A stretch of 64,000 nt of DNA from Patescibacteria group bacterium. GTDB taxonomy: Bacteria > Patescibacteriota > Patescibacteriia > Patescibacteriales > UBA12465. The notes beneath the pieces were generated by a model. It searched no databases and was not told where the DNA came from. It saw only the letters and a program-made list of their open reading frames with translations. Below, one piece after another: positions 1 through 64,000 of the stretch. The stretch spans positions 51,440 through 115,439 of the forward strand of contig JBMOHE010000001.1 of the NCBI GenBank assembly GCA_049318005.1, given 5' to 3'. Within the stretch, counting starts at the first letter, position 1, and every line of letters starts with the position of its first letter. Both the position numbers and the translations under genes were made by a program.

Positions 1-538
1 TTAAAAATCCGGAAATGGTAAAAACTACTCCTCCCATTTTATTTGTTTTATTCCAAACATATTCAGACGACAATGTCCAAGGAGTGCGAATCCCCATAAA
101 CCAATTCATTTTTACTTTTTTAAGGAGTATGCCAATAATCATAAACATAAATCCAACCATAACCGGAATATAAAAACCAATATTAAGTTCATATCCCAAA
201 CCGTTTAACCCAGTCAGAATATACAAAACAAACAAGAAGCCGAGAATCAGATCCCTAAACTTAGGATAAACAGAATCAATTTCCATATATGCTTCCTTCT
301 TAGGGTCCAGATATGGAATAACTAAAAACAAAATATACATCGCCGTCATCATTATTGGCAGCAAGAAAGCGGCTATAAACGGGCCGCTATAGGCATCTAC
401 TTCTCCGTTTATGTTCCAGTGCGAAGGGACTTGGGCGGGAAAATTTTTATAAAAAATTACTCCCAAAAAAAGACTAATTACAATTAAACTAATTGAAAAT
501 ATTTCCTTCTTATAGTCAAACTTGCGCAGATTAAACAT
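1..538 (-). CDS. SdpI/DUF1648-like polytopic membrane protein (C-terminus runs off the window)
   Basis: Absent from the ORF track because it is open to the window edge. My translation from the ATG at 538 is MFNLRKFDYKKEIFSISLIVISLFLGVIFYKNFPAQVPSHWNINGEVDAYSGPFIAAFLLPIMM..., followed by further hydrophobic helices. The P-x-x-V-P-x-H-W-N-x-x-G-E start resembles DUF1648/SdpI-family proteins. Confidence 0.5.
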   Translation of the reverse strand, partial: MFNLRKFDYKKEIFSISLIVISLFLGVIFYKNFPAQVPSHWNINGEVDAYSGPFIAAFLLPIMMTAMYILFLVIPYLDPKKEAYMEIDSVYPKFRDLILGFLFVLYILTGLNGLGYELNIGFYIPVMVGFMFMIIGILLKKVKMNWFMGIRTPWTLSSEYVWNKTNKMGGVVFTISGFL

Positions 539-542
539 ATTC

Positions 543-1025
543 TTAATTTAAGTACCAAATTAAATAATTCAAAACTGAGGCAAAAGTTATCCAGGCAAGA
601 TAAGGAATTAATAAATAAGCCGAGGCTTTTTTAACTTGATAAAAATAATATATATTAACCACCACCATAGACATTAAAGAAATAATTGCCCAAAAAGCTA
701 AAGGCGGTTCTTTTACAAAAAAGAAAAGAAACGACCAGTAAATATTAAGAAAGAGTTGCGCCCCAAAACTCCAGCAAGCTGCCTTAAATTGCTTGCTTTC
801 TCGACCGTCTCTAAGAACTAAAAATAAGGCGACTCCCATTAAAATAAAAAGGATTGTCCAAACAGGTCCAAATAACCAATTGGGCGGATTAAAGCTAGGT
901 TTATTTAGGGCCATATACCAAGTATCAATACTTGGGGTTGTTAAGAGCGATCCCAAAAAGCCAACTATAAGCGGAATGGCTACGGAAAAAATCAACAAAC
1001 CAAAGTTTTTTAATTTTGTGTTCAT
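543..1025 (-). CDS. tspO: TspO/MBR family tryptophan-rich sensory protein
   Basis: 160 aa with five hydrophobic helices and the family signature WYMALNKPSFNPPNWLFGPVWTILFILMG. Confidence 0.85.
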   Translation of the reverse strand: MNTKLKNFGLLIFSVAIPLIVGFLGSLLTTPSIDTWYMALNKPSFNPPNWLFGPVWTILFILMGVALFLVLRDGRESKQFKAACWSFGAQLFLNIYWSFLFFFVKEPPLAFWAIISLMSMVVVNIYYFYQVKKASAYLLIPYLAWITFASVLNYLIWYLN

Positions 1026-1173
1026 ACTAATAATGATTATTTTTTATATATACTTTAATATTAACACAAATTAAAGAATATGTTAAAAAACACCCCTAGT
1101 TCAATTTGAACCAAGAGTGTTTTTGCTTTAGGGCTTAATATGTAGAATGGCTTTCGTCCTTTATTTTAACCAA

Positions 1174-1605
1174 TTATTTTATAGAGCCATTTTTTCCAAA
1201 ACCCATTCCCTGACCAGCGCCTTTTTCGATTCCTAGCTCTGTCATTATTGAATCAGCCTGCTTTCTTAAATTATGAGCCTCAACTAACTTCGGAAAATTA
1301 TCTTTAGTTATTTTAGTTAACATTGGATTATTAACACCAACGGCCACAACCCAAGCGTTGTAATCTCCATTAGTTATAGCAGCCTCAACCGCTTGCTGCC
1401 TCTTTAATCTATCCGCCTGATTAACTAATTTACTATCACCTGGTTTATGGTTAAGACCATTTAAATTTTGCGTGGGATTACCAGTATTTAAACCTCTATT
1501 TACTTTAGAAAGATTGGCTGCGCTTGAAACATTAGTTAATCCAATTACAGCAGCCGCTGCAATCATAATCGCGAGGCCAGATATAAATAATTTTTTGTTT
1601 TTCAT
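1174..1605 (-). CDS. small secreted protein, paralog of 53233..53640
   Basis: Signal/TM N-terminus. The core GDYNAWVVAVG..KDNFPKLVEAHNLRKQADSIMTELGI aligns with ..KDYNAWKNLMTG..KDNFAKFAEAHNLAEQGKTVEAQKIRQELGL of the island copy. Gly-rich tail. Last gene of an ECF sigma module. Confidence 0.6.
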   Translation of the reverse strand: MKNKKLFISGLAIMIAAAAVIGLTNVSSAANLSKVNRGLNTGNPTQNLNGLNHKPGDSKLVNQADRLKRQQAVEAAITNGDYNAWVVAVGVNNPMLTKITKDNFPKLVEAHNLRKQADSIMTELGIEKGAGQGMGFGKNGSIK

Positions 1606-1696
1606 AAAATTTAAGTTAATTTATTAATCGGACGCGATATCTTTCGTCCTTCACTTTAATAATACGCAAACAAAAATAATTTCTTTATTATATATT

Positions 1697-2500
1697 TTAG
1701 GGGTTCATAATCAATACCGGCGGTAAATTATTAACTTTCATTTTCTGTTTCATGGGAGACATCATTCCATTAAGACGATTAAAAAAATTGCGGCCGGCAT
1801 TCATAGGCAAAATTTTAACAGCGCTAAATTCATGATCATCAGTCTCCTCGCCCAATAAGCGAATTGGTTGGCTGATAATAATTATTTCTTTAGTGAAAGG
1901 CTGAGATTTTTCTGTATTAACAAGCCACTCTTCTCCGCCCCTATCAATTAAAATGAATTTACCTCCGTCATCAATTCCTATAACCACTCCAGATAAACGC
2001 CCCTCACTCGGCTTAGACCAAAAATCAACATGACGATTTATTACTTGATCGTAGAAAGGAGCTTGGCTACCTAAAATATTATCTAATTTTTCGCCCAGAC
2101 CTGCAAAGAAAAAAATTGTGCCTAAAATTATACTTAATATTACAGAGGCTCCAATAACATAGAAGGTTGTATAACGATAACCGCTCTTAGTATGTTTTAA
2201 ATTATAAGAAATTATTAAAACAAAAATTCCTAAAAATACAAACCAAAAATAAGGCAAAGTTAAAATAAAAAATTCCAGAAAGCTCTTTTTAGTTTGCTCA
2301 TATATCTCCCAATCATTAAATTTAAATAAATAAATCATTACTGAAATAGCCGCCGAGCCAATTATTAGAGACAATATACCGGCCAACCAGACTGTATAAT
2401 CCTTAAGCAAAAACTGCCAACGCGGTTTTGGACATATTTTACATTCTTTAATTTTTGCTAGTAATTTACTTTCAAAACCAGCATTCTTCTCATCTAACAT
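1697..2500 (-). CDS. polytopic membrane protein, putative anti-sigma partner of the upstream ECF sigma
   Basis: The start lies 4 nt after the sigma gene stop. A short cytoplasmic N-terminus (KIKECKICPKPRWQFLL) is followed by TM helices, the same layout as 52158..52619. Functional call is by position only. Confidence 0.45.
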   Translation of the reverse strand: MLDEKNAGFESKLLAKIKECKICPKPRWQFLLKDYTVWLAGILSLIIGSAAISVMIYLFKFNDWEIYEQTKKSFLEFFILTLPYFWFVFLGIFVLIISYNLKHTKSGYRYTTFYVIGASVILSIILGTIFFFAGLGEKLDNILGSQAPFYDQVINRHVDFWSKPSEGRLSGVVIGIDDGGKFILIDRGGEEWLVNTEKSQPFTKEIIIISQPIRLLGEETDDHEFSAVKILPMNAGRNFFNRLNGMMSPMKQKMKVNNLPPVLIMNP

Positions 2501-2503
2501 ATA

Positions 2504-3100
2504 TTAAAATTTAAAATTTTGATTCTCAAGCTCTAACTTAAATTCTTGCTTTGCCTTATTCATTAAAGAAGCAACTGTCCCCAATGGTTTTTTTAAAATA
2601 TCAGATATCTCCTGATAACTTTTCTCTTCTAAAAATTTCAAAACTAAAACATCTCGATATTTTGAATCAATCTTATTTAGAATTAAACTAATTGTTTTTT
2701 GTAAAATTTTAGCATCAACATTTCCTTTAATATCAATTTCAGCTGCCAAACTATTAGCTAGCTGGTCATCAATAGTTACTGAATACCCCTCCGGCCTAGC
2801 TTTTAACTTTCGATGACTACTAATTACTTGATTATGAGTAATACGATAAATCCAGGAGGAAAACTTTAAATCTTTATTAAAATCATTAAGATTCAAATAA
2901 ACCTTAATGAATATTTCCTGCAAAAGGTCTTCAACGTCCTCGTTATTAACATTAGTTAGTCTTTTAATATAACTAGACAATTTCCCTTTATACCTATCGA
3001 CTATATATACAAAGTTATTTTGATTAGCCAAAGTTAACCCCACGAGCTCGAGGTCGCTAAGATTAGAAATATCATTATTTGCTTGCTCTAAAATATTCAT
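2504..3100 (-). CDS. RNA polymerase sigma-70 factor, ECF subfamily
   Basis: Region 2 motif FSSWIYRITHNQVISSHRK and region 4 HTH SYQEISDILKKPLGTVASLMNKAKQEF. Confidence 0.85.
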   Translation of the reverse strand: MNILEQANNDISNLSDLELVGLTLANQNNFVYIVDRYKGKLSSYIKRLTNVNNEDVEDLLQEIFIKVYLNLNDFNKDLKFSSWIYRITHNQVISSHRKLKARPEGYSVTIDDQLANSLAAEIDIKGNVDAKILQKTISLILNKIDSKYRDVLVLKFLEEKSYQEISDILKKPLGTVASLMNKAKQEFKLELENQNFKF

Positions 3101-3241
3101 GCTTTTAAGTATAACACTTTAGTCAGCTTACTTAATAGTACGCTAAATTTAATATTTTCTTTTAAAAACCCTTGTCTAATTAATATATTATTGTTATTAT
3201 ATTACTTTGTTTCTAATAATCTAAAAATTATCTCAAGTAAT

Positions 3242-3805
3242 ATGAAAAAAATTATCTCATTATATGGTTTAGCAGCAGCTGGCAAAACCACTCAAGCGGA
3301 TTTATTATGCGAAAAATACGGTTTCCGCCAATTTGGTATGGGTGAAACTTTAAGAGCTGAGATTGAATCCGGCTCCGAACTTGGGCAAGAAATTAAAAAA
3401 AGTGTTGATGCTGGCGTTCTAATTCCAGATGATTTAATGAAACAGGTTTTAAAGAAAATAGACGCTGGGATCAAAGAAACTGGCTTAGTATTTGATGGCT
3501 TCCCTCGCATGATTCCTCAAGCAAAAATGCTTGATCAAATCATGAGCGAAACTGCTGTAGAATTTGATTTGTTTATTCTTTTGAATATTAGTTACGAAGA
3601 GGCTCAAAAAAGAATCAGTGACAGAGCAGAGGTTGGCGGACGAGCTGACGATAAAGATCCCAAAGTTGTGAATAGCCGCCTAGATGTTTTCCGCAAAGAA
3701 TCAAGTGAATTAATTGCATACTACAAAGAAAAAGGAAAATTTGTTGAAATTGACGGTACTTTAAGTATACCCGAAGTATTTGCCGAAATTGAAAAACATT
3801 TATAA
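3242..3805 (+). CDS. adk: adenylate kinase
   Basis: Track ORF 3191..3805; I prefer the internal ATG at 3242 (MKKIISLYGLAAAGKTTQ). P-loop, LIPDDL, FDGFPRMIPQAKMLD and GRADD motifs are present. Short form without a Zn lid. Confidence 0.85.
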   Translation: MKKIISLYGLAAAGKTTQADLLCEKYGFRQFGMGETLRAEIESGSELGQEIKKSVDAGVLIPDDLMKQVLKKIDAGIKETGLVFDGFPRMIPQAKMLDQIMSETAVEFDLFILLNISYEEAQKRISDRAEVGGRADDKDPKVVNSRLDVFRKESSELIAYYKEKGKFVEIDGTLSIPEVFAEIEKHL

Positions 3806-3829
3806 ATTTTAAAAACAAAGCCAAATAAA

Positions 3830-3856
3830 AAATACGGGGTGACCCGTATTTTTTAA
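3830..3856. terminator. bidirectional rho-independent terminator between convergent adk and 3874..4890
   Basis: AAAAAATACGGG-GTGA-CCCGTATTTTTTAAA: a perfect 7-bp stem flanked by A and T runs. Confidence 0.7.
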
Positions 3857-3873
3857 ATATTTTTTACTAACTA

Positions 3874-4890
3874 TTATTGAATTGGATTAAGATTTTCACC
3901 ATCATTAATCATAATTTCTCCAGCACCCTCTCCTGATTTTTCTACTGAATCACTTGAACTAGAGATTGTAGTTGTTGATGTGCTTGCTAACTGTAGTGAT
4001 GAGCAAACCTTTAAAGCATCTCTATACACTTTCCAGGATTCATCTCTTGATACCTCAAAAATTTTATTATTGTCCTGGTTTGCCTTCTGGTAAGTATCAA
4101 CACATACCTTATTAGCATCAAACTGTTCTTTGCCAGTTAATTTATCAAGTGATAATTTTTGGCAAGAATTTCTTGAATCAAGTGAACTTAAAACAGTCTG
4201 AGAACGAAGCGTCATAGCTGCTTTAACGGCGGCATCCTTCTTATCTATAGAATCTTTAACACACTGAACAGCAACTGGTTGAACAAGAATTGGTCTAGGA
4301 TTATTTTCCGGTTTTTTCATTTCGCCCTGTTTATTTTCTTGTCTTTTAATTCCCCAAAGAGCGGTACCAATTTTCTGAATTTTTTCAAAAAACTTTATTT
4401 CACTAGGACTAGAAATTTTTTCTAATTCTTGCTTAGCGGCTTCAATTTTTACTTCCGCCGCCTTTTTGCCAGTTTCTATCTGTTTTTCAGCAGCCTTCTT
4501 TACGCCCCAAAGAGCAGCGCCAATTTTTTGGATTTTATCAAAATTCTTTATTTCTCCTGGATTAGAAATTTTTTCTAATTTCTGTTTAGCGGCTTCAATT
4601 TTTAATTCCAAGGCTTTTTTCTCAGCCTCTAATTGCTTTTTAGCATCCTCTTTTTTCATCTCATTAGCCTTTTTATTTGCTTCTGGACTTGTACTGGCAA
4701 TCCCTCTTTGCCATTCTTTTGGAATTGGCTTAACTGCTGGGTTTGATGCGTCAGGAACTGAATATAAAGTTGGCACCGGTTTATCAGAAATTGGCTCTAT
4801 AGCTTGAATCGTTGTTTCTTCTGCCAAAATTACGCCTCCTGATGCGAAAATTAGAGAAAAAACTAGAACTGATAATAATTTTTTGTTCAT
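3874..4890 (-). CDS. secreted coiled-coil protein with internal tandem repeat
   Basis: Signal peptide. The unit KIEAAKQxLEKISxPxEIKxFxKIQKIGxALWGxK occurs twice. Cys-containing C-terminal domain. No family recognised. Confidence 0.5.
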   Translation of the reverse strand: MNKKLLSVLVFSLIFASGGVILAEETTIQAIEPISDKPVPTLYSVPDASNPAVKPIPKEWQRGIASTSPEANKKANEMKKEDAKKQLEAEKKALELKIEAAKQKLEKISNPGEIKNFDKIQKIGAALWGVKKAAEKQIETGKKAAEVKIEAAKQELEKISSPSEIKFFEKIQKIGTALWGIKRQENKQGEMKKPENNPRPILVQPVAVQCVKDSIDKKDAAVKAAMTLRSQTVLSSLDSRNSCQKLSLDKLTGKEQFDANKVCVDTYQKANQDNNKIFEVSRDESWKVYRDALKVCSSLQLASTSTTTISSSSDSVEKSGEGAGEIMINDGENLNPIQ

Positions 4891-5007
4891 AATTTTAATT
4901 ATTTAATTTATTAGTTATTTAATTATAGCACTTATTGTCCTATGGGTAAAATAAAAAACTCGCTCAAATTAATGAAACGAGTTTTACAAATTAACAATTT
5001 TTAAATT

Positions 5008-6108
5008 TTATTTTGCCTGATAACCGTAGAAAGTTGCAATCTTTTTAGTGATAGCTAATATTATTTCAGTCCTATCTAAAACTACATATTCCTGACAACG
5101 ATCTTCCGGCCTAGGTCCTTTGTCAGAAAAAAATATGTACAGTTCTTTGGCCTCCCGAATACTTCCAACCAATAATAACCATTTCATAAAAATTTTCATT
5201 TTCAATTCATAATTATTTGGAGCATACACATACACTTCTTTAACTAAGTCAACTGTACTAGCAAAACCAAGACATTTTTCCGAGGCCTTAATCCTAATTA
5301 AGGAATCTTCGGGTGTCGCTGCTTGCGCCGCCATTGCTTGATCAAAATTTTGAGCGGTATCTATTTCGTCGAATGAAAAACCTATCCACCGAGAATACAT
5401 ATTCTCCATAAATGCTTCATGAAAAAGTCTATACGGAGCTCTTTTATCAAATATCATTCGATATAGTTTTTGAACTTCTCTGGCGTTAATACAAAGCTCT
5501 TGCCATTTAACTAATGCCTTCACAAGAACTTTTGGAGAAAGGTCATAAAAAATCTTTTCCATTTCCTCGTAACTTCTAACGGTGCTTATTGCATGATAGG
5601 AACTAGAATACCACTTATCGTTAACTTCCTGGATAATTTCTGATTTCTCCGGGCACTCTTCAATAAGCTTTCGGAAGTCGCCTGGAACCAGTGATAACTC
5701 TGATTTACGTTTTAAATAGGCTTTACGTGCTTTAGAGTTAGCATTTATTAATACCGAATTTTCAAGTTCATTAATTTCTTTAAGCTTTACACATAAAGAA
5801 ATTTCCTTAAGCATTGCCTCTTCTTTAGACAGTGAGCCAGAGGGGCAAAGTATCCTAACTATCTGGACCTCTTCAAGCGTCTCCGCTTCATCGAGATTTG
5901 ATAGATAAAGTTCATTTATTTTTTTCCAAGCCGCTACTTTTGCTTCGCTGTTTTTTGGAGCCATCGTGTGATCATGGTAGGCCGAAGCAATTGTTGTAGC
6001 GTTACAAGCAAGACTCAAAGGGATGCCAAGGATTAATTTGATATCATAATCATGAATACCCAACATTTGCGCCATCTCTTTAATGCCAAAATCTTTTGTT
6101 TTTTCCAT
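5008..6108 (-). CDS. hypothetical protein (helical, no recognised domain)
   Basis: 366-aa uninterrupted ORF with typical local codon composition. No motif recognised. Confidence 0.5.
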   Translation of the reverse strand: MEKTKDFGIKEMAQMLGIHDYDIKLILGIPLSLACNATTIASAYHDHTMAPKNSEAKVAAWKKINELYLSNLDEAETLEEVQIVRILCPSGSLSKEEAMLKEISLCVKLKEINELENSVLINANSKARKAYLKRKSELSLVPGDFRKLIEECPEKSEIIQEVNDKWYSSSYHAISTVRSYEEMEKIFYDLSPKVLVKALVKWQELCINAREVQKLYRMIFDKRAPYRLFHEAFMENMYSRWIGFSFDEIDTAQNFDQAMAAQAATPEDSLIRIKASEKCLGFASTVDLVKEVYVYAPNNYELKMKIFMKWLLLVGSIREAKELYIFFSDKGPRPEDRCQEYVVLDRTEIILAITKKIATFYGYQAK

Positions 6109-6194
6109 CTTCTATTTGTTTTTCTAATTAATACTAATTGTTAAAGTAATATGAAAATATAACACTCATAACCCGCTTGTGTCAACAAACAATA

Positions 6195-6223
6195 TTGACA
6201 AATATGTAATAATATTATATAAT
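6195..6223 (+). promoter_or_regulatory. consensus sigma-70 promoter for 6270..6806
   Basis: TTGACA (6195-6200), 17-nt spacer, TATAAT (6218-6223), 46 nt upstream of the ATG. Confidence 0.6.
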
Positions 6224-6269
6224 AATATATCTCTTAGAACCTTAATAATAACCACAAAAACATAAAGTC

Positions 6270-6806
6270 ATGAAAAAACTTCGTGCTTTCAGGCACAGCC
6301 TAAAAGAAGGCAATTTCATTAGCGAAAATGGTTATATACTTATAAACGCTAATAAAGAAAAATTTCCAAAAACAAATCTCATTTTTACAAGTAGCTATAC
6401 CAGAACTGTCCAAACCGCTTGCGCCATTCTTGAAATTATCAAAATGCCCAAACACAAGTTAATGATTATTGAAAGTCTGGGCTGCGAGAATGTAGAAGAC
6501 AGGATTTGTAGAAATAAAATATTTCTTGAACTCTACCGTGAGAATCCAGATGAAGAAATCTATCAATTACTCAAAAAATCATTTTCTGAAAATGAAATTT
6601 CCGAAATGGAGAAAGATTGCTTTTTAAGTATTTGGTCTTGCTTCGCCAGAATGAAAGACGACGAAACGGCAATAGCGATTGGCCACAGTTTTTTCATTTC
6701 TATGGCCGCTAACCATGTTATTGGCCAAAGAAAATATGGCAATATGGAGGAACTGGATTACATAGATTTTGAAAAAGAAGACGAAGAAATAACTGTGAAA
6801 TTTTAA
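6270..6806 (+). CDS. histidine phosphatase (phosphoglycerate mutase-like) superfamily protein
   Basis: N-terminal FRHS (RHG-like), IFTSSYTRTVQTA and AIGHSFFIS motifs in the order expected for branch-1 histidine phosphatases. Confidence 0.5.
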   Translation: MKKLRAFRHSLKEGNFISENGYILINANKEKFPKTNLIFTSSYTRTVQTACAILEIIKMPKHKLMIIESLGCENVEDRICRNKIFLELYRENPDEEIYQLLKKSFSENEISEMEKDCFLSIWSCFARMKDDETAIAIGHSFFISMAANHVIGQRKYGNMEELDYIDFEKEDEEITVKF

Positions 6807-6824
6807 AATAAATTTCAACAAAAA

Positions 6825-6851
6825 AGGAATAATTACTTATTCCTTTTTTTA
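6825..6851 (+). terminator. rho-independent terminator
   Basis: AGGAATAA-TTAC-TTATTCCT followed by TTTTTTT. Confidence 0.7.
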
Positions 6852-6859
6852 TTTTTTTG

Positions 6860-6930
6860 CACGGGATGAGGGAATCGAACCCCCGCCAGCGGTTTTGGAG
6901 ACCGTTATACTACCACTATACGAATCCCGC
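6860..6930 (-). tRNA. trnW: tRNA-Trp (anticodon CCA)
   Basis: Minus-strand read: GCGGGATTCGTATAGTGGTAGTATAACGGTCTCCAAAACCGCTGGCGGGGGTTCGATTCCCTCATCCCGTG. Anticodon loop CT-CCA-AA, T-loop GGTTCGATTCC. CCA is not encoded. Confidence 0.85.
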
Positions 6931-6981
6931 AATCATTAGTATTCTAATATTAATCAACAAAAATTGCAAGAATAAGGTAAT

Positions 6982-7009
6982 AAAAAACCGCATTTTAAAA
7001 ATGCGGTTT
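6982..7009. terminator. palindromic terminator downstream of 7019..7615
   Basis: AAAAAACCGCATTTT/AAAATGCGGTTT is a perfect palindrome. Confidence 0.65.
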
Positions 7010-7018
7010 AGCGGCTTA

Positions 7019-7615
7019 TTAAGCCACGATTCCTTTTAAGCGATCAACTTCTGCTTTAAGACGCTTCTTCAGTTCCATATTACTATCTCGTACTAACGTA
7101 TCATTAAAACGATCTAACTCAAACAGAACTTCATGCAAAATTTTCATATGATAAACATAATAGAAATTAGAAAACAATATTTTTAAATCTTTAGAGTTTT
7201 TTGCATCATTATTAACAAAATCTATAAAATATAGATTTGACCAATAAATATATTGTTTATTTTCTAATGCTTTTTCAAAAAACTTAACCAACTCTTTATT
7301 ATTAAGCTCTAAAAATTTATGTACCTCTAAGATATAAGGGAAATGCTCCTCTTTAAAATTTTCAGTTATAAAAGCAGAAATAACATTTAAGGACGCTGGG
7401 CTAAGTTTGGTGAACAAAAACGGAGGAATCTTTCTAAATGTTTCCAAAAAATTGAAAAATTTCTTTTCTAAAATCGCATCCATTAAATCGAGCCGAACGA
7501 TTAACATTTTGCTTTTATATCTTTGTAAAAAATATAGAGCAGTCATAACACATAACAGAAATACGGTACTAGCTATTACGATAAGCCACAACACATCCGG
7601 AGTAATTGTTTCCAT
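7019..7615 (-). CDS. hypothetical N-terminally membrane-anchored protein
   Basis: 198 aa with one N-terminal TM helix (VLWLIVIASTVFLLCVMTALYFL). The rest is helical. No family recognised. Confidence 0.5.
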   Translation of the reverse strand: METITPDVLWLIVIASTVFLLCVMTALYFLQRYKSKMLIVRLDLMDAILEKKFFNFLETFRKIPPFLFTKLSPASLNVISAFITENFKEEHFPYILEVHKFLELNNKELVKFFEKALENKQYIYWSNLYFIDFVNNDAKNSKDLKILFSNFYYVYHMKILHEVLFELDRFNDTLVRDSNMELKKRLKAEVDRLKGIVA

Positions 7616-7726
7616 GATTCAAAGTTTATTATTTTTAAATTATTAAATTACACATATATTATTCTTGAAAAAATATTCATCAAGAATAAAAAATATTATC
7701 ACCTAGTTTAATTAATGTCAAACCAA

Positions 7727-7749
7727 ACAAAAAACTACCCTAAGGCAGT
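7727..7749 (-). terminator. rho-independent terminator of the rubrerythrin-desulforedoxin operon
   Basis: Minus strand: ACTGCC-TTAG-GGTAGT followed by TTTTTTG. One G.U pair forms only on the minus strand. Confidence 0.55.
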
Positions 7750-7776
7750 TTTTTTTATTTTAAGCTCGGTATAAAT

Positions 7777-7911
7777 TTATTCCTCGCTTCCTTCTTGTTT
7801 TTTTGTCATGTTTTCACCGCAACATACAATTTGAGCGCCGCTATCTTTCTTAAACTCTACTTCGTTTCCGCAAACTGCACAAACATAAACTTGACCAACT
7901 CTGCTAGACAT
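7777..7911 (-). CDS. desulforedoxin-type small Fe(Cys)4 protein (44 aa, below the ORF-track cutoff)
   Basis: My translation is MSSRVGQVYVCAVCGNEVEFKKDSGAQIVCCGENMTKKQEGSEE. The pattern G-x-V-Y-x-C-x-x-C-G-N ... CCGE-x-M matches desulforedoxin. It lies immediately downstream of rubrerythrin. Confidence 0.7.
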   Translation of the reverse strand: MSSRVGQVYVCAVCGNEVEFKKDSGAQIVCCGENMTKKQEGSEE

Positions 7912-7939
7912 ATATTTTTAGATTAATTTTTATTAATAA

Positions 7940-8467
7940 TTAGTAATTTTCAGCTAAGATTTCGAAATATGCTTGAGGGTGATTACAAGCTGGGCATAGA
8001 CCAGGCGCCTCAATGCCCTCGTGAATATGACCACAATTAGCACATTTCCAGCGTTTAATCTCTGTTTTCTTAAACACTTCTCCCTTCTCAATATTGGCAA
8101 GCAATTTTCTATAACGAGTCTCATGAGCTTTTTCAACTTCAGCCACCTCTTTGAATAGACGGGCAATCTCCTCATGACCTTCCTCTAGTGCTTCTTTTTC
8201 CATAGTCGGATACATAGTAGTATTCTCATAGTTTTCGCCACTAGCAGCGGAAACTAAATTTTCTTTTGTTTCAGCAATTAAGCCTAACTGTTTTGTCCAA
8301 AGTTTAGCATGCTCTTTTTCATTGTTAGCAGTTTCTTCAAACAAGCTAGCTATCTGTTCATATCCAGCCTTGCGAGCAACAGAAGCAAAATACGTATATT
8401 TATTTCTAGCCATTGATTCGCCGGCAAAAGCCGCCTCTAAATTTTTTTGTGTTTTTGGTCCTATCAT
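7940..8467 (-). CDS. rbr: rubrerythrin
   Basis: Ferritin-like di-iron domain (EKEHAKLW, EVEKAHETRY) plus a C-terminal rubredoxin-like CANCGH...CPACNHP. Confidence 0.9.
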   Translation of the reverse strand: MIGPKTQKNLEAAFAGESMARNKYTYFASVARKAGYEQIASLFEETANNEKEHAKLWTKQLGLIAETKENLVSAASGENYENTTMYPTMEKEALEEGHEEIARLFKEVAEVEKAHETRYRKLLANIEKGEVFKKTEIKRWKCANCGHIHEGIEAPGLCPACNHPQAYFEILAENY

Positions 8468-8477
8468 ATATTTTTAA

Positions 8478-9605
8478 TTATTTTTTATTTTGAAAAAGTT
8501 TTTTAGGAGTATTTTCTTTTATATCTTGTTTTATTTCTTCACAATCACAACCATCTAAACTGCTGCAAAACTCTAGCTCATAAATATGATAAACGGTAAC
8601 AGCAAGAGCCACGATTAACGGACCAATAATTACTCCCCAAAATCCCATGAAAGCAATTCCTCCCAAAATAGAAAAGAAAACAAAAATTGGATTAATTTCG
8701 GCCTCATCCTTAATCATATAGGCGCGAATGAAATTATCAATCAAGCCGATAACCACAAAGCCCCAAACTAGAACAAACACCCCTCGCCAGATTTCGCCAG
8801 TCATTAAATAATATATACCGACAGGAACGTAAAATAACATTGAACCTAGGTAAGGCAAAAGAGAAAGGACGGAAACTAAAACGAAGGCTAGAAAAACTGG
8901 AAAACCAACAACCGCAAACCCGATTGCACCAGCAATACCCTGGGCCAAGGCGGCTACAAAGGTTGAAACTAAGGTCGTATAACTTACCACTTTAAATTTA
9001 CGAAAAATTTCTTCATCATACTTATTTGGCAGTGGCGAAAGATACATTAATCGTTGCAACATTTTCTTACCATCTATGAAGAAAAAGAACATCGTCAAAA
9101 TTATTAAGAACAACGAAAAGAAAAAATTAGTTGTTTCGGTTATTGCTGAGCTTGCTACGGATATAATCCAACCACTTGAAGCTTTAAAGGCGGATAAGAT
9201 TGTATTTTGGAATTCAGTATTTTGAAAATTATATGTATTTAAATTTAAATAACTAAGTGGTGCTTTTTTAAAAATATCATTTTTAAAAACATCGTTTAAA
9301 TCATGGTTACTAAAAAAGACGACAGTTTCGTCATAAGTTTCTACTGACCTCTCTGCTCCGTAAATCATTAATTTAACCGAAGGTAAAATCACAACCAAAA
9401 CAAGTAATAAACATAACAAAAGAGCGGCCAAATGTTTTTGGCCTCTCAAAAATTTACTTAAGTCAGTGAATGGACGATAAAAAATGGTGGCCAGTATCGC
9501 AGCCATTAATATTTCCGTCAAAAAGGGCCTAAACACCAAGTAACAACCGATAGTAACCAGAAAGATAAGTATCAGTAGAAAGGGCTTGGTTAAATTTTTA
9601 GGCAT
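8478..9605 (-). CDS. AI-2E family transporter (PerM/UPF0118)
   Basis: 375 aa with about 8 TM helices and the typical N-terminal LVFRPFLTEILMAAILATIFYRPF. Confidence 0.8.
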   Translation of the reverse strand: MPKNLTKPFLLILIFLVTIGCYLVFRPFLTEILMAAILATIFYRPFTDLSKFLRGQKHLAALLLCLLLVLVVILPSVKLMIYGAERSVETYDETVVFFSNHDLNDVFKNDIFKKAPLSYLNLNTYNFQNTEFQNTILSAFKASSGWIISVASSAITETTNFFFSLFLIILTMFFFFIDGKKMLQRLMYLSPLPNKYDEEIFRKFKVVSYTTLVSTFVAALAQGIAGAIGFAVVGFPVFLAFVLVSVLSLLPYLGSMLFYVPVGIYYLMTGEIWRGVFVLVWGFVVIGLIDNFIRAYMIKDEAEINPIFVFFSILGGIAFMGFWGVIIGPLIVALAVTVYHIYELEFCSSLDGCDCEEIKQDIKENTPKKLFQNKK

Positions 9606-9611
9606 AAAAGC

Positions 9612-9767
9612 TTATTTAGTTTCTTTATGTAAAGTATGCGCTTTGCACTTATTACAATATTTTTTCATTTCTAAACGTTCTTTTAAAATTTTCTTGTTTT
9701 TATGAGAATGGTAATTTGTGGTTTTACAAACCGTACATTCTAGCTTCATCATGTTGTCTTGAGACAT
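9612..9767 (-). CDS. rpmG: 50S ribosomal protein L33 (51 aa, below the ORF-track cutoff)
   Basis: My translation is [51 protein letters not shown], with a CxxC...CxxC zinc ribbon and a KYC..C..HT.HKE tail. Confidence 0.8.
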
Positions 9768-9880
9768 ATTTTTCTTTAAAAATTAATTATACTAGTAGAC
9801 ATATAAACAATATAAAAAAATGGGGTAAATGTCAACCACCAGGAGTGCCAATCATTTATTATTTTATGGCCAAACTTAGC

Positions 9881-10756
9881 TTATTTTTGACAATTTGAGC
9901 AATAATGTGTCCCTCTGCCAGCCAACTTAGTTTTTATAATCGCTTGCCCGCAGACAAGACAGGGTTTAGAACCTCGACCATAAACTTTAAGATACTGGGA
10001 AAAATTCCCCTTTTTACCTTCAGAATCAACATAATTACTAAAAGTTGTCCCTCTATATTCAATCGCTCTTTTTATAATTCTATTAGCCTCTTTAATGACT
10101 AATTTAATTTCTTCTATTTTTAGAGACTTCGCCTCCCTAGACGGAAGGACTCCGGCCGCAAATAAAACCTCGTCAACATAAATATTTCCTAAACCAGAAA
10201 CTAACTTTTGATTGAGCAAGGCGGCTTTAATATTTATTCGACGATTTCTCAAAACATTCTTCAGATTTTCAAAAGTAAATTCATCTGTTAACGGCTCTGG
10301 GCCATAATTATTTTTTAGTATTTCATCTAGCTCGTCCTGTTTAACTAATTTTAAATAGCCAAATTTTCTTAAATCATTAAAAAATAAAATACCACCGCCA
10401 GAAAAATATAAAATTGCCCGCGTATGTTTATTTGGCAACTCACCACCGACTGACTTTTCGTATGATCCAGAACTTAAACTATGTCCACCAACAAGTTTTA
10501 TTTTTTTTGATTGGTAAATTAACTGACCAGTCATCTTTAAATGGATAAGTAAAAAATATCCATTTTCAAAAGATAGAATTAATAATTTTCCTCTTCTATT
10601 AATATTAATCAATTTTTGATTAAGCAAGACCTTTTTAAAAAAAGCCGCAGAGTGAGAGGCGGTTTTTTGATAAACTAATTCGAATTTAATAATCTTTTTG
10701 CCCAAAAGAGCGCCAAGATCACGCCGAATTGTTTCAACTTCTGGCAGTTCTGGCAT
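9881..10756 (-). CDS. mutM: formamidopyrimidine-DNA glycosylase
   Basis: N-terminal MPELPEVETIRRDL, an H2TH region and a C-terminal zinc finger CLVCGQ...YCSNCQK. Confidence 0.9.
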   Translation of the reverse strand: MPELPEVETIRRDLGALLGKKIIKFELVYQKTASHSAAFFKKVLLNQKLININRRGKLLILSFENGYFLLIHLKMTGQLIYQSKKIKLVGGHSLSSGSYEKSVGGELPNKHTRAILYFSGGGILFFNDLRKFGYLKLVKQDELDEILKNNYGPEPLTDEFTFENLKNVLRNRRINIKAALLNQKLVSGLGNIYVDEVLFAAGVLPSREAKSLKIEEIKLVIKEANRIIKRAIEYRGTTFSNYVDSEGKKGNFSQYLKVYGRGSKPCLVCGQAIIKTKLAGRGTHYCSNCQK

Positions 10757-10759
10757 ATC

Positions 10760-10864
10760 TTAAAATGATAATAAGATAACAATAACAATCGCAAGCGCGA
10801 GAAACAAAATGGCAAAAACCTTAACAAGACTTTTGCCCAATTTATCAGGATTAAGTAAAGACAT
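10760..10864 (-). CDS. possible 34-aa single-pass membrane peptide
   Basis: My translation is MSLLNPDKLGKSLVKVFAILFLALAIVIVILLSF. It sits between tRNA-Tyr and mutM. Supported only by the open frame and hydrophobicity. Confidence 0.25.
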   Translation of the reverse strand: MSLLNPDKLGKSLVKVFAILFLALAIVIVILLSF

Positions 10865-10874
10865 ATTTTTAATG

Positions 10875-10957
10875 TGGGCCGAGAAGGATTCGAACCTTCG
10901 AAGGCGTAAGCCAGCAGATTTACAGTCTGCCCCAGTTGACCGCTTTGGTATCGACCC
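10875..10957 (-). tRNA. trnY: tRNA-Tyr (anticodon GTA), long variable arm
   Basis: Minus-strand read: GGGTCGATACCAAAGCGGTCAACTGGGGCAGACTGTAAATCTGCTGGCTTACGCCTTCGAAGGTTCGAATCCTTCTCGGCCCA. Perfect anticodon stem GCAGA/TCTGC. Confidence 0.85.
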
Positions 10958-11025
10958 CCTTATTTGAGTAATCCTTGTCTTATAATAAAAAAAATATTAG
11001 CACTTGTCAAACAAGAGGGTAAATT

Positions 11026-11649
11026 TTAAGTAATTGTTTTAATCAATACACTAGCTAGGGCGTATGATAAGAAAATAAAAGCTAATCCAATTGTTGCCCA
11101 AATAACAGTATCTCTTCCTTTTTTAATGTTTTCAGCGTTTCCTCCTGACGTCATCCAAGTCAGACCACCATAAATAATCATAAGTAAGGCCAGTGATCCA
11201 ATCATGCCGAAAATCGCATTAATTATATTACTGGCTAGACCCTGAACGCTACTCACTCCCTTGGCAGGATTATCTATTTTAGGAACATCAATATTTGGGA
11301 ACTTAGCATCTGTGTTATCGCAAGTTCCTGTCTTATCGGTATTATCACAAGTTGAAGTTGCTTTTACTGGAATAGCGCCAGACCACTCACAAGGACCAAC
11401 ATAAAGCTTAGAAATACAAGTTCCGTATGTTTGCCCGTTACAATCAACGCCGCTTTTAGAGACACACTTTACTCCGCTAACATTACAGTCACTCACGTGC
11501 TTAAGGCACTCTGACTGATTCATCGCAGCACAATCAACTTTAAAAATGCATTTTGCAACTTCTGGAGCTTTTTGCGCACTAGAAATATTTGGCAAAACTA
11601 GCGCTAAACTAATAATTAAAATAAAAAATGTTTTTCTAATTATATTCAT
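11026..11649 (-). CDS. TrbC/VirB2-like (conjugative T4SS-type) pilin with Cys-rich N-terminal extension
   Basis: Signal peptide and an extension of about 100 aa with 11 Cys. The C-terminal IFGMIGSLALLMIIYGGLTWMTSGGNAENIKKGRDTVIWATIGLAFIFLSYALASVLIKTI forms two hydrophobic helices around a charged loop. Confidence 0.55.
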   Translation of the reverse strand: MNIIRKTFFILIISLALVLPNISSAQKAPEVAKCIFKVDCAAMNQSECLKHVSDCNVSGVKCVSKSGVDCNGQTYGTCISKLYVGPCEWSGAIPVKATSTCDNTDKTGTCDNTDAKFPNIDVPKIDNPAKGVSSVQGLASNIINAIFGMIGSLALLMIIYGGLTWMTSGGNAENIKKGRDTVIWATIGLAFIFLSYALASVLIKTIT

Positions 11650-11672
11650 AAATTTAATAAATAAAAAAAACT

Positions 11673-11999
11673 CTATTTAACGCTCTTAATAATTAAGGCC
11701 ACCAAGGCGTATGAAGTAAAGATAATTGCTAAACCAATCGCCGACCAAAGAATTATATCTCTTCCCTTTTTTATTTTTTCCGAACTCCCAGAAGAAGTCA
11801 TCCAGGTCAAACCACCATAAACAAACATTAAAAGCGTAATTGAGCCAACAATTCCAAGCGCTGAATTTATTATTTTTCCTATTAAATCTTGGGGGGTTTT
11901 TATAGATCCCAGGGCGTTCGGTAATGGCGTCGCTGCGCTAACCGTAAATACAAAGAAAAAAGTAAAAATTATAATAAAAAAAGATAAGTATTTTTTCAT
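11673..11999 (-). CDS. TrbC/VirB2-like (T4SS-type) pilin
   Basis: 108 aa. Signal peptide, then ALGIVGSITLLMFVYGGLTWMTSSGSSEKIKKGRDIILWSAIGLAIIFTSYALVALIIKSV. Paralog of the C-terminus of 11026..11649. Confidence 0.6.
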   Translation of the reverse strand: MKKYLSFFIIIFTFFFVFTVSAATPLPNALGSIKTPQDLIGKIINSALGIVGSITLLMFVYGGLTWMTSSGSSEKIKKGRDIILWSAIGLAIIFTSYALVALIIKSVK

Positions 12000-12054
12000 T
12001 TTATTTAAAAATAATTAGAATTTATCTATTAATATCATATCATTTCTTAGGAAA

Positions 12055-12082
12055 ATAAAAAAGGGGCAAAAATTTGCCCCTT
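12055..12082 (-). terminator. rho-independent terminator
   Basis: Minus strand: GGGGCAAA-TTT-TTGCCCC followed by TTTTTT. Confidence 0.75.
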
Positions 12083-12107
12083 TTGTAAACTAAGTTTTTG
12101 ACTTGGT

Positions 12108-12803
12108 TTACCTATAATCTACTTTCAATGTGACTGACATGTCGCTACCAGCTACGATGCGATAGAAACAATGTCTTTTAAGAGGGAGACTTCCATCTAA
12201 AGTGCCAGAATACTCAGTCCCATCGCTAACGATTATTTTATAATTAGTCGATGATGGTGAAAATGAATAATCTGCTACCACCCCGTTCTTAAAACCGAAC
12301 CAGGGAGTAGACTCGCCACTTTTCAATTTAAATTCTTTATTGCCTTCGCCCAGAATTAAATTTCCGGATGAATCATAGGTCTCTGATGAAACCCCATTTT
12401 CAGTGGATTCAACTGGCGGCTTAGGAGCGGTTACTCCCGTTCCTAAATATTCTCTAGCAATGCTAAAGAAAAATATCAAGAACAAACCAACCACAATTGA
12501 ATCACCAAGAGTTCCACCCTTTTTCATCGCTGAGCCAAAAAATAATAAGGCTATAAGCGATAAGAACAAAGCAACTGAATGTTTAATCCAACACGCTGCG
12601 TCAGGTAGCAAGAAGATTGTTCCAAAATATATACCAAATGCAACTGATCCCGCAACGAAAATTCGGAAAAAGTCGTTACTTGTAATTTTGGTCCATTTAC
12701 TTGCCGCTGGTTGAGTAGCCTGAGCACCTGGTGTTGCGGCCGCTTGGTTGCTAGGAGCAACGGGATTCGGAGCTCCTAATTTAAGAATTATCGGATTTTT
12801 CAT
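12108..12803 (-). CDS. membrane protein with C-terminal beta-rich domain (possible NfeD-like partner of the SPFH protein)
   Basis: Pro/Ala/Gln-rich N-terminus, about 4 TM helices and a beta-strand-like C-terminus (NYKIIVSDGTEYSGTLDG...VTLKVDY). It lies 15 nt downstream of the SPFH gene. The NfeD idea comes from the known operon pairing only. Confidence 0.4.
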   Translation of the reverse strand: MKNPIILKLGAPNPVAPSNQAAATPGAQATQPAASKWTKITSNDFFRIFVAGSVAFGIYFGTIFLLPDAACWIKHSVALFLSLIALLFFGSAMKKGGTLGDSIVVGLFLIFFFSIAREYLGTGVTAPKPPVESTENGVSSETYDSSGNLILGEGNKEFKLKSGESTPWFGFKNGVVADYSFSPSSTNYKIIVSDGTEYSGTLDGSLPLKRHCFYRIVAGSDMSVTLKVDYR

Positions 12804-12817
12804 TTCTCTTTCTTTTT

Positions 12818-13918
12818 TTACGGATTATTGTTAGTAGCATTTAAACCAACGCCAAAGCGCGCACCTTGAGCCGCATCGCTGTTGCCATCAAGTAAAATGA
12901 CTTTATCATTTGAACCTGATGCAGTAATTGCGTCCCATTTTTTTGTTTCCGCTAAAAAAGCAGCGGATTGACCAGGAGTCAAATTTGAAGCAGCTAAAAT
13001 TGATTTAATCTTTTTTGCCTCACCCTGGCCACTCAAAACTTTCGCTTTTTTATCAGCCTCTGCTTGAATAACCGTAATTTCACTCTTAGCCTTAGCTTGA
13101 ACGACAGCAATGTTTTTTTCAACATCCGCCTTCTTCAGATTAATTTCGGTTACTTTTTTTTCCGTTTCAGCCATTAATGTTTTTTGTCTTTCTTTAACAA
13201 CATTCTCCGGTAAACGAAAATCGGAAATAACAAAGCTAAGCGGTTTTACTCCAAAAGCCATAAGAGAGGTGTAAAATTCAGAAGCCTCTAAATCTAATTG
13301 GGTCGGCATAACAATTGCTGGTGGTGTTGGAGCAGTAAGATTTGTAAAGCAAGAAATTGTACTCATATTTAACTTGCCCTTCAAATTCATTGCCTCATCA
13401 AGACTGTACATCATAAAATTTATTCTTAAAATTCCATCCGCCTTTTCTTCAATTGCTGAAAAAACATTAGCAACTTCATAAGTTGCCTTGTTGGCATCTT
13501 CAATTTTAAAATATAAATAAGCCGAAACTCCAATATTAGAACAGTCTTTAAATTCAACATCGCCGCCTCCATGACCATCTTCAATTTTTTCGTCAAGATA
13601 AAGTTTCATCATTTGTTGCCCCATATAAACGCAGCTTTTCACTTGTTCGATACCAAACGGGATTAAAAAATGCAAACCCGGCTTAAGCTGGTTAGTATCC
13701 TCATCAAAATATTTACCCCAAATTTCCGTTACCCAAATTTCATTTTGCGAAACCTGAATGATTGAAGTTTTTAACATAAATACAATCGAGGCTACAAAAA
13801 CTACTCCAAATACTAAGAGCCAATAATCTGGCAATACAATTGAGCTCAAAAGAGCTACAAAAAACGAAATGATCGCCAAGCCTGCTGGGATCAAAATCCA
13901 ATACTTAATTTTGTTCAT
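12818..13918 (-). CDS. SPFH/band-7 (stomatin/prohibitin-like) domain protein
   Basis: N-terminal TM helices, an SPFH-like core (VSQNEIWVTEIWGKYF...KPGLHFLIPFGIEQV) and a Lys/Ala/Glu coiled coil (VVKERQKTLMAETEKK...AKAKSEITVIQAEADKKAK). Confidence 0.7.
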   Translation of the reverse strand: MNKIKYWILIPAGLAIISFFVALLSSIVLPDYWLLVFGVVFVASIVFMLKTSIIQVSQNEIWVTEIWGKYFDEDTNQLKPGLHFLIPFGIEQVKSCVYMGQQMMKLYLDEKIEDGHGGGDVEFKDCSNIGVSAYLYFKIEDANKATYEVANVFSAIEEKADGILRINFMMYSLDEAMNLKGKLNMSTISCFTNLTAPTPPAIVMPTQLDLEASEFYTSLMAFGVKPLSFVISDFRLPENVVKERQKTLMAETEKKVTEINLKKADVEKNIAVVQAKAKSEITVIQAEADKKAKVLSGQGEAKKIKSILAASNLTPGQSAAFLAETKKWDAITASGSNDKVILLDGNSDAAQGARFGVGLNATNNNP

Positions 13919-14041
13919 GATTTATTGATTTTTTTGTTGATTATTTACTTGTCAAAGAGCTTTTTTGCCATAAATAGCGCATCTCATTGTTCAAATTATT
14001 ATATCACTTTTTATAATATTTGTCAATATTAGGCTAAATAC

Positions 14042-14072
14042 AAAAAAATCACCGAATATTAGGTGATTTTTT
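14042..14072. terminator. hairpin terminator downstream of tRNA-Thr
   Basis: AAAAATCACC-GAATATTA-GGTGATTTTT. Confidence 0.6.
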
Positions 14073-14079
14073 GTATCTG

Positions 14080-14152
14080 AGCCGTTGACCGGGATTGAAC
14101 CGGTGACCTTCTCCTTACCATGGAGATGCTCTACCAGCTGAGCTACAACGGC
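14080..14152 (-). tRNA. trnT: tRNA-Thr (anticodon GGT)
   Basis: Minus-strand read: GCCGTTGTAGCTCAGCTGGTAGAGCATCTCCATGGTAAGGAGAAGGTCACCGGTTCAATCCCGGTCAACGGCT. Anticodon stem TCTCC/GGAGA, loop AT-GGT-AA. Confidence 0.85.
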
Positions 14153-14172
14153 GTTAACAACATAGCTACGTT

Positions 14173-14979
14173 CTATAACTTATCAATAATATTCTTCCAT
14201 TCATCAATCTTTTGATTTTCAGGATTAACTGTCGCGAGTTTCTCTAAAGAAGTTGCAGCCAGCTCTTTATCTTTTTTCATTATACTTAAATCAAGAATTA
14301 AATCAAGATAACGCGGACTATTGGCCTCTAAATCAAGGGCATCTTTTATATTTTCTAAAGCGGCCTCAATATCTCCCGACTCTCGCTCAACCCAAGCGAG
14401 CGAAAAATATATCTCCTGAATAGTCAACTCCTCCATTATGGTCTCATCGTCTTTATATTGACGAGCAAGCTTTAAAGCATACTCATAAGTTTGGCGAGCT
14501 TCTGACCATTTTTTTTGCTCATCATAAAGAGAGGCTAATTTAAAAAAGGCTGACAAATTTTTCTGATCAAGACTAATAATTTCAACTAACTTCTCTTCCG
14601 CCTCAGCCAGATTTTCTTTTTTTAATAAATCAAAATAAGAAACAAATAAATCTTTAATAATTTTCTGCTTTTCAATATGAGGAATTTTAGCCGAGTTTTT
14701 ATAACTAAGTTTTATTTTTTTTAGTTGCGTTTGTGAAGACTTTAAAAAATCAGAAGAATAACGACTTATAAATAACCAAACACGAGCGAATATAGACCCA
14801 ACGCGAGCCAAATCTCTTTCAACTTTTTGCTTAATTATTTTCTCTTTAAACTTGGCCTCCTTTTCACCGGGCATATTATTAATATCTAAAATCGCCAAAG
14901 CCGGAAATTTTTTTAAAATAATTGCCAAGATAACAATTATAGATATTATAATTAAAATAATTGAAAAAATATTTACCAT
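14173..14979 (-). CDS. membrane-anchored TPR-repeat protein
   Basis: N-terminal TM helix. C-terminal half has TPR-like repeats (AFFKLASLYDEQKKWSEARQTYEYALKL, AWVERESGDIEAALENIKDALDL). Confidence 0.6.
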   Translation of the reverse strand: MVNIFSIILIIISIIVILAIILKKFPALAILDINNMPGEKEAKFKEKIIKQKVERDLARVGSIFARVWLFISRYSSDFLKSSQTQLKKIKLSYKNSAKIPHIEKQKIIKDLFVSYFDLLKKENLAEAEEKLVEIISLDQKNLSAFFKLASLYDEQKKWSEARQTYEYALKLARQYKDDETIMEELTIQEIYFSLAWVERESGDIEAALENIKDALDLEANSPRYLDLILDLSIMKKDKELAATSLEKLATVNPENQKIDEWKNIIDKL

Positions 14980-15005
14980 ATCAATATAATTTTTTATTAG
15001 AAAAT

Positions 15006-15743
15006 TTAACTCACTATTATAGAAAATTCATTTAACTTTAAACTTGCGCCTCCAACTAACAAACCGTCGATATTATTTTGCTTTAAAAATTCAGACGCAT
15101 TAGCACTATTGACACTGCCACCATATAATACTCTAACTTCAAGGTGGAGTATTTTTTTGGCCTGCGCTTTAATATAGGCTTGGATTTCGCTGGCTTCCTC
15201 GGGAATAATCGGCTTCGCATTTTTATTAGAACTGATTGCCCAAACCGGTTCGTAGGCGATTACTAAATCATTACCGGTTTTTATCTTAACGCCTTTTAAA
15301 GCATGACGCAATTCTTGTAGTAAAAATAATTTTGTTTCTCCAGCTTCTTTTTGGATTAATTTCTCGCCAATACAAAGAACGGGGGTTAACTTGTTCTCTA
15401 AAGCAACTTTTATTTTATTATTAATAATTGATGAATTCTCATGAAGATGCTCACGTCTTTCACTGTGACCTAAAATAACATATTTAACTCCTAAAACTTT
15501 TAAATTTTTTGGCGAAACTTCTCCCGTATAAGCACCAATATTATAAGCCGCGCTATCTTGGGCGCCCAATAGTATTTTAGTTCCTTTCAAAACTGGCCCA
15601 ATAAAAGCGATCGAAGCAAAATCTGGACAAAGAACAACTTCATTTTTAGATGAAGAGATTTTTTTAGAATACTGCTTAGCCAATTCTAAACTTTCTTTAA
15701 TAGACAAATTCATTTTCCAATTAGCCATGATTAATTTTTTCAT
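15006..15743 (-). CDS. tpiA: triosephosphate isomerase
   Basis: MANWKMN, ILGHSERR, AYEPVWAI and GGASL motifs are all present. Confidence 0.9.
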   Translation of the reverse strand: MKKLIMANWKMNLSIKESLELAKQYSKKISSSKNEVVLCPDFASIAFIGPVLKGTKILLGAQDSAAYNIGAYTGEVSPKNLKVLGVKYVILGHSERREHLHENSSIINNKIKVALENKLTPVLCIGEKLIQKEAGETKLFLLQELRHALKGVKIKTGNDLVIAYEPVWAISSNKNAKPIIPEEASEIQAYIKAQAKKILHLEVRVLYGGSVNSANASEFLKQNNIDGLLVGGASLKLNEFSIIVS

Positions 15744-15754
15744 ATATGTTTTGC

Positions 15755-15867
15755 TATTATTTTAGGGATGTTTTCGGAGCGCATATGATTTCGTACCGCG
15801 AAAACGAACGCCAGTGAGTTTTTGCCCCAGAAATCATCTAAGCGCAGAAAATATTCCTAAAATAATA
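15755..15867. ncRNA. candidate structured RNA / long-stem element filling the epimerase-tpiA intergenic region
   Basis: The 21-nt arms 15755-15775 and 15847-15867 pair completely (19 Watson-Crick pairs plus 2 G.T on the plus strand). Inner helices GCGC/GCGC and ATGATTTC (15785-15792)/GAAATCAT (15830-15837) enclose a G+C-richer core. Family and strand undetermined. Confidence 0.3.
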
Positions 15868-15878
15868 ATATTCCTTAT

Positions 15879-16805
15879 TTATTTAATATTTAATTTAGCC
15901 CAATTAATAGTGCGTCTAATTCCCTCTTCTAATTTAATTTGCGGCTCCCAATTTAAAACATCTTTAGCGCGAGAATAACTTAGACAACTACGTCTTTGCT
16001 CCCCTTCTTTGGCTGGCATTTCTTTTACTCTCATAGTCTCGCCAGTCGCTTTTTCAATATCACGTCTTATATCTAGCAGAGTCGTTTCAATTTCCGAACC
16101 AATATTTATTTCCGTCTGACAATCAATCTTCATTGCTCCAAATAGGCCATTAACAACATCATCAACATAAACAAAATCTCTAGTCTGAAGTCCGTCACCA
16201 AATTGTAAACTTTCTTGACCTTTAACGGCGTTATCAATAAAAATAGCAATCACGCCCGCCTCTCCGCCTTTAAACTGACGCGGGCCATAGACGTTAGCAA
16301 AACGTAAAACAGTATAATTTAAACCATAAACCTGATAGTAGTAATTTAAATATTTCTCTAAAGTTAATTTATGAATTCCATATGGAGAAACTGGATAAGT
16401 CGGGCTACTTTCAGTCGTCGGGATTTCTTCCGCTTCGCCATAAATAGCTCCGCCGGTTGAAGCCATGATTATTTTTTTAACTTTATACAAATGGGAATTT
16501 TTAATAATATTTATTCCCCCTAAAACGTTTATCTTATTATCAAACTCCGGATCCGCGACTGATTTACGAACATCAATCTGAGCGGCCAAATGATAAACGA
16601 AGTCAATATTTTCTTCTTTAAAAATATTAGAAATCTTATCGGAGCAAATATCTATTTTATGAAGTTTGGCTTTTTGGTTTACATAATCTTTCTTACCCGA
16701 TGATAAGTCATCTATAACAACAACTTCATGCCCCTCGCTAATTAATTTATCTACCAAAGTAGAGCCAATAAACCCAGCTCCGCCTGTTACTAAAACTTTA
16801 GACAT
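15879..16805 (-). CDS. NAD-dependent epimerase/dehydratase (GalE-like extended SDR)
   Basis: Rossmann motif VLVTGGAGFIGS and catalytic Y-x-x-x-K (SPYGIHK). Length 308 aa. Confidence 0.85.
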   Translation of the reverse strand: MSKVLVTGGAGFIGSTLVDKLISEGHEVVVIDDLSSGKKDYVNQKAKLHKIDICSDKISNIFKEENIDFVYHLAAQIDVRKSVADPEFDNKINVLGGINIIKNSHLYKVKKIIMASTGGAIYGEAEEIPTTESSPTYPVSPYGIHKLTLEKYLNYYYQVYGLNYTVLRFANVYGPRQFKGGEAGVIAIFIDNAVKGQESLQFGDGLQTRDFVYVDDVVNGLFGAMKIDCQTEINIGSEIETTLLDIRRDIEKATGETMRVKEMPAKEGEQRRSCLSYSRAKDVLNWEPQIKLEEGIRRTINWAKLNIK

Positions 16806-16895
16806 ATACTTAATTATTTTAAATATGTTTATATTTTTCTAATATTTATAATAACATTAAAACCCGGGAAAATGAAGAGAATAAATTTTAGTAAT

Positions 16896-16947
16896 AAAAA
16901 ACCCTCCAGTTTTTTTAAGAAATTTGTTTTCTTAAAAAACTGAAGGG
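16896..16947 (-). terminator. long-stem rho-independent terminator
   Basis: Minus strand: CCCTTCAGTTTTTTAAGAAA-ACAA-TTTCTTAAAAAAACTGGAGGG followed by TTTTT. Confidence 0.6.
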
Positions 16948-16968
16948 TGTGTGATTTTTTTCTAAAAA

Positions 16969-17550
16969 TTAGATCTGAGCAATGTTGCCGCGAGCCAACC
17001 ATGGTCCGCGAAAAACACGTACATTAGAAGTTTTTAAACAGTGAGCTTTTGAACGAAATAAATTTTCATGCATTTTTTGAAAAGCCTTTTGATAATTTCG
17101 ATAATGGCCCCTCAAAGATTCATTCTCATCTCTTAAAATTGACCGAAAATCTTCTTGACTGAAATCTTCACCCAAACTTTGAATAACAAATGGAAATGGC
17201 ATCGGCGCTCGCTCCAACATTTCAAAAGGAAAATCAAAGCCGCGGCCGAATTCTGCTCTTGTGCTTTTTATAAGCTCCGCTAATTCATCAGAAAAAATTA
17301 GTTCTCCGGCATGATGATTTTCACGAAACTCAATCGCATGTACCCCCATTCCAGAACCACCAATGATGCAGATTCGTTCAGCACCAAAAAAGGGATGTAA
17401 CAATTCTTCTTCTGCCCAACAAGGTTCCTCATTGAGAAACTTTTTTGCTTCTTCTAGAAATTTTGCACCATTTTTACTGTAAAACTTTTTGACAAGCTCA
17501 TGAATCACATCAGCAATTTCAAGAGCTTCTTCTTCGGTTACTGTCCTCAT
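16969..17550 (-). CDS. hypothetical protein
   Basis: Track ORF 16969..17613. I prefer the ATG at 17550 (MRTVTEEEALEIAD), which removes the overlap with the upstream gene. No family recognised. Confidence 0.45.
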   Translation of the reverse strand: MRTVTEEEALEIADVIHELVKKFYSKNGAKFLEEAKKFLNEEPCWAEEELLHPFFGAERICIIGGSGMGVHAIEFRENHHAGELIFSDELAELIKSTRAEFGRGFDFPFEMLERAPMPFPFVIQSLGEDFSQEDFRSILRDENESLRGHYRNYQKAFQKMHENLFRSKAHCLKTSNVRVFRGPWLARGNIAQI

Positions 17551-17551
17551 A

Positions 17552-18070
17552 TTAACGTTTAATTTTTTTAATTGAAAATACGAAACCAGTTGAACGTCTC
17601 CAACGCAAAACATCTTTTACGCTATATGATTTCAAAGAATTAGGGCTTTCGTCGACATCAAAACCTAATATGCGAGTAAAATCTTTACCAGCATGAGTTG
17701 AAACGATAGACAAGGAATGAATACACATTTCTTTAGCTTTATCATCCGAAACAAAATTTCTTAGCAAACAAGCTACCTCCAGTCTCGCTTTAAAAAAGCC
17801 GCTACTATAAGCAAACTCTCTGACAGTTGAAATTGTTCTCTCTCCATACTCAAAATGTTTACCGAGAATAATTATCAATTCATAAATAACGCCTGCTGTC
17901 GGTATGAATTCCTTCGAGTTCAAAACCGTCTTAACCTCAGATGACAGCTTTCGCCCTTCGCTCTCAAACTTTTCTATCCATTGTTGACCAGTCAACCCAA
18001 AAGAAACCAGGTTAACATAAACCATGTCATCTTTCTGAGTAAAAACATTAATTTCTCTTTTCTGTTTCAT
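17552..18070 (-). CDS. hypothetical protein
   Basis: 172-aa ORF, tightly coupled to 16969..17550. No family recognised. Confidence 0.45.
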   Translation of the reverse strand: MKQKREINVFTQKDDMVYVNLVSFGLTGQQWIEKFESEGRKLSSEVKTVLNSKEFIPTAGVIYELIIILGKHFEYGERTISTVREFAYSSGFFKARLEVACLLRNFVSDDKAKEMCIHSLSIVSTHAGKDFTRILGFDVDESPNSLKSYSVKDVLRWRRSTGFVFSIKKIKR

Positions 18071-18335
18071 CTCTGTCTTTATTTTTTTAATTGTTAAATT
18101 TCTATTTTTTTGTCCTTTCTTTAATAAAAAATGGACTTTATATATTAAAGCATAATTTCATATATTAGTCAAGATTAGACTAATTTATAGACTGTTTTAT
18201 CATTTGCCAAGCTAGTCTTTTTTTGCTAAGATAATAATAGAAAATTAATTAATCTAAATAGCCTAAAAGGCTCTTACAATAAGCTAAAAAGCCCCAAAAA
18301 ATCGGGAATTTTTTGTTTTTAATACTGTTTATAAT

Positions 18336-20381
18336 ATGTCAAAAGACCCAAAAAAAGAGAATGAATATGGCGCCGACCAAATCACCGTTTTAGAAGGTTT
18401 AGACCCGGTTAGAAAAAGACCTGGAATGTATATCGGCTCTACTTCTAGCGCCGGCTTACATCATTTAATCTGGGAAGTCGTTGATAACTCAATTGACGAA
18501 GCTATGGCTGGTCATGCTAATGAAATTTCTGTTTCCCTTCTCCCTAATGGTATGGTTTCGGTTACTGATAACGGCCGCGGTATCCCGGTTGAAAAACATA
18601 AAGTCACTGGTGTTTCGGCTCTTGAAACTGTTTTAACTAAACTTCATGCTGGCGGTAAATTTGGCGGTGGTGGCTATAAAGTTTCTGGCGGTCTTCATGG
18701 CGTTGGTGTTTCGGTTGTTAATGCGCTTAGCTCATACTTAAAAGCCGAAATTCATCGTGATGGAAAAATATGGGAACAAGAATATAAGATTGGTATTCCG
18801 CAAAAACCAGCCAAGCCAACTGGAACCTGCAAAGACCGAGGGACTACAATTACTTTCAAACCAGACGATACTATTTTTACCGAATTAGAATTTAATTGGG
18901 GCAAAATTTTAGACCGTCTTAGACAACAATCATATTTAACAAAAGGAATAACTCTAAGTGTTTTTGATAAACGTGAAGGTCATCGTGAAAAAAAATATAA
19001 ATTTCATTTTGAAGGTGGAATTAAATCATATATAAAATCTCTTCATCGTAACAAAACAGTAAAAAACGATACTATCTTTTATATAGATAAAGACACCAAC
19101 GACTGTAAGGTTGAAATTGCTCTTCAATATAATGATGAATATAACGAAAGTTTATTAGCTTTTGCAAATAATATCCATAATCCTGAGGGAGGAACTCATG
19201 TGGCTGGTTTTCGCTCTGCCCTAACTAGAACCTTAAATAATTATGCCAGATCAAAAAATTTACTTAAAGAAAAGCAAGAAAATTTAACCGGTGATGATGT
19301 GCGCGAAGGCTTAACAGTTATTATTAGTGTTAAATTACCTGACCCACAATTCGAAGGTCAAACTAAAGGAAAACTTGGAAACGCTGAAATGAAGGGTTAT
19401 GTTGAAACTATCTTTGGCGAATCTTTTAATACATTCTTAGAAGAACATCCAAAAGAAGCCGAAGCAATTATTGGTAAATGCGTTTTGTCCGCTCAGGCCC
19501 GTATGGCTGCTAGAACTGCCCGGGCTACTATTTTACGTAAAGGCGCCCTAGAAGGAATGACTCTACCTGGCAAGCTAGCTGACTGTTCTAGCCGTCATCC
19601 TGAAGAATGTGAATTATATATCGTTGAGGGAGATTCCGCCGGTGGTAGTGCAAAACAAGGCCGTAACCGAAGATTCCAAGCCATCCTTCCCTTGCGTGGT
19701 AAAATTTTAAATGTTGAACGAGCTCGTCTAGATAAAATGCTTGCTAATAATGAAATTAAAAATCTAGTTATTGCGCTTGGAACAAATATTGACGATCAAT
19801 TTGATATTGATAAACTAAGATATCATCGCGTTATAATCATGACTGATGCCGACGTTGACGGTGCCCATATTAGAACCCTTTTACTTACCCTCTTCTTCCG
19901 TCACTTTACTCCACTGGTTACTGGCGGATATATGTATATTGCCCAACCACCTTTATATCAATTAAAAAAAGGCACAACCGTTCGCTATGCTTATAGCGAT
20001 GAAGAAAAAGAAAAAATTATTATTGAACTTGGTGGCGGCGTCGAAGAAGCGGTTGAAGTTGGTGAAGAAAATGATGAGGGAGAGAATAACGAAATCCTCG
20101 AAGAAGATAATGAAGACAAGAAAAATAAAAAAGGAGCCGAGGAAGAAAAGAAAAAAATTAGTAAAATTACTATTCAACGCTATAAAGGTTTAGGTGAAAT
20201 GAATCCTGAACAACTTTGGGAAACAACTATGAACCCAGCAAGCCGTATAGTTAAACAAGTCACTATTGAAGACGCTTCAAAAGCTGATCAAATTTTTGAC
20301 ATGTTAATGGGCGATAACGTTGCACCTCGTAAAAACTTTATTCAAACTCATGCTAAAAAAGTTGAAAATTTAGATATCTAA
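18336..20381 (+). CDS. gyrB: DNA gyrase subunit B
   Basis: YGADQITVLEGLDPVRKRPGMYIG, GHKL ATPase motifs, Toprim EGDSAGG, PLRGKILNVE and QRYKGLGEM. Confidence 0.95.
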   Translation: MSKDPKKENEYGADQITVLEGLDPVRKRPGMYIGSTSSAGLHHLIWEVVDNSIDEAMAGHANEISVSLLPNGMVSVTDNGRGIPVEKHKVTGVSALETVLTKLHAGGKFGGGGYKVSGGLHGVGVSVVNALSSYLKAEIHRDGKIWEQEYKIGIPQKPAKPTGTCKDRGTTITFKPDDTIFTELEFNWGKILDRLRQQSYLTKGITLSVFDKREGHREKKYKFHFEGGIKSYIKSLHRNKTVKNDTIFYIDKDTNDCKVEIALQYNDEYNESLLAFANNIHNPEGGTHVAGFRSALTRTLNNYARSKNLLKEKQENLTGDDVREGLTVIISVKLPDPQFEGQTKGKLGNAEMKGYVETIFGESFNTFLEEHPKEAEAIIGKCVLSAQARMAARTARATILRKGALEGMTLPGKLADCSSRHPEECELYIVEGDSAGGSAKQGRNRRFQAILPLRGKILNVERARLDKMLANNEIKNLVIALGTNIDDQFDIDKLRYHRVIIMTDADVDGAHIRTLLLTLFFRHFTPLVTGGYMYIAQPPLYQLKKGTTVRYAYSDEEKEKIIIELGGGVEEAVEVGEENDEGENNEILEEDNEDKKNKKGAEEEKKKISKITIQRYKGLGEMNPEQLWETTMNPASRIVKQVTIEDASKADQIFDMLMGDNVAPRKNFIQTHAKKVENLDI

Positions 20382-20382
20382 T

Positions 20383-20814
20383 ATGTATATATATTTAATT
20401 ACGCCAATCATTGCCTTCTCTATCGCTCAAGGATCAAAAGTAATTCTACGTTCATTTAAACGTAAGATTACCTGGCGAGATATTTTTTCTTATTCCGACA
20501 TGCCAAGCGGACACACGTCGGTTGTAATTTCTTTAATAACTATTTTAGCCCTAGAGCTAGGAATAGATTCACCTATTTTTGCCTGTGCTTTTGTTTATGC
20601 GATGATTGTTATTACTGATGCGATTGGTTTACGTAATTACTTAGGCCTACACGGAAAGACTCTCAATATTTTAGTTAAAGACTTAAAAGAAGACGAGTTT
20701 CTTGATCAAACCTACCCAAAACAACTTGAAAAAATTGGCCACACTCCTCTCCAAGTTTTTATCGGCGCTTTAATTGGTTTCATTACTAGCGTCATTTCTT
20801 ATCTAATCTTCTAA
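20383..20814 (+). CDS. divergent PAP2 family (YuiD/DUF212-like) membrane protein
   Basis: MPSGHTSVV, VITDAIGLRN and IGHTPLQVFIGALIG occur in the order I remember for YuiD-like proteins. Confidence 0.75.
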   Translation: MYIYLITPIIAFSIAQGSKVILRSFKRKITWRDIFSYSDMPSGHTSVVISLITILALELGIDSPIFACAFVYAMIVITDAIGLRNYLGLHGKTLNILVKDLKEDEFLDQTYPKQLEKIGHTPLQVFIGALIGFITSVISYLIF

Positions 20815-20852
20815 ATTTAATTATTGAATTCTAGAGATACATATAATAAAAA

Positions 20853-20879
20853 GGCCCCACTTATTGTGAGGCTTTTTTG
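20853..20879 (+). terminator. rho-independent terminator after the gyrB operon
   Basis: GCCCCAC-TTATT-GTGAGGC (6 of 7 bp paired) followed by TTTTTTG. Confidence 0.55.
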
Positions 20880-20895
20880 TTTAGCTTTTGACTTA

Positions 20896-21252
20896 CTATT
20901 CACAAAAATAAAAGTCAAAATCATCACCACGACTTTGCGGCCAAACCAAGGCAAGACTGGAGGGAAAAAATTTTAAGATACCTCTATCGATTTTCCGACA
21001 AGCCCTTATAAAGCTTATAACGGCGATATTGATATTGTGAAAATCGTATTTACTCCAATGTTTTTTTTCCAAAGAATTAAGAATAACATGTATCCTATCC
21101 TTAGAAATAGTCGAATCAGGATTAGATTCAGTTTTTAAACCCAAAGATTTAGAAACAAGCGAAATTATTTCCTTGTCTCGCGAAGTAAGATCTGAAGCAT
21201 TCATTTTTCTATGTTTTTTAGGTACTATTAAAAAAATATTTTTATATTTCAA
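20896..21252 (-). CDS. hypothetical protein
   Basis: 118-aa ORF directly downstream of the iPGM-like gene. An internal start at MNASDL is possible. No family recognised. Confidence 0.4.
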   Translation of the reverse strand: MKYKNIFLIVPKKHRKMNASDLTSRDKEIISLVSKSLGLKTESNPDSTISKDRIHVILNSLEKKHWSKYDFHNINIAVISFIRACRKIDRGILKFFPSSLALVWPQSRGDDFDFYFCE

Positions 21253-21265
21253 CTTATTCTAATTT

Positions 21266-22165
21266 CTAATTTTTGTCTATCAATGACTCTCCTTTCATTT
21301 CTTCTGGTTTCGATAAGTTCATAATTTCTAAAATAGTTGGCGTCAAATCCTGTAAGCTGCCGGCCGGCGCTAGCAAACTCAAATCATTATTTAAAGGCTC
21401 ACTTAAACCAATAGTTCTACCTTTAAAATTTTCTCCCACAATAATAACTGGAACAGGATTATTAGTTATTTCTTTATCAATTAACTCGGTAACCATGCTT
21501 TTGGTGTTTTCAGCGTTACCACTAGCTGAGCTAATTATCAAAACTCCTTTTTTACTCTGCACCGCTTCAACAATCTTTTTTAAATTTTTATCAGTAATCT
21601 CAATCGCTTTTTTTATTTCCCTTGGATTTCCCTGACTAGCAACTAAATCAATAATTGGCATCGAAATGAGGATGAAATTATATTTATCAGACTTAATAGC
21701 TTTTATTGATTCACGGATAATTTTGTTAGAAACCAAAGATAACTTATGACTATCATCACTGGCTTCCGAGGAAACAATATTCCAATCCTCGCCCTTTAGC
21801 TTATTTTCATGATGTCCATTAAAAAAATGCGTTAAGGCGGCCAAGCGCTCTGTTTCAGTAATTTTTATTTGGGTCAAATTATTTTCTGATAGAATTTTTG
21901 TTAGCGTTTCTCTTGGCTCTATATTTTCATCAGATAAATCATATCCCGAACCGATACTAAGATAACGGGCATTTATATTTTTTTCACCAGCCTCTAAAAG
22001 AGCGACCGGATATTCTTTTATTAAGCTTAAAAAGGTTGGCGTCTTGGCAAGACTAATTATGTTCGCCTCGCTAGCCTGAGCTATTCCCCAGCCATCGAGT
22101 AATAAAAAAACAACCAAGGATGGCGAGAGAGGTTCAATCGAATTGCTACTATTAATTAAATCCAT
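21266..22165 (-). CDS. domain-deleted, metal-ligand-depleted homolog of cofactor-independent phosphoglycerate mutase (iPGM-like)
   Basis: N-terminal FLLLDGWGIA..ANIISLAKTPTF and a later ETERLAALTHFFNGHHENKLKGED resemble iPGM LDG(F/W).., ETEKYAHVTFFFNGG. It is only 299 aa versus about 510. The GNSEVGH Ser motif is absent, DxVGH reads DLVAS and TADHGN reads SSASGN. Confidence 0.5.
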   Translation of the reverse strand: MDLINSSNSIEPLSPSLVVFLLLDGWGIAQASEANIISLAKTPTFLSLIKEYPVALLEAGEKNINARYLSIGSGYDLSDENIEPRETLTKILSENNLTQIKITETERLAALTHFFNGHHENKLKGEDWNIVSSEASDDSHKLSLVSNKIIRESIKAIKSDKYNFILISMPIIDLVASQGNPREIKKAIEITDKNLKKIVEAVQSKKGVLIISSASGNAENTKSMVTELIDKEITNNPVPVIIVGENFKGRTIGLSEPLNNDLSLLAPAGSLQDLTPTILEIMNLSKPEEMKGESLIDKN

Positions 22166-22166
22166 T

Positions 22167-23426
22167 TTATTTTTTTAATTCAATTATTTCAGCTATTTCT
22201 AATAAACGATTATATTTAGCCAATCTCTCTCCGCGTGAAAGTGATCCAGCTTTTAAATAATCAGCTCCAACTGCGACTGCTAAATCACTTATGAAATCAT
22301 CATTAGTTTCACTGCTTGCGTGAGATATAACTACTTTATAATTATGCTTCTGGGCTAATCTTATACAATCTACAGTTTCCGTCAAGGTGCCAATTTGGTT
22401 TGGTCTAATAACAATAGAATTAGCGACTTTCTCTTTTAAGCCATGGCGAAGTCTGTCTTGGTCTCCAGAAAATAATTCATCGCCAACAATTAATAGCTTT
22501 TCTCCCAGTTCGGCGGTTAATTCTTGCCAATTCTTCCAATCATCTTCGGCCAATGCATCTTCTAAATATATCAGAGGATATTTTTCAAACCAATCATTAT
22601 ACAAACTAATCAAATTAGCCGAACTAAAATATATGTTATCTAATGGAAATAGATATTTTTGACTTTTTTCTTCATACAAAGAAGACGAGCCTACGTCTAT
22701 GCCAAGATAGACATCTTTTCCGGGATTATACCCTGCTCTAACTGAGGCCGCTAAAATAAGTTCAATGGCTTCAATACTAGAATCAAGATCGGGAGCATAC
22801 CCACCCTCAACCCCAGTATCAGTATCATAATTTGATTCTTTTAAAACACGGGCTAGTTCATGAAAAATTTCAGCTCCAGCTTGAATCATCTTTGAAGCAC
22901 TCTCAGTTTTAGGAATAATTAAAAATTCTTGCCAGTCTAGATTTGTATCTGCGTGTCTACCTCCATTAAAAAGATTAAATATCGGAGTTGGTGTTTTAAA
23001 ACTAGAATTGAATACAAAAGTTTTTTGGAGATAATCAAACAATTCCTGATCACGGCTTAAGGCAGCTACTCGGGCACAGGCAAGCGAAACAACCAAACTT
23101 GTATTAACTCCTAAATTTTTTTTATTTATTGTTCCATCAAGAGTAATTAAAATTTTATCAATTTCGCTCTGCTTTGTGATCTCGACTCCAATTAGCCCTG
23201 GGACAATAATATCTTTAATTTTAGCAATCGCCTGCAAAACGCCTAAACCTTTATATCGTTTAAGGTCGCCATCTCTAAGTTCAATTGCACCATAAGAGGC
23301 ATTCAGTGATCCTGGAACACTTGCCTTAGCGCTCAAACCGTTATCAAGTATTACTTTAGCCTCAATACTTGGATTCCCTTGCGAATCTAATATTTCACGA
23401 GCTGTAATATTTTTAATTTTTGGCAT
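22167..23426 (-). CDS. eno: enolase
   Basis: ITAREILDSQGNPSIEAKV N-terminus, SHASSETND and an enolase-length 419 aa. Confidence 0.95.
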   Translation of the reverse strand: MPKIKNITAREILDSQGNPSIEAKVILDNGLSAKASVPGSLNASYGAIELRDGDLKRYKGLGVLQAIAKIKDIIVPGLIGVEITKQSEIDKILITLDGTINKKNLGVNTSLVVSLACARVAALSRDQELFDYLQKTFVFNSSFKTPTPIFNLFNGGRHADTNLDWQEFLIIPKTESASKMIQAGAEIFHELARVLKESNYDTDTGVEGGYAPDLDSSIEAIELILAASVRAGYNPGKDVYLGIDVGSSSLYEEKSQKYLFPLDNIYFSSANLISLYNDWFEKYPLIYLEDALAEDDWKNWQELTAELGEKLLIVGDELFSGDQDRLRHGLKEKVANSIVIRPNQIGTLTETVDCIRLAQKHNYKVVISHASSETNDDFISDLAVAVGADYLKAGSLSRGERLAKYNRLLEIAEIIELKK

Positions 23427-23437
23427 ATATCTAAAAA

Positions 23438-24616
23438 TTACTTAATAACTATTTTATTAAGACCAGGCATTTTACCGCCACCAAGATAAGTTAACATTGC
23501 TCCGCCAGCGGTTGAAATCCAATCAACATGTTCAGACATTTTTGTTAAATCAAGCGCGGCAACTGTTTCCCCTCCGCCAACTAGACCATAAGCCTTGCCC
23601 TTAGAACGAGATGCAATTAAGCGAGCCACTGATAAAGTTCCCTGCTTATAACTAGCTTCTTCAAATTTTCCCATTGGTCCATTCCAAACAAGAGTATTTG
23701 CCTTCTTAATATATTTTGAAAATAGAGTTATTGTTTCTGGACCAATATCTAAAATCATATCATCTTTCTTTACTTCGCCAGGACTGCAAACTTTAGCTTG
23801 ACCGGATTTTGTTTTAATAACCACATCAATAGGTAAAATTATTTTTGGAACTAACTTTTTCCCTTTGAAAAATTTTTTTACATATACCAGACTATCAGCA
23901 TCAAATAGAGATTTCCCAATTTCTAATTTTTGATATTTAAAAAAATTATTAGCCAAAGCGCCACCTAATAGAATTTGACTGGCCGAATTATATAATTTAG
24001 AAACAAGGGGCGCCTTAGTACTTATTTTTGAACCACCCATAATAACTACTAAAGGTTTTTTTGGTTTAAGTATTTTATTTGTTGCTATAATCTCCTTTTC
24101 CAGCAACAACCCGGCGTAGGCCGGTAAATATTTTTTTATAGCCGAAACAGAGGCTTGATCACGATGGCAAACAGAGTATGCATCATTAATATATATATCC
24201 GCTAAATCAGCCAGCTCTTTGGCAAATTTTAAATTATTAGTTAATTCTCCAGGATTAAATCTCAAATTTTCCAGCATGATAGCTTCTCCAGATTTTAAAT
24301 CTGTGACTGCCTTAGAAGCTTTTACGCCTATTACCTCAGGTATAAATTTTACCGGTTTACCAAGCAATTTTTTTAAACGTAAAGCGACTGGCTTAAGAGA
24401 ATAATTACTATCGAGCCTTCCTTTTGGATCGCCTAAATGAGAGGCAATTATTAAACGTCCGCCCGAATTGAGCAAAAAATTTATTGTCTCTAAGCCGGCT
24501 ACAATACGATAATCATCTTTAATTTTTCCATTATCGAGCGCTACATTAAAATCGACTCTTAAAAAAATTACTTTATTTTTTAAATTTTTTAATTTCTTGA
24601 TTGATTTAATTTGCAT
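23438..24616 (-). CDS. pgk: phosphoglycerate kinase
   Basis: FLRVDFNV, IASHLGDPKG and WNGPMGKFE motifs. Confidence 0.95.
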   Translation of the reverse strand: MQIKSIKKLKNLKNKVIFLRVDFNVALDNGKIKDDYRIVAGLETINFLLNSGGRLIIASHLGDPKGRLDSNYSLKPVALRLKKLLGKPVKFIPEVIGVKASKAVTDLKSGEAIMLENLRFNPGELTNNLKFAKELADLADIYINDAYSVCHRDQASVSAIKKYLPAYAGLLLEKEIIATNKILKPKKPLVVIMGGSKISTKAPLVSKLYNSASQILLGGALANNFFKYQKLEIGKSLFDADSLVYVKKFFKGKKLVPKIILPIDVVIKTKSGQAKVCSPGEVKKDDMILDIGPETITLFSKYIKKANTLVWNGPMGKFEEASYKQGTLSVARLIASRSKGKAYGLVGGGETVAALDLTKMSEHVDWISTAGGAMLTYLGGGKMPGLNKIVIK

Positions 24617-24621
24617 ATTGC

Positions 24622-25773
24622 TTATTTTAGTTCCCCAAGTTTAATATCAACTTGTTTTTCTTGCCCAGCACGTATGTATGTTAAAGTTATTTTGTCACCC
24701 GGTTTATAACCAGCTACTAAATCAGCCAAATCATTAGCTCGACTCAACTCTTGATTATCAATCCAGGTAATAATATCACCGGCCGCTAAACCAGAAATAG
24801 AGGCGGGGCTATTTTTTAACAATGAAATTTTATCGAGGTCTGGATAAATCAAGGCACCTTTGCTTAAGCTTATGCCATCAACCTTAACCAAAGAAAGATC
24901 TAAGTAATTTATCCCTAGAAATGGTAACTTCGCTATTTCTTTTTGCCCAAAGCCTTGCCAGTAGCTAGTATAAGAAAAAGCAGGAATAATATCCTTATTA
25001 GAACCAACCACGGCTACTAAATCACCAGACAAATTAAAAATGAATGAATTTTTTTGAATAGAATCTGAGTTATTAGCTAGGGCTAAGCGAGCATTTACAG
25101 AATCACTATTTAAAATATCAGGCGTCTTTTTAAATGATGATAAATTACTTGGCCACACATTATTATAATTATCAACGACAATTAAAGACTGTCCTAAAGA
25201 GAGCTCTGACCGAGGTACAATTTTTCTAACTGGAAGGTTGCTTGCCTGTGACAAGTGGAAAAAAATAACTTCACCCGGAGAATTTTTTATTACATTAACT
25301 TTATCAATTATATAAATCTTTCTATCAGAAGCAATCGCTACATATCCTTTAACACTAAAAGAATCTTTAAATTCTGCTGGCAAGGATGACATAACCCAGC
25401 CATCGCTAGTAATAATCAGCCCCTGAAACAAAGGTTTGTCCAAAGAGTAGTAATCAGACTTAGACAAATCAGAACTTCTTTTAGGTGCTATTTCTTTAAA
25501 AACGCTTACCAAGGATGGGGTTAAGGAATTAATCGTTTCTTCAACTTTAACATCTTGATTAACAACTACTTTTTTTGGGTCACGGATAATTAAATTTGAT
25601 CGGTTATTATTATTTAAATCAGTTAAATTTAATTCCTGACTTGTATATGGCGAAGAAACGTCTTCAAGAATATAAACCCTCGTCAGTAAGGCCCCGCAAA
25701 ATCCAGCCACCAAACCGCAGAGAGTGGTAAGAGAAATTACCAACAAAAAACTATCTTTTATTTTTTTAAACAT
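24622..25773 (-). CDS. membrane-anchored HtrA-like protein with C-terminal PDZ domain (catalytic triad not evident)
   Basis: N-terminal TM helix. The PDZ region SGLAAGDIITWIDNQELSRANDLADLVAGYKPGDKITLTYIRAGQ is clear. In the trypsin-like region FNLSGDLVAVVG replaces GNSGGPL and no TN-x-HV His motif is seen. Confidence 0.55.
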   Translation of the reverse strand: MFKKIKDSFLLVISLTTLCGLVAGFCGALLTRVYILEDVSSPYTSQELNLTDLNNNNRSNLIIRDPKKVVVNQDVKVEETINSLTPSLVSVFKEIAPKRSSDLSKSDYYSLDKPLFQGLIITSDGWVMSSLPAEFKDSFSVKGYVAIASDRKIYIIDKVNVIKNSPGEVIFFHLSQASNLPVRKIVPRSELSLGQSLIVVDNYNNVWPSNLSSFKKTPDILNSDSVNARLALANNSDSIQKNSFIFNLSGDLVAVVGSNKDIIPAFSYTSYWQGFGQKEIAKLPFLGINYLDLSLVKVDGISLSKGALIYPDLDKISLLKNSPASISGLAAGDIITWIDNQELSRANDLADLVAGYKPGDKITLTYIRAGQEKQVDIKLGELK

Positions 25774-25785
25774 ATAATTTTTATA

Positions 25786-26544
25786 TTAAAGCCAACGAGC
25801 AGTTAAAAGAATTAAAGTAATAATCGAAGCAGCAATCCCAAGCGGCCATCTTAAATTTTTAAAATTCAGCCTATCTTCTGTTTGCCAAGAATTGAATAGA
25901 ACTAAAAGATAAAAAACAATCGCAACTAATAATCCAAGAATATTATAATTTAAAGGCAGGAGAAATAAGGCACCGGCAAATTGCGTTAAAATTAAAACAT
26001 TAATTCCTAAATATATTTTTTGATTATTATCAATCTGTTTAGAAAAAACTAAAAACTGGCTAAAAATAAAAAAGCTAAGCAAACAAAAAACTAACAATAA
26101 GGAAAGTGATGGCCAATTAAGGAAAATTGGTAGCCCGTATAAAGTCGCCGATAAAGCGAAGGTGGCAAGGAAAGAGCCGCTTAAAAGAAGCTTCTTTAAT
26201 TTTAACTCTCTTTCTGGGGCGCCAAATGAAAAATAGTAATAAATATTTTTCAAGTAATAATAAATAAACAAAGCGTTTAAAATAAATATTGCCTGAATCC
26301 AAAATTGACTAACAATAATTGCGCTATAGAAAGAAAAGCTTAAATAAAATAAGGCTGGGCTTAAAACAAAAACTAACCAGAACTTTGGACTCGTATCTTT
26401 TATAATCGCCTTAATAGATAAGCTGAGAATTAAAATTGCGATACCAAGAGACGCAAAGAAAAAAGCTGGCTCAACAAAAAAGAGCTCGTTTAAAAACCAA
26501 AGCAACAAAGGTACCAAAACTAAATACAAGGATTTTCTTTTCAT
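25786..26544 (-). CDS. polytopic membrane protein, unknown function
   Basis: 252 aa with about 8 predicted TM helices. No family recognised. Confidence 0.5.
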   Translation of the reverse strand: MKRKSLYLVLVPLLLWFLNELFFVEPAFFFASLGIAILILSLSIKAIIKDTSPKFWLVFVLSPALFYLSFSFYSAIIVSQFWIQAIFILNALFIYYYLKNIYYYFSFGAPERELKLKKLLLSGSFLATFALSATLYGLPIFLNWPSLSLLLVFCLLSFFIFSQFLVFSKQIDNNQKIYLGINVLILTQFAGALFLLPLNYNILGLLVAIVFYLLVLFNSWQTEDRLNFKNLRWPLGIAASIITLILLTARWL

Positions 26545-26558
26545 ATTTATCTAATTTA

Positions 26559-28958
26559 CTACGGCTGAATATTTAAAGGTTCTTGACCAAGCGCTGGCGC
26601 ACTAGAACCTTGGACAGCATCCGGGGTTGGCGTTGGAGTTGGAGTTGGGACTGAATTTGAGTCTGGAGCTGGAGCTGGATCTGAAGGAGCTGGGGTTGGC
26701 GTTGGGGTTGGCGTTGGGGTCACAATATAATCTGCCTCAGTGCCTGTTAATATTAGTTTTTTAATAGCGCTCAAATCACTCAATGAATTTATCTTTAAAA
26801 ATTTATTAGAAAAAGTAAAAAAATTATTATCAATATATAAGCTTCTTTTAACCGTATTATCATAATAATTATATCCGCCCCAATAATCAGAATTGGAAAA
26901 AATACCACCATCTGAATGGTCTATCTTCCCCTTTAAAACAAATTTATTACTAACAATATTAAACACTAAAGACCCGGCAAAAGAAATTTTTCCGTTATCT
27001 CTAAAAATAGCCGGAATAGACAAGAGATTCTTTCCCTGCGAATATAAAAATGCTTTATGGTCTTGAAGTGCAATCGAGTCACTTTCTGAGTTACCAATAA
27101 CATATGAATCTAGCTCCTGAGGATTCTGTAAATCAGTAAAATCAAATAAAGACATTTTCAAACCTTTTATTTTAACCGCTCCGCTTGAATCTTCTTCGGT
27201 GTCACGTCCAAAACCAATTAACTGATTACCGTTTGTATCAGCTGGATGAAGGTAGGTTGAGAAACCAGGGACTTTTATGGCACCAAGAACACTAGGAGAC
27301 ATAGGATCCGTTAAAGAGATTACATAAAGAGGATCTGTTTGTTTAAAAGTTACAAGATAGACTCTATCGCCCATGAATCTAGCGGAGTAAATTTTTTCAT
27401 TAGTCGCTAAGTTCTCTGCCAAATTACCAACTACTTTTAATTCATTATTTAGGACGTAAACATTACTATAAGATTTTTCTGGCTCAGAGCTAAGACGTGA
27501 CCAAATAGGACTACGGGTTGTTGCGATTCTAAAATAATCACCATTTTCGTCCATTGAAAACTGATTTAAAACTTGGCCACTGACTTCGCCCATTCCTCTA
27601 TACGCGACACTGAGGCCATTAATCGCAATTTTATGAATAATAGTTTTTTCCATATCAGCCGACTGCTCAGTTAATTTTTGCTTAAGAGCATCGTCTAGAT
27701 TTATCTGTAAAGTTTTCTGGTCTTCCTCACTTAAAGAACTAAAATAACGGTCAATTATTGAGGCGACCTTAAATTTCTTCTCGCTCTTACTCAAAATAAA
27801 ACTATCAACTGCGTCAATTTTACTTATTTTATTTTTCTCTTCATCGCTTAACTTAGTAATTATTATATCTTTTTTTACGGTTTGTTCTAAATCGTATTCA
27901 TTTAGAGTTTCTGTATAAGTTATATAAATATTATCTTTCGAAACATAAAAGTTCTGACCGTAGTTCATTAGATAAGCTTGACCGGCGATATCCTCGTTAT
28001 TATCCTTGAGATTAATCGCTGTTACGTTAGCAAAGTTATAGGAATCATACGGAATATCAAAATAATAGACATCGGGCGCAAAACACTTACTACCAGAATC
28101 ACAACTACTAGGCAAAACTTCACCGTTATTTAGTACTCTTGGTGTAAGCGGTTCACTTTCAATATAATTTGCGGAACTATTTGTAAATAAATAAGCGTAA
28201 TCGCCAACCATTCGAGCGTCAGAATAAGAACCTTCAAAGTTCAAGTCGCGAACAAGCTTCGGATCATCTGGATTACTTAAATCAAAAACCTTAAAAAAAG
28301 TATAGGGATTTTGACGACGAAAATTTCTATACATTTCCATAGCAAAGATCTGCTGATCAGAGCCAAAAACAGCTAAGCTCGTTCCATTTATAAATATATC
28401 TTCAGGTCGTGATTTAAACGTTATCGTACTAATTACTTTTGCTTCACTAACCGGATTTACTTTTATAATTTTAAGTTCATTACGAACTAAGGCATATACA
28501 TAAGTACCATCGGTTTTTATGATATCCGCTTCATCAACTCCGTTGACCTGATTATTAGTTGAGGAGTAGTCCGAAGACTGACCAGTCGAAGCATCGCTAG
28601 ATACAGCGCTCGACTCAGAGGCTGCCGATAAGCCATTGGCCATAGGCGCTAGTGACTTAACCATCATGCCCTCTCCCATGCCGTTGCGCGATAATGCGGA
28701 GCTAAAATTCTGATTGTTATTATTTTCCTCCAAAAAAATCTTTAAATCATTATAGCTAGCAAATTTTTTAATTTGTTTTGTGCCCGCAACTTCGCTTGTG
28801 CTTGTTGCGTCTTCTGATGTTTGGTTAATATCTTGATTGATCTGAGTATTATCAACAACGGGTACTTTTTTCTTCCAAGGCAAAGAGCAGCCACTAACTA
28901 AAATAGTAACAACTACCAAAATTAGAGAAAATTTAAATATTTTTTTTGACATAAACAA
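26559..28958 (-). CDS. secreted beta-propeller-domain lipoprotein with Pro/Thr-rich C-terminal tail
   Basis: Lipobox LVSGCS. TNNQVNGVDEADIIKTDGTYVYAL matches the start of the bacterial/archaeal 'beta propeller domain' family as I recall it. The tail is TPTPTPTPTPAPSDPAPAPD...PTPTPTPTPD. The start may be the ATG at 28952. Confidence 0.6.
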   Translation of the reverse strand: MFMSKKIFKFSLILVVVTILVSGCSLPWKKKVPVVDNTQINQDINQTSEDATSTSEVAGTKQIKKFASYNDLKIFLEENNNNQNFSSALSRNGMGEGMMVKSLAPMANGLSAASESSAVSSDASTGQSSDYSSTNNQVNGVDEADIIKTDGTYVYALVRNELKIIKVNPVSEAKVISTITFKSRPEDIFINGTSLAVFGSDQQIFAMEMYRNFRRQNPYTFFKVFDLSNPDDPKLVRDLNFEGSYSDARMVGDYAYLFTNSSANYIESEPLTPRVLNNGEVLPSSCDSGSKCFAPDVYYFDIPYDSYNFANVTAINLKDNNEDIAGQAYLMNYGQNFYVSKDNIYITYTETLNEYDLEQTVKKDIIITKLSDEEKNKISKIDAVDSFILSKSEKKFKVASIIDRYFSSLSEEDQKTLQINLDDALKQKLTEQSADMEKTIIHKIAINGLSVAYRGMGEVSGQVLNQFSMDENGDYFRIATTRSPIWSRLSSEPEKSYSNVYVLNNELKVVGNLAENLATNEKIYSARFMGDRVYLVTFKQTDPLYVISLTDPMSPSVLGAIKVPGFSTYLHPADTNGNQLIGFGRDTEEDSSGAVKIKGLKMSLFDFTDLQNPQELDSYVIGNSESDSIALQDHKAFLYSQGKNLLSIPAIFRDNGKISFAGSLVFNIVSNKFVLKGKIDHSDGGIFSNSDYWGGYNYYDNTVKRSLYIDNNFFTFSNKFLKINSLSDLSAIKKLILTGTEADYIVTPTPTPTPTPAPSDPAPAPDSNSVPTPTPTPTPDAVQGSSAPALGQEPLNIQP

Positions 28959-29053
28959 AAAATAATAGCGCTAAAATGGCTTATATAAATTATATCATTT
29001 TAATTAATCAAAAACAAACTCAATATAATTAGCGTAAGGGCTAAATTTAACCA

Positions 29054-30640
29054 TTACCGCTTCTTTATATATAAAAGCATATCAAGCTTTTTTATATCAA
29101 TAATTTCCTTAGATTCAACCCATGCAGGGTTGCCGTCAATATCAAGGGTTGTGGCGCCCAGCAAGTTATAATTATCCCTTAATTCTTGATCCAAATAATC
29201 TAAAAAAATGTTTTTATCGCTCAAGTTAAGTAGTCCACTGTTTTCACTTAAGGGCAAAATAATAGCCGCCGGCTGCCTATTCTTTAAATCTGAGATAGCT
29301 AAATTTTGATATTCAAGCCTTTGAGGGGTATCAATAGTTAAGGGATAAACGATATTAAATTTAGAAGAAGACTTTCTTTGACTAAAATAATATATTTGAG
29401 ACTCAGACCCAGCAACAAAGATGTTGTCACCCTCCGCGGTCAACTGCCCTATTTTTTCCGCCATAAGTCTTGAGCTAACAAACGGTTCAGCATCTCCATA
29501 TATCCAAATAGATAAAGTATTGGGATTTAAAAAGAATTGTTCGGCAGTTCGACAGAACGAAACACTAACAATAAAAATAATAAAGAAAAACAAGAATAGA
29601 TTCTTTATAACCTCTTCCTTTATTTTTATTTTTTCTAAAATAACTGAGAATGAACCCGCTGCCAGTAAAATTAAAAGCGGCGCCAACAACAAATAATAAT
29701 GACCGATAGTAGTAGTAATTATAGAGAGCAAAGAGGCGATTAATAAAATCAAAAAAATAAGATAATATTTCTGCTTAACAAAAAATGATGTCAAGGCTAG
29801 TAATATTATCGGCCACCAATTATTCCAAAAAATTTGAGAATAATGAAAAAATCGCTCCGGAAAATATTTTTTAGTATCAGCGACATAACTAAAATTATAC
29901 ACAACAACTTGTCGCCAAACTTCAACTATTGCCCCATGAGTTACAAAATAAAGCAAACTTAAAGCGGTCGTTACAAAAGCTCCGAGAAAAATATACAAAG
30001 CCGACAAAAAGAACTTACTTATTTTTTTATCAATTACATAATTATTTACTAGCCAATATAAAATTATTATGCATGATGGTATAAACGCAATCGGTTTATA
30101 TAAAATTGCCAAGGAGGCAAGAACACCAGCTAAAAAATAAGTAATTACTTTTTCCTTTTTATTATAAAAAATAAATAAGGCAATCAAACCAACTAGTGGC
30201 AGCAGCATGAATTTTTCGGTATTAGCTGAGAGAGCGGTTAAATAAGGTGAGAGCAAAATAAGCGGTGACGACCAAAGAGCTAGCCAGGCAGCCCTAAAAC
30301 CATAAAGTTTTTTAACGACTAAACTTAATAAAATACAGGTAGCTAGAGTAAACAAAAAACCTAAAAGTCTTGGTGGCCAAACAGCGGAAGGAGAAATTAA
30401 ATTTGTCAAATAATAAGTATAAATTATTAAAGGCGGCTTCTGGATAAAGGAACCAATATAGGGAGTCTCTCCCCTTTCCATTAACCAGGCCGAATAAGCA
30501 TATTCACCCTCATCTCTTTCCCAGGGAGAACTGAAAGAATTTATATGAAGAGAAAAAAAGAAAATTAAAAAAAACGCAAAAAATATAATACTAAAAAATC
30601 TTTTTTTAAAAAAAATTTTTACTTCTTTTTTTCGCGTCAT
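29054..30640 (-). CDS. ArnT/PMT-like (GT39/GT83-type) membrane glycosyltransferase
   Basis: 528 aa with more than 10 TM helices. The first periplasmic loop ERDEGEYAYSAWLMERGETPYIGSFIQKPPL is typical of dolichyl/undecaprenyl-phosphate-sugar-dependent glycosyltransferases. Confidence 0.55.
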   Translation of the reverse strand: MTRKKEVKIFFKKRFFSIIFFAFFLIFFFSLHINSFSSPWERDEGEYAYSAWLMERGETPYIGSFIQKPPLIIYTYYLTNLISPSAVWPPRLLGFLFTLATCILLSLVVKKLYGFRAAWLALWSSPLILLSPYLTALSANTEKFMLLPLVGLIALFIFYNKKEKVITYFLAGVLASLAILYKPIAFIPSCIIILYWLVNNYVIDKKISKFFLSALYIFLGAFVTTALSLLYFVTHGAIVEVWRQVVVYNFSYVADTKKYFPERFFHYSQIFWNNWWPIILLALTSFFVKQKYYLIFLILLIASLLSIITTTIGHYYLLLAPLLILLAAGSFSVILEKIKIKEEVIKNLFLFFFIIFIVSVSFCRTAEQFFLNPNTLSIWIYGDAEPFVSSRLMAEKIGQLTAEGDNIFVAGSESQIYYFSQRKSSSKFNIVYPLTIDTPQRLEYQNLAISDLKNRQPAAIILPLSENSGLLNLSDKNIFLDYLDQELRDNYNLLGATTLDIDGNPAWVESKEIIDIKKLDMLLYIKKR

Positions 30641-30659
30641 AGTTAAACTTTTATAACTT

Positions 30660-31403
30660 CTATTTAATTAATACTTCTGTTCCTACTGATAGTCGGTCAT
30701 ATATATATTTTGCTGAGCCAACTCCCAGGCGAACACAGCCATGAGACACCGGAGTGCCAAGATGGCTCGCTCCTTCTCTATAGCCATTAGGCCAAACCGG
30801 GAGTTCGTGAATTCCTATCCCGGGACTATTTATACCCATCCAATATGGCATCCAAAGTTTATAAGTTTTTGACCAAGCGCGCGGTATTTTATTTAAGATT
30901 TTAAACTTTCCTTTTGGCGTGGCCATCCCAGACTTGCCACTAGAAATTACAAATTCTTTCCAGGGCTGATTAGCTACATAATAAACCAACTTCTGTGTTT
31001 TTAAAGTTATTTCTACGCGTTGATCTAATTTTTTTGTAGAGCTAGACAAGGGATTGAAACCAAGATCAACCTCTAAACCATCCTTTTTCCCGTCTTCATC
31101 TGTGTCAGGGTTAGACGGGTCAGTTTTAAATTTAATTTCAAAGTGATCGCTTAAACCATCTTTATCAACATCGCTTTTTTCTATTTTTATTTCTTTAGCA
31201 TTAAAAGGCGAATAGCCACTGGCAATTTCCTGGAAATCATTATAACCATCATTGTCAGTATCAATTGTTTTATCTAAAGTTATTCTTTCTAAATAGGTAG
31301 CCCTTGGGTTTAAATCTTCCGCTTTTACATTATCAATTTTAAAAACAAAAATTATGAAAATAATTAAGAAAAAAATAAAGAAAATATTTTTTTTATATAT
31401 CAT
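30660..31403 (-). CDS. L,D-transpeptidase (YkuD domain) with N-terminal Ca-binding-type Asp repeats
   Basis: Catalytic GTPVSHGCVRL. N-terminal DTDNDGYNDFQE, DVDKDGLSDHFE and DTDEDGKKDGLE (thrombospondin type-3-like). Confidence 0.85.
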   Translation of the reverse strand: MIYKKNIFFIFFLIIFIIFVFKIDNVKAEDLNPRATYLERITLDKTIDTDNDGYNDFQEIASGYSPFNAKEIKIEKSDVDKDGLSDHFEIKFKTDPSNPDTDEDGKKDGLEVDLGFNPLSSSTKKLDQRVEITLKTQKLVYYVANQPWKEFVISSGKSGMATPKGKFKILNKIPRAWSKTYKLWMPYWMGINSPGIGIHELPVWPNGYREGASHLGTPVSHGCVRLGVGSAKYIYDRLSVGTEVLIK

Positions 31404-31405
31404 AA

Positions 31406-33016
31406 TTATTTTCTTAAAGAAAACTCACAACCACAAAATTTCTGTCTATAAATTCCTAACTTCTTAGCCAGTTCTTGAGATTTTCGATAAGCATCATTAG
31501 CCTGAAAATCTAAATTTAAAAATTTAATTTTATTCTTTTTAGCTAACTTAGTACAAATTTTATTGATAATTTTTTTATCTTTATAAGGGCTAACCAGCAA
31601 GCTCGTACTAAAATAAGTAAATTCTTTTTGTTTAGCTAGCTCGGCTGTTTGAATTAAGCGATTATAATAACATATCTGACAACGCTGACCGCGCTCTTTA
31701 TCATTTTCATGACCATTAACTAAGCTCAACCAGCCCGAATGGTCATAAGGCTCAACAATCAAAGGAATATTATATTTTTCAGCCATTAATTTTACGGCCT
31801 CCAATCTTTTGTCATACTCCTCTTGAGAGTTTAAATTTGGATTTAAAAAATACCAGGTTAAATCATAGCTTGGAAGTAAAATATCGCGACTAATAAAAGT
31901 GCTACAAGGGGCGCAGCAAATATGAAGTAATAAACTTGGTTTTTTATCACTCTCTTTATTATTTTCTTTATTTTTTCTCTCCTGACTAAGATCAAATAAA
32001 TAAAAACCGCCGACCATTAGAAACATTAAAACTAAAAGAAAAATAAGGACTAAAAATTTTCCTCGACTTTGAAGAAACAAACCGCTTAAACCAAAGACTA
32101 GCGAAAAAAAATAAAAAATTAAAACGGTCTTTTTTTGACTGAGGCCAAGGCCTAGAAGTCGATGGTGAAGATGTTTTTTGTCAGCGAAACGAAAAGGATT
32201 CTTCCCTTTTAATAAACGTCTAATAATTGTCCAGGCGACATCCAAAATCGGAATTCCCATTACTAAGAGCGCGATCGCAATTTTTCCGCCGGAAATTATT
32301 GCTAAGACGCCAAGAATATAACCAAGCAAGAGTGAACCGCCTTCCCCAAGAAATATTTTAGCGGGGTTCCAGTTAAAAATTAAAAAACCAGATACTGAAC
32401 CAACTAGCAAAATAGAAGCAAACGCGATATCCGGTTGAAAGTAACGAGTAGTAAGCGTAAACAAAAAAATTACTAAGCCGCCAATAGCGCTAACCCCCGA
32501 GACTAATCCATCAACCCCATCTAATAACTTAGTCGTATACATCATTCCTAAGAGCCAAATAGAAACTAAAAGCGGTCCAATAAAAAAGAATGATTTCAAA
32601 TATAAATAGCCACCAAAAGGATTAGTTATTTTATCTATCCCAACTCCACCTAAAATTAAAATAATAATCGCTATTAATGGAAAAATTATTTGTAGCTTTG
32701 GTGATAAATTATATTTATCATCAAGCGTTCCGCCAATAACAATGATTAAAGCTCCCAAAAAAAATGAAATTAGATGGGTTATGCGCAAATTACCAGCTAA
32801 AAAATAAGAAGAAAAGCTAAATAACAAAATAAAGTAAGCCAAAAAAATAGCGACCCCTCCTAACAGAGGGATCGGCTCTTTGTGAATTTTTCGACTCACT
32901 TCATTATCCTTATCAGGCAAATCAACAATCTTAAAAACTAAAGCAATTTTTTTGATTGCTAAAGTTAAGATTGCTGATAATATTAAACTGGCTAAAAAAA
33001 TAAAAAAATAAAACAT
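31406..33016 (-). CDS. fusion protein: WecA/MraY-like polyprenyl-phosphate sugar-1-P transferase (GT4) + QueH (DUF208) epoxyqueuosine reductase domain
   Basis: N-terminal ~340 aa: KIHKEPIPLLGGVAIF, LDDKYNLSPKLQ, LLDGVDGLVSG, FLGEGGSLLLGY. C-terminal ~180 aa: LLLHICCAPCS, ERGQRCQICYYNRL, GIYRQKFCGCEFS. One uninterrupted frame. Confidence 0.75.
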   Translation of the reverse strand: MFYFFIFLASLILSAILTLAIKKIALVFKIVDLPDKDNEVSRKIHKEPIPLLGGVAIFLAYFILLFSFSSYFLAGNLRITHLISFFLGALIIVIGGTLDDKYNLSPKLQIIFPLIAIIILILGGVGIDKITNPFGGYLYLKSFFFIGPLLVSIWLLGMMYTTKLLDGVDGLVSGVSAIGGLVIFLFTLTTRYFQPDIAFASILLVGSVSGFLIFNWNPAKIFLGEGGSLLLGYILGVLAIISGGKIAIALLVMGIPILDVAWTIIRRLLKGKNPFRFADKKHLHHRLLGLGLSQKKTVLIFYFFSLVFGLSGLFLQSRGKFLVLIFLLVLMFLMVGGFYLFDLSQERKNKENNKESDKKPSLLLHICCAPCSTFISRDILLPSYDLTWYFLNPNLNSQEEYDKRLEAVKLMAEKYNIPLIVEPYDHSGWLSLVNGHENDKERGQRCQICYYNRLIQTAELAKQKEFTYFSTSLLVSPYKDKKIINKICTKLAKKNKIKFLNLDFQANDAYRKSQELAKKLGIYRQKFCGCEFSLRK

Positions 33017-33019
33017 AAC

Positions 33020-35713
33020 TTATAAAATAGAGGCCTTTTCAACTTCAATCTTCGCCCGAGAATTAATCACAACCGTATCACGACGTTTTAGCTCCCCACT
33101 TAAGATTAAATTAGCTATACTATCCTCAACTTTATCTTGAAGTAATCTTCTTAGCGGTCTAGCGCCAAACTTAGGGTCGTAACCTTCATGAGCCAAAATT
33201 AAAACACCATCTTTATCTGCCTTTAAATTTATACCCTTATCGCCTAAATTCTTTTTAATTTTTTTAAGCATTAAAGTCGCAACTGATAAAACATCATTTT
33301 CCGTTAATGGTCTAAACACAATGATACCATCAAACCTATTAATTAATTCCGGACGCATGTATTTATTTAACTGGTTGTCGATTAACTCTTGCTTAATCAA
33401 ATTAATATTAGTATTTGCTTTAATTTGATCTTGAATATAAACAGCCCCAATGTTAGAGGTTGCAATTATAATTGATTCAGTAAAACTGATTGTCTTTCCC
33501 TGCCCATCGGTTAAACGACCATCATCGAGTAGTTGTAAAAAAAGATTTAAAATATCAGGATGAGCTTTTTCGATTTCATCTAATAAAATCAAAGCAAACG
33601 GTTTTTTTCTAACCGCCTCAGTTAAATAACCCATAGTCCCGTCACTATCGCCAATCATTTTTTTAATACTATCTGGATGCTGATATTCACTCATATCAAT
33701 TCTAACTAAATAGTCCTCATCGCCAAAATAAACCTCGGACACCGCTTTGGCTAATTCAGTTTTACCGACACCGGTTGGACCAAGAAATAAGAAACTGGCA
33801 ATTGGCCTGGTTCCTTCTTTAAGCTGAGCTCTCGCTCGACGCAAACTAGAGGAAACAGCTTTAACTGCTTCTTCTTGCCCAATTAAACGTTTATGAATTT
33901 CTGTTTCTAAACCTAATAGTTTTTTACTTTCATTAACCGTTACCTTGCTCGCTGGAATTCCTGTGATTTCTCCAACTGCGGCTGCAACTTCATCCTGACT
34001 ACAAAAGCATTTAGCTGGATCGTTTTTAGAATTTTTTGCCGTAATTAAAACCGCCTTCTCGAGCAAATCAATCGCTTTTAGCGGCAAGCATCTATCATGA
34101 AGATAGCGTTCTGACATTTTAACTGATTGCTCTAAAGCGCTGTAAACAATAAAAACATCATATCTTGACTCAAGCATCGCAACTTTACTTTCTAAAATTT
34201 GAACCGCTTCATTATATTCTGGTTCCTTAATGCCTATTGTTGTAAACACTGTTCCTAAAGATTTATTTTCAATATATTTATCATAGTTTTCCGTGGTTAC
34301 CGAAGCTAAACAAATTAAATGATTGCGACTTAAAGCTTCAGCTAAAACGTCAGATAGGTCCATACTCTCTTTACTACCGGCAGTAATTCCAATTAGATTT
34401 TCAACATTATCAATATATAAAATAATATTTCGTGATCGATTAATTTCGCTAATCGCAATTAATAATTTTTCTTCAGCCCCTGATGCGTCAGAACCACTAA
34501 TTAAACGGGAAACATCTAGTTCAACTAAGCGTTTATCTTTTAAAAATTTAGGTACATTTTCTTCAACCATTAGCTGGGCCAAGCCATTGATAATAGTGCT
34601 CTTACCTATTCCGCTCGGACCGACTAAAAGAATTCCATTGTGTCCTCCCTCAAGATTTTCAAAAATAGAAATAATTTCATTTTGACGTCCAACGCAAATA
34701 TCATTTGCTCCATACTTAGACTGGATTGTTAAATCGTTAGAAAAACGATCAAGGCTAGGAGTTGCAATCGCCGTATAAGCTCTATTCATCCCCGTACTTG
34801 GCTTAAATAAAGCTAACTGACGATTAGCCTTATAACTATCAAGCATTTTTTTATTTACCCTCAACCATTCGACCGTATTTATAATTTTGTTTTCATCAAG
34901 CTCTAGTTCATAGAGTATTTCCGCTAATTTTGCATCTTTCAGGTAGCAAAAGGAAACTAAATTTAAAACATCAACGCTCTCAGAATTTAAATTATAAGCT
35001 TCAACAAAAGCTAAAACAAAAACCTCTCCTAAAGCAGGGCTCAAAGCACTACCTTTAGTTTTTTTAACATCTTGTGGTGCCGCCAAACGACGATCAAGTA
35101 ACTCAATTAATTTCTTAGCATCGATATTTAAACGAATGAAAAGAGTTTTAATTTCTTTGCACTTTAAAATAGAACGGAACAAATGAATTATGGTTACCTC
35201 TTCCTGGTTTAAGCGATTAGCTAAAAGATAAGCATCTTCAATCGCTTTTAAAGACACATCATTAAAAGATTTAGCGATATTATATTTCTTTGGTTTTAAA
35301 CTTTTTTTGCCATTGCTTGAAAAGGTTTTATAATTAATTCTCTTGCAGCCCGCCCTAGCTTCACTCTTTTTATAAAATAAGAATAAGTCAAACCAAAGAG
35401 AAAAAACAAAAATTAAAATAAGGGGGTCACTTTTACTCCAAAAAAATAGAATATGAAACGGATTAGCAATTAAATCAACCTGATTATAAAAAATCCAAAA
35501 ACCGAAAGCTGCCCAACCAGCAAAAATAATTATCCAAGTAATAAATTCTAATAATCTTTCGGCATTTTTTTTACTTCTCTCGAGAACAATAATTGATTTT
35601 TTTAAATTTCCATCCCAATGCAAAAAGCGCCCTAAAAACCAGGCGCCAAAAATTTTTCCACTGTCATCAGGGCTAAAAATAATTTCACTAGGAGTTGTTT
35701 TTATGTTAAGCAT
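33020..35713 (-). CDS. membrane-anchored two-AAA Clp/Hsp100-family ATPase, no M-domain, degenerate first AAA module
   Basis: N-terminal ~110 aa carry hydrophobic helices, followed by two Clp_N-like repeats. D1 has Walker A GPSGIGKST, but ILYIDNVENL replaces [10 protein letters not shown] and SLGTVFT replaces LERRFQ. D2 is canonical ([31 protein letters not shown]). Confidence 0.8.
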   Translation of the reverse strand: MLNIKTTPSEIIFSPDDSGKIFGAWFLGRFLHWDGNLKKSIIVLERSKKNAERLLEFITWIIIFAGWAAFGFWIFYNQVDLIANPFHILFFWSKSDPLILIFVFSLWFDLFLFYKKSEARAGCKRINYKTFSSNGKKSLKPKKYNIAKSFNDVSLKAIEDAYLLANRLNQEEVTIIHLFRSILKCKEIKTLFIRLNIDAKKLIELLDRRLAAPQDVKKTKGSALSPALGEVFVLAFVEAYNLNSESVDVLNLVSFCYLKDAKLAEILYELELDENKIINTVEWLRVNKKMLDSYKANRQLALFKPSTGMNRAYTAIATPSLDRFSNDLTIQSKYGANDICVGRQNEIISIFENLEGGHNGILLVGPSGIGKSTIINGLAQLMVEENVPKFLKDKRLVELDVSRLISGSDASGAEEKLLIAISEINRSRNIILYIDNVENLIGITAGSKESMDLSDVLAEALSRNHLICLASVTTENYDKYIENKSLGTVFTTIGIKEPEYNEAVQILESKVAMLESRYDVFIVYSALEQSVKMSERYLHDRCLPLKAIDLLEKAVLITAKNSKNDPAKCFCSQDEVAAAVGEITGIPASKVTVNESKKLLGLETEIHKRLIGQEEAVKAVSSSLRRARAQLKEGTRPIASFLFLGPTGVGKTELAKAVSEVYFGDEDYLVRIDMSEYQHPDSIKKMIGDSDGTMGYLTEAVRKKPFALILLDEIEKAHPDILNLFLQLLDDGRLTDGQGKTISFTESIIIATSNIGAVYIQDQIKANTNINLIKQELIDNQLNKYMRPELINRFDGIIVFRPLTENDVLSVATLMLKKIKKNLGDKGINLKADKDGVLILAHEGYDPKFGARPLRRLLQDKVEDSIANLILSGELKRRDTVVINSRAKIEVEKASIL

Positions 35714-35722
35714 ATTATTTAA

Positions 35723-36091
35723 CTATTTCAAAATCTGAAAAAATAAAGCGAAAGTTAATAACAATGGAACTATTAGCCACAAAACTAAAATTATAAAACA
35801 AATAAATACCCAAATTAACAACGTAAAACCGCGGAATATAACCTGAATTAAACGAACAAAAAAACTAATAAATCTTCCCGCCCAATCTGATTGACCATAC
35901 ATTGGAACAAAAATATTTTTTGCCCACACAGAGAATCCCAGGGATTTTTCTTGATTACTTAAAAAAATAAATATATTTTTGAAAAAACGGAAAAAGCCGA
36001 CGCTATACCACCAGATAGGAAAATATACTAACTCTAAAATAAGAGAAATAATAATTTTCCCACCGTAACTTAAAAAATTATGTTGAAACAT
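35723..36091 (-). CDS. small polytopic membrane protein, first gene of the Clp-paralog operon
   Basis: 122 aa with 3-4 TM helices. The stop lies 10 nt before the Clp-paralog start. Confidence 0.45.
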   Translation of the reverse strand: MFQHNFLSYGGKIIISLILELVYFPIWWYSVGFFRFFKNIFIFLSNQEKSLGFSVWAKNIFVPMYGQSDWAGRFISFFVRLIQVIFRGFTLLIWVFICFIILVLWLIVPLLLTFALFFQILK

Positions 36092-36281
36092 ACATTATTT
36101 TTAACTTTAAATGCTAATTATATATTAGCATAAAATAGCTAATAAACAAATTTTATATAAATTTTTTGTGCAGACTTACATTGACATTTACAGGGTTATC
36201 GTGGTAATTTGCAAATACACACACGACTTAAATAATTCTCAGTAAATTAACAACTAAATTCACCAATAAAAAAACCTAATC

Positions 36282-36752
36282 ATGAAAAAATCAACATTTT
36301 TTATTGCAGCCATTATTCTAATCATGGTCCTGCCCATACCAGTTTTAGCTCAAAACAAAACAGCCAACCAAATTGACTCCAGCAAAGTATGGACTCGGGC
36401 GGATTACATTAGAATGTACAACGGGAAACCTGCTTATGATATTTATTACAACCAGGAGTCGCTAGCCGACAATGTTGCAAATATAAATATTATGCGCATC
36501 TACAATGCTTATGGGTTAAATAATTATTCTGAATTAGGTTTAAATTCAAGATCAATAATTGCCGAATCATTCTTAATTGGAGTAGATAATTCACGTGGCT
36601 GGTATTGGATAGCCGCCGAAACTAGATTTTACAAAAACGGAGAAAACTTTTACCATAAAATAGAAAGTTTCGGTTATATTTATCCTGACCCAGGGTCTGA
36701 AGGAGAATATTATCTTTCGCTGGCCAAAAAAATAGCCAAAGAAAAGAAATAA
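36282..36752 (+). CDS. secreted hypothetical protein
   Basis: Signal peptide MKKSTFFIAAIILIMVLPIPVLA. No family recognised. Confidence 0.5.
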   Translation: MKKSTFFIAAIILIMVLPIPVLAQNKTANQIDSSKVWTRADYIRMYNGKPAYDIYYNQESLADNVANINIMRIYNAYGLNNYSELGLNSRSIIAESFLIGVDNSRGWYWIAAETRFYKNGENFYHKIESFGYIYPDPGSEGEYYLSLAKKIAKEKK

Positions 36753-36773
36753 AAAAAATCAATAATTTTTATG

Positions 36774-36802
36774 AAACCGCTTCAAAAAAGGCGGTTTTTT
36801 AT
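36774..36802 (+). terminator. rho-independent terminator
   Basis: AAACCGC-TTCAAAAAAG-GCGGTTT followed by TTTAT. Confidence 0.65.
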
Positions 36803-36810
36803 TTACCCAA

Positions 36811-36839
36811 TTGACACTGGAAGAAACTTATATTATCAT
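36811..36839 (+). promoter_or_regulatory. sigma-70-type promoter of clpB
   Basis: TTGACA (36811-36816), 17-nt spacer, TATCAT (36834-36839). Confidence 0.55.
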
Positions 36840-36843
36840 ATCA

Positions 36844-36870
36844 TTAGCACTCGCAAGACACGACTGCTAA
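36844..36870 (+). promoter_or_regulatory. CIRCE-type (HrcA operator) inverted repeat
   Basis: TTAGCACTC-GCAAGACAC-GACTGCTAA versus consensus TTAGCACTC-N9-GAGTGCTAA: one mismatch and exact 9-nt spacing. It starts 5 nt after the -10 element and ends 24 nt before the clpB ATG. Confidence 0.7.
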
Positions 36871-36894
36871 ATATAAATTAAGCTAAAATTAAAT

Positions 36895-39537
36895 ATGTTT
36901 AATAAATTTACGGACAAATCGCAAGAAGCCATTATTAACTCCCAATTAATTGCTAGTTCATATGGCCAAGCTAATATTGAAGCTCTTCATATTCTTCTTT
37001 CCCTTCTTGAGCAGAACGAAAGTTTAATCAAGCCAATTTTGGAAAAAATGAAAATTGACCCCGAAATGATTGAGGACGTCGTCGCTAAAGAATTAGAAAA
37101 ATTACCAAGTACAAAAATAAAACCAAATGAGGGCCCAGTCCAGGCAGTCTCCGGAACAGCTGAAACGGCCATGATTCTAGAACGTGCCCAGAAAGAAGCC
37201 GATGGCATGAACGATGAATTTATTTCAACCGAACACATACTCCTGGCTCTAATTGGTGTTAAATCTCCAGCTCAAAACGTCCTTCTTAATTTTCAAGTTG
37301 ACTATAAGACTGTTAAAGAAATTCTTAAAGAGCTTCGCGGTAGCCAGCCAATAACTGACCAATTTCCTGAAAATAAATATAAAGTTTTAGAAAAATACAC
37401 AACCAACTTAACCGAACTAGCTCGTCAGGAGAAGCTTGACCCGGTTATTGGTCGTGATTTAGAAATTCGTCGCATCATGCAGGTTCTTCTTCGTCGCACA
37501 AAAAATAATCCAGTTTTAATTGGCGAGGCCGGAACTGGAAAAACTGCGATTGTTGAAGGACTGGCACAAAGAATTATTGCCGGAGATGTGCCAGACAATT
37601 TAAAAAATAAAGAAGTCGTAACCCTCGATCTTGGTGCATTAGTTGCGGGCGCAAAATTCCGCGGTGAATTTGAGGATAGATTAAAAGCAGTTTTAAAAGA
37701 AGTTAAGTCTCAAAACGGAAGAATTATTTTGTTCATTGATGAACTTCACACTTTAATCGGTGCTGGTGCCTCCGAAGGTTCTATGGATGCTTCAAATATG
37801 TTAAAACCAGCGCTTGCTCGAGGCGAGCTCAGAACTATAGGCGCAACAACTACTAAAGAATATCAAAAATATATTGAAAAAGATGCGGCCCTTGAAAGAC
37901 GTTTTCAACCAATTATGGTTAACGAACCAAGTATTGAAGATACAATCTCAATGCTTAGAGGTTTAAAAGAAAAATACGAGGTTCATCATGGAGTTAGAAT
38001 TACTGATAACGCCGTTATTGCGGCTGCTAAATTATCAAGTCGCTATATTAGTGATAGATTTTTACCAGACAAAGCAGTTGACCTAATTGACGAAGCAACT
38101 TCTTCCCTGCGCATGGAAATTGATTCTATGCCTGACGAGCTAGACCAACTAAAAAGAAAAATCAATCAACTTGAATTAAATAAGGCCGGAATAATGACGA
38201 CTGATAAAAAATCTAATAAATTAAGATCAGTTAACCAAGAGCTAGCTAAGCTAAAAGAAACAGCCAACCAACTTGAACTCCACTGGAATAATGAAAAAAA
38301 TATTATTTCTCAAATCAGAGATTCAAAAAAGACAATTGAAGATTTGAAAATTAAAGCCGAGATTACCCAGCGTCAAGGAGCTGACTTAACTGAAGTTGCT
38401 AAAATAAAATACGGCCTAATACCTGAACTTGAAAATAAAATAAAAAAACTTCAAGATGAACTTGTTAAAATTCAAAAGAAGGGTCAAAGAATATTGAAAG
38501 AAGAAGTTGATGAAGAAGATATTGCTAAGGTAATCGCGCGCTGGACAGGTATTCCAGTTAATCGCATGCTTCAAGATGAGATAAGAAAACTAAGCGAGGC
38601 TGAAAATGAACTAAACAAAGAAGTCGTCGGTCAAGACGAGGCAATTAAAGCTGTGGCTAATGCAATTCGTCGCTCTCGGGCTGGAATTAATGAAGAAAAA
38701 AAACCAATCGGTTCATTTTTGTTTGTTGGTCCAACTGGGGTCGGCAAAACAGAGCTTGCTAAAAATTTAGCTAATTTCATGTTTGATGATGAAAAATCTT
38801 TAATTCGTTTAGACATGAGCGAATTCATGGAAAAACACTCAGTCGCCAAACTAATCGGCTCCCCTCCGGGATATGTCGGTCATGATGACGGCGGCCAATT
38901 AACTGATAAGGTTAGACGCCATCCTTATAGCGTTGTTTTATTTGACGAAATTGAAAAAGCCCACCCCGACATGTTTAATATGTTACTTCAAATTCTTGAC
39001 GATGGACGTTTAACTGATTCCAAGGGCCGAACTGTTAATTTTAAAAACACAATTATTATCATGACCTCTAATTTAGGCAATGAAATAATTAAACAATACT
39101 CAATCGGCTTTTCAGACGGTAGCGATAAAAAAGAAGTGGCTCAAATGCGCAGCGATGAAATGAAAGAAAAAATTGATAAAATTTTAAAAACTCATTTTAA
39201 ATTAGAGTTTTTAAATAGAATAGACGAGATCGTGCTATTTAGAAGTCTGACTCCGGCCGCACTTGAAAAAATTGTTGATTTAGAATTAATTAAAGTTGAA
39301 AAACGTCTCAACAATAAAAACATTACCCTAAGAATCAGTCCAAAGATTAAAAAGATGTTAGCTGAGAAAGGATATGATATTACTTACGGCGCCAGACCAC
39401 TAAAAAGAATTATCCAAACCATGATTCTTGATGAACTAGCCTTAGAAATTATTGAAGGTAAGGTTAAAGAGGGGGATAAAGTTAAAATTGAACTTGAAAC
39501 TAAAGATAAAGTTATAATTAGCGTAACCAAAAAATAA
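36895..39537 (+). CDS. clpB: chaperone ClpB
   Basis: Two canonical AAA modules (GEAGTGKTA / [10 protein letters not shown] / LERRFQ; [13 protein letters not shown] / [11 protein letters not shown]) separated by a long coiled-coil M-domain. 880 aa. Confidence 0.95.
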
Positions 39538-39561
39538 ATTTCAAAAAAATAAGCCAAATAA

Positions 39562-39596
39562 AAACCCGCTCTAATTAGAACGGGTTTTGGCTTTTA
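39562..39596 (+). terminator. rho-independent terminator of clpB
   Basis: AACCCG-CTCTAATTAGAA-CGGGTT followed by TTGGCTTTT. Confidence 0.6.
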
Positions 39597-39615
39597 AGCC
39601 AACAATTTTTTTCAT

Positions 39616-40185
39616 TTAGCATAATGAATATAATAGCCAGTAAATCAATCCGGAAATAATAACCTGAGCAATGCTCAAGAAATATACATTTCCAACAGAT
39701 TTAAAATGCTTATCCAGGACGATGCTCATAAATGGTACGACTGCGGCGGCTAAAATAGTTATCACCCAGCAAGTAACCGATTCACGTAGACTAGCATACA
39801 AACCTTCATAGATTATCCAAAAAGATAAAGCAACTCCAGTTAAAGTCATGATACCCGGCAAAAGAGCAATAAGTAATTTTGATTCCTGATGATAGCTGAA
39901 TTTTGCAACCACTGTCAGCGTACTAATAAATGAGTACAGCATAAGAAATACCAAAAGTATCTCCATAATCACATTTAATTCATCAGTTTCAAGCCTTAGA
40001 ATTGGCACCAAGATGATAGAAACTAAACTCAAGGCAATGATAGAAAAAGTATAGTACAAGCGTTTCGCTTCTGGAATTTTTGCGATTTTTTCGCGAAAAA
40101 ATTCTTTTCTGACTTTTCTCATGATTCTCAATTTTTTGTTTAAAAATAAAAAGTACTTTTGAAAAATTATTCTAATATTAAACAT
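39616..40185 (-). CDS. polytopic membrane protein, unknown function
   Basis: About 5 TM helices. The real start may be the ATG at 40122 (MRKVRKEFF). Confidence 0.45.
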   Translation of the reverse strand: MFNIRIIFQKYFLFLNKKLRIMRKVRKEFFREKIAKIPEAKRLYYTFSIIALSLVSIILVPILRLETDELNVIMEILLVFLMLYSFISTLTVVAKFSYHQESKLLIALLPGIMTLTGVALSFWIIYEGLYASLRESVTCWVITILAAAVVPFMSIVLDKHFKSVGNVYFLSIAQVIISGLIYWLLYSLC

Positions 40186-40226
40186 CTTTTATTGCTTTTT
40201 GTCAATGATAATATTTAAAACTATAT

Positions 40227-40255
40227 TTGTCCCAATTCAAAAACTATATTATAAT
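40227..40255 (+). promoter_or_regulatory. promoter placed for a (near-)leaderless transcript of 40262..41782
   Basis: TTGTCC, 17-nt spacer, TATAAT (40250-40255), with the ATG at 40262 only 6 nt after the -10 element. Confidence 0.4.
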
Positions 40256-40261
40256 AAGAAC

Positions 40262-41782
40262 ATGACTACAAAAAAATTAATCACTCTTTTTTTATTTATT
40301 CTGCTGCTACCCCTACCTAGTTTGGCTCAAGTAGCGGTTGACCCTAATTTTAACCCCAATAAAATTGTCGATGACAATGAATTTTTAGATTATGACTCAA
40401 TGAGTCTATGGGAAATTCAGTCTTTTTTGGAAAGTAAAAATAGCTATTTGGCTACTTATAGGACTACTAATGCTCACGGAACAATAAAATCGGCGGCTGA
40501 AATTATTTATGATGCCAGTAATAATAACTATGACTGTTACGACACAATTTTAAGCGATACCCCAACTGAAGCTGAAAAACAACAAAAATGTAAGCAAATA
40601 ACTACTATTAACCCTAAATTTTTACTTATATTACTACAAAAAGAATCAAGCCTAATTGAAGACTCAAATCCCTCCCAAACACGTTTAGACTGGGCGACTG
40701 GATACGGCATTTTTGATGGCATGCTTTCTTGCAGCCCTTATGACAAGTGTTATCGATATAAAGGCTTTGGCAAGCAAGTAAACAGCGCTGCGCTCCAGTT
40801 CCTAGCTTATATTAACGAACAAAATCGTTATACTTATAAGGCCGGTCAAACCTATTCAATCTCCAATACCCTCGACCCTTACTGCACAATTTTCAACCAA
40901 ATCATGACCGTGACCCCTGAAAATCGCTCAACGGCCGCTCTTTATAACTACACCCCTCATGTTTTTAATGGAAACTATAATGTCTTTAAACTTTGGAATA
41001 GATACTTTAAAGACGCTCCTCAGCGAAAAATAGTAAAACTTTATCCTGATGGTTCTATTTTGCAAGTTAAAGGTGTGGCCGATATCTGGCTAATAGAAAA
41101 TGGGAAGAAAAGACCTTTTCTAAATTACTCAGCCTTTATTTCTCGCTTTAAGCCAGAGCAAATCGTCGCTATTAATAACTCCGACCTAAATGACTATCCC
41201 CTCGGCGATGGCGTTAAATTTGCTAACTATTCCTTAGTTCAAACTCCAGATAAAACTGTTTATTTATTAGTTAATAAAGAGAAAAGACCTTTTGCTAATT
41301 TAGCGGTAATTAAAAAGATTGGCTTTAATCCCGAAGAAATTGAATCAGCAAATTCAAATGAATTAAATATCTATATAACCGGAAAAACAATTAACGCTAC
41401 ATCAACCTACGTCACTGGCGTCTTAATGCAAGATACAAAAACTGGAGGAATATTTTATGTTGTTGATGGAACGAAAGCTCCTTTAACTGATAAAATACTT
41501 TTAGAAACAAAATTCAAAGGTAAAAAAATAATTAAAGCGACTACTAAAACTTTAGACACCTATTCTAAAGTAAGTCCCGTGTTACTTGATGACGGCACCT
41601 TAGTAAAAACTGATAACTACCCAACGGTGTACTTAATTTCTAATGGTCAAAAAAGACCCTTCGCAAACGGTGAAATATTTGCAAAACTCGGTTACAACTC
41701 TAGAACTATAATTTCTGTTTCATCAAAATTCTTATATAACTATTCACAAGGAGAAATAATTAAAGACGAAGTGACCCAATAA
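40262..41782 (+). CDS. secreted protein with four C-terminal ~45-aa repeats
   Basis: Track ORF starts at 40199; I prefer the ATG at 40262 (MTTKKLITLFLFILLLPLPSLA signal peptide). Repeats: IWLIENGKKRPF.., VYLLVNKEKRPF.., IFYVVDGTKAPL.., VYLISNGQKRPF... Confidence 0.5.
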   Translation: MTTKKLITLFLFILLLPLPSLAQVAVDPNFNPNKIVDDNEFLDYDSMSLWEIQSFLESKNSYLATYRTTNAHGTIKSAAEIIYDASNNNYDCYDTILSDTPTEAEKQQKCKQITTINPKFLLILLQKESSLIEDSNPSQTRLDWATGYGIFDGMLSCSPYDKCYRYKGFGKQVNSAALQFLAYINEQNRYTYKAGQTYSISNTLDPYCTIFNQIMTVTPENRSTAALYNYTPHVFNGNYNVFKLWNRYFKDAPQRKIVKLYPDGSILQVKGVADIWLIENGKKRPFLNYSAFISRFKPEQIVAINNSDLNDYPLGDGVKFANYSLVQTPDKTVYLLVNKEKRPFANLAVIKKIGFNPEEIESANSNELNIYITGKTINATSTYVTGVLMQDTKTGGIFYVVDGTKAPLTDKILLETKFKGKKIIKATTKTLDTYSKVSPVLLDDGTLVKTDNYPTVYLISNGQKRPFANGEIFAKLGYNSRTIISVSSKFLYNYSQGEIIKDEVTQ

Positions 41783-41788
41783 ATATAT

Positions 41789-42586
41789 ATGCCCCTAATT
41801 AAAACAGTTATTCTCCCTCACTCACCCTTACTAATCCCTGAAATAGGTCGGGCTAATTACGATTTTCTTGAAAAAACCGTAAACGCTTATAAACAAACTG
41901 CTGAAAGTTTAAAGGAGCTTGGAGTTGAAACTCTTATTATTATTAGCCCACACGGACAAACTCAGGATAATAGTTTCACCTTAAATATCGCCCCGGACAT
42001 GGAAGTAAATCTCAAGGACTTCGGTTTTATCCCGAATAAAACAATTATAAATGGCGACTCCCTTCTGGCTGACCAAATAAGCAACGCTTTAAAAAATGAT
42101 TTTCCGATTCAATTAATCTCAGAAAATATTTTAGATTACGGCAGTGCAATCCCAGCTTATTTATTAAAAAATATAATTGGCGACTTTAAAATTATCGTTA
42201 TAATCCCCGCGGCTGAAATTAGTCTTGAGGATCATTTAAATTTTGGAAAACAACTCAAGGTCGTTATTGATTCCAGCGATAAAAAAATTGCCGTGCTAGC
42301 TTCAAGCGACTTGTCGCATCGTCTAAAGAAAAAATCTCCTGGTGGTTATTCTCCAAAAGGTGCTAAATTTGATAATAAATTAATTGAGTATTTAAGTGAG
42401 CCAGAAACTGCGGCAACAAACATTTTAAAGATGGACGCTAAACTAATAAAAGATGCTGGCGAATGTGGCTTAAAGCCAATCGTTATTTTGCTTGGTATTT
42501 TAGATAACCTTGAAAAAAAATCTAAAATATTTTCCTATCAAACTGATTTTGGAGTCGGATATTTAAGTCTTGAATTTGAAATTTAA
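41789..42586 (+). CDS. class III extradiol dioxygenase (LigB) superfamily / Memo-like protein
   Basis: N-terminal VILPHSPLLIP, IISPHGQ and a later SSDLSHRL, matching the metal-ligand pattern of LigB-fold proteins. Exact subfamily uncertain. Confidence 0.5.
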   Translation: MPLIKTVILPHSPLLIPEIGRANYDFLEKTVNAYKQTAESLKELGVETLIIISPHGQTQDNSFTLNIAPDMEVNLKDFGFIPNKTIINGDSLLADQISNALKNDFPIQLISENILDYGSAIPAYLLKNIIGDFKIIVIIPAAEISLEDHLNFGKQLKVVIDSSDKKIAVLASSDLSHRLKKKSPGGYSPKGAKFDNKLIEYLSEPETAATNILKMDAKLIKDAGECGLKPIVILLGILDNLEKKSKIFSYQTDFGVGYLSLEFEI

Positions 42587-42590
42587 GTTT

Positions 42591-42869
42591 ATGCCAGAAG
42601 ATAAATTTCAATCACTAGCCGATATCCTCAAAGCTAAGCAAAAAGTTAAAGCCCCGGCTTATCCCTGGCAAGACCTCGCCTTAAGAATTATTAAAGAATT
42701 AAATATTCCTGGATTTAAACGGGGAGCGGTTTTTAAAGTCTGTCGTGATATTCCCTCTCATAAAGTTACTTTAGCTTTTAATGATACTAAAGAACTTTGC
42801 AAAACTGGCGCCTCCTGGAAATATTTTTTTAAAGTTGTTGATCAAACCGGAGATGAAAAAAAGAAATAA
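42591..42869 (+). CDS. small hypothetical protein
   Basis: Track ORF 42570..42869; the ATG at 42591 (MPEDKFQS) avoids the overlap. No family recognised. Confidence 0.4.
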   Translation: MPEDKFQSLADILKAKQKVKAPAYPWQDLALRIIKELNIPGFKRGAVFKVCRDIPSHKVTLAFNDTKELCKTGASWKYFFKVVDQTGDEKKK

Positions 42870-42878
42870 AATAAACAT

Positions 42879-43361
42879 ATGTCAAAAGAATTAACTATAC
42901 TAACCAATCCTAATCCTATTTTACGAAAAAAATCGGAGCTTATTGAAGAAGCTAAAATTATCGAAAAAGATTTTCAAGAACTATTAAAAGACATGGCCGA
43001 AACAATGAAAAAGAAAGATGGGGCCGGCTTAGCTGCTCCACAAATCGGTAAAAATATTAGAGCGGTAGTTATAAATTATGAAGATAAAACTCTATTTTTA
43101 ATCAATCCTAAAATTACCAAGAAATCCTGGGCCAAAGAAGTTGAAGAAGAGGGTTGTTTATCGGTTCTTAATAAAAAAGGGGAAATTATCTATGCTCCCG
43201 TTGAACGTCATAAAAAAATAAACTGCATTTACTTAAACGAAAAAGGAATTAAACAAAAATTAGTTGCGGATAAGCTATTTGCCCGTGTTATCCAGCACGA
43301 ACTCGATCATTTAGACGGTATTTTATTTATTGATAAAATATCCAAAAAATATAAACTATGA
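42879..43361 (+). CDS. def: peptide deformylase
   Basis: GAGLAAPQIG, EGCLS and QHELDHLDG motifs. Confidence 0.9.
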   Translation: MSKELTILTNPNPILRKKSELIEEAKIIEKDFQELLKDMAETMKKKDGAGLAAPQIGKNIRAVVINYEDKTLFLINPKITKKSWAKEVEEEGCLSVLNKKGEIIYAPVERHKKINCIYLNEKGIKQKLVADKLFARVIQHELDHLDGILFIDKISKKYKL

Positions 43362-44305
43362 TATCTGATTCTAAAAACAAAAAATTACGACTTATTTTTA
43401 TGGGCACGCCGGAATTTTCCTTGCCCTCTTTATCAAGTCTAATTCGAAACGACGCCTATGAAATCGTCGGTGTTTTTACGCAACCAGATAAGCCAGTCGG
43501 TCGAGATCAAATAATTACCCCGCCACCAGTCAAACGCCTTGCCTTAGAAAATAATTTAAATGTTTTTCAGCCAGAAAAAATAAAAACCGAAGTAGAAACT
43601 ATAAAAAATCTAAAGCCCGATCTTATTGTTGTTGTCGCCTATGGAAAAATAATACCTCAAACAATTTTAGATATTCCAACTTTCGCCTGTATTAACGTCC
43701 ACGCTTCTCTTTTGCCTAAATATAGAGGTGCTGCCTGCTTAAATGCGCCTATTTTAAATGGTGACAAAAAAACCGGCGTAACTATAATGGTGATGGAGGC
43801 CGGTCTCGATACTGGTCCTATCCTTAGGCAAATTGAATTAGAGCTAAAAGGTCAAGAGAGCCTAGAAATTGTTCATGATAAATTATCTACGCTTGGAGCG
43901 GAGCTATTAATCTCAACCTTGAAAGATTTTGTTAAAGGAAAGATTTTTCCTCAAATTCAAGATGAGTCTAAGGCCAGCTATATCAAAACTTTAAGCAAGG
44001 AGGACGGAAGAATTGACTGGACTAAATCAGCTCAAGAAATAGAAAGAATGGTTAGAGCATATAATCCCTGGCCAGGAACATTTAGCTTAAACGATAATAA
44101 AATTATAAAAATTATTAGGGTTGAAAACGAAATATTAAAAGGCGATAATCATAAAATTGGCGAGTCTTTTGATAATAATGGACGTCTGGCTATACAGTGT
44201 GGACAAGATTCATTAGTTATACTAGAATTACAAGCAGCCGGGAAAAAGCCTATGGATAGTAAAAGCTTTTTAAGAGGCACTAAAATTGATGCTTTATTTG
44301 TCTAA
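43358..44305 (+). CDS. fmt: methionyl-tRNA formyltransferase
   Basis: FMGTPEFS, the INVHASLLPKYRGAA SLLP motif and a C-terminal formyltransferase domain. 4-nt overlap with def. Confidence 0.9.
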   Translation: MISDSKNKKLRLIFMGTPEFSLPSLSSLIRNDAYEIVGVFTQPDKPVGRDQIITPPPVKRLALENNLNVFQPEKIKTEVETIKNLKPDLIVVVAYGKIIPQTILDIPTFACINVHASLLPKYRGAACLNAPILNGDKKTGVTIMVMEAGLDTGPILRQIELELKGQESLEIVHDKLSTLGAELLISTLKDFVKGKIFPQIQDESKASYIKTLSKEDGRIDWTKSAQEIERMVRAYNPWPGTFSLNDNKIIKIIRVENEILKGDNHKIGESFDNNGRLAIQCGQDSLVILELQAAGKKPMDSKSFLRGTKIDALFV

Positions 44306-44309
44306 TAAT

Positions 44310-44381
44310 GGTCCCTTCGTCTAACGGTTAGGACATCAGATTCTCATTCTGATAACAGGGGTTCGATTCCCCTAGGGACTA
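44310..44381 (+). tRNA. trnE: tRNA-Glu (anticodon CTC), integration target
   Basis: GGTCCCTTCGTCTAACGGTTAGGACATCAGATTCTCATTCTGATAACAGGGGTTCGATTCCCCTAGGGACTA. Anticodon stem TCAGA/TCTGA, loop TT-CTC-AT, G1.U72 wobble. CCA is not encoded. Confidence 0.85.
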
Positions 44382-44601
44382 CTAATTAAAAAGTGCTCAG
44401 CGTTAGCTGGGCATTTTTTAATTAGACGGCGTTAGCCGAGGGGAATCGAACGGGTGGCAACGAGCTTAGCCGAAGGTCAGCAGACCGAGGCGTAGCGAGT
44501 GCCGACAAAAGCGAGCTGGCGCAGCTTTTGGCGCCACCCCTGGACAACGAAAGAACGAGCGACGGCGAGTGATTGAGGCGGAATTCCCCTAGGGACTACT
44601 A
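44376..44601 (+). repeat. left 226-bp direct repeat (attL-like), starts in the last 6 nt of tRNA-Glu
   Basis: GGACTACTAATTAAAAAGTGCTCAGCG...GAGGCGGAATTCCCCTAGGGACTACTA. I compared it base by base with 53815-54040 and found no difference. Confidence 0.85.
44388..44419 (+). terminator. tRNA-Glu terminator hairpin (inside the direct repeat; second copy at 53827-53858)
   Basis: AGTGCTCAGC-GTTA-GCTGGGCATT followed by TTTT. Its two G.U pairs form only on the plus strand. Confidence 0.6.
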
Positions 44602-46084
44602 TCGGAGAATTAGCACTTGCTAGTTCTCTTTTGTTTTGTAAAATTAGTGAAATTTTAGGTGTTTGATTTATTGAAAAATTGAAAGTTGGTTTTTCGGTAA
44701 AAATCAAACTCTGTAATTTAAGCTTATCTTGATAATCGGCTTTTTTATATAAAGCCGGAAGATTACTTAACACTTTAAAGACCTTATCTACTTCTTTAGT
44801 AATATTAAAATTCAAGTTAGGCTGATCGTAAACGATAGCCTGTTGATTTGAAATAGTGTTTTTGATTTTTTCCATCTCGTCTTTAAAATCTTCATCATCT
44901 AATAATTCTTTTTTCTTCATTTCAATTAGCTTGGCTTTTTCGTTTTGTAGTTCTGTTAATTTTTCTTTGGCTAATTTAATTTTATCAACTGATAAACTAC
45001 TAATATCTTTTATTACACTTTGCAAAACTTTTTTATAAACCATTAAAGTCTTTTCGCTTGGTGTTATTTTCATAAGGTAATCAAAAAACTCTCCCTCTAA
45101 CTTATCTTTAGAGATTGATTTTAAGCCTTTGCAGTCCTTGTTATAGCATTTATAGAACGGATAGAGCTTTCCGCTTTTACTTTTTGACATGCAGGCAGTT
45201 ATTGGACGATTACAATGAGGGCACAGTATAAAATGACGGAGCGGAAAAGTTTCATTAGGCGTACTAGCTGAAATATTATCGCCCTTGTTTCCGGTTTTAA
45301 TAAGTCTTTGGCATTTATAGAAAGTTGATTCGTCTATTAATGGTTTATGGGTGCCTTGATATTCTTCGCCTTTGACGGTCATAACTCCTAAATAGAATTT
45401 CTCGGTTAATATTTTAAATAGAGTTTGGCTAGTTAACTCTTTGCTCTTCCATGATTTGAATCCGGCTTTAATCATTAGCTGTCTAATCTCTTCCATTCTA
45501 TAAGCACCACTAGAGAATTTATTAAAAGCCATTTGAATAATCTCAGCTCTTGGTTTATCTATCGTTATAACGGCTCCATTTTGACCGTCTCGGCTATTTA
45601 TATAACCTAGTGGTGCTTTATAACACCAGATGCCTTGTTTAATTTTCTCAAGCATGCAAGAAGATACTCTTTCGCTCCTTACATCATTATCAAATTGAGC
45701 AAATGACGCCATAATAGTGCCGATTAGTTTTCCACTTGGTGTTTTATCAACTGTTTCAGTGGCAGAGATAAACTTAATTTGTAATTCTTCAAGAGCCATC
45801 AAAATAGTAGCGTAGTCTTTAACGTTTCTTGAGAGTCTATCTATTTTATAAACAATGACTGAATCAATATTTCTATAGTTCTTCTGACAATAACTTAATA
45901 ATTCCTGCAGTCCTTTGCGGTTAGTGGTTTTAGCTGATACACCATCGTCATGAAATAGTTTTGTGATTTCAATATCATGGTTTAAGGCATATTCTAAACA
46001 AGCCTTTTTCTGTTGCTCAAGACTGACTCCATTTTGAGCTTGGTCTTCGGTTGAAACTCGGTAATATATAATTCCTTTTGACAT
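44477..46084 (-). CDS. large serine recombinase
   Basis: I prefer the ATG at 46084 (MSKGIIYYRVSTEDQ, catalytic Ser). Resolvase domain (DRLSRN), recombinase domain, Zn ribbon CPHCNRP...YKCYNKDCKG and a coiled-coil tail. The last ~42 codons are encoded inside the direct repeat. Confidence 0.9.
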   Translation of the reverse strand: MSKGIIYYRVSTEDQAQNGVSLEQQKKACLEYALNHDIEITKLFHDDGVSAKTTNRKGLQELLSYCQKNYRNIDSVIVYKIDRLSRNVKDYATILMALEELQIKFISATETVDKTPSGKLIGTIMASFAQFDNDVRSERVSSCMLEKIKQGIWCYKAPLGYINSRDGQNGAVITIDKPRAEIIQMAFNKFSSGAYRMEEIRQLMIKAGFKSWKSKELTSQTLFKILTEKFYLGVMTVKGEEYQGTHKPLIDESTFYKCQRLIKTGNKGDNISASTPNETFPLRHFILCPHCNRPITACMSKSKSGKLYPFYKCYNKDCKGLKSISKDKLEGEFFDYLMKITPSEKTLMVYKKVLQSVIKDISSLSVDKIKLAKEKLTELQNEKAKLIEMKKKELLDDEDFKDEMEKIKNTISNQQAIVYDQPNLNFNITKEVDKVFKVLSNLPALYKKADYQDKLKLQSLIFTEKPTFNFSINQTPKISLILQNKRELASANSPIVVPRGIPPQSLAVARSFVVQGWRQKLRQLAFVGTRYASVC

Positions 46085-46260
46085 AGAATTAAGGTTAATA
46101 AATAAAAAGAAAGCGGTGAAACTGTCGGACACAACTTAGCAAAAAGCCTTGTTGAAACAGCCACCGCTTTCTTTATATCAAAACGACCTTAGTCGCTTGG
46201 ATGTAAAATATAGTGACTTCTTGCTTTATAAGTTGTGTCCATTAGAGATATTAGCATATA

Positions 46261-46428
46261 TTATGATTTATTCAATATTAGATTATTTTTTCTTTTATCT
46301 TGGTAATGGTACTTACAAGCCAAACTAACCAACTGATAGATATCTCGCCGAATAGCGATAATCTCGTCTTCAGAATAATCATTAGCGTAAACGCCAAGAT
46401 TCTTTCTGATAACTTCTAAACTTAACAT
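46261..46428 (-). CDS. possible 55-aa protein between rep and the recombinase (below the ORF-track cutoff)
   Basis: My translation is MLSLEVIRKNLGVYANDYSEDEIIAIRRDIYQLVSLACKYHYQDKRKNNLILNKS. Supported by the open frame only. Its position would suit an accessory or directionality factor, which is speculative. Confidence 0.3.
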   Translation of the reverse strand: MLSLEVIRKNLGVYANDYSEDEIIAIRRDIYQLVSLACKYHYQDKRKNNLILNKS

Positions 46429-46478
46429 ATCTTTGGGGGATATGTTTACATCAAAGGAACTTTCAAAGAGGATATTTG

Positions 46479-47282
46479 TTATCCGTTTTTATAGAGCTGA
46501 TAACTAACTCTTCCGACCCATTCGGATCGGTACCACTTATCGACTAACAATTCAGATGGCAATTCTAGAGCATCTATAAACTGTCTTACTTTTAGAGCAC
46601 TAATAACAGTTTCCGGTCTTTTGAGTTTGCGAGAGTAAAAGATTTTCTTCTTGCCAGAGAGTCTTCCGTCAAACAATTCTTTAGCAATGTATTTAGATAC
46701 GTATAAACCCACTCGGGACACATGGCGAATATTGTTGATTTTAATAAAACCATAGCTCCATATTTCTTCCAGCCTACTGCTAGCTGTATATGGTAAATTA
46801 GAGAGTAAATGATAGTGAACGTTTCCGCCGCTTTCTTTCTTTATCTTTGTCTTAAAGTAATAATCTCCTTGAAACTCTGGGACGGCTAAATAAAGTAAAT
46901 CAGGATAAAACCTTTTTAGCCTTTTAATAAAGTTAGAAAATATTAAATTGCATTCTCTCATGTCGGTAAATGAGCCAGTCTTTGATTTGCTATTATCAAA
47001 GGTTAAAGTAATAAATACTTTTAGCTCCGGATTGGAATTCACTAGACGAACAATATTGGCTTTTGTCCGTCTTAGAGAAAAATCGCTTTTTACCGCTTGG
47101 TTAAAATCTTCTTGGTCTTTTTCTTCTTCGCTTTTAACGTCTTCAACACTGAGCATTGGTCTTTTTTGTTTTCTCTTTTTTCTCTTATGCCCGACTCTAA
47201 TCGCTTGCTCATAATAGTAGATTTCTATTATATCGCCTGATCTGATTAGCTTGTGCCGATAAGCTCGGATTGGTAAATCCAT
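46479..47282 (-). CDS. rep: HUH-superfamily rolling-circle replication initiator (Rep)
   Basis: Motif I FITLTF, motif II (HUH) NVHYHLL and motif III YVSKYIAKE (catalytic Tyr), in the canonical order and spacing. Confidence 0.7.
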   Translation of the reverse strand: MDLPIRAYRHKLIRSGDIIEIYYYEQAIRVGHKRKKRKQKRPMLSVEDVKSEEEKDQEDFNQAVKSDFSLRRTKANIVRLVNSNPELKVFITLTFDNSKSKTGSFTDMRECNLIFSNFIKRLKRFYPDLLYLAVPEFQGDYYFKTKIKKESGGNVHYHLLSNLPYTASSRLEEIWSYGFIKINNIRHVSRVGLYVSKYIAKELFDGRLSGKKKIFYSRKLKRPETVISALKVRQFIDALELPSELLVDKWYRSEWVGRVSYQLYKNG

Positions 47283-47296
47283 ATGCTTACGGCGTT

Positions 47297-47551
47297 AAGT
47301 GTGCCTATAGTCAAGTTAATAGGGCTACAGGGCACACTTCTTCGTCTTAAATCTCATTTACCGACCGCCCCCATTTTCTTTTTTCGGCTCCCCCAAGGGG
47401 ATGCCGCCAAAAAAAGAAAAAAACGGGGGGCGACCGGTCAAAATATGTTTTACCCCTCAAAGGAACAAAAGGGGTATTTTTGGTCTTATGAGAATAGACC
47501 ACTCGGCCAAACAAAAAACACAAGCGATATATCCGGATATATTGCTCGTGT
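47297..47551. promoter_or_regulatory. palindrome-rich region upstream of rep: candidate replication origin (dso/sso)
   Basis: Four elements: AAGTGTGCC (47297-305)/GGCACACTT (47331-339); a ~80-bp imperfect palindrome 47360-47438 centred on CCCCAAGGGG with poly-T/poly-A arms and G/C-rich outer ends; TACCCCT/AGGGGTA (47451-476); and the 34-bp palindrome ACACAAGCGATATATCC/GGATATATTGCTCGTGT (47518-551). Confidence 0.4.
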
Positions 47552-47755
47552 TTATAGTTGAGTTGGCAAAGATTCAGACTTTGCTTATTATTATATTGAA
47601 GACTGCATTTTTAAATTCATGGACGTAATCTGACTAGCCGTAGCTAGGGTCTATCTTCCTGCCTTATTATTGTTGATTAATAAGTCTATGAGAGTACTAT
47701 AGCAGAAAATTAGGGGAAAATCAATGGGCGAATTTATTGGCAATTTTTAAAGCTT

Positions 47756-47956
47756 TTAATTACGAGGGTCTTCATAGCATGTTTCGTTGCCATATTTATC
47801 TTCATAACAACCATGATTCCCTACCTTAACCCCTTTATTTCCACTTAATCCGGAGATTAAGGTCCAAATCCAAAAACATATAAGAACAACCCCTACAATA
47901 TACCAAAAAATTTTTCCCCAATCTATTTCTTTACTCATATACTTCACGTTAATCAT
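47756..47956 (-). CDS. small single-pass membrane protein
   Basis: 66 aa with TM helix IFWYIVGVVLICFWIWTLISGL and a Cys/Tyr/Glu-rich tail. Confidence 0.4.
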   Translation of the reverse strand: MINVKYMSKEIDWGKIFWYIVGVVLICFWIWTLISGLSGNKGVKVGNHGCYEDKYGNETCYEDPRN

Positions 47957-47997
47957 CTATAAATTTAATAGAATAATATTATCTTAATTTACTATGA

Positions 47998-49308
47998 TTA
48001 ATAGCATTTTACTGAAATTGTACTCACTGCACCAGTGAACAATGTTGAATAGCAACGAATTGGCTTGTATGACCGCAAATTATTATTACTCTGATTTATT
48101 TGATTAATATAATCACTTTGTATTTTATCTTGAGCTACTTTTTGCCTTTCATAAGAAGAAACTGTCTGTAAAAGTTCCCAGTATTTTACCAAAGTAGAAT
48201 CTTCAAGTTTTATATAGCTATTAAAACTGTCCACGAGACTAGCAAAAAATGCAGGATCTGAGGTAGGAGCTTCATCAAATTTAGCATAAGCCTCTACAAC
48301 AGAATTATAAGTTTTAGCATCAATAAAATCGGTAATTTGAACTTCATCGGCTATACCTTTTAATTTTATAGCAGAAGATTTTTTTTCGCTTGATAAATTT
48401 GATAAACTATTTGCCTTTTCTTTTAGCGTGCTAATAGAAGAATTATAATAATTCCCAACATTATATACTATTTTAATAACCTCTAAATCACTAGATGTTA
48501 AAAAATTTGAATTACTATCCGACAAGCCCTGTAAATAACTAGCTCTTGAATTATATAAATCTTTTACTTTATCAATGTAATCTAATAAATACTCATTTTT
48601 CTCAGAATATTTACTTTGAATATTCGCAATGTCTTTTTTATAATTATTACTTTGTGATATTTCAGAATCGCTAGGTTTACAAACAGGGTCTCCCGATGAA
48701 GGGCAATAAAATTTCTTGTCATTTTGGCAAGGTTGCCACTTTTTCCCATTACAATCTAAAAGATTAGAAGTATTTTTATCCGCTGTAGTGGTTTTTATTT
48801 CACTAACTGCAACTGAGCCACCGGCGTTATTGCTTATAGCAGAACTAGAAGTTGCACTTTGCTTATTTGATGATATCTTTTCAATATCTTTATTGGAAAT
48901 ACCTAAGCCTAAATTCCTCATTGCCGTATAAGCCTCTGAGCCATTTTTCAAATAATGAAGATTACCAGAAAAATCAACATAATAAGCCTCGCCTTTTGAT
49001 TCTACTTGTAAAAATATTTTTCCTTTGTGTTTTGAAGCTGCCGTCTTGCTGTTTTTCAATTTTTCCAAATCGCTATTTGTAATTCCAACTCCTAAATTAC
49101 GCATTATATTGTAAGCCTCATCTCCATTTGCCATGTAGTACTTTTCGGCAGTAGACGGATGAACATAATAAGCCTCACCCCTCGATTCTACTTGTAATAT
49201 TATCCTCCCTTTGAGCTTTTGTGCGATAGATGGAGTAGCTGCATTCGCCGGCAATGACGAGAACAGTGTTAACAATAACACCAACATAATTAAAATTTTT
49301 TGTTTCAT
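47998..49308 (-). CDS. secreted protein with duplicated N-terminal ~50-aa domain
   Basis: Signal peptide. KGRIILQVESRGEAYYVHP..YYMANGDEAYNIMRNLGVGITNSDLEKL is repeated as KGKIFLQVESKGEAYYVDF..HYLKNGSEAYTAMRNLGLGISNKDIEKI. The C-terminal 270 aa are unassigned. Confidence 0.55.
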   Translation of the reverse strand: MKQKILIMLVLLLTLFSSLPANAATPSIAQKLKGRIILQVESRGEAYYVHPSTAEKYYMANGDEAYNIMRNLGVGITNSDLEKLKNSKTAASKHKGKIFLQVESKGEAYYVDFSGNLHYLKNGSEAYTAMRNLGLGISNKDIEKISSNKQSATSSSAISNNAGGSVAVSEIKTTTADKNTSNLLDCNGKKWQPCQNDKKFYCPSSGDPVCKPSDSEISQSNNYKKDIANIQSKYSEKNEYLLDYIDKVKDLYNSRASYLQGLSDSNSNFLTSSDLEVIKIVYNVGNYYNSSISTLKEKANSLSNLSSEKKSSAIKLKGIADEVQITDFIDAKTYNSVVEAYAKFDEAPTSDPAFFASLVDSFNSYIKLEDSTLVKYWELLQTVSSYERQKVAQDKIQSDYINQINQSNNNLRSYKPIRCYSTLFTGAVSTISVKCY

Positions 49309-49569
49309 ATTTTTAAATATATTTTTTACACAAAAGGTCTTCCGAAACGGTTAACACACCCTTTCGGATATGCGCCTAGATAGCGAAAACCGGTCAGAAG
49401 ACCATCTCTGCTATCTAGGACTTAAGCCATGCCTTAATAAATTAAGGTTTAGGCCTATTAATTGTACTTAAAATTTATCAAAAAAAGGCCAAAAAGTCAA
49501 TTTATAACTTTTTGACTATTTATATATAGGGTAGTATTATTTAATCAATATTAATTCAAATAACCTTTT

Positions 49570-50019
49570 ATGCAAGATATATTACTAACCTCTAGTTTTA
49601 CAATAATCGGCGGTGTGATTATATTCGTTTTAGGTCAAATAATTGATAGATTTTTAATAAAACCAATTTTTGATCAAAAACAGATAATTGGAGAAATTCT
49701 TGATGCTTTAATTTTTTACGCAAATATTTATTCAAATCCATACACAACAGGTGACCAGAGCAAACACGACGATGCATCTCACAGAATTAGAGGGTTAGCA
49801 TCTAGTTTATTAGTAAAAACTAATTTAGTGCCTGGATATAAACTATTAAGCAAACTTAGAGTAACGATAAAAAGAGATAATATATCAAAGGCTCATACAG
49901 AATTAATAAGACTATCGAATTCGTTATATAGTCACCATTCTCAAGTAATAAATATTGGAATGCAAAATTCCGACACCGCAAACACGATAAAGAAATATCT
50001 CAATAACAATTTTAATTAA
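49570..50019 (+). CDS. hypothetical protein with N-terminal TM helix
   Basis: 149 aa with SSFTIIGGVIIFVLGQII as the TM helix. First of three co-oriented island genes that end with the Abi_2 neighbour. Confidence 0.45.
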   Translation: MQDILLTSSFTIIGGVIIFVLGQIIDRFLIKPIFDQKQIIGEILDALIFYANIYSNPYTTGDQSKHDDASHRIRGLASSLLVKTNLVPGYKLLSKLRVTIKRDNISKAHTELIRLSNSLYSHHSQVINIGMQNSDTANTIKKYLNNNFN

Positions 50020-50143
50020 TTTTTTGGCAATAAAAAAACCTATCGGGTTCGCATGGGCTTCGCAGCCCAGAGGCGTGATAGGTATTGATAATTAAAGTAT
50101 ACATTAATTTGCATAATGTCGCAATAAGATATTGTGGATAAAT

Positions 50144-51046
50144 ATGAAAGAGACTAATATTAAGCTAAAATATGACAAAAAACCATTAACCCTTGATGAG
50201 CAGGTAGGTCTTTTGAAAACCAGAGGGCTAATAATAGAAAGCGAGGAAGAGATAATATATTATTTAACAAATCTAAGCTATTATCATCTTTCTATTTATT
50301 TTAAATATTTTCAAAAAGACGATAAATTTTACGAAGGAATTACGTTCGGAGATATTTTGCGAATTTACATATTTGATAACAAGCTTCGATTTCTTTTATC
50401 TGAGGTGCTAGAGAGAATAGAAAAATCATTCAAGTGCAGGATGGTTTATTCATTATGTGTAGAAGAAGATGATTCTCACTGGCATTTAAATCAAAAATTT
50501 TTTGATTCTGAAGATAATTACTTAGGAATTATAAATATAATAACAGAAAACATTGATAAAAGTCGTGAATTGAGCATATTGCATTATAAGGAAACGTATT
50601 GTGACCCAGTTTTACCACCAATCTGGACAACGCTAGAAATCCTTTCTTTTGGACAATGCTGCCATATATATAATTCATTAAAAAAAGAATACAGAAATAA
50701 AATTTCCAGATCTTTTGGAGAAGATGAAAAGTTCATAAATAATTGGATGCTATGTTCATCTTTATTAAGAAACCATTGTGCTCACTATTCTAGACTGTGG
50801 AACAGAACTTTAACATATACACCAAAAATGAATCATGATTCATATAAAAAATACTTTAATAATGGAAATAAACGGATATATAATTATTTAGTTGTTTTAC
50901 AAATACTATTAAATGAAATAAACCCAACATCATCCTGGTTAGACAAATTAAAGGAACTCATAAATGAATATAAAATTAATGTTAAACAAATGGGTTTTCC
51001 GGAGGATTGGGAAAATAAATTAAAAGAAATAATTACAAATAAGTAA
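50144..51046 (+). CDS. Abi_2 family (AbiD/AbiF-like) abortive-infection protein
   Basis: PLTLDEQVGLLKTRGLII, LSYYHLSIYFKYF, ITFGDILRIYIFDNKLRFLL and LRNHCAHYSRLWNR (HEPN-type R-N-x-x-A-H). The track start at 50132 is a TTG; I prefer the ATG at 50144. Confidence 0.85.
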   Translation: MKETNIKLKYDKKPLTLDEQVGLLKTRGLIIESEEEIIYYLTNLSYYHLSIYFKYFQKDDKFYEGITFGDILRIYIFDNKLRFLLSEVLERIEKSFKCRMVYSLCVEEDDSHWHLNQKFFDSEDNYLGIINIITENIDKSRELSILHYKETYCDPVLPPIWTTLEILSFGQCCHIYNSLKKEYRNKISRSFGEDEKFINNWMLCSSLLRNHCAHYSRLWNRTLTYTPKMNHDSYKKYFNNGNKRIYNYLVVLQILLNEINPTSSWLDKLKELINEYKINVKQMGFPEDWENKLKEIITNK

Positions 51047-51140
51047 AAATCACTCTAAGCACTCTACCCATATTTAACTTCTCCCAATAATCTTACTTTT
51101 TACAAACATTTGTTTTGAGATAGTAAGACTATTAATTATT

Positions 51141-51986
51141 ATGAACAATGAAATCACAAAATTAAATTTAGAAAAGTTTGCTCATGATTCTCATTCATTT
51201 TATAAAGCGACTTATCATATCATGGAAGAAGCGGAAGAAAAGAGGGTTTTGCAATACATATTAACTGATGAAATTAATTCCCAGTATATTTATAGCGATA
51301 AATGTAGAGGTGGCTATTCAACTATGAATTTTTTAAATGAAACTTACCTAACTGGAGACCAGGAAACTTTTTTATCTTTTTTTAACGAAATATTACCGAA
51401 TATAATTAAATATACGAATTGCGCGGAATGGCAAGTTAAAGAAATACATGCTAATTTATTCCCCATAATTTACAAATTTGCTGCTATTATATATAAATCA
51501 AATAACGAGAGTGTATTTAATCTTGATTTTTATTATGATAAAGAAACACATAATTTTAAAAGAAAGTTAGACGAAGTCTCAATGGAATCTATTAATTTTA
51601 ACGATGCAAACTTAGACGGTGATAATAAAACGCGATATCAAGAATGTGTATCTGACTTCCTCTCGTATAAGAAGGATAGTGCAAAAAGCAATAAATTATT
51701 CTACAACGAATCATTAGACAGATTAAAGAGAGTTGTTGAAAATACCTTGCAAAATAAATACAAGAAACCAGACGGAAGTTCCCCAAGGATACATGACAAA
51801 AAGGAACTATCTAACATACTATTCGATAATAACAACCCTGATTTTGAAAATCTTATTGGTTATATAGTAAAGAATGTTCACCACGAAGAAGGTGGAACCC
51901 CTAAAAACTTTAGCGAAAAAGAATATCTATATTTGTGGCTTGAACTGAATAAAATATTATATCTATTAAATAGATATAAAAAGTAA
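51141..51986 (+). CDS. hypothetical protein adjacent to Abi_2
   Basis: 281 aa, no family recognised. The C-terminal IGYIVKNVHHEEGG is weakly reminiscent of the RN..HG motif of Abi_C/HEPN-like domains (Lys instead of Arg). Confidence 0.45.
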   Translation: MNNEITKLNLEKFAHDSHSFYKATYHIMEEAEEKRVLQYILTDEINSQYIYSDKCRGGYSTMNFLNETYLTGDQETFLSFFNEILPNIIKYTNCAEWQVKEIHANLFPIIYKFAAIIYKSNNESVFNLDFYYDKETHNFKRKLDEVSMESINFNDANLDGDNKTRYQECVSDFLSYKKDSAKSNKLFYNESLDRLKRVVENTLQNKYKKPDGSSPRIHDKKELSNILFDNNNPDFENLIGYIVKNVHHEEGGTPKNFSEKEYLYLWLELNKILYLLNRYKK

Positions 51987-52080
51987 GAGGAATTAATCAT
52001 AAAACTTCCGCCCACTTCTCAATTTCCCCAATAATTTCAACTATTTTTTCGGAAACTTGCGACTTTAAGACTACAAATCA

Positions 52081-52112
52081 AAAAATACCCAACTTTCATT
52101 GGGTATTTTTTA
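52081..52112. terminator. bidirectional terminator between convergent 51141..51986 and 52158..52619
   Basis: AAAAATACCCAA-CTTTCA-TTGGGTATTTTTT. Confidence 0.7.
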
Positions 52113-52157
52113 TTAAAATTTAATTTCTGTAAATATTTAAAAATATTTTCTTTAGAA

Positions 52158-52619
52158 TTATTTTATAAGGCGAGAACAATTATTTTTTCCATAGATTCTA
52201 TTCATGCATCCTTGACGAGAAAAAAGATCATTTAAACCAATCACATCAACTAAATATCCAGCAATAATTATGGCGGCCACAAAGCCAACTATAACTATTT
52301 TAAAATTTATTTTATAGGAGAAATCATATTTACGGATTAACCTTAATCCGATTACTAATCCTAGAAATGCTAATATTACCGCCCACCAAGGAAAACTCGC
52401 TAACAGTTGTTCAAAGCGATATTGCCCCATCGGACCGTGTGAACGCAAAGAAAATCTAATCAGACCAAAAAGAAAGACGGAGCTTAGAGCTGATAATATT
52501 AAACTAACAAAAACTAAAACCGAACCAATAATAAAATATAGCTTGGGACGCATTTTTAACTTTCCGTGACGAATTTCGCCCATTATACTATCGGAAATAT
52601 TTTTTAATTCTTTTGACAT
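52158..52619 (-). CDS. membrane protein, putative anti-sigma partner (island copy)
   Basis: Overlaps the sigma gene by 16 nt. The N-terminal GEIRHGKLKMRPKLYFIIG, then TM helices, parallel 1697..2500 (KIKECKICPKPRWQFLL). Confidence 0.45.
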   Translation of the reverse strand: MSKELKNISDSIMGEIRHGKLKMRPKLYFIIGSVLVFVSLILSALSSVFLFGLIRFSLRSHGPMGQYRFEQLLASFPWWAVILAFLGLVIGLRLIRKYDFSYKINFKIVIVGFVAAIIIAGYLVDVIGLNDLFSRQGCMNRIYGKNNCSRLIK

Positions 52620-53146
52620 ATACGTTTAATTAATGTTTTTGCTCTACTTATGCGGGTAGCGACCGTTCCCATCGGCAGTCTCAAAATATCGCTTATTTCT
52701 TCATAAGATTTTTCGTCAATATAATATAAGCGCAACGGTTCGGCATACAACAAAGGCATCTTGGCAAAGCATTTTTCAACTTTAGACGCAATTTCTTGTT
52801 TTTCAAAATTTAACTCAAGATCTTCCTCACTCTTAAAATCTATATTTTCTAAAATTGGCACCTCTCTTCTGTATTTTTTAGCGATATTTATGGCTTCATT
52901 ATGAACAATACGATAAATCCAGCTAGAAAATTTTTTTTTAGTATTAAAGCCCCGTAAATTTATAAAGGCCTTTATAAAAGATTCCTGAACAATATCAGCG
53001 GCATTATGCTCATCTTGAATTAAATTAGTTGCATAACGCAAAAGCTTTTCTTGATATCTTTCTATAATAACAGCATAAAACTCCTGATCTTCAGATCGGA
53101 CGCGCTCAATAATTTCTTCATCAGAAAGTAAGCTATTTTCACTCAT
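52604..53146 (-). CDS. RNA polymerase sigma-70 factor, ECF subfamily (island copy)
   Basis: FSSWIYRIVHNEAINIAKK (region 2) and SYEEISDILRLPMGTVATRISRAK (region 4). Paralog of 2504..3100. Confidence 0.85.
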   Translation of the reverse strand: MSENSLLSDEEIIERVRSEDQEFYAVIIERYQEKLLRYATNLIQDEHNAADIVQESFIKAFINLRGFNTKKKFSSWIYRIVHNEAINIAKKYRREVPILENIDFKSEEDLELNFEKQEIASKVEKCFAKMPLLYAEPLRLYYIDEKSYEEISDILRLPMGTVATRISRAKTLIKRICQKN

Positions 53147-53232
53147 AATATCAATTATAACAAAATCAAACTAACTATACACTAAGCCCCGAATTAATCA
53201 GGGCATAGTGCATAATAATAAACTTTATTGCT

Positions 53233-53640
53233 CTAACGATTCATTCCTCTGCCCGTGCTCATTCTGCCAGCACCTTTGCCACTGCCATTCTGTAATCCAC
53301 AACCAGAACCTGAGCCATTGTTCAAACCCAAACCGAGTTCTTGGCGAATTTTTTGTGCTTCTACTGTTTTGCCTTGTTCTGCTAAATTATGGGCCTCAGC
53401 GAACTTGGCAAAATTGTCTTTATTAATGACCTGCGTAACTCGGCCATTCCCTGTCATAAGATTTTTCCAAGCATTATAGTCTTTATTCTCAAATGCCTGT
53501 TCCATGGCCGCATGACGATCTGCTGAGTAGTTTGGTCCCTTAACACTTGGGTCGCCTTGATAAGCAAAAACAGCGTTAGCGGATAAACCCACGATACCAA
53601 TTATAGCTAAAGCGCCTAAACCTAATGTAATTTTTTTCAT
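53233..53640 (-). CDS. small secreted protein, paralog of 1174..1605 (island copy)
   Basis: Signal peptide, ENKDYNAWKNLMTG..KDNFAKFAEAHNLAEQGK..IRQELGLGL and a Gly/Ser-rich tail. Confidence 0.6.
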   Translation of the reverse strand: MKKITLGLGALAIIGIVGLSANAVFAYQGDPSVKGPNYSADRHAAMEQAFENKDYNAWKNLMTGNGRVTQVINKDNFAKFAEAHNLAEQGKTVEAQKIRQELGLGLNNGSGSGCGLQNGSGKGAGRMSTGRGMNR

Positions 53641-53814
53641 ATATTTTTATAATTTAATAATTTATGGTTATATTCGACCTTTCGCCTCTAATACAAAGCT
53701 GAAAGCTATTTTCTTTCAAACCTACTAATTTACATAACTATCTTTCTAAAATTTCCGCCCACTTCTCAATTTCCCCAATAATTTCATTAAAATTTTGAGA
53801 AATTTCAGAGCGTA

Positions 53815-54040
53815 GGACTACTAATTAAAAAGTGCTCAGCGTTAGCTGGGCATTTTTTAATTAGACGGCGTTAGCCGAGGGGAATCGAACGGGTGGCAAC
53901 GAGCTTAGCCGAAGGTCAGCAGACCGAGGCGTAGCGAGTGCCGACAAAAGCGAGCTGGCGCAGCTTTTGGCGCCACCCCTGGACAACGAAAGAACGAGCG
54001 ACGGCGAGTGATTGAGGCGGAATTCCCCTAGGGACTACTA
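53815..54040 (+). repeat. right 226-bp direct repeat (attR-like)
   Basis: Identical to 44376-44601 by manual comparison (offset 9439 bp). Confidence 0.85.
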
Positions 54041-54077
54041 GTTAAGAAAAGACGTGTTTCAGGACACGTCTTTTCTA

Positions 54078-54106
54078 TTGACATAAACATGAATGCATGA
54101 TATATT
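54078..54106 (+). promoter_or_regulatory. sigma-70-type promoter upstream of 54243..54803
   Basis: TTGACA (54078-83), 17-nt spacer, TATATT (54101-06), leaving a leader of about 135 nt that contains a long hairpin. Confidence 0.45.
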
Positions 54107-54242
54107 AAAAAATCAGTTCTTTAATAGATGTTTATATATTATTCCCCTATTAGCCAAGCAAGGCATGGATTTATGGATTGCTTAGCTAATAAGGGAAAGC
54201 CGAAACCCTAAAACGAAGGCAAAATATAAACTATTAATAAAC

Positions 54243-54803
54243 ATGAACTGGTATTCAATTTTCTACTGGCTAACTGTCGCTGACAGCGTAAAAAATTTTT
54301 TTGATTCGGTGAGTAACATTTTCACTTTTTTCGCGGTTGTTTTCTTCATAATATTAATTATTGCATCGATTGGCAAAGCAGTAACACCTGCGGTAAACAA
54401 CGACAAAGACGATGAAGAGGAAAAAACAGATTCGGAAGTTCGCAGCTGGGAAAAAGTCAGGATCTATTCACAAAAATTTTTTTATCCCTTTCTAGCCGTC
54501 GCGCTCATCACTTGGTTTGGTTACGTTTTAACGCCCACAAAAAAAGATTGCCTTCTTATCGTCGCTGGTGGTTCAGTAGGAAATTTTATTTCTTCCGACA
54601 GCACTGCCAAACAGTTACCCGGTGATGTTACGAAATTTTTACACCTTAGCTTGAAGAAAGAAATATCTGAATTAAGCGCTGATGGTCGCAAAGAAATCGG
54701 TATTCAAACTCCGAAAGAAAAATTACTCGACAAAGCGGTAAACATGTCAAAAGAAGAATTGATTAATTATTTAAAATCCGATTCAACTAGAATTGGCAAT
54801 TAG
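54243..54803 (+). CDS. membrane protein, unknown function
   Basis: 186 aa with two or three TM helices and an acidic loop (NNDKDDEEEKTDSE). No family recognised. Confidence 0.5.
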   Translation: MNWYSIFYWLTVADSVKNFFDSVSNIFTFFAVVFFIILIIASIGKAVTPAVNNDKDDEEEKTDSEVRSWEKVRIYSQKFFYPFLAVALITWFGYVLTPTKKDCLLIVAGGSVGNFISSDSTAKQLPGDVTKFLHLSLKKEISELSADGRKEIGIQTPKEKLLDKAVNMSKEELINYLKSDSTRIGN

Positions 54804-54901
54804 ATAATTAGCAAAGAATAAATACAAAGGTAGCTACCGCAGCTGCCTTTTTTTAAATTTTGAGAATATGCTATAATGTAAACATAAATTAAGTTCACCT
54901 T

Positions 54902-56323
54902 ATGAATTTATTAAAACTCATATCAAGCGAAGAGATAATTGGTGGTCTAGAAATAGCTGACGACAGCCTACGTTTTATTTTACTTAAAAACAATAAAACA
55001 GAAATTGAAACAAAGCTTATTTGCGAAGAAAAGTTATCACCTAAAGAGAGTTTAGCTAATTTAGATTTGTTTTTAAAAAAACTATCTATCTTTGTAAAAC
55101 AAAACCATATCAAATACACAATTATCTCCCTTCCCGCCGACAATATTTTTTTAAAGCTCTATAAATTCCCTGTGGCAATTCCAGATGAAAAAATAAGCGA
55201 ATCAATGAAATTAAATATAGATCTGCAATTACCAAAGAAAAAAGAAGATATTTATTGCGACTGGATGAAATTAGAGAAAACAGAAACTAGTCAAAAAGTT
55301 CTCCTCTCCTACATTAAAAAAGATTACGCTCAAAAACTATTTGCAATTTTTAAGAAAGCTGGAGTAAAAATAATCGCCGTAGAAACACATGCTCTGAGTC
55401 TTTCAAGGACAATAAAACAAATTCCCGGCGAAGCTCTCTTAATAGTTGAAAGATCCTATGATAATACTTCTTTTTCTGTTTTAGAAAATAATAACTTAGT
55501 TTTTTTACAAAATTCTCCAAACGAAAAAATAAGCAAAAATCTAAACGAAGAAATTGAAAAAATTGTTAATTTTCACGATTGGGGGGATATAGTAATTAAA
55601 AAATTATTTTTAATAGGTGATTTTTCTGAAAAAGAAACAAAGAATTTACCAATAAAAATAAGCTCTTTAAAAGAAGAAGTCGAGGATAAAAAACAAGCTC
55701 TAGACAAAAAATGGCTAATTTCTTTAGGAGCGGCAAAGCGCGGCTTAATACCAAGAAAAGATGACAACATAATCAGCTTAATGGAAATTGGAACAGAAAA
55801 AGCCTACAAACAAGAAAAAGCGAACATTAGCGCAGATTTTTTTATGGGAATTAGCATTGCTCTTTCGATATTTTTTATAGCTATATTTTTTACTACCTGG
55901 TCATTTATCTCGATGATGCAAGGAAATTATAATAAACGAATTAGCTCCTTAAGCCTATTGCCTGGGTCAGAAAACGGCGTATTACTAAAAGAAAAAGCAG
56001 ATATTTTTAACAACTTAATATCGGAAACTAAACAATTAACACAGACTGAAGCTCGCTGGAGTAAGGTAATTGAAGAAATAAAAAATAAGTTAAGCCAGGA
56101 TATAAAAGTTAGCACCCTATCTTTACCAAGTGCAGATGGAATCTTTACAATAACAGGCACGGCTCTAAATCGGGAATCAATTAATAGCCTAAAAAAATCG
56201 TTTGAATCATCAAATTTATTTTCTGATATAGATATTCCTTTAAATAATCTTGGCAAAAAGAACGATATCCCCTTTTCAATGACTTTCAAAATTAAAGATA
56301 GCCAATTAATCTACACAAAATGA
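54902..56323 (+). CDS. PilM-like actin-fold pilus assembly protein fused to a PilN-like TM segment
   Basis: N-terminal IGGLEIADDSLRFILL, SLPADNIFLKLYKFPVAIPDEKISESMKLNIDLQLP and AVETHALSL are PilM-like. A TM helix FFMGISIALSIFFIAIFFTTW at about aa 310 is followed by a PilN-like periplasmic region. Confidence 0.55.
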   Translation: MNLLKLISSEEIIGGLEIADDSLRFILLKNNKTEIETKLICEEKLSPKESLANLDLFLKKLSIFVKQNHIKYTIISLPADNIFLKLYKFPVAIPDEKISESMKLNIDLQLPKKKEDIYCDWMKLEKTETSQKVLLSYIKKDYAQKLFAIFKKAGVKIIAVETHALSLSRTIKQIPGEALLIVERSYDNTSFSVLENNNLVFLQNSPNEKISKNLNEEIEKIVNFHDWGDIVIKKLFLIGDFSEKETKNLPIKISSLKEEVEDKKQALDKKWLISLGAAKRGLIPRKDDNIISLMEIGTEKAYKQEKANISADFFMGISIALSIFFIAIFFTTWSFISMMQGNYNKRISSLSLLPGSENGVLLKEKADIFNNLISETKQLTQTEARWSKVIEEIKNKLSQDIKVSTLSLPSADGIFTITGTALNRESINSLKKSFESSNLFSDIDIPLNNLGKKNDIPFSMTFKIKDSQLIYTK

Positions 56324-56886
56324 AACTCATCAACACTAATTTCAAAATTAAAATAATTTCGAAAATAATAATTATTATTGGTGTTCTTTTGCCCGCCCTT
56401 ATCTCAATATATTTTTTTAGCCAACAAATTAAAAAAATAAATATTAGCTTAATGGAAAGAAAGGAAATGGATTATATTGTTTCTAATCAGGAAGCTATAA
56501 ACACTAAAATAAGAAGTGAATTTTCACAAGTAGACCCGGAATACAAAGAAAAAATTATTAGCTCACTACCATCGGTTTATAACATTCTTGATTTTGTTGA
56601 TGCAATGGAAAGCCTTGCAATAAAACATTCTTATAAACAAAGCTTGAGCTTCTCTCCCCCAGTAGACGCGCCGGAAATTAACGGGCTAATATCAGTTAAG
56701 GCGATTAATTTCAATTTAATAATCAATGAAACTAATCTCGAGAATTTCATCTCTTATTTAAAAGAATTTGAAGGCCTACCTTACTTTGTTTCAATTACTA
56801 GCATAAACCAAGCAAGCGTTAGTCTTGATGGTTTGCAAAAAAACTCTTCAATTAATATCAGTGGTCGTCTATATGCAAAACAATAA
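56320..56886 (+). CDS. PilO-like bitopic membrane protein
   Basis: 4-nt overlap with the PilMN gene. N-terminal TM helix, a coiled segment and an alpha/beta C-terminus. Assigned by architecture and position. Confidence 0.4.
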   Translation: MKLINTNFKIKIISKIIIIIGVLLPALISIYFFSQQIKKINISLMERKEMDYIVSNQEAINTKIRSEFSQVDPEYKEKIISSLPSVYNILDFVDAMESLAIKHSYKQSLSFSPPVDAPEINGLISVKAINFNLIINETNLENFISYLKEFEGLPYFVSITSINQASVSLDGLQKNSSINISGRLYAKQ

Positions 56887-57550
56887 TCAAATTAATAAAA
56901 CAAAACGAACGGAGCGCGAAGAAATTGTCTACGCGACTATTTTTGTTTTATACTTCGGTTTTATTATTTTAATTTTTGCTTATTCTGTTAAATTCTTAGG
57001 AGAAACGATAAACGCTGTTTTAAGTGATCCTCAGGGAAAAGCTAACGAAGAAAGTTACGGCCAGCTTAATCTTGAATCCTATTTATTAATTAGCGATAAA
57101 CTAAAATTAAACAATGCAATAAACAATAATAATTCAGATAAAGAATTATTAAATAGAGCCATTGCCACTTCAAGCGAAGAGATAATGAATAAGGAGGTGA
57201 TCGCAACTAGTTCAGATTTAAGCATAAAAGATGAAATTTCAAATAATACTTTAGATTCTATTGTTGAGGAAATTAGACCGACTATTATTGTGATGAATTC
57301 AACTGTAAAGTCTGGTCTAGCCTCAAAGTTAAAAACAAAACTTGAGAAGGCTGGTTTCACTGTTTTAAAATCAGGCAACCTAAAACCGACTAAAGACATT
57401 AGTATAATTTATTTAAGTAAATCATTTGATCAAAACTCTAAATATCTTTTTGAAATAAAAAAAATCGTTTCTGAAGATTACAACTTCGTGATTCTTCCTC
57501 TTGAAAACGATTCTCAATCAGACATCCAAATAATAATCGGAAATCAATAA
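56873..57550 (+). CDS. membrane-anchored LytR_C-domain protein
   Basis: I prefer the ATG at 56873 (MQNNNQ). TM helix, then C-terminal IIVMNSTVKSGLASKLKTKLEKAGFTVLKSGNLKPTKDISIIYL, which matches the LytR C-terminal domain pattern. Confidence 0.5.
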   Translation: MQNNNQINKTKRTEREEIVYATIFVLYFGFIILIFAYSVKFLGETINAVLSDPQGKANEESYGQLNLESYLLISDKLKLNNAINNNNSDKELLNRAIATSSEEIMNKEVIATSSDLSIKDEISNNTLDSIVEEIRPTIIVMNSTVKSGLASKLKTKLEKAGFTVLKSGNLKPTKDISIIYLSKSFDQNSKYLFEIKKIVSEDYNFVILPLENDSQSDIQIIIGNQ

Positions 57551-57982
57551 TTATTGCCAGTTATAACTAACTATTTTTCCGTAGGAGTCGAGGTTTGCAT
57601 TAACCTGGACTCTTTTAACAATTGTAGATATCTCCGCCTCTGAGTTGATAACTATTTCACTACTAGTTGGAAAAGTTGCTGGTGTATAGGACACGTTAAC
57701 ACAACCATTAATATTACCCGAGCAACCTCCGGAAACCATTTCAAGCTGGAAGTTGTTACCACACTGATCACAAGGCATTCTACTTATTCCAACTAATGCC
57801 TCCTGAGCACCTATTTTAGCGTATTCTAAGGCTAAATTTCCCTTCTCCTGATTACTTGAAGACAGGCTATCAGATAAACTAATAGAACTAATAAACAAAC
57901 CAACTGAGATAATTAAAATTAGTAATCCCATTACTAAAGGGATAGAGGCGACGCCGCTTTTATCTATTTTTTTTAATATCAT
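57551..57982 (-). CDS. PilX_N-like minor pilin-like protein
   Basis: KSGVASIPLVMGLLILIISVGLFISSISL...GNLALEYAKIGAQEAL resembles the PilX N-terminal domain pattern. Four Cys in the C-terminal half. Confidence 0.45.
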   Translation of the reverse strand: MILKKIDKSGVASIPLVMGLLILIISVGLFISSISLSDSLSSSNQEKGNLALEYAKIGAQEALVGISRMPCDQCGNNFQLEMVSGGCSGNINGCVNVSYTPATFPTSSEIVINSEAEISTIVKRVQVNANLDSYGKIVSYNWQ

Positions 57983-57983
57983 A

Positions 57984-58514
57984 CTAAAAATCTTTATTCA
58001 AATTAAAACTTGTTTTTTGGCTCTGGGAATAATTTAAATCTGTGCTAGAGCTATTATAAGCACCAGAGATATTAACTTCTACTCCAACTATTTTTTTTCC
58101 TAAAATAGAATTAGAGTTTTCTAAACGTGTAAACTGTAAATTACTAATCTTTATTAAATCTGAGCTAATATACTCGGCTGCCTGACTATTAATTTGACGA
58201 GTAACTCGATTAGCATTTATTGTATATTTAATAGATTCACCATTAACCATTAAGTCTAAGGTAGTCGAACTTGTGCTTGCTACTAAAGGTATATTTAAAT
58301 TACTAGCCATTAAAATATCTCTCTTTATTTTTGAACTAACAAAATTAAAATTTGAGTTTAATTCACTTTTAGCTTGAACATTAGAACCGCCTTTATTCAA
58401 AAGCAAAAAAGTATTTGATAAAACAACCGACATAACTAACAAAACAGCTAGATACAAAATCAGCTCCATTAAAGTGAATGCGGCTAAAGATTTTTTTTTG
58501 AAATTATTATTCAT
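57984..58514 (-). CDS. prepilin-type N-terminal cleavage/methylation domain protein (pseudopilin)
   Basis: KKKSLAAFTLMELILYLAVLLVMSVVL is the class III signal (A/G)-F-T-L-x-E with a hydrophobic helix. Confidence 0.7.
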   Translation of the reverse strand: MNNNFKKKSLAAFTLMELILYLAVLLVMSVVLSNTFLLLNKGGSNVQAKSELNSNFNFVSSKIKRDILMASNLNIPLVASTSSTTLDLMVNGESIKYTINANRVTRQINSQAAEYISSDLIKISNLQFTRLENSNSILGKKIVGVEVNISGAYNSSSTDLNYSQSQKTSFNLNKDF

Positions 58515-58517
58515 AAA

Positions 58518-61500
58518 TTAAGGGCTCCAGCTAATCATAACTTCATTAACTTGAGGCGTATACTCTCCGCCATTAGAGCAATCCGAGGAACAAATTCTTA
58601 TTTTATATCTAAAATATCTCTTATTATTATGGTTATTATAGCAACCAATTGATGTTGGAAAATCAGGATCGTTGGAATACCAATCATCTGCATCTCCGGT
58701 GCAGACTGTTCCGAAATAATTCCAAGGACCGCTAGGATTATCTGAGCTGGCTATTTGAAATAATATTATGCCCTGGTTAAGTGCTGGGCCTCCATAATTT
58801 CCTCGCCACATAATTGAGTTATAAGCGGGACCATCGGCGACTCCAGTTGTGTCAAAAATAATTGAAGTTAATTCTCCGTAAGCTGGGTATCCAACTACGA
58901 CACCACTAGGTATTTTCCACGCCACATAATAATAAACACCAGAGCTTGAATTAACCGCAGTGTCAATTCCAAGTTGAAAGCCATTAGTTATAAAAGCTTT
59001 TATCATGCCAGCTGTCAGCGGGTAGGCTTCAAAAGATTGAGTTAAGTTACCAACTAACGTTATTGGTCTTTGGACGGCAGCGATAGCTGTATTTCTTTTA
59101 ATCCAAACTAGATCCGGATCAAAGCCAGGATCAGTGATACTTAAATTATCAACGCCAGTTCCTGTGTATTTTCCAACTTTAAAATTAGCACTATTTTTAA
59201 AGCCGAAAAAATAATAATAAAATCCGAAGCTATTAGTATTTGAACTGAGTCCCACCTGAAAACCATTAGCACTAAAACTTTGCAAACTATTAAGAAAATC
59301 AGCCCTACTTGAAAAAAAACTACTATTATTAATACCGTGACTTGACGTTCTAAAGCTGCTACGAGTTGCAGTGGGTCCGCCCACAACCACCATATCAGCT
59401 TGAAATGGAAAACGAGAAATTAATTTAGTGTTGTAGGAACCATAATAAGCGCCAATATAAAAATCACTAGCTCCGGAATTTTTTTCTGGGTTCCATGCAT
59501 TACCGAATGCCTGCCAGTGATAAACAGTTCCGGCTGTATTTGTAGTTACATGATTATAAACAGTAAAACCATCTGAATTAATAGACGTTACAGCGCCAGC
59601 ATAAGAAGAATTAACGGAAAAATCAAGAGTAACATCACCACCAATTAACGAGGTTCTAAAAACACTAGACTGAGCTTGATCCGATCTTACGATCACTAAA
59701 TCGGGCTTGAAATCTAAACCGGTAATATTTAAGTATTGCCCAGTACCAGTATAAGTGCCTTCAGCCATTTTATAAGTGCCGCTTGAATTGCGCGTATCTA
59801 TTGCTCCTCCAAAAGCAACATAATAAATAATATTTCCAGAACCATTAGAAGTTGAATTAATTCCAACCTGAAAACCATCGGTTTGAAGAGCTTGGATAGA
59901 GTCAACTAAATTAGCGGTAGCCGCAAAATAACTAGAACTATCTCCATACGATTCATCGGTACTAAAAACCCCAGAAACTGCAGTGGCCGCATTAGCATTT
60001 TTCAAAAATACAAAATCAGGCACAAAACCAACTCCAGTTATATTTCTGTTATCAGTGGCGTTCCCTGTATAAGTGCCAACATTAACTGAACCGGCGACTG
60101 ATTTAAAAGCGGCAAAATAATATACTCCACCTGAAGCACTGTTAGTGGTCCCAACTGAAAAGCCAGTTGCATCAAGCGTTGTAAAGAGAGCTCCGGCCGT
60201 ATTCTGAGTTGTGGCCATAAAATATTGGCCGGCATTCGCAGGCATAGCCGACGAACGCCAATTGGCCGCTACGGCCGTACTCTGTTTAACCATTACCAGA
60301 TTTGGTTGAAAGCCTACTGGAACGGCTTTGGCCGCGCCAGTGCCAGTATATGAACCAACACAAAATGTTCCAGTGGCTGAGCAGTCTGAACCGGCAAAAG
60401 CTGTCCAGGTATAACCAACATTAAGTGTGTTAGTGATTGTACCAACAACAGAAAATCCGTCGCTATTAATTACTATAGACGCTCCAGAATTATCAGCAGT
60501 TGCGGAACCTAAGTAAGCAGTATTTAAAGTTGGCATAGCACTAGTTTTAAAAACTCCAGCACTAGCCGTCGTGTTTGATTTAATAATAATCATTTCTGGT
60601 TTAAAGCCAAGGCCGGAAATAGATTTAGCGCCACCGTTACCAACATAATAACCTGTTTGAATTTTATAAGAAGGCGGAGTTGTGTTTTGAGTAGAATTTT
60701 TTTTCCAAGCTACATAAATATAAACACCAGTTGCCAGGTTAACTTCAGTTCCTGTTCCGAGTTGAAAACCGTTAGTTACAAAAGCTTTAATTTTTCCCGC
60801 TGCTTGAGCGCTTGCCGTAAAATATTGTGTCAAATCTCCTGTCAGAGTTCTAGGTCTTTGGACACCAGCGACATTCGTATTTCTTTTAATCCAAACTAAG
60901 TCAGGATCAAAGCCGGGATCAGTAATACTTAAATTATTAACTCCATTTCCTGTGTATTTCCCGACTTTAAAATTAGTTCCATTTTTAAAGCCAAAGTAGA
61001 AAAACATCCCGGCTGCACTATTAACACTGGTGCTGTTCCCTGTCTGAAAACCATCAGCACTTAAAGATTGAATATGGTTGGCGACGTCAGCCGTCGCTCC
61101 ATAAGTACTAGTTAAGTCGCCCACATGACTTGAGGTTCTAAAAACACCAACTACGGATGCGCTAGAAACTTTTACGGCCAACATGTCCGCTTGAAATGGT
61201 AAGCGAGTAATGTTTCTATTATCTAGCCCGTTTCCATAATAAGCTCCAATATAAAAATCACCGGCTCCAGAATTTGTTTCCGGACTCCAAGCATTTCCAA
61301 ATGCCTGCCAATGATAAACAGTTCCAACCGTATTTGTGGTTACATGATTATAAACAGTAAAGCCATCGGGATTAATAGAGCTAATCGCACCAATAATATT
61401 ACCAGTAGCCGAATCTAAATAAGCGGTTGAATCTCCGCCCATTAGTGATGTTCTAAATACACCAACTACCGCCGTACTTGCTTTTACAATCACTAAGTCT

Positions 61501-62702
61501 GGCTTAAAATCTAAGCCAGTAATATTTAAATACTGCCCCGTACCAGTATAAGAACCTTCGGCCATTTGATAAGCACCACTAGCGTTTCTAGTATTATTTG
61601 TTCCGCCAAAAGCAGCGTAATATATAATATTTCCAGAACCATTAGAAGTTGAATTAATTCCAACCTGAAAACCATCGGTTTGAAGAGCTTGGATAGAGTC
61701 AACTAAATTAGCGGTAGCCGCAAAATAACTAGAACTATCTCCATACGATTCATCGGTACTAAAAACCCCAGAAACTGCAGTGGCCGCATTAGCATTTTTC
61801 AAAAATACAAAATCAGGCACAAAACCAACTCCAGTTATATTTCTGTTATCAGTGGCGTTCCCTGTATAAGTGCCAACATTAACTGAACCGGCGACTGATT
61901 TAAAAGCGGCAAAATAATATACTCCACCTGAAGCACTGTTAGTGGTCCCAACTGAAAAGCCAGTTGCATCAAGCGTTGTAAAGAGAGCTCCGGCCGTATT
62001 CTGAGTTGTGGCCATAAAATATTGGCCGGCATTCGCAGGCATAGCCGACGAACGCCAATTGGCCGCTACGGCCGTACTCTGTTTAACCATTACCAGATTT
62101 GGTTGAAAGCCTACTGGAACGGCTTTGGCCGCGCCAGTGCCAGTATATGAACCAACACAAAATGTTCCAGTGGCTGAGCAGTCTGAACCGGCAAAAGCTG
62201 TCCAGGTATATCTTACGTTATTTGTGTTACCGACAGCTGTCGTAACACTAAATCCATCACTATTAATAATGATTAGGCCAGTTGTGTTGTCGGCTGTTGC
62301 TACGCCTAAATAAGCAGTATTTAAAGATGGCATAGCGCTAGTTTTGATAACTGCGCTTCCGGCCGATGTATTTGATTTCAAAATAACCATTTCTGGCTTA
62401 AATCCCAAACCACTAATTGATTTAACGCCACCGTTACCGATATAATAACCTGTTTGGATTTTATACGTAGCGGCTTCAGCCTTATTAACACTAGGAGTTA
62501 AAAGATTGGCCATTTTTTTATCAATTACATTTGAGTCATTGAGAGACAAATATAATGAATCAACTATATTTCCATCACTTATAGTCTTCGCAATTTTTTT
62601 CAAAAGCATCTCAGAAGGAAATCCGGAAATAAAAAAGACTAGCATTAAAAAAATTCCTAATGTTTTACGAAAGAAAATTCTATTTTTGTGAAATATAATC
62701 AT
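58518..62702 (-). CDS. giant (1394 aa) membrane-anchored repeat protein: 12 x ~100-aa modules + Cys-rich C-terminal domain
   Basis: Single long ORF with N-terminal TM helix GIFLMLVFFISGF. Modules have the recurring signature Y-x-G-x-G...I-[TS]-G-[LV]-G-F-x-P-[DE]-x-V-x-[IV]-K...T-S...D-G-F-x-V...Y-[YHI]-[WYF]-x-A-F. The last ~125 aa carry 6 Cys. Confidence 0.8.
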   Translation of the reverse strand: MIIFHKNRIFFRKTLGIFLMLVFFISGFPSEMLLKKIAKTISDGNIVDSLYLSLNDSNVIDKKMANLLTPSVNKAEAATYKIQTGYYIGNGGVKSISGLGFKPEMVILKSNTSAGSAVIKTSAMPSLNTAYLGVATADNTTGLIIINSDGFSVTTAVGNTNNVRYTWTAFAGSDCSATGTFCVGSYTGTGAAKAVPVGFQPNLVMVKQSTAVAANWRSSAMPANAGQYFMATTQNTAGALFTTLDATGFSVGTTNSASGGVYYFAAFKSVAGSVNVGTYTGNATDNRNITGVGFVPDFVFLKNANAATAVSGVFSTDESYGDSSSYFAATANLVDSIQALQTDGFQVGINSTSNGSGNIIYYAAFGGTNNTRNASGAYQMAEGSYTGTGQYLNITGLDFKPDLVIVKASTAVVGVFRTSLMGGDSTAYLDSATGNIIGAISSINPDGFTVYNHVTTNTVGTVYHWQAFGNAWSPETNSGAGDFYIGAYYGNGLDNRNITRLPFQADMLAVKVSSASVVGVFRTSSHVGDLTSTYGATADVANHIQSLSADGFQTGNSTSVNSAAGMFFYFGFKNGTNFKVGKYTGNGVNNLSITDPGFDPDLVWIKRNTNVAGVQRPRTLTGDLTQYFTASAQAAGKIKAFVTNGFQLGTGTEVNLATGVYIYVAWKKNSTQNTTPPSYKIQTGYYVGNGGAKSISGLGFKPEMIIIKSNTTASAGVFKTSAMPTLNTAYLGSATADNSGASIVINSDGFSVVGTITNTLNVGYTWTAFAGSDCSATGTFCVGSYTGTGAAKAVPVGFQPNLVMVKQSTAVAANWRSSAMPANAGQYFMATTQNTAGALFTTLDATGFSVGTTNSASGGVYYFAAFKSVAGSVNVGTYTGNATDNRNITGVGFVPDFVFLKNANAATAVSGVFSTDESYGDSSSYFAATANLVDSIQALQTDGFQVGINSTSNGSGNIIYYVAFGGAIDTRNSSGTYKMAEGTYTGTGQYLNITGLDFKPDLVIVRSDQAQSSVFRTSLIGGDVTLDFSVNSSYAGAVTSINSDGFTVYNHVTTNTAGTVYHWQAFGNAWNPEKNSGASDFYIGAYYGSYNTKLISRFPFQADMVVVGGPTATRSSFRTSSHGINNSSFFSSRADFLNSLQSFSANGFQVGLSSNTNSFGFYYYFFGFKNSANFKVGKYTGTGVDNLSITDPGFDPDLVWIKRNTAIAAVQRPITLVGNLTQSFEAYPLTAGMIKAFITNGFQLGIDTAVNSSSGVYYYVAWKIPSGVVVGYPAYGELTSIIFDTTGVADGPAYNSIMWRGNYGGPALNQGIILFQIASSDNPSGPWNYFGTVCTGDADDWYSNDPDFPTSIGCYNNHNNKRYFRYKIRICSSDCSNGGEYTPQVNEVMISWSP
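58898..62471 (-). repeat. two tandem 1797-bp (599-codon) super-repeats inside the giant gene
   Basis: aa ~78-676 align with aa ~677-1275 (ATYKIQTGYYIGNGG.. versus PSYKIQTGYYVGNGG..). The track's identical shadow ORFs 60038..60235 and 61835..62032 give the 1797-bp period. 61624-62210 is identical to 59827-60413. Confidence 0.85.
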
Positions 62703-63678
62703 AGGCTGATTTTGAAATCTCTCTCATTATCTCTTTAGCTCTATCCACGCCGCCACCATCTTCAATCTCAACCATAACGGTAACAAGATAGGGTCGATTA
62801 GGCACATAAACTATTCCTGAATCAAGAAAGACAACTTCTTTAAATTCTTCGCCAATCTTATGTGAAAATTTTACATCACTAGATATACCCGAACCCAAAA
62901 ATTCGTTAAAACTACTTTCTGATAACCATTTTAAAATCTGCTGAGAGTCATTACGATTTAAATAACTTGCATTATACAAAGATCTAAAAATACGAGAATA
63001 TTCTTTAGCAGTAATATTATAATCAGCATTGAATAATTCTTCCATTCCTAAAGCGGCAAACATTTTATCATATTCTTCACTACTCAAATTACGGACCAAA
63101 ATTTTATGAGCCGTATTATCAGAATTAATTAAAGTTTCCCTTACTAATTCCTCAATTGTAAACTTCGTGCCAACTGGCTTTTTATACAACTCGCCAAACC
63201 TATCATCCTTGTCTTCTTCAAATAAAATTAACTCATTAGATAATTTCCATTTTCCATCCTCAACTCTTTTCATCACAACAAATATAGTTGGCATTTTACT
63301 TAACGATGCTGGCCAAAAACGAGCATCCTGGTTTATAGAAACATTGGCGCCAGTATTTAAAAATTCAAAATATACCCCAATTCTGTGACCATTTTTTTCA
63401 TATTTCGCAACGATTTCTTTCATTTGTTTACGAACTGGCTCGATTGTACTAAAAAAATCATCCTGGCTAACGATACTACGGGCTGGATCTAAAAAATTAT
63501 AATGATTAATTTCTTTCTTAACTGCGTTAAAGTCACTTTTTTTAATTAAAAAATAAGTAATTAAAGCGGAGGCTAAAACTATAAAAATAAATAATAAAAT
63601 ATATGAAATTACATTTTTTTTAAAACCTATTTTTTTTACTTGAGTATCTATAATATTATTTTTAAATTTGTGGCTCAT
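62680..63678 (-). CDS. membrane-anchored class-A beta-lactamase-like serine hydrolase
   Basis: N-terminal TM helix, S-x-x-K (ASLSKMP), SDN (INSDNTA) and a KTG-like HKIGE, in class-A order. Its stop overlaps the giant gene's start by 23 nt. Confidence 0.6.
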   Translation of the reverse strand: MSHKFKNNIIDTQVKKIGFKKNVISYILLFIFIVLASALITYFLIKKSDFNAVKKEINHYNFLDPARSIVSQDDFFSTIEPVRKQMKEIVAKYEKNGHRIGVYFEFLNTGANVSINQDARFWPASLSKMPTIFVVMKRVEDGKWKLSNELILFEEDKDDRFGELYKKPVGTKFTIEELVRETLINSDNTAHKILVRNLSSEEYDKMFAALGMEELFNADYNITAKEYSRIFRSLYNASYLNRNDSQQILKWLSESSFNEFLGSGISSDVKFSHKIGEEFKEVVFLDSGIVYVPNRPYLVTVMVEIEDGGGVDRAKEIMREISKSAYDYISQK

Positions 63679-63700
63679 ATAACAAAACTATAATTATTAG

Positions 63701-64000
63701 TTAGCCTGTATCTTAAGGCTCCCTGGTGTTGTGTTAATATCAATACTAGTTGCACTATCATATAAAGTTGTTGGGCATGTTAATGGTCCAGCGCCAATTT
63801 CGGTCCAACTAGTCTGATAGCAAACTTGGTTTCTCCACCTAGTAACATAAGTGTTTTTACTAATTGATCTATTATTCCAACTAACATTTATTATTATTCT
63901 TTGAACAGATGGATCGTCTCCGTTACCACCGACACAAGGCGGAAAATTATTATCATTGATAATATTATTTGAAGCATCGCGGCAAACATTAGAAACGGTA
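63701..64000 (-). CDS. C-terminal fragment of a Cys-containing secreted protein (N-terminus beyond the window)
   Basis: My translation is ..TVSNVCRDASNNIINDNNFPPCVGGNGDDPSVQRIIINVSWNNRSISKNTYVTRWRNQVCYQTSWTEIGAGPLTCPTTLYDSATSIDINTTPGSLKIQAN, with the stop at 63701-63703. A pilin-like globular domain is possible but unproven. Confidence 0.35.

What the first reader, a model, noticed from the sequence alone, without database searches (positions are those of the whole stretch)
52158..53640. Duplicated ECF-sigma / membrane protein / small secreted protein triad: one chromosomal, one island-borne, with permuted gene order
Seen: 2504..3100 and 52604..53146 are paralogous ECF sigmas (FSSWIYRI(T/V)HN, SY(Q/E)EISDIL..P(L/M)GTVA). 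Each is followed, with overlap or a 4-nt gap, by a membrane protein with a similar basic N-terminus. Each triad also includes a small secreted protein sharing (G/K)DYNAW...KDNF(P/A)K(L/F)(V/A)EAHNL... and a Gly-rich tail. In the chromosomal copy the order is sigma, membrane, secreted (3100 down to 1174). In the island copy it is secreted, sigma, membrane (53640 down to 52158). Inference: the small secreted protein is a conserved third component of this signalling module, perhaps a ligand, a co-sensor or the main regulon product. The module is mobile. I do not recognise the secreted protein's family.
Basis: partly seen in the sequence, partly recalled or inferred. Interest (0 to 1): 0.55.

Follow-up and report, generated by a model that had tools for sequence, protein, structure and literature searches.

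The report
Conserved CPR sigma / anti-sigma / secreted-protein module
Both gene triads are real copies of a three-gene stress-signalling module found across the tiny "candidate phyla radiation" (CPR) bacteria, in which an alternative sigma factor appears to switch on a small secreted protein of unknown family, but the claim that one copy rides on a mobile island is not supported.

Summary
The two ECF sigmas are paralogues (36% identity, E 4e-31). So are the two small secreted proteins (40%, E 2e-15). The two membrane proteins are related at profile level (hhalign 94%, E 1e-7).

The triad is not peculiar to this genome. In 80 Patescibacteria loci found through the small protein S, 75 have the sigma E next to it and 70 also the membrane protein M. 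The order is S-E-M in 69 loci and E-M-S in 2.

An ECF-type promoter, TGAAAGAAAA-N13-T(T/C)GTAnTA, lies upstream of S in 66 loci. In the 64-kb window the relaxed pattern hits three sites only: upstream of both S genes and of the E-M-S sigma.

In S-E-M operons a covarying hairpin follows S. An extended -10 box then sits 6-8 nt before the sigma ATG.

Best reading: M is a new 3-TM anti-sigma, and S is the main sigma-dependent output, working like ZraP/CpxP/Spy. Membership of that family was tested and not shown. S and M have no Pfam family and no fold match.

Copy B lies beside an integrated element, not demonstrably inside it. Even so, it is far more similar to relatives than its neighbour genes are.

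This is a new variant of a known kind.

The parts
53689..53717 (-). ECF-type promoter of copy B: GAAAGAAAATAGCTTTCAGCTTTGTATTA (-35 TGAAAG, -10 TGTA).
   Evidence: Only exact match in the window, 0 expected by shuffling. The same motif with fixed spacing lies upstream of S in 66 related loci. Nucleotide homology to relatives begins sharply at 53718.
53233..53640 (-). S(B): small secreted protein, 135 aa. It has a signal-peptide-like N-terminus (cleavage inferred after VFA), a ~65-aa helical core with DYNAW / NFAKFAEAH / ELGLG, and a Gly/Met/Arg-rich tail.
   Evidence: ORF. More than 2000 homologues, all 'hypothetical' and with no Pfam family above threshold. 2398 clusters at 50% identity. AF2 core pLDDT ~85, tails disordered.
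53177..53213 (-). Intercistronic hairpin between S and the sigma gene. Inferred to be a partial terminator or an mRNA 3'-end stabiliser.
   Evidence: MFE fold. Across 26 loci there are 15 consensus pairs, 13 with compensatory changes. The terminator scan did not call it because there is no clean T-run.
53154..53162 (-). Extended -10 box TGTTATAAT, ending 7 nt before the sigma ATG. Inferred housekeeping promoter giving a leaderless or near-leaderless E-M mRNA.
   Evidence: A -10-like hexamer starts at -14 to -12 in 30 of 73 loci. Any other single position has at most 3 loci. The box is visible as an aligned block in A4.
52604..53146 (-). E(B): ECF sigma factor, 180 aa.
   Evidence: Sigma70_r2 plus Sigma70_r4_2. 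The best named relative is SigW, at 116 bits against a cutoff of 209.
52158..52619 (-). M(B): 153-aa membrane protein, putative anti-sigma. It has an N-terminal cytoplasmic helix (residues 3-17), 3 TM helices, a conserved loop R.HGPMG.YR..Q..SSFPWW, and a tail motif RRGPM.G. Its gene overlaps the sigma gene by 16 nt.
   Evidence: ORF. Alignment A3. At least 1240 homologues with no Pfam family. AF2 model. No PDB fold match.
52079..52112 (-). Intrinsic terminator after M(B). It lies within the downstream copy of the flanking repeat.
   Evidence: Terminator scan: 15-pair stem followed by a T-run.
52000..52112 (-). Direct repeat, downstream copy (terminator hairpin plus ATTATTGGGGAAATTGAGAAGTGGGCGGAA).
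   Evidence: the repeat finder family D1. The 30-nt core occurs exactly twice in the window. The same element is present in L001 and L003.
53747..53859 (-). Direct repeat, upstream copy, immediately 5' of the copy-B promoter.
3136..3163 (-). ECF-type promoter upstream of sigA: AAAAGAAAATATTAAATTTAGCGTACTA (-10 CGTA).
   Evidence: One of only three relaxed-motif hits in the window. Sequence read. All four other E-M-S loci examined also have such a promoter upstream of E.
2504..3100 (-). E(A): ECF sigma factor, 198 aa.
1697..2500 (-). M(A): 267-aa membrane protein. The N-terminal helix and 3-TM core are homologous to M(B). It has an extra ~130-aa C-terminal domain, inferred to be extracytoplasmic.
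   Evidence: hhalign against the M profile: probability 94%, E 1.1e-7. Closest relatives are the M genes of the E-M-S loci L078 and L070.
1660..1687 (-). Second ECF-type promoter, upstream of S(A): TAAAGAAATTATTTTTGTTTGCGTATTA.
   Evidence: The S genes of L070, L078, L082 and L084 have the same kind of promoter.
1174..1605 (-). S(A): divergent 143-aa member of the same secreted-protein family.
   Evidence: P0001 matches its last 130 residues in alignment A2.

Best explanation
Both triads are copies of a three-gene extracytoplasmic-stress module that is conserved across Patescibacteria (CPR).

**Shown**
- An ECF sigma (E) is encoded next to a membrane protein (M). The two genes overlap or nearly abut. 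M has one short N-terminal helix and three predicted TM helices.
- A small protein (S) with a signal-peptide-like N-terminus is almost always adjacent.
- S always carries a SigW-like ECF promoter, TGAAAG-N17-(T/C)GTA.
- There are two architectures.
  - Class B (window copy B): P_ECF, S, covarying hairpin, extended -10 box, E-M.
  - Class A (window copy A): P_ECF, E-M, then a second P_ECF, S. M is longer, and S can have 1-3 repeats.

**Inferred mechanism**
1. M is the anti-sigma. Its N-terminal helix holds E at the membrane.
2. In class B, E-M is made at a basal level from the internal housekeeping promoter as a leaderless mRNA.
3. An envelope signal is sensed through M's conserved outer loop and tail. 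In class A it may be sensed through the extra C-terminal domain. The signal is possibly thiol, redox or metal(loid) stress, judging by the neighbouring genes. Sensing releases E.
4. E-RNAP then transcribes S strongly. Read-through of the hairpin (class B) or the sigma's own promoter (class A) gives positive feedback.
5. S is exported and acts in the envelope as a protective chaperone-like factor. It may also feed back on M. This is how ZraP, CpxP and Spy behave as the top targets and modulators of their own envelope-stress systems.
For: - **Paralogy** of all three components.
- **Linkage.** 75 of 80 loci have E next to S and 70 of 80 have M. The order is S-E-M in 69 loci and E-M-S in 2. Independent gene calls show E-M-S for the 2-repeat S protein P0056 and the 3-repeat P0244.
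- **Promoter.** A relaxed motif lies upstream of S in 66 loci. Only 8 degenerate hits occur elsewhere in the roughly 777 kb of loci. The window has three hits, all at module genes. An exact pattern has 1 hit against 0 expected. Spacing is 14 nt in 63 of 68 cases. All five class-A loci have promoters before both E and S. L049 has S alone and still has the promoter.
- **Hairpin.** 13 of 15 pairs show compensatory changes.
- **Extended -10 box.** It is positionally enriched at -14 to -12 from the E start codon, in 30 of 73 loci.
- **M anatomy.** AF2 gives a cytoplasmic helix at residues 3-17, three long helices, and a conserved loop helix at 63-75. The E and M genes overlap in essentially all loci.
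- **Likeness of S to ZraP.** Both have a signal peptide, a helical core and a Gly/Met-rich tail. Repeat-bearing members start each unit with LTxEQR. There are weak hits to ZraP and Metal_resist. hhalign against a ZraP profile gives 58% probability and E 1e-4.
- **Neighbours.** ArsR, glutaredoxin, ArsP permease, YgaP-TM, Trx/TrxR or rhodanese genes sit in 33 of 80 loci, many of them right beside the module.
Against: - No experiment exists and nothing was found in the literature.
- M's cytoplasmic N-terminus is only about 24 residues, a single helix. That is shorter than any characterised anti-sigma domain. M has no Pfam, NCBIfam or PDB match.
- A sigma-M co-fold could not be run.
- S does not pass any test for the LTXXQ family. 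Its best Pfam score is 23.2 bits against a cutoff of 29.2. It has no PDB sequence hit at E <= 10. Foldseek gives no match. The AF2 core is five short helices, not a long hairpin.
- The hairpin lacks a canonical U-tract.
- -10-like hexamers are common in AT-rich DNA.
- Only +/-6 kb flanks and one 64-kb window were scanned, so other regulon members are not excluded.
- The redox and metalloid neighbours have no background control and carry no ECF promoter.
Confidence: 0.6

Rival explanations
1. S is an upstream co-sensor or ligand, not an output. It would bind M's extracytoplasmic loop and set the anti-sigma's state, as CnrX does for CnrY, or RseB for RseA.
For: S is linked to E-M in both gene orders. 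M has strongly conserved extracytoplasmic segments, HGPMG and RRGPM.G. S has weak Metal_resist (CnrX family) hits. Being an output does not exclude also being a feedback ligand.
Against: S is the gene that carries the sigma-dependent promoter. In class B it is separated from E-M by a hairpin and an internal promoter, so it is not made together with the sensor at basal level. S can occur alone with the promoter (L049) or in tandem copies (L006). CnrX-type membership was tested and not met.
Confidence: 0.2
2. The module is specifically a metal(loid) or thiol-stress regulator, and S is a metal-binding protein like ZraP. The ars, trx and grx neighbours would be its functional partners.
For: 33 of 80 loci have ArsR, Grx, ArsP, YgaP-TM, Trx-TrxR or rhodanese genes within the flanks, many of them right beside the module. 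The closest relatives L001, L003 and L013 embed S-E-M between arsR-trx-arsP and arsR-acr3-trxR. S has a Gly/Met-rich tail and an invariant His.
Against: The window's own two copies have no such neighbours. The neighbours carry no ECF promoter. There is only one invariant His per domain and no conserved Cys. No background frequency for these genes in CPR genomes was measured.
Confidence: 0.2
3. Copy B is cargo of a mobile element. The triad would spread as a cassette.
For: A large serine recombinase, a Rep protein and Abi_2 lie at 44.4-51.0 kb next to tRNA-Glu. 113-nt direct repeats bracket exactly promoter-S-E-M. The module is 88% identical to L013 at nucleotide level and 88-94% at protein level, while syntenic neighbours are 36-50% identical. 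Close relatives have it in different contexts.
Against: In L003 the order is module, same repeat element, tRNA-Glu. So the module's position is collinear, and the recombinase element lies between the repeat and the tRNA, outside the module. The repeats flank the module, not the recombinase element. S-E-M is the canonical arrangement across CPR. All three proteins are unusually conserved everywhere (60-80% identity between classes), so constraint could explain part of the discordance.
Confidence: 0.2

Closest known systems
ZraP / CpxP / Spy (LTXXQ periplasmic modulators of envelope-stress systems, Proteobacteria)
   Same: Each is a small exported helical protein whose gene is the prime target of the stress system encoded next to it. 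ZraP also has a Gly/Met-rich C-terminal tail, and E. coli zraP sits beside zraSR. Multi-repeat S proteins begin each unit with LTxEQR. There is weak profile similarity.
   Different: The regulator here is an ECF sigma with a membrane protein, not a two-component system. Family membership is not shown: Pfam scores are below threshold, there is no PDB sequence or fold hit, and the predicted core is five short helices. The hosts are CPR bacteria, which are thought to lack an outer membrane (general knowledge, not tested here).
CnrYXH / NccYXH of Cupriavidus (ECF sigma CnrH, small membrane anti-sigma CnrY, periplasmic sensor CnrX)
   Same: It is a three-component ECF system with a very short anti-sigma cytoplasmic domain and a small extracytoplasmic helical third protein (from my own knowledge of that system). 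Pfam Metal_resist (PF13801), which I recall as CnrX's family (not checked here), gives the only recurring weak hit for S.
   Different: The gene order differs. CnrY is single-pass, while M has three predicted TM helices. CnrX is a membrane-anchored sensor made together with its partners, whereas S is the promoter-proximal inducible gene. S is not detectably homologous to CnrX.
Bacillus subtilis SigW-RsiW (ECF30)
   Same: SigW is the closest named sigma. The promoter TGAAAG-N17-(T/C)GTA resembles the sigma-W consensus TGAAAC-N16-CGTA (consensus recalled from the literature).
   Different: The sigma scores far below the SigW equivalog cutoff (116 and 102 bits against 209). RsiW is a single-pass zf-HC2 anti-sigma, and M has no such domain. 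SigW operons have no S-like gene.
Caulobacter SigF-NrsF (multi-pass membrane anti-sigma with a short N-terminus)
   Same: It is a polytopic membrane anti-sigma that senses through extracytoplasmic loops and responds to metal stress (from my own knowledge).
   Different: No sequence relation was detected. M matches no Pfam family, so it matches no NrsF model either. NrsF has six TM helices and no secreted partner.

Membership tests
ECF (group 4) sigma-70 factors | Sigma-2 and sigma-4 domains present; sigma-1.1 and sigma-3 absent; about 180-200 aa | tested here: met
   Both sigmas hit Sigma70_r2 and Sigma70_r4_2 above threshold and nothing else. TIGR02937 scores 87-90 bits against a cutoff of 42.9.
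ECF (group 4) sigma-70 factors | Bipartite ECF-type promoter at its own operon or at an adjacent target | tested here: met
   TGAAAGAAAA-N13-T(T/C)GTAnTA occurs in 66 loci, and in the window only at module genes. Function was not tested.
ECF (group 4) sigma-70 factors | Assignment to a numbered ECF group (ECF Hub HMMs) | not testable with these tools
   No ECF-group models are available. The classification paper's main text does not mention CPR, and no supplements are held.
SigW equivalog (NF007223 / TIGR02948) | Score above the curated equivalog cutoff | tested here: not met
   116.4 and 101.6 bits against a cutoff of 209.
Class I anti-sigma factors (ASD; zf-HC2, RskA and related) | N-terminal anti-sigma domain of about 4 helices, detectable by Pfam | tested here: not met
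   Neither M, nor any of 30 relatives, hits an anti-sigma family. The AF2 model shows a single helix, residues 3-17, before TM1.
Anti-sigma factor (functional sense) | Encoded next to, and co-translated with, its sigma; binds and inhibits it | tested here: inconclusive
   The genes overlap or abut in essentially all loci.
LTXXQ / Metal_resist family (CpxP, Spy, ZraP, CnrX) | Pfam PF13801 or PF07813 above the gathering score | tested here: not met
   PF13801 was hit by 9 of 31 members. The best score is 23.2 bits against 29.2, and that alignment includes the signal peptide. PF07813 was never hit.
LTXXQ / Metal_resist family (CpxP, Spy, ZraP, CnrX) | Sequence or fold similarity to solved members | tested here: not met
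   A profile search of the PDB at E <= 10 returns none of them. Foldseek's best hit has E 2.1 and is unrelated.
LTXXQ / Metal_resist family (CpxP, Spy, ZraP, CnrX) | Profile-profile similarity to ZraP | tested here: inconclusive
   hhalign gives probability 57.9% and E 1e-4 over 98 collinear columns, which include the signal peptide and the Gly-rich tail.
LTXXQ / Metal_resist family (CpxP, Spy, ZraP, CnrX) | LTXXQ motifs at helix starts | tested here: inconclusive
   LTEEQR and LTDEQR are present in the repeat-bearing member P0243. The equivalent positions in the window proteins are degenerate: YSADRH and ADRLKRQ.
Cargo of an integrative genomic island | Located between the island's ends, together with its integrase | tested here: inconclusive
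   The recombinase, Rep and Abi_2 genes lie at 44.4-51.0 kb beside tRNA-Glu. The module lies beyond a repeat element that also precedes tRNA-Glu in L003, and the island's far boundary is not defined.

The most novel reading that the evidence does not exclude
S and M could be a CPR-specific ligand-receptor pair. In this reading the sigma-induced secreted S protein binds the conserved outer loop or tail of a minimal 3-TM anti-sigma and closes a self-contained feedback loop. The whole 1.6-kb unit, promoter included, would be exchanged horizontally between CPR lineages as a plug-in envelope-stress (or host-contact) circuit. It would then be one of the few regulatory circuits shared across this radiation, built from two protein families with no known relatives.
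Probability: 0.2. Interest if true: 0.75.

Novelty: new variant of a known kind. Interest (0 to 1): 0.58.

Why it matters
CPR bacteria have tiny genomes, few regulators and almost no experimentally understood signalling. This module has three notable properties.

- **It is widespread.** S is found in about 2400 clusters at 50% identity. M is found in more than 1200 clusters at 90% identity.
- **It is unusually conserved.** S is 60-80% identical between CPR classes.
- **Its wiring is clear.** The target gene comes first. A hairpin follows, and then an internal promoter that appears to give a leaderless sigma / anti-sigma transcript.

It provides a defined promoter, a sigma and a single obvious target. 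These could be tested in a heterologous host or in the few cultivable CPR co-cultures. It also adds a minimal three-TM candidate anti-sigma type and a new secreted-protein family to the ECF repertoire. If S works like ZraP, CpxP or Spy, it would mark the main envelope-stress response of these organisms.

Tried and rejected
1. **Pfam and NCBIfam on S and M.** Only sub-threshold noise came back: ZraP at E 0.034, and Metal_resist at 23 bits or less.
2. **PDB searches.** A PDB sequence-profile search with the S family gave nothing relevant at E <= 10. Foldseek searches of the PDB with the AF2 models of S and of M found no hit at E <= 0.001; the best E was 2.1.
3. **Sigma-M co-fold.** A fused sigma-linker-M paired alignment was built to co-fold the complex.
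4. **ECF group assignment from the literature.** The classification paper has no CPR mention in its main text, and no supplements are held. Three other literature searches found nothing on a CPR ECF triad.
5. **Rfam on 51.8-54.4 kb.** Only a sub-threshold sRNA hit came back, at a terminator. Folding the GC-rich spacer gave weak z-scores of -1.3 and -2.0.
6. **Generic sigma-70 promoter and terminator scan.** It did not call the internal -10 box or the S-E hairpin, because they have no -35 element and no T-run. The evidence for both therefore rests on cross-locus conservation.
7. **S as a lipoprotein or a Phr-type peptide: rejected.** Those hits cover only the MKK...hydrophobic N-terminus, and there is no lipobox Cys.
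8. **S as a bacteriocin or RiPP precursor: rejected.** This rests on its very high conservation across CPR and its tandem-domain variants.
9. **Non-CPR taxon labels not taken at face value.** Some loci are labelled Burkholderiales, Planctomycetota, Thermoplasmata or Gammaproteobacteria. Their GC content is 0.30-0.44, which looks too low for those labels, so mislabelled or mis-binned MAG contigs seem likely.
Full report

Yes. On the minus strand, copy A reads sigma (2504-3100), membrane protein (1697-2500), small protein (1174-1605). Copy B reads small protein (53233-53640), sigma (52604-53146), membrane protein (52158-52619).

- Both sigmas have only Sigma70_r2 and Sigma70_r4_2. They are 36% identical, E 4e-31.
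- The small proteins share 40% identity over 82 residues, E 2e-15, including DYNAW, KDNF.K..EAHNL and Gly-rich tails.
- The membrane proteins are barely similar pairwise (E 0.025). The copy-A protein nonetheless aligns to a profile of 30 copy-B-type proteins over 131 columns, covering the N-terminal helix and all three TM segments (hhalign probability 94%, E 1.1e-7).
- sigB and memB overlap by 16 nt. sigA and memA are 3 nt apart.

**2. How general is the triad?**

I call the small protein S, the sigma E and the membrane protein M.

A profile of the two S proteins finds more than 2000 proteins. The 120 best hits that were listed are short (mostly ~110-140 aa), unnamed, and come from Patescibacteria/CPR lineages: Falkow-, Moran-, Buchanan-, Doudna-, Gracili- and Peregrinibacteria, Paceibacteria, Microgenomates and others. 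An exhaustive profile search gives 2398 clusters at 50% identity. Many of these have two or three tandem copies of the ~75-aa domain.

I fetched 80 genomic loci through S alone and searched their ORFs with the window proteins.

| Arrangement | Loci |
|---|---|
| E adjacent to S | 75 of 80 |
| M also present | 70 of 80 |
| S-E-M order on one strand | 69 |
| E-M-S order | 2 |
| S alone, cut by a contig end | 2 |
| S alone, genuinely without E-M within 6 kb | 3 |

Independent gene calls show E-M-S around a two-repeat S (P0056) and a three-repeat S (P0244). The M family has at least 1240 members, all unnamed and without a Pfam family.

Some loci carry non-CPR taxon labels. Their GC content is 0.30-0.44, which looks too low for those labels, so I treat the labels as unreliable.

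**3. Regulatory anatomy**

*The promoter upstream of S.* Nearly every locus has aTGAAAGAAAA, 13 bases, then T(T/C)GTAnTA.
- A relaxed pattern hits 66 loci upstream of S. Only 8 degenerate matches occur elsewhere in the roughly 777 kb of loci.
- Spacing is 14 nt in 63 of 68 cases.
- In the window the exact pattern occurs once, at 53689-53717, against 0 expected.
- The relaxed pattern occurs three times in the window: upstream of S(B), of sigA (3136-3163) and of S(A) (1660-1687).
- The geometry is TGAAAG-N17-(T/C)GTA. This resembles the B. subtilis sigma-W consensus (recalled from the literature). SigW is also the closest named sigma, although far below the equivalog cutoff.

*Class A loci.* All five E-M-S loci examined (window, L070, L078, L082, L084) have such a promoter in front of both E and S. 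Four of the five use CGTA at -10. Class B uses TGTA, which may insulate the two paralogous modules from each other.

*Between S and E in S-E-M operons.*
- A 10-18-bp hairpin is kept through compensatory changes. Across 26 loci, 13 of 15 pairs covary. In the window it lies at 53177-53213.
- An extended -10 box follows. The -10-like hexamer that follows the TG of this box (TGnTAtAAT) starts at -14 to -12 from the E start codon in 30 of 73 loci. Any other single position has at most 3 loci. In the window the box is at 53154-53162.

I infer two things from this. A basal housekeeping promoter gives a leaderless or near-leaderless E-M transcript. The hairpin uncouples the amount of S from the amount of E-M.

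**4. The proteins**

*S.*
- It has a signal-peptide-like N-terminus with a nearly invariant A-Y junction.
- The helical core has pLDDT of about 85, and both ends are disordered.
- The invariant residues are mostly aromatic or structural, plus one His.
- It has no Pfam family, no PDB sequence hit and no Foldseek hit.

The only recurring lead is the ZraP / Metal_resist family.
- NCBIfam ZraP scores E 0.034.
- PF13801 scores at most 23.2 bits against a cutoff of 29.2.
- Repeat-bearing members start each unit with LTxEQR and end it with ELGLP plus a Gly/Met-rich segment.
- hhalign against a ZraP profile built from real homologues gives probability 58% and E 1e-4. That alignment includes the signal peptide and the tail.

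I therefore treat S as working like ZraP, CpxP or Spy, but not as a shown member of that family.

*M.*
- The AF2 model (pLDDT 67) shows one cytoplasmic helix at residues 3-17, three long helices and a conserved loop helix.
- It has the motifs R.HGPMG.YR..Q..SSFPWW and RRGPM.G.
- It has no fold match.
- Class-A M proteins add a C-terminal domain of about 130 aa.

**5. Mechanism**

*Shown:* the linkage, the promoters and the intercistronic elements.

*Inferred:*
- M is a minimal polytopic anti-sigma.
- An envelope signal frees E.
- E transcribes S as its main, perhaps only, local target.
- S acts in the envelope and may feed back on M.

*The nature of the signal is open.* 33 of 80 loci have ArsR, glutaredoxin, ArsP permease, YgaP-TM, Trx/TrxR or rhodanese genes within the flanks, many of them right beside the module. 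The closest relatives embed S-E-M in an ars/trx cluster. The window's own copies lack these genes, the neighbours carry no ECF promoter, and I had no background control.

**6. Island and mobility**

A large serine recombinase (44477-46132), a Rep protein (46479-47282) and Abi_2 (50132-51046) lie next to tRNA-Glu at 44310-44382. This is probably an integrated element.

*Evidence that copy B lies outside it.*
- In relative L003 the order is S-E-M, ars genes, a ~140-nt element, one ORF, tRNA-Glu.
- In the window the order is S-E-M, the same element (52000-52112), the recombinase block, tRNA-Glu.
- Copy B is therefore collinear with a relative and lies outside the inserted block.

*Hints of horizontal exchange.*
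- A second copy of the element (53747-53859) sits just upstream of the S promoter, so 113-nt direct repeats bracket the module exactly.
- Nucleotide homology to six relatives starts at 53718 and ends at the M stop codon or just beyond it.
- S, E and M are 92, 94 and 88% identical to L013, while two syntenic neighbour genes are 50 and 36% identical.

These hints suggest horizontal exchange or gene conversion, but strong constraint is an alternative. I leave mobility open.

**7. Verdict**

- The 'conserved third component' idea is supported and sharpened: S is the sigma-dependent output.
- The chromosomal-versus-island contrast is not supported.
- The system is an ECF sigma / anti-sigma module of a known general kind, with a new candidate anti-sigma type, a new secreted partner family and a distinctive operon design.
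- It is a new variant of a known kind, of moderate to good interest for CPR biology and for ECF signalling.

Noticed in passing
window 44310-51986: Probable integrated mobile element next to tRNA-Glu. It contains a large serine recombinase (44477-46132), a Rep_ORF2/G2P-like replication protein (46479-47282), three ORFs without a family, and an Abi_2 abortive-infection protein (50132-51046). GC drops to 0.28 at 50-52 kb.
   Followed up: partly
window 52000-52112 and 53747-53859; L001 135-213; L003 10158-10307: A ~113-nt element made of a terminator hairpin plus the exact 30-nt core ATTATTGGGGAAATTGAGAAGTGGGCGGAA. It occurs as direct repeats that bracket promoter-S-E-M exactly. It recurs in two relatives at other positions around the ars/S-E-M cluster. 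Its nature is unknown (att-like site, recombination scar or regulatory element).
   Followed up: partly
window 53862-54050: A GC-rich stretch of about 190 nt with no ORF of 50 aa or more, in a 34% GC genome, between the upstream repeat and the next gene. It has no Rfam match. Folding z-scores are -1.3 (minus strand) and -2.0 (plus strand).
   Followed up: partly
5' leaders of S in L001-L080; window 53650-53688: A conserved AGAAAGGTCGA follows the -10 box. In lineages with short leaders the same position reads AGAAAGGAGGTG, a Shine-Dalgarno sequence. In several lineages AGAAAG pairs with a downstream CTTTCT, with covarying variants AGAGAT/ATCTCT and TATAGAG/CTCTATA. This could be a leader hairpin or a relic ribosome-binding site. 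Copy A has GGACG...CGTCC at 1630-1649.
   Followed up: partly
L006 1034-2377: Two S-family genes in tandem before E-M. Each appears to have its own copy of the ECF-type promoter. The upstream S-family protein is longer (~260 aa).
   Followed up: no
window 543-1025; L005, L043, L061, L066, L080: A TspO/MBR gene lies directly downstream of S(A) on the same strand, after a terminator. TspO homologues also lie within 6 kb of the module in five related loci.
   Followed up: partly
L001, L003, L013 and 30 other loci: Thiol, redox and metalloid genes lie within the flanks of the module in 33 of 80 loci, many of them right beside it: ArsR, glutaredoxin, Thioredoxin_3, ArsP permease, ACR3-type SBF, YgaP-like TM, Trx-TrxR fusion and rhodanese. 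No background control was available.
   Followed up: partly
window 3874-4890: A 338-aa secreted-looking protein with an internal duplication (…EAAKQKLEKISNPGEIKNFDKIQKIGAALWGVKK… / …EAAKQELEKISSPSEIKFFEKIQKIGTALWGIKR…). It has no Pfam family.
   Followed up: no
window 54902-57550 and 58518-62702: A fused PilM/PilN-like protein and neighbouring small ORFs lie just beyond copy B, suggesting a type IV pilus assembly cluster. A 1394-aa ORF on the opposite strand was not examined.
   Followed up: no
L012, L014, L050, L061 and several 'uncultured Gammaproteobacteria' TPA loci: These contigs carry the module and have GC of 0.30-0.44, yet are labelled Planctomycetota, Thermoplasmata, Burkholderiales, Draconibacterium or Gammaproteobacteria. 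They are probably mis-binned or mislabelled CPR contigs.
   Followed up: partly

Follow-up and report, generated by a model that had tools for sequence, protein, structure and literature searches.

The locus

The window analysed here is a 64,000-nt stretch of DNA from the MAG of an ultrasmall bacterium of the Patescibacteria group. Its largest open reading frame, on the minus strand, encodes a DUF7483 (Pfam PF24299) repeat protein of 1394 aa, a gene that the sequence-only reading had called giant, which at this size it is not. The product is 100% identical to P0001 and to NCBI MFZ4631688.1, which is annotated [quoted passage not shown] The gene, its parts, and its neighbours are as follows:

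54902..56323, plus strand: PilM/PilN-like type IV pilus assembly gene (synteny)
56320-56886: 188-aa gene after the PilM/PilN-like gene
56825-57550: 241-aa gene with a LytR_C domain, after the 188-aa gene
57984..58514, minus strand: downstream gene, 176 aa (conserved synteny)
58518..62702, minus strand: DUF7483 repeat protein gene, 1394 aa (ORF list and translation; Pfam PF24299)
58521..58904, minus strand: C-terminal domain of ~128 aa with Cys residues, YGELTS...ISWSP (translation, homologue comparison)
58905..60668, minus strand: super-unit 2, aa 679-1266, six modules (unit and module alignment, AlphaFold2 model)
60669..62465, minus strand: super-unit 1, aa 80-678, 599 codons, six modules of ~100 aa, m1-m6 (unit and module alignment)
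62466..62702, minus strand: N-terminal region, aa 1-79, a basic start followed by a hydrophobic segment (translation)
62680..63678, minus strand: upstream gene, membrane-anchored class-A beta-lactamase/PBP-like, Beta-lactamase2 (domain search, synteny)

The length of 599 codons earlier given for both super-units holds for unit 1. Relative to unit 1, unit 2 has three one-codon deletions, because of which the DNA offset between the units drifts from 1797 to 1794, 1791, and 1788. Ahead of the units, the hydrophobic segment TLGIFLMLVFFISGF (aa 14-28, nt 62619-62663) ends in a GFPS motif that is conserved among homologues in the alignment consensus, and we read this N-terminal segment as a putative signal or membrane anchor. 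The C-terminal domain is conserved in the closest relatives only and is modelled by AlphaFold2 at pLDDT <50.

The neighbouring genes place this protein in a type IV pilus locus whose gene order is conserved in the close clade. In close relatives, the order is pilin, T2SSE, T2SSF, N_methyl, an ORF, the bla-like gene, DUF7483, two ORFs, and PilM. The window itself contains the PilM/N and bla-like genes and is collinear with these relatives up to the window end. The bla-like gene shares 23 nt with the start of the DUF7483 gene and occupies the same position in all close relatives, and the arrangement of PilM/PilN-like, 188-aa, and LytR_C genes is also found in four of them (L001-L004). The 176-aa protein has a weak, sub-threshold similarity to the minor pilin ComGF (E 7.7e-4, 19.7 bits vs. 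a cutoff of 80). Among Saccharibacteria relatives, pilus linkage is hinted at only by a nearby N_methyl pilin.

Protein family and fold

PF24299 matched the protein in six stretches at 212.1 bits (cutoff 27) and is carried by all top homologues. An AlphaFold2 model of aa 679-1394 reached a pLDDT of 84, mostly >90 over six all-beta modules, and the protein as a whole comprises 12 all-beta DUF7483 modules of ~100 aa (2 x 6) plus the C-terminal domain. Phage DUF7483 proteins were matched by Foldseek at E values of 1e-39 to 1e-27 with 15-20% sequence identity, and PHROG 24898, “tail fiber protein,” was matched at E 2e-37; the DUF7483 modules are homologous to phage tail-fibre modules. Sequence search returned no PDB relative, PDB fold matches were weak, and a literature search found no publication on the domain. 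We also considered a type IV pilin or minor pilin, which was rejected given that the N-terminus MIIFHKNRIFFRKTLGIFLMLVFFISGFPS is without the prepilin G|F/M-T-L-x-E motif and has no Pfam N_methyl match.

An exact block within diverged units

Two copies of one sequence lie at corresponding places in the two units:

61624..62210, minus strand: identity block, unit 1 copy (codons 165-359 plus 2 nt)
59827..60413, minus strand: identity block, unit 2 copy (codons 764-958 plus 2 nt)

Direct base comparison on the assembled contig gave 587/587 identical bp at an offset of 1797, and mismatches at 59826/61623 and at 60414/62211 fix the exact run at 587 bp. The base-for-base identity asserted by the sequence-only reading therefore stands, and the peptides it quoted (YTWTAFAGSDCSATGTFCVGSYTGTG, NGSGNIIYY, KASTAVVGVFRTSLMGGDSTAYLD, and RSDQAQSSVFRTSLIGGDVTLDFS) were all found in the translation. 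Its description of the flanks as clearly diverged was also accurate: outside the block, ~400 aligned codons contain 371 nucleotide differences, or 69% DNA identity between units, vs. zero differences over 195 consecutive codons within it (aa 165-359 vs. 764-958, codon alignment of unit 1 against unit 2). Identity at the protein level extends over 198 aa, two residues beyond the DNA block, since the first base to differ is silent (ATT/ATA). When 355 mismatches were shuffled over 1764 aligned nt 10,000 times, the longest identical run was at most 59, compared to the observed 587; the naive probability of such a run at 69% identity is ~1e-95. In unit 1, the block opens in the last beta-strand of module 1, covers module 2, and closes where the last strand of module 3 begins. 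A search for close viral relatives of the block was negative.

Between units, dS in the flanks is 1.04 and 1.16 (dN/dS ~0.22), whereas in the block it is 0 over 145 synonymous sites. This near-saturated synonymous divergence shows that the tandem duplication of units is old. Two orthologues, P0003 (79% aa identity) and P0002 (69% aa identity), also have two units each, which are 73-75% identical in nucleotides throughout. The identity block is absent from both, with a longest zero-difference run of 8 codons in the unit-vs-unit codon comparison and between-unit dS values in the block region of 1.15 and 1.07, and we therefore place the origin of the block in the window lineage. In the left flank, unit 2 of the window is 93% identical to P0003 unit 2 and 71% identical to its own unit 1; within the block, the window's units 1 and 2 group together (100%). 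The flank and block groupings are phylogenetically incongruent. Given the contrast in dS and the orthologues without the block, our analysis agrees with the earlier proposal of recent recombinational homogenisation between diverged super-repeats.

Origin of the block

We consider the 587-bp block to be, with a probability of roughly 85%, a recent intragenic gene-conversion tract between the two tandem paralogous 1.8-kb units of one gene. An old tandem duplication produced the two units, which then diverged nearly to saturation at synonymous sites. A non-reciprocal heteroduplex or repair event between misaligned units, presumably through RecA-type homologous recombination, would have replaced the last part of module 1, module 2, and the greater part of module 3 in one unit by the sequence of the other. 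The block is internal and is flanked on either side by diverged sequence, which a single unequal crossover would not yield; such an arrangement calls for either non-crossover conversion or two successive unequal crossovers.

Of the alternatives, the one that survives best, though we regard it as unlikely, is an assembly artefact in which the copies are not truly identical or are differently arranged through a collapsed or duplicated repeat path or joined strains. An exact repeat of 587 bp exceeds short-read k-mer lengths and forms loops in the assembly graph, and a de Bruijn-graph assembler may pop bubbles between near-identical copies and pass a repeat loop once. Several perfect-repeat relatives are indeed on SPAdes-style NODE_... 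contigs, where loop traversal sets a minimum copy number. No second contig of the source species was found for a cross-check, and both the exact identity and the number of units (two or more) depend on an assembly of unknown method. However, the junction of unit 1 tail and unit 2 head (~60668/60669) and the distinct flanks of each block copy demand a gene of at least two units. The orthologues moreover indicate an ancestral nucleotide identity of ~79% in the block region, too divergent for bubble-popping to merge, so that at most a few SNPs would be hidden by assembly. The two units of L006, a relative described below, retain 7 mismatches, showing that such repeats are not always collapsed, and like blocks occur in independent assemblies and projects.

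Marginally less probable again are two sequential unequal crossovers between sister chromosomes, the first giving a three-unit gene with hybrid junctions and the second returning it to two. Unit number does vary, as two genomes at 87% identity have one and two units, and some homologue lengths suggest three-unit forms. The end product, [L1-B-R1][L2-B-R2], is reachable by two crossovers and is the same as that of one conversion. Still, this route takes two events with breakpoints exactly at the block edges, making it less parsimonious than one tract, and no three-unit intermediate was seen in the close clade.

To identity kept by selection, whether through nucleotide constraint, an embedded element, or a need for identical protein segments, we give next to no weight: modules 2-3 are the most constrained (between-unit dN/dS 0.08-0.11 in relatives vs. 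0.13-0.23 in the flanks), but in P0003 and P0002, which lack the block, synonymous sites of this region have diverged almost to saturation between units (dS ~1.1), excluding constraint on protein or nucleotides as the cause, and the window block differs from the orthologues at 13-26% of positions, so it holds no conserved DNA element. The higher G+C of the block is also present in P0003, which has no identity block, and thus reflects amino-acid composition.

Direction of transfer and a candidate exchanged patch

Comparison with P0003 suggests a direction for the conversion. Identity of the block to P0003 is 87.2% for unit 2 and 81.0% for unit 1, with 71 informative sites favouring the former and 35 the latter. 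Similarity to P0003 unit 1 jumps at the 62210 edge of the unit 1 copy, while that of the unit 2 copy to P0003 unit 2 carries on unbroken over the 60413 edge (0.91, then 0.87); continuity across this N-terminal block edge is seen in unit 2 only. Over at least the N-terminal two thirds of the block, unit 2 was thus probably the donor and unit 1 the recipient. In the C-terminal third, similarity to P0003 is continuous in unit 1 and not in unit 2, leaving the direction there ambiguous.

The same comparison drew attention to a further feature:

59830..60668, minus strand: unit 2 patch, modules 1-3, unusually close to unit 2 of P0003/L001 (nt identity, dS)

This patch is 84-95% identical in nucleotides to P0003/L001 unit 2, with a dS of 0.24-0.47, against a flanking-gene background of dS at least 1.16 and 55-80% nt identity. 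The 0.85-kb patch is therefore a candidate for a fragment exchanged between divergent lineages.

Unit turnover among relatives

Relatives of the gene carry one unit (P0022) or two, and where there are two their likeness varies widely. Beside the diverged pairs of P0003 and P0002, the two units of L006 (Ca. Falkowbacteria) differ at 7 positions of 1766 bp (99.6% identity), in a genome collinear with, and 87% identical to, the one-unit genome L009, and the two units of P0004 show zero differences over 589 aligned codons. Exact protein repeats of at least 100 aa at an offset of 592-608 were present in 14/66 homologues of at least 1300 aa, drawn from the top 120 hits. In two distant members, L047 and L048, part of the unit is repeated exactly in DNA, over 1025 and 1487 bp, beside diverged sequence. 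The sequence-only reading had suggested a route to module gain or loss and had looked to relatives for copy-number variation or mosaicism; both were seen in these homologues. Duplication, loss, and partial homogenisation of whole units thus recur across the family. Conversion makes units alike as much as it reshuffles them, and the role in surface variation put forward earlier is best taken as a proposal.

Possible role and significance

The DUF7483 protein, membrane-anchored and of 12 modules, is probably an adhesin, given its place in the conserved type IV pilus locus. We infer a role as a pilus-linked extracellular adhesin or host-recognition factor, for which unit turnover may have adaptive value. 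A broader picture, which we put forward tentatively and think more likely wrong than right, is that of a host-recognition adhesin of Patescibacteria type IV pili that is built from tail-fibre modules and evolves as tail fibres do, by unit duplication and loss, intragenic conversion, and import of fragments from divergent lineages. Import is proposed because dS in the 0.85-kb unit 2 patch is 0.24-0.47 vs. at least 1.2 in flanking genes; part of the imported patch would then have been copied into unit 1.

That tandem repeats of surface proteins undergo gene conversion is textbook knowledge, and the event itself is for this reason unsurprising. It is an ordinary mechanism in a new place, the little-studied DUF7483 proteins of Patescibacteria. 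What the block points to is a widespread, unstudied family in the pilus locus of these bacteria, with modules common to phage tail fibres. The pilus locus, tail-fibre modules, unit turnover, and hint of inter-lineage exchange make it reasonable to consider this protein a candidate factor in host attachment or host specificity, in bacteria whose host recognition is poorly understood. If the tail-fibre-like adhesin reading is true, DUF7483 genes would determine the host range of CPR episymbionts, and past host switches would be recorded in the mosaic structure of these genes. On a practical level, the unit number and exact repeat sequence of DUF7483 genes in short-read MAGs are not trustworthy without long reads.

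Comparison with known systems

Like the pilE/pilS system of Neisseria, the event would be a non-reciprocal transfer of a tract to an expressed gene associated with type IV pili. However, the tract would here come from the gene's own other half rather than from a silent cassette, the protein is not a pilin and has no prepilin leader motif, and no programmed machinery is evident at the gene. Searches with blastn and tblastn across the 64-kb window found only the two in-gene copies of the block and unit. Cassette-based antigenic variation of the pilE/pilS, vlsE, or msp2 type was rejected accordingly, with no silent donor cassettes within the window. A diversity-generating retroelement target was rejected as well, since two copies without any difference have no adenine-specific template/variable mismatches.

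Type IV pilus accessory adhesins, such as PilY1 of Pseudomonas and PilX1/PilX2, resemble the DUF7483 protein as large beta-rich, lectin-like proteins encoded in a pilus locus. PilX1 and PilX2 belong to the pilus locus of Saccharibacteria (Nanosynbacter lyticus TM7x) and are proposed to mediate host binding (PMC11623550). They have pilin-like N-terminal domains and a single accessory domain (PMC11623550), unlike the 12-module repeat described here, which has no recognisable pilin domain; the likeness is one of description.

Mosaic phage tail-fibre and receptor-binding proteins (PHROG 24898; BFVD A0A6J5QL19, “DUF7483 domain-containing protein”) share homologous modules, a modular build, and evolution through module exchange and duplication. 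Unlike these, the window gene is chromosomal, lies in a pilus locus, and encodes a putative N-terminal membrane anchor.

In-gene tandem repeats of Gram-positive surface proteins, including alpha C/Rib of Streptococcus agalactiae, the G5-E repeats of SasG/Aap, and Esp/Bap, undergo concerted evolution. As in these proteins, in-frame repeats of one gene would here have been homogenised in DNA by intragenic homologous recombination, and repeat number varies between close relatives, with one vs. two units in DUF7483 genes, some pairs of units being 99.6% identical or free of differences. By contrast, the host is a member of the Patescibacteria and the fold family is uncharacterised, and we know of no link between DUF7483 repeats and immune escape. 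The DUF7483 unit is also large (~1.8 kb, six modules) and present in two copies only. Moreover, its units are otherwise old and diverged (dS ~1.1), and the event is therefore visible as a discrete tract rather than as uniform identity.

An identical block within a diverged tandem repeat

By direct comparison, window positions 59827-60413 and 61624-62210 matched at 587 of 587 positions, as the sequence-only reading had claimed. Because mismatches lie directly outside both ends, the identical run is exactly 587 bp and its edges are sharp. Both copies fall inside one minus-strand ORF (58518-62702, 1394 aa), whose translation contains all of the peptides quoted in that earlier reading; across this gene region, no plus-strand frame was open. 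The encoded DUF7483 protein is built around two tandem super-units (hereafter units 1 and 2).

Layout of the DUF7483 protein
N-terminus: basic start, then a hydrophobic segment at aa 14-28
Super-unit 1: aa 80-678, 599 codons
Super-unit 2: aa 679 to about 1266, with three one-codon deletions
C-terminal domain: about 128 aa, the last part of the protein

The three deletions in unit 2 cause the DNA offset between units to drift from 1797 to 1788. Each unit contains six modules of about 100 aa that are 25-40% identical to one another within a unit. Aligned module by module, units 1 and 2 are 76, 100, 95, 74, 48, and 67% identical in modules 1 to 6, and the block begins at the final strand of module 1 (YTWTAF) and stops where that of module 3 starts (NIIYY). 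An older duplication was also visible inside each unit: when unit 1 was searched against the window with tblastn (61571-59811), a three-module segment recurred about 298 aa away at 35% identity. The length of this segment agrees with the 330-position Pfam DUF7483 model, and the internal duplication implies a repeat hierarchy of roughly 100, 300, 600, and 1200 aa. The repeat escaped Tandem Repeats Finder, which handles periods of up to 500. No silent cassettes or further copies were found within the 64-kb window.

In a codon alignment of the two units, 195 codons in a row showed no difference, and the other ~400 codons carried 371 nucleotide differences (69% identity), so the flanks are clearly diverged, as first described. 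When the mismatches were shuffled 10,000 times, the longest identical run never exceeded 59. Between units, dS reached 1.04 (left flank) and 1.16 (right flank), and dN/dS was about 0.22 there; over the 145 synonymous sites of the block, dS was 0, with a rough upper bound of 0.02, some fifty times lower than in the flanks. Purifying selection has thus acted on old paralogues, and the block is far younger than the units. The block also has a higher G+C content than the rest of the gene (44% vs. 38%), which reflects amino-acid composition; GC-biased gene conversion was rejected because the homologue P0003, which lacks the identity block, is equally elevated (44-45%).

Origin of the block

NCBI entry MFZ4631688.1, which comes from a Patescibacteria-group MAG, has the same protein sequence (100% identity). 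Among GTDB genomes, JGI metagenome contigs, and viral contigs, we found no member of the same species or close strain, and the nearest relatives had at most 79% amino-acid identity. Four of the closest relatives were compared at the DNA level.

Closest homologues, their loci, and the comparison between units of the same gene
P0003 (79% aa to window), locus L001: 2 units; 73% nt identical, zero-difference runs of at most 8 codons, block-region dS 1.15
P0002 (69% aa to window), locus L003: 2 units; 74.5% nt identical, zero-difference runs of at most 8 codons, block-region dS 1.07
P0004, locus L002: 2 units; 0 differences over 589 codons
P0022, locus L004: 1 unit; between-unit comparison not applicable

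In its left flank, window unit 2 has 93% identity with P0003 unit 2, against 71% with window unit 1. By contrast, the block is 100% identical between the two window units and matches the P0003 units at 81-87%. Together with an aberrant module 5 of unit 2 that the window and P0003 have in common, this incongruence shows that the duplication is older than the split of the two lineages and that the homogenised block is a derived state of the lineage to which the window belongs. The earlier proposal of recent recombinational homogenisation of diverged super-repeats is upheld by the absence of dS in the block, set against the values in its flanks, and by P0003 and P0002, neither of which has the block. 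We conclude that the block is a recent intragenic gene-conversion tract, real and statistically unambiguous.

Two successive unequal crossovers could likewise leave diverged sequence on either side of such a patch, but this route is less parsimonious than gene conversion. An assembly artefact could hide at most a few SNPs or undercount units, because two or more units must truly exist to give the distinct flanks and the junction between units 1 and 2, and copies at an ancestral identity of about 79% are too diverged to be merged during assembly. One unequal crossover by itself cannot yield a patch with diverged flanks at each end.

Direction of transfer and a candidate exchange between lineages

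Compared with P0003, the block is 87.2% identical to unit 2 and 81.0% identical to unit 1, and at sites that differ between the P0003 units, it agrees with unit 2 at 71 and with unit 1 at 35. The unit-2-like sites are concentrated in the N-terminal two thirds of the block. Similarity between window unit 2 and P0003 unit 2 is continuous over the edge at 60413, and that between window unit 1 and P0003 unit 1 jumps at 62210. This closeness to unit 2 and the edge pattern point to unit 1 as the likely recipient of the gene conversion. At the opposite edge, however, the pattern is reversed, making the direction ambiguous for the C-terminal third. Older patches are also present (e.g., module 6 of window unit 1 resembles unit 2), indicating a history of repeated exchange between units.

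A stretch of roughly 0.85 kb in unit 2 (59830-60668, modules 1-3) is 84-95% identical at the nucleotide level to L001 12030-12870. Between unit 2 and L001, dS was 0.24 in module 1 and 0.47 in the block region, vs. 1.16 or more in the flanking genes, which are 55-80% identical. This patch has the appearance of a fragment passed from one divergent lineage to another, or back, and part of it would later have been copied into unit 1. The scans of GTDB genomes, JGI metagenomes, and viral contigs yielded neither a phage or third-party donor nor any viral relative of the block.

Unit turnover across the family

We surveyed the 120 best homologues, 66 of which were 1300 aa or longer. Exact protein repeats of at least 100 aa at an offset of 592-608 occurred in 14 of these 66, mostly as whole units and in some cases as partial ones. 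Relatives with perfect whole-unit repeats lie on NODE_-type contigs, where the unit number is a minimum. In Candidatus Falkowbacteria S5_I03 (L006), the two units have 7 mismatches in 1766 positions, and five of these fall together in codons 653-658. This locus (6001-10185) is collinear with the one-unit locus L009 (6001-8391), at 86.5-87.3% identity over 16 kb, and the sole gap is one extra 1794-bp unit in L006, so the L006 duplication is younger than the split of the two genomes. Exact partial blocks beside diverged sequence were found in P0013 (L047, 1025 bp) and P0037 (L048, 1487 bp). The comparison with relatives proposed in the sequence-only reading thus revealed both copy-number variation and mosaicism, supporting its interpretation. 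These sequences provide evidence that unit duplication, loss, and homogenisation are routine in the DUF7483 gene family, possibly along with lateral fragment exchange.

In the complete Saccharibacteria genome CP064992.1 (L017, 5950-8361), the DUF7483 homologue appears to be split into three overlapping ORFs (5950-6762, 6932-7732, and 7597-8361), making it either a pseudogene or a sequence with frameshift errors.

Other features of the window

A probable small integrated mobile element occupies 44477-51046, flanked by fmt (43358-44305) and an ECF-type sigma factor (52604-53146).

Components of the probable mobile element
44477-46132, minus strand: large serine recombinase
46479-47282, minus strand: REP_ORF2-G2P replication-associated protein
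47998-49308, minus strand: 436-aa protein with no assigned function
50132-51046, plus strand: Abi_2 abortive-infection-like gene

G+C drops to 0.28 at 50-52 kb. Elsewhere, one minus-strand ORF (31406-33016) combines Glycos_transf_4 and QueH (epoxyqueuosine reductase) domains, and two ClpB-like AAA+ genes stand back to back (33020-35713, minus strand; 36895-39537, plus strand).

A putative surface protein in a pilus locus

The protein matched Pfam DUF7483 (PF24299) at 212 bits. Unit 2 and the C-terminus were modelled with AlphaFold2 at a mean pLDDT of 84, with six all-beta modules mostly above 90 and a poorly modelled C-terminal domain. Foldseek matched phage DUF7483 proteins (E 1e-39 to 1e-27), and PHROGs returned "tail fiber protein" (phrog_24898, E 2e-37). 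No solved structure in the PDB matched by sequence, and fold matches there, such as the three-fold beta-prism APC-beta domains of apicomplexan perforin-like proteins, were weak (TM 0.3 or below) and were set aside. The literature searched made no mention of DUF7483.

In all close relatives, the gene order is pilin, T2SSE (PilB), T2SSF (PilC), an N_methyl protein, an ORF, the beta-lactamase/PBP-like gene, DUF7483, and two small ORFs, followed on the opposite strand by PilM/N-like genes. As far as it extends, the window has the same arrangement. The DUF7483 protein lacks a prepilin motif and is therefore not a pilin; we infer that it may be anchored, extend outside the cell, and work with the pilus as an adhesin or in host recognition. 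A downstream 176-aa protein was considered as a minor pilin, but its ComGF match was far under the cutoff and the claim was dropped. The membrane-anchored class-A beta-lactamase/PBP-like gene (62680-63678, minus strand; Beta-lactamase2 E 6e-39) shares 23 nt with the start of the DUF7483 gene. Its position is kept in every close relative's pilus locus; such a gene is unusual alongside pilus genes, and it might serve local peptidoglycan remodelling.

The pilus proteins of the close clade had no tblastn matches in distant Saccharibacteria relatives. Near one such locus, Pfam identified a pilin and a wall-binding protein of LysM/WxL type, and pilus linkage in these relatives is suggestive only. 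The adhesin reading has an analogy in Saccharibacteria, where lectin-like proteins of pilus loci have been proposed as host-binding factors (PMC11623550), although nothing among the PilX1/PilX2 adhesins described there is recognisably the same as the DUF7483 protein of the window. Gene conversion itself is a well-known mechanism; what is new here is the family, the organism, and the evidence that units turn over routinely.
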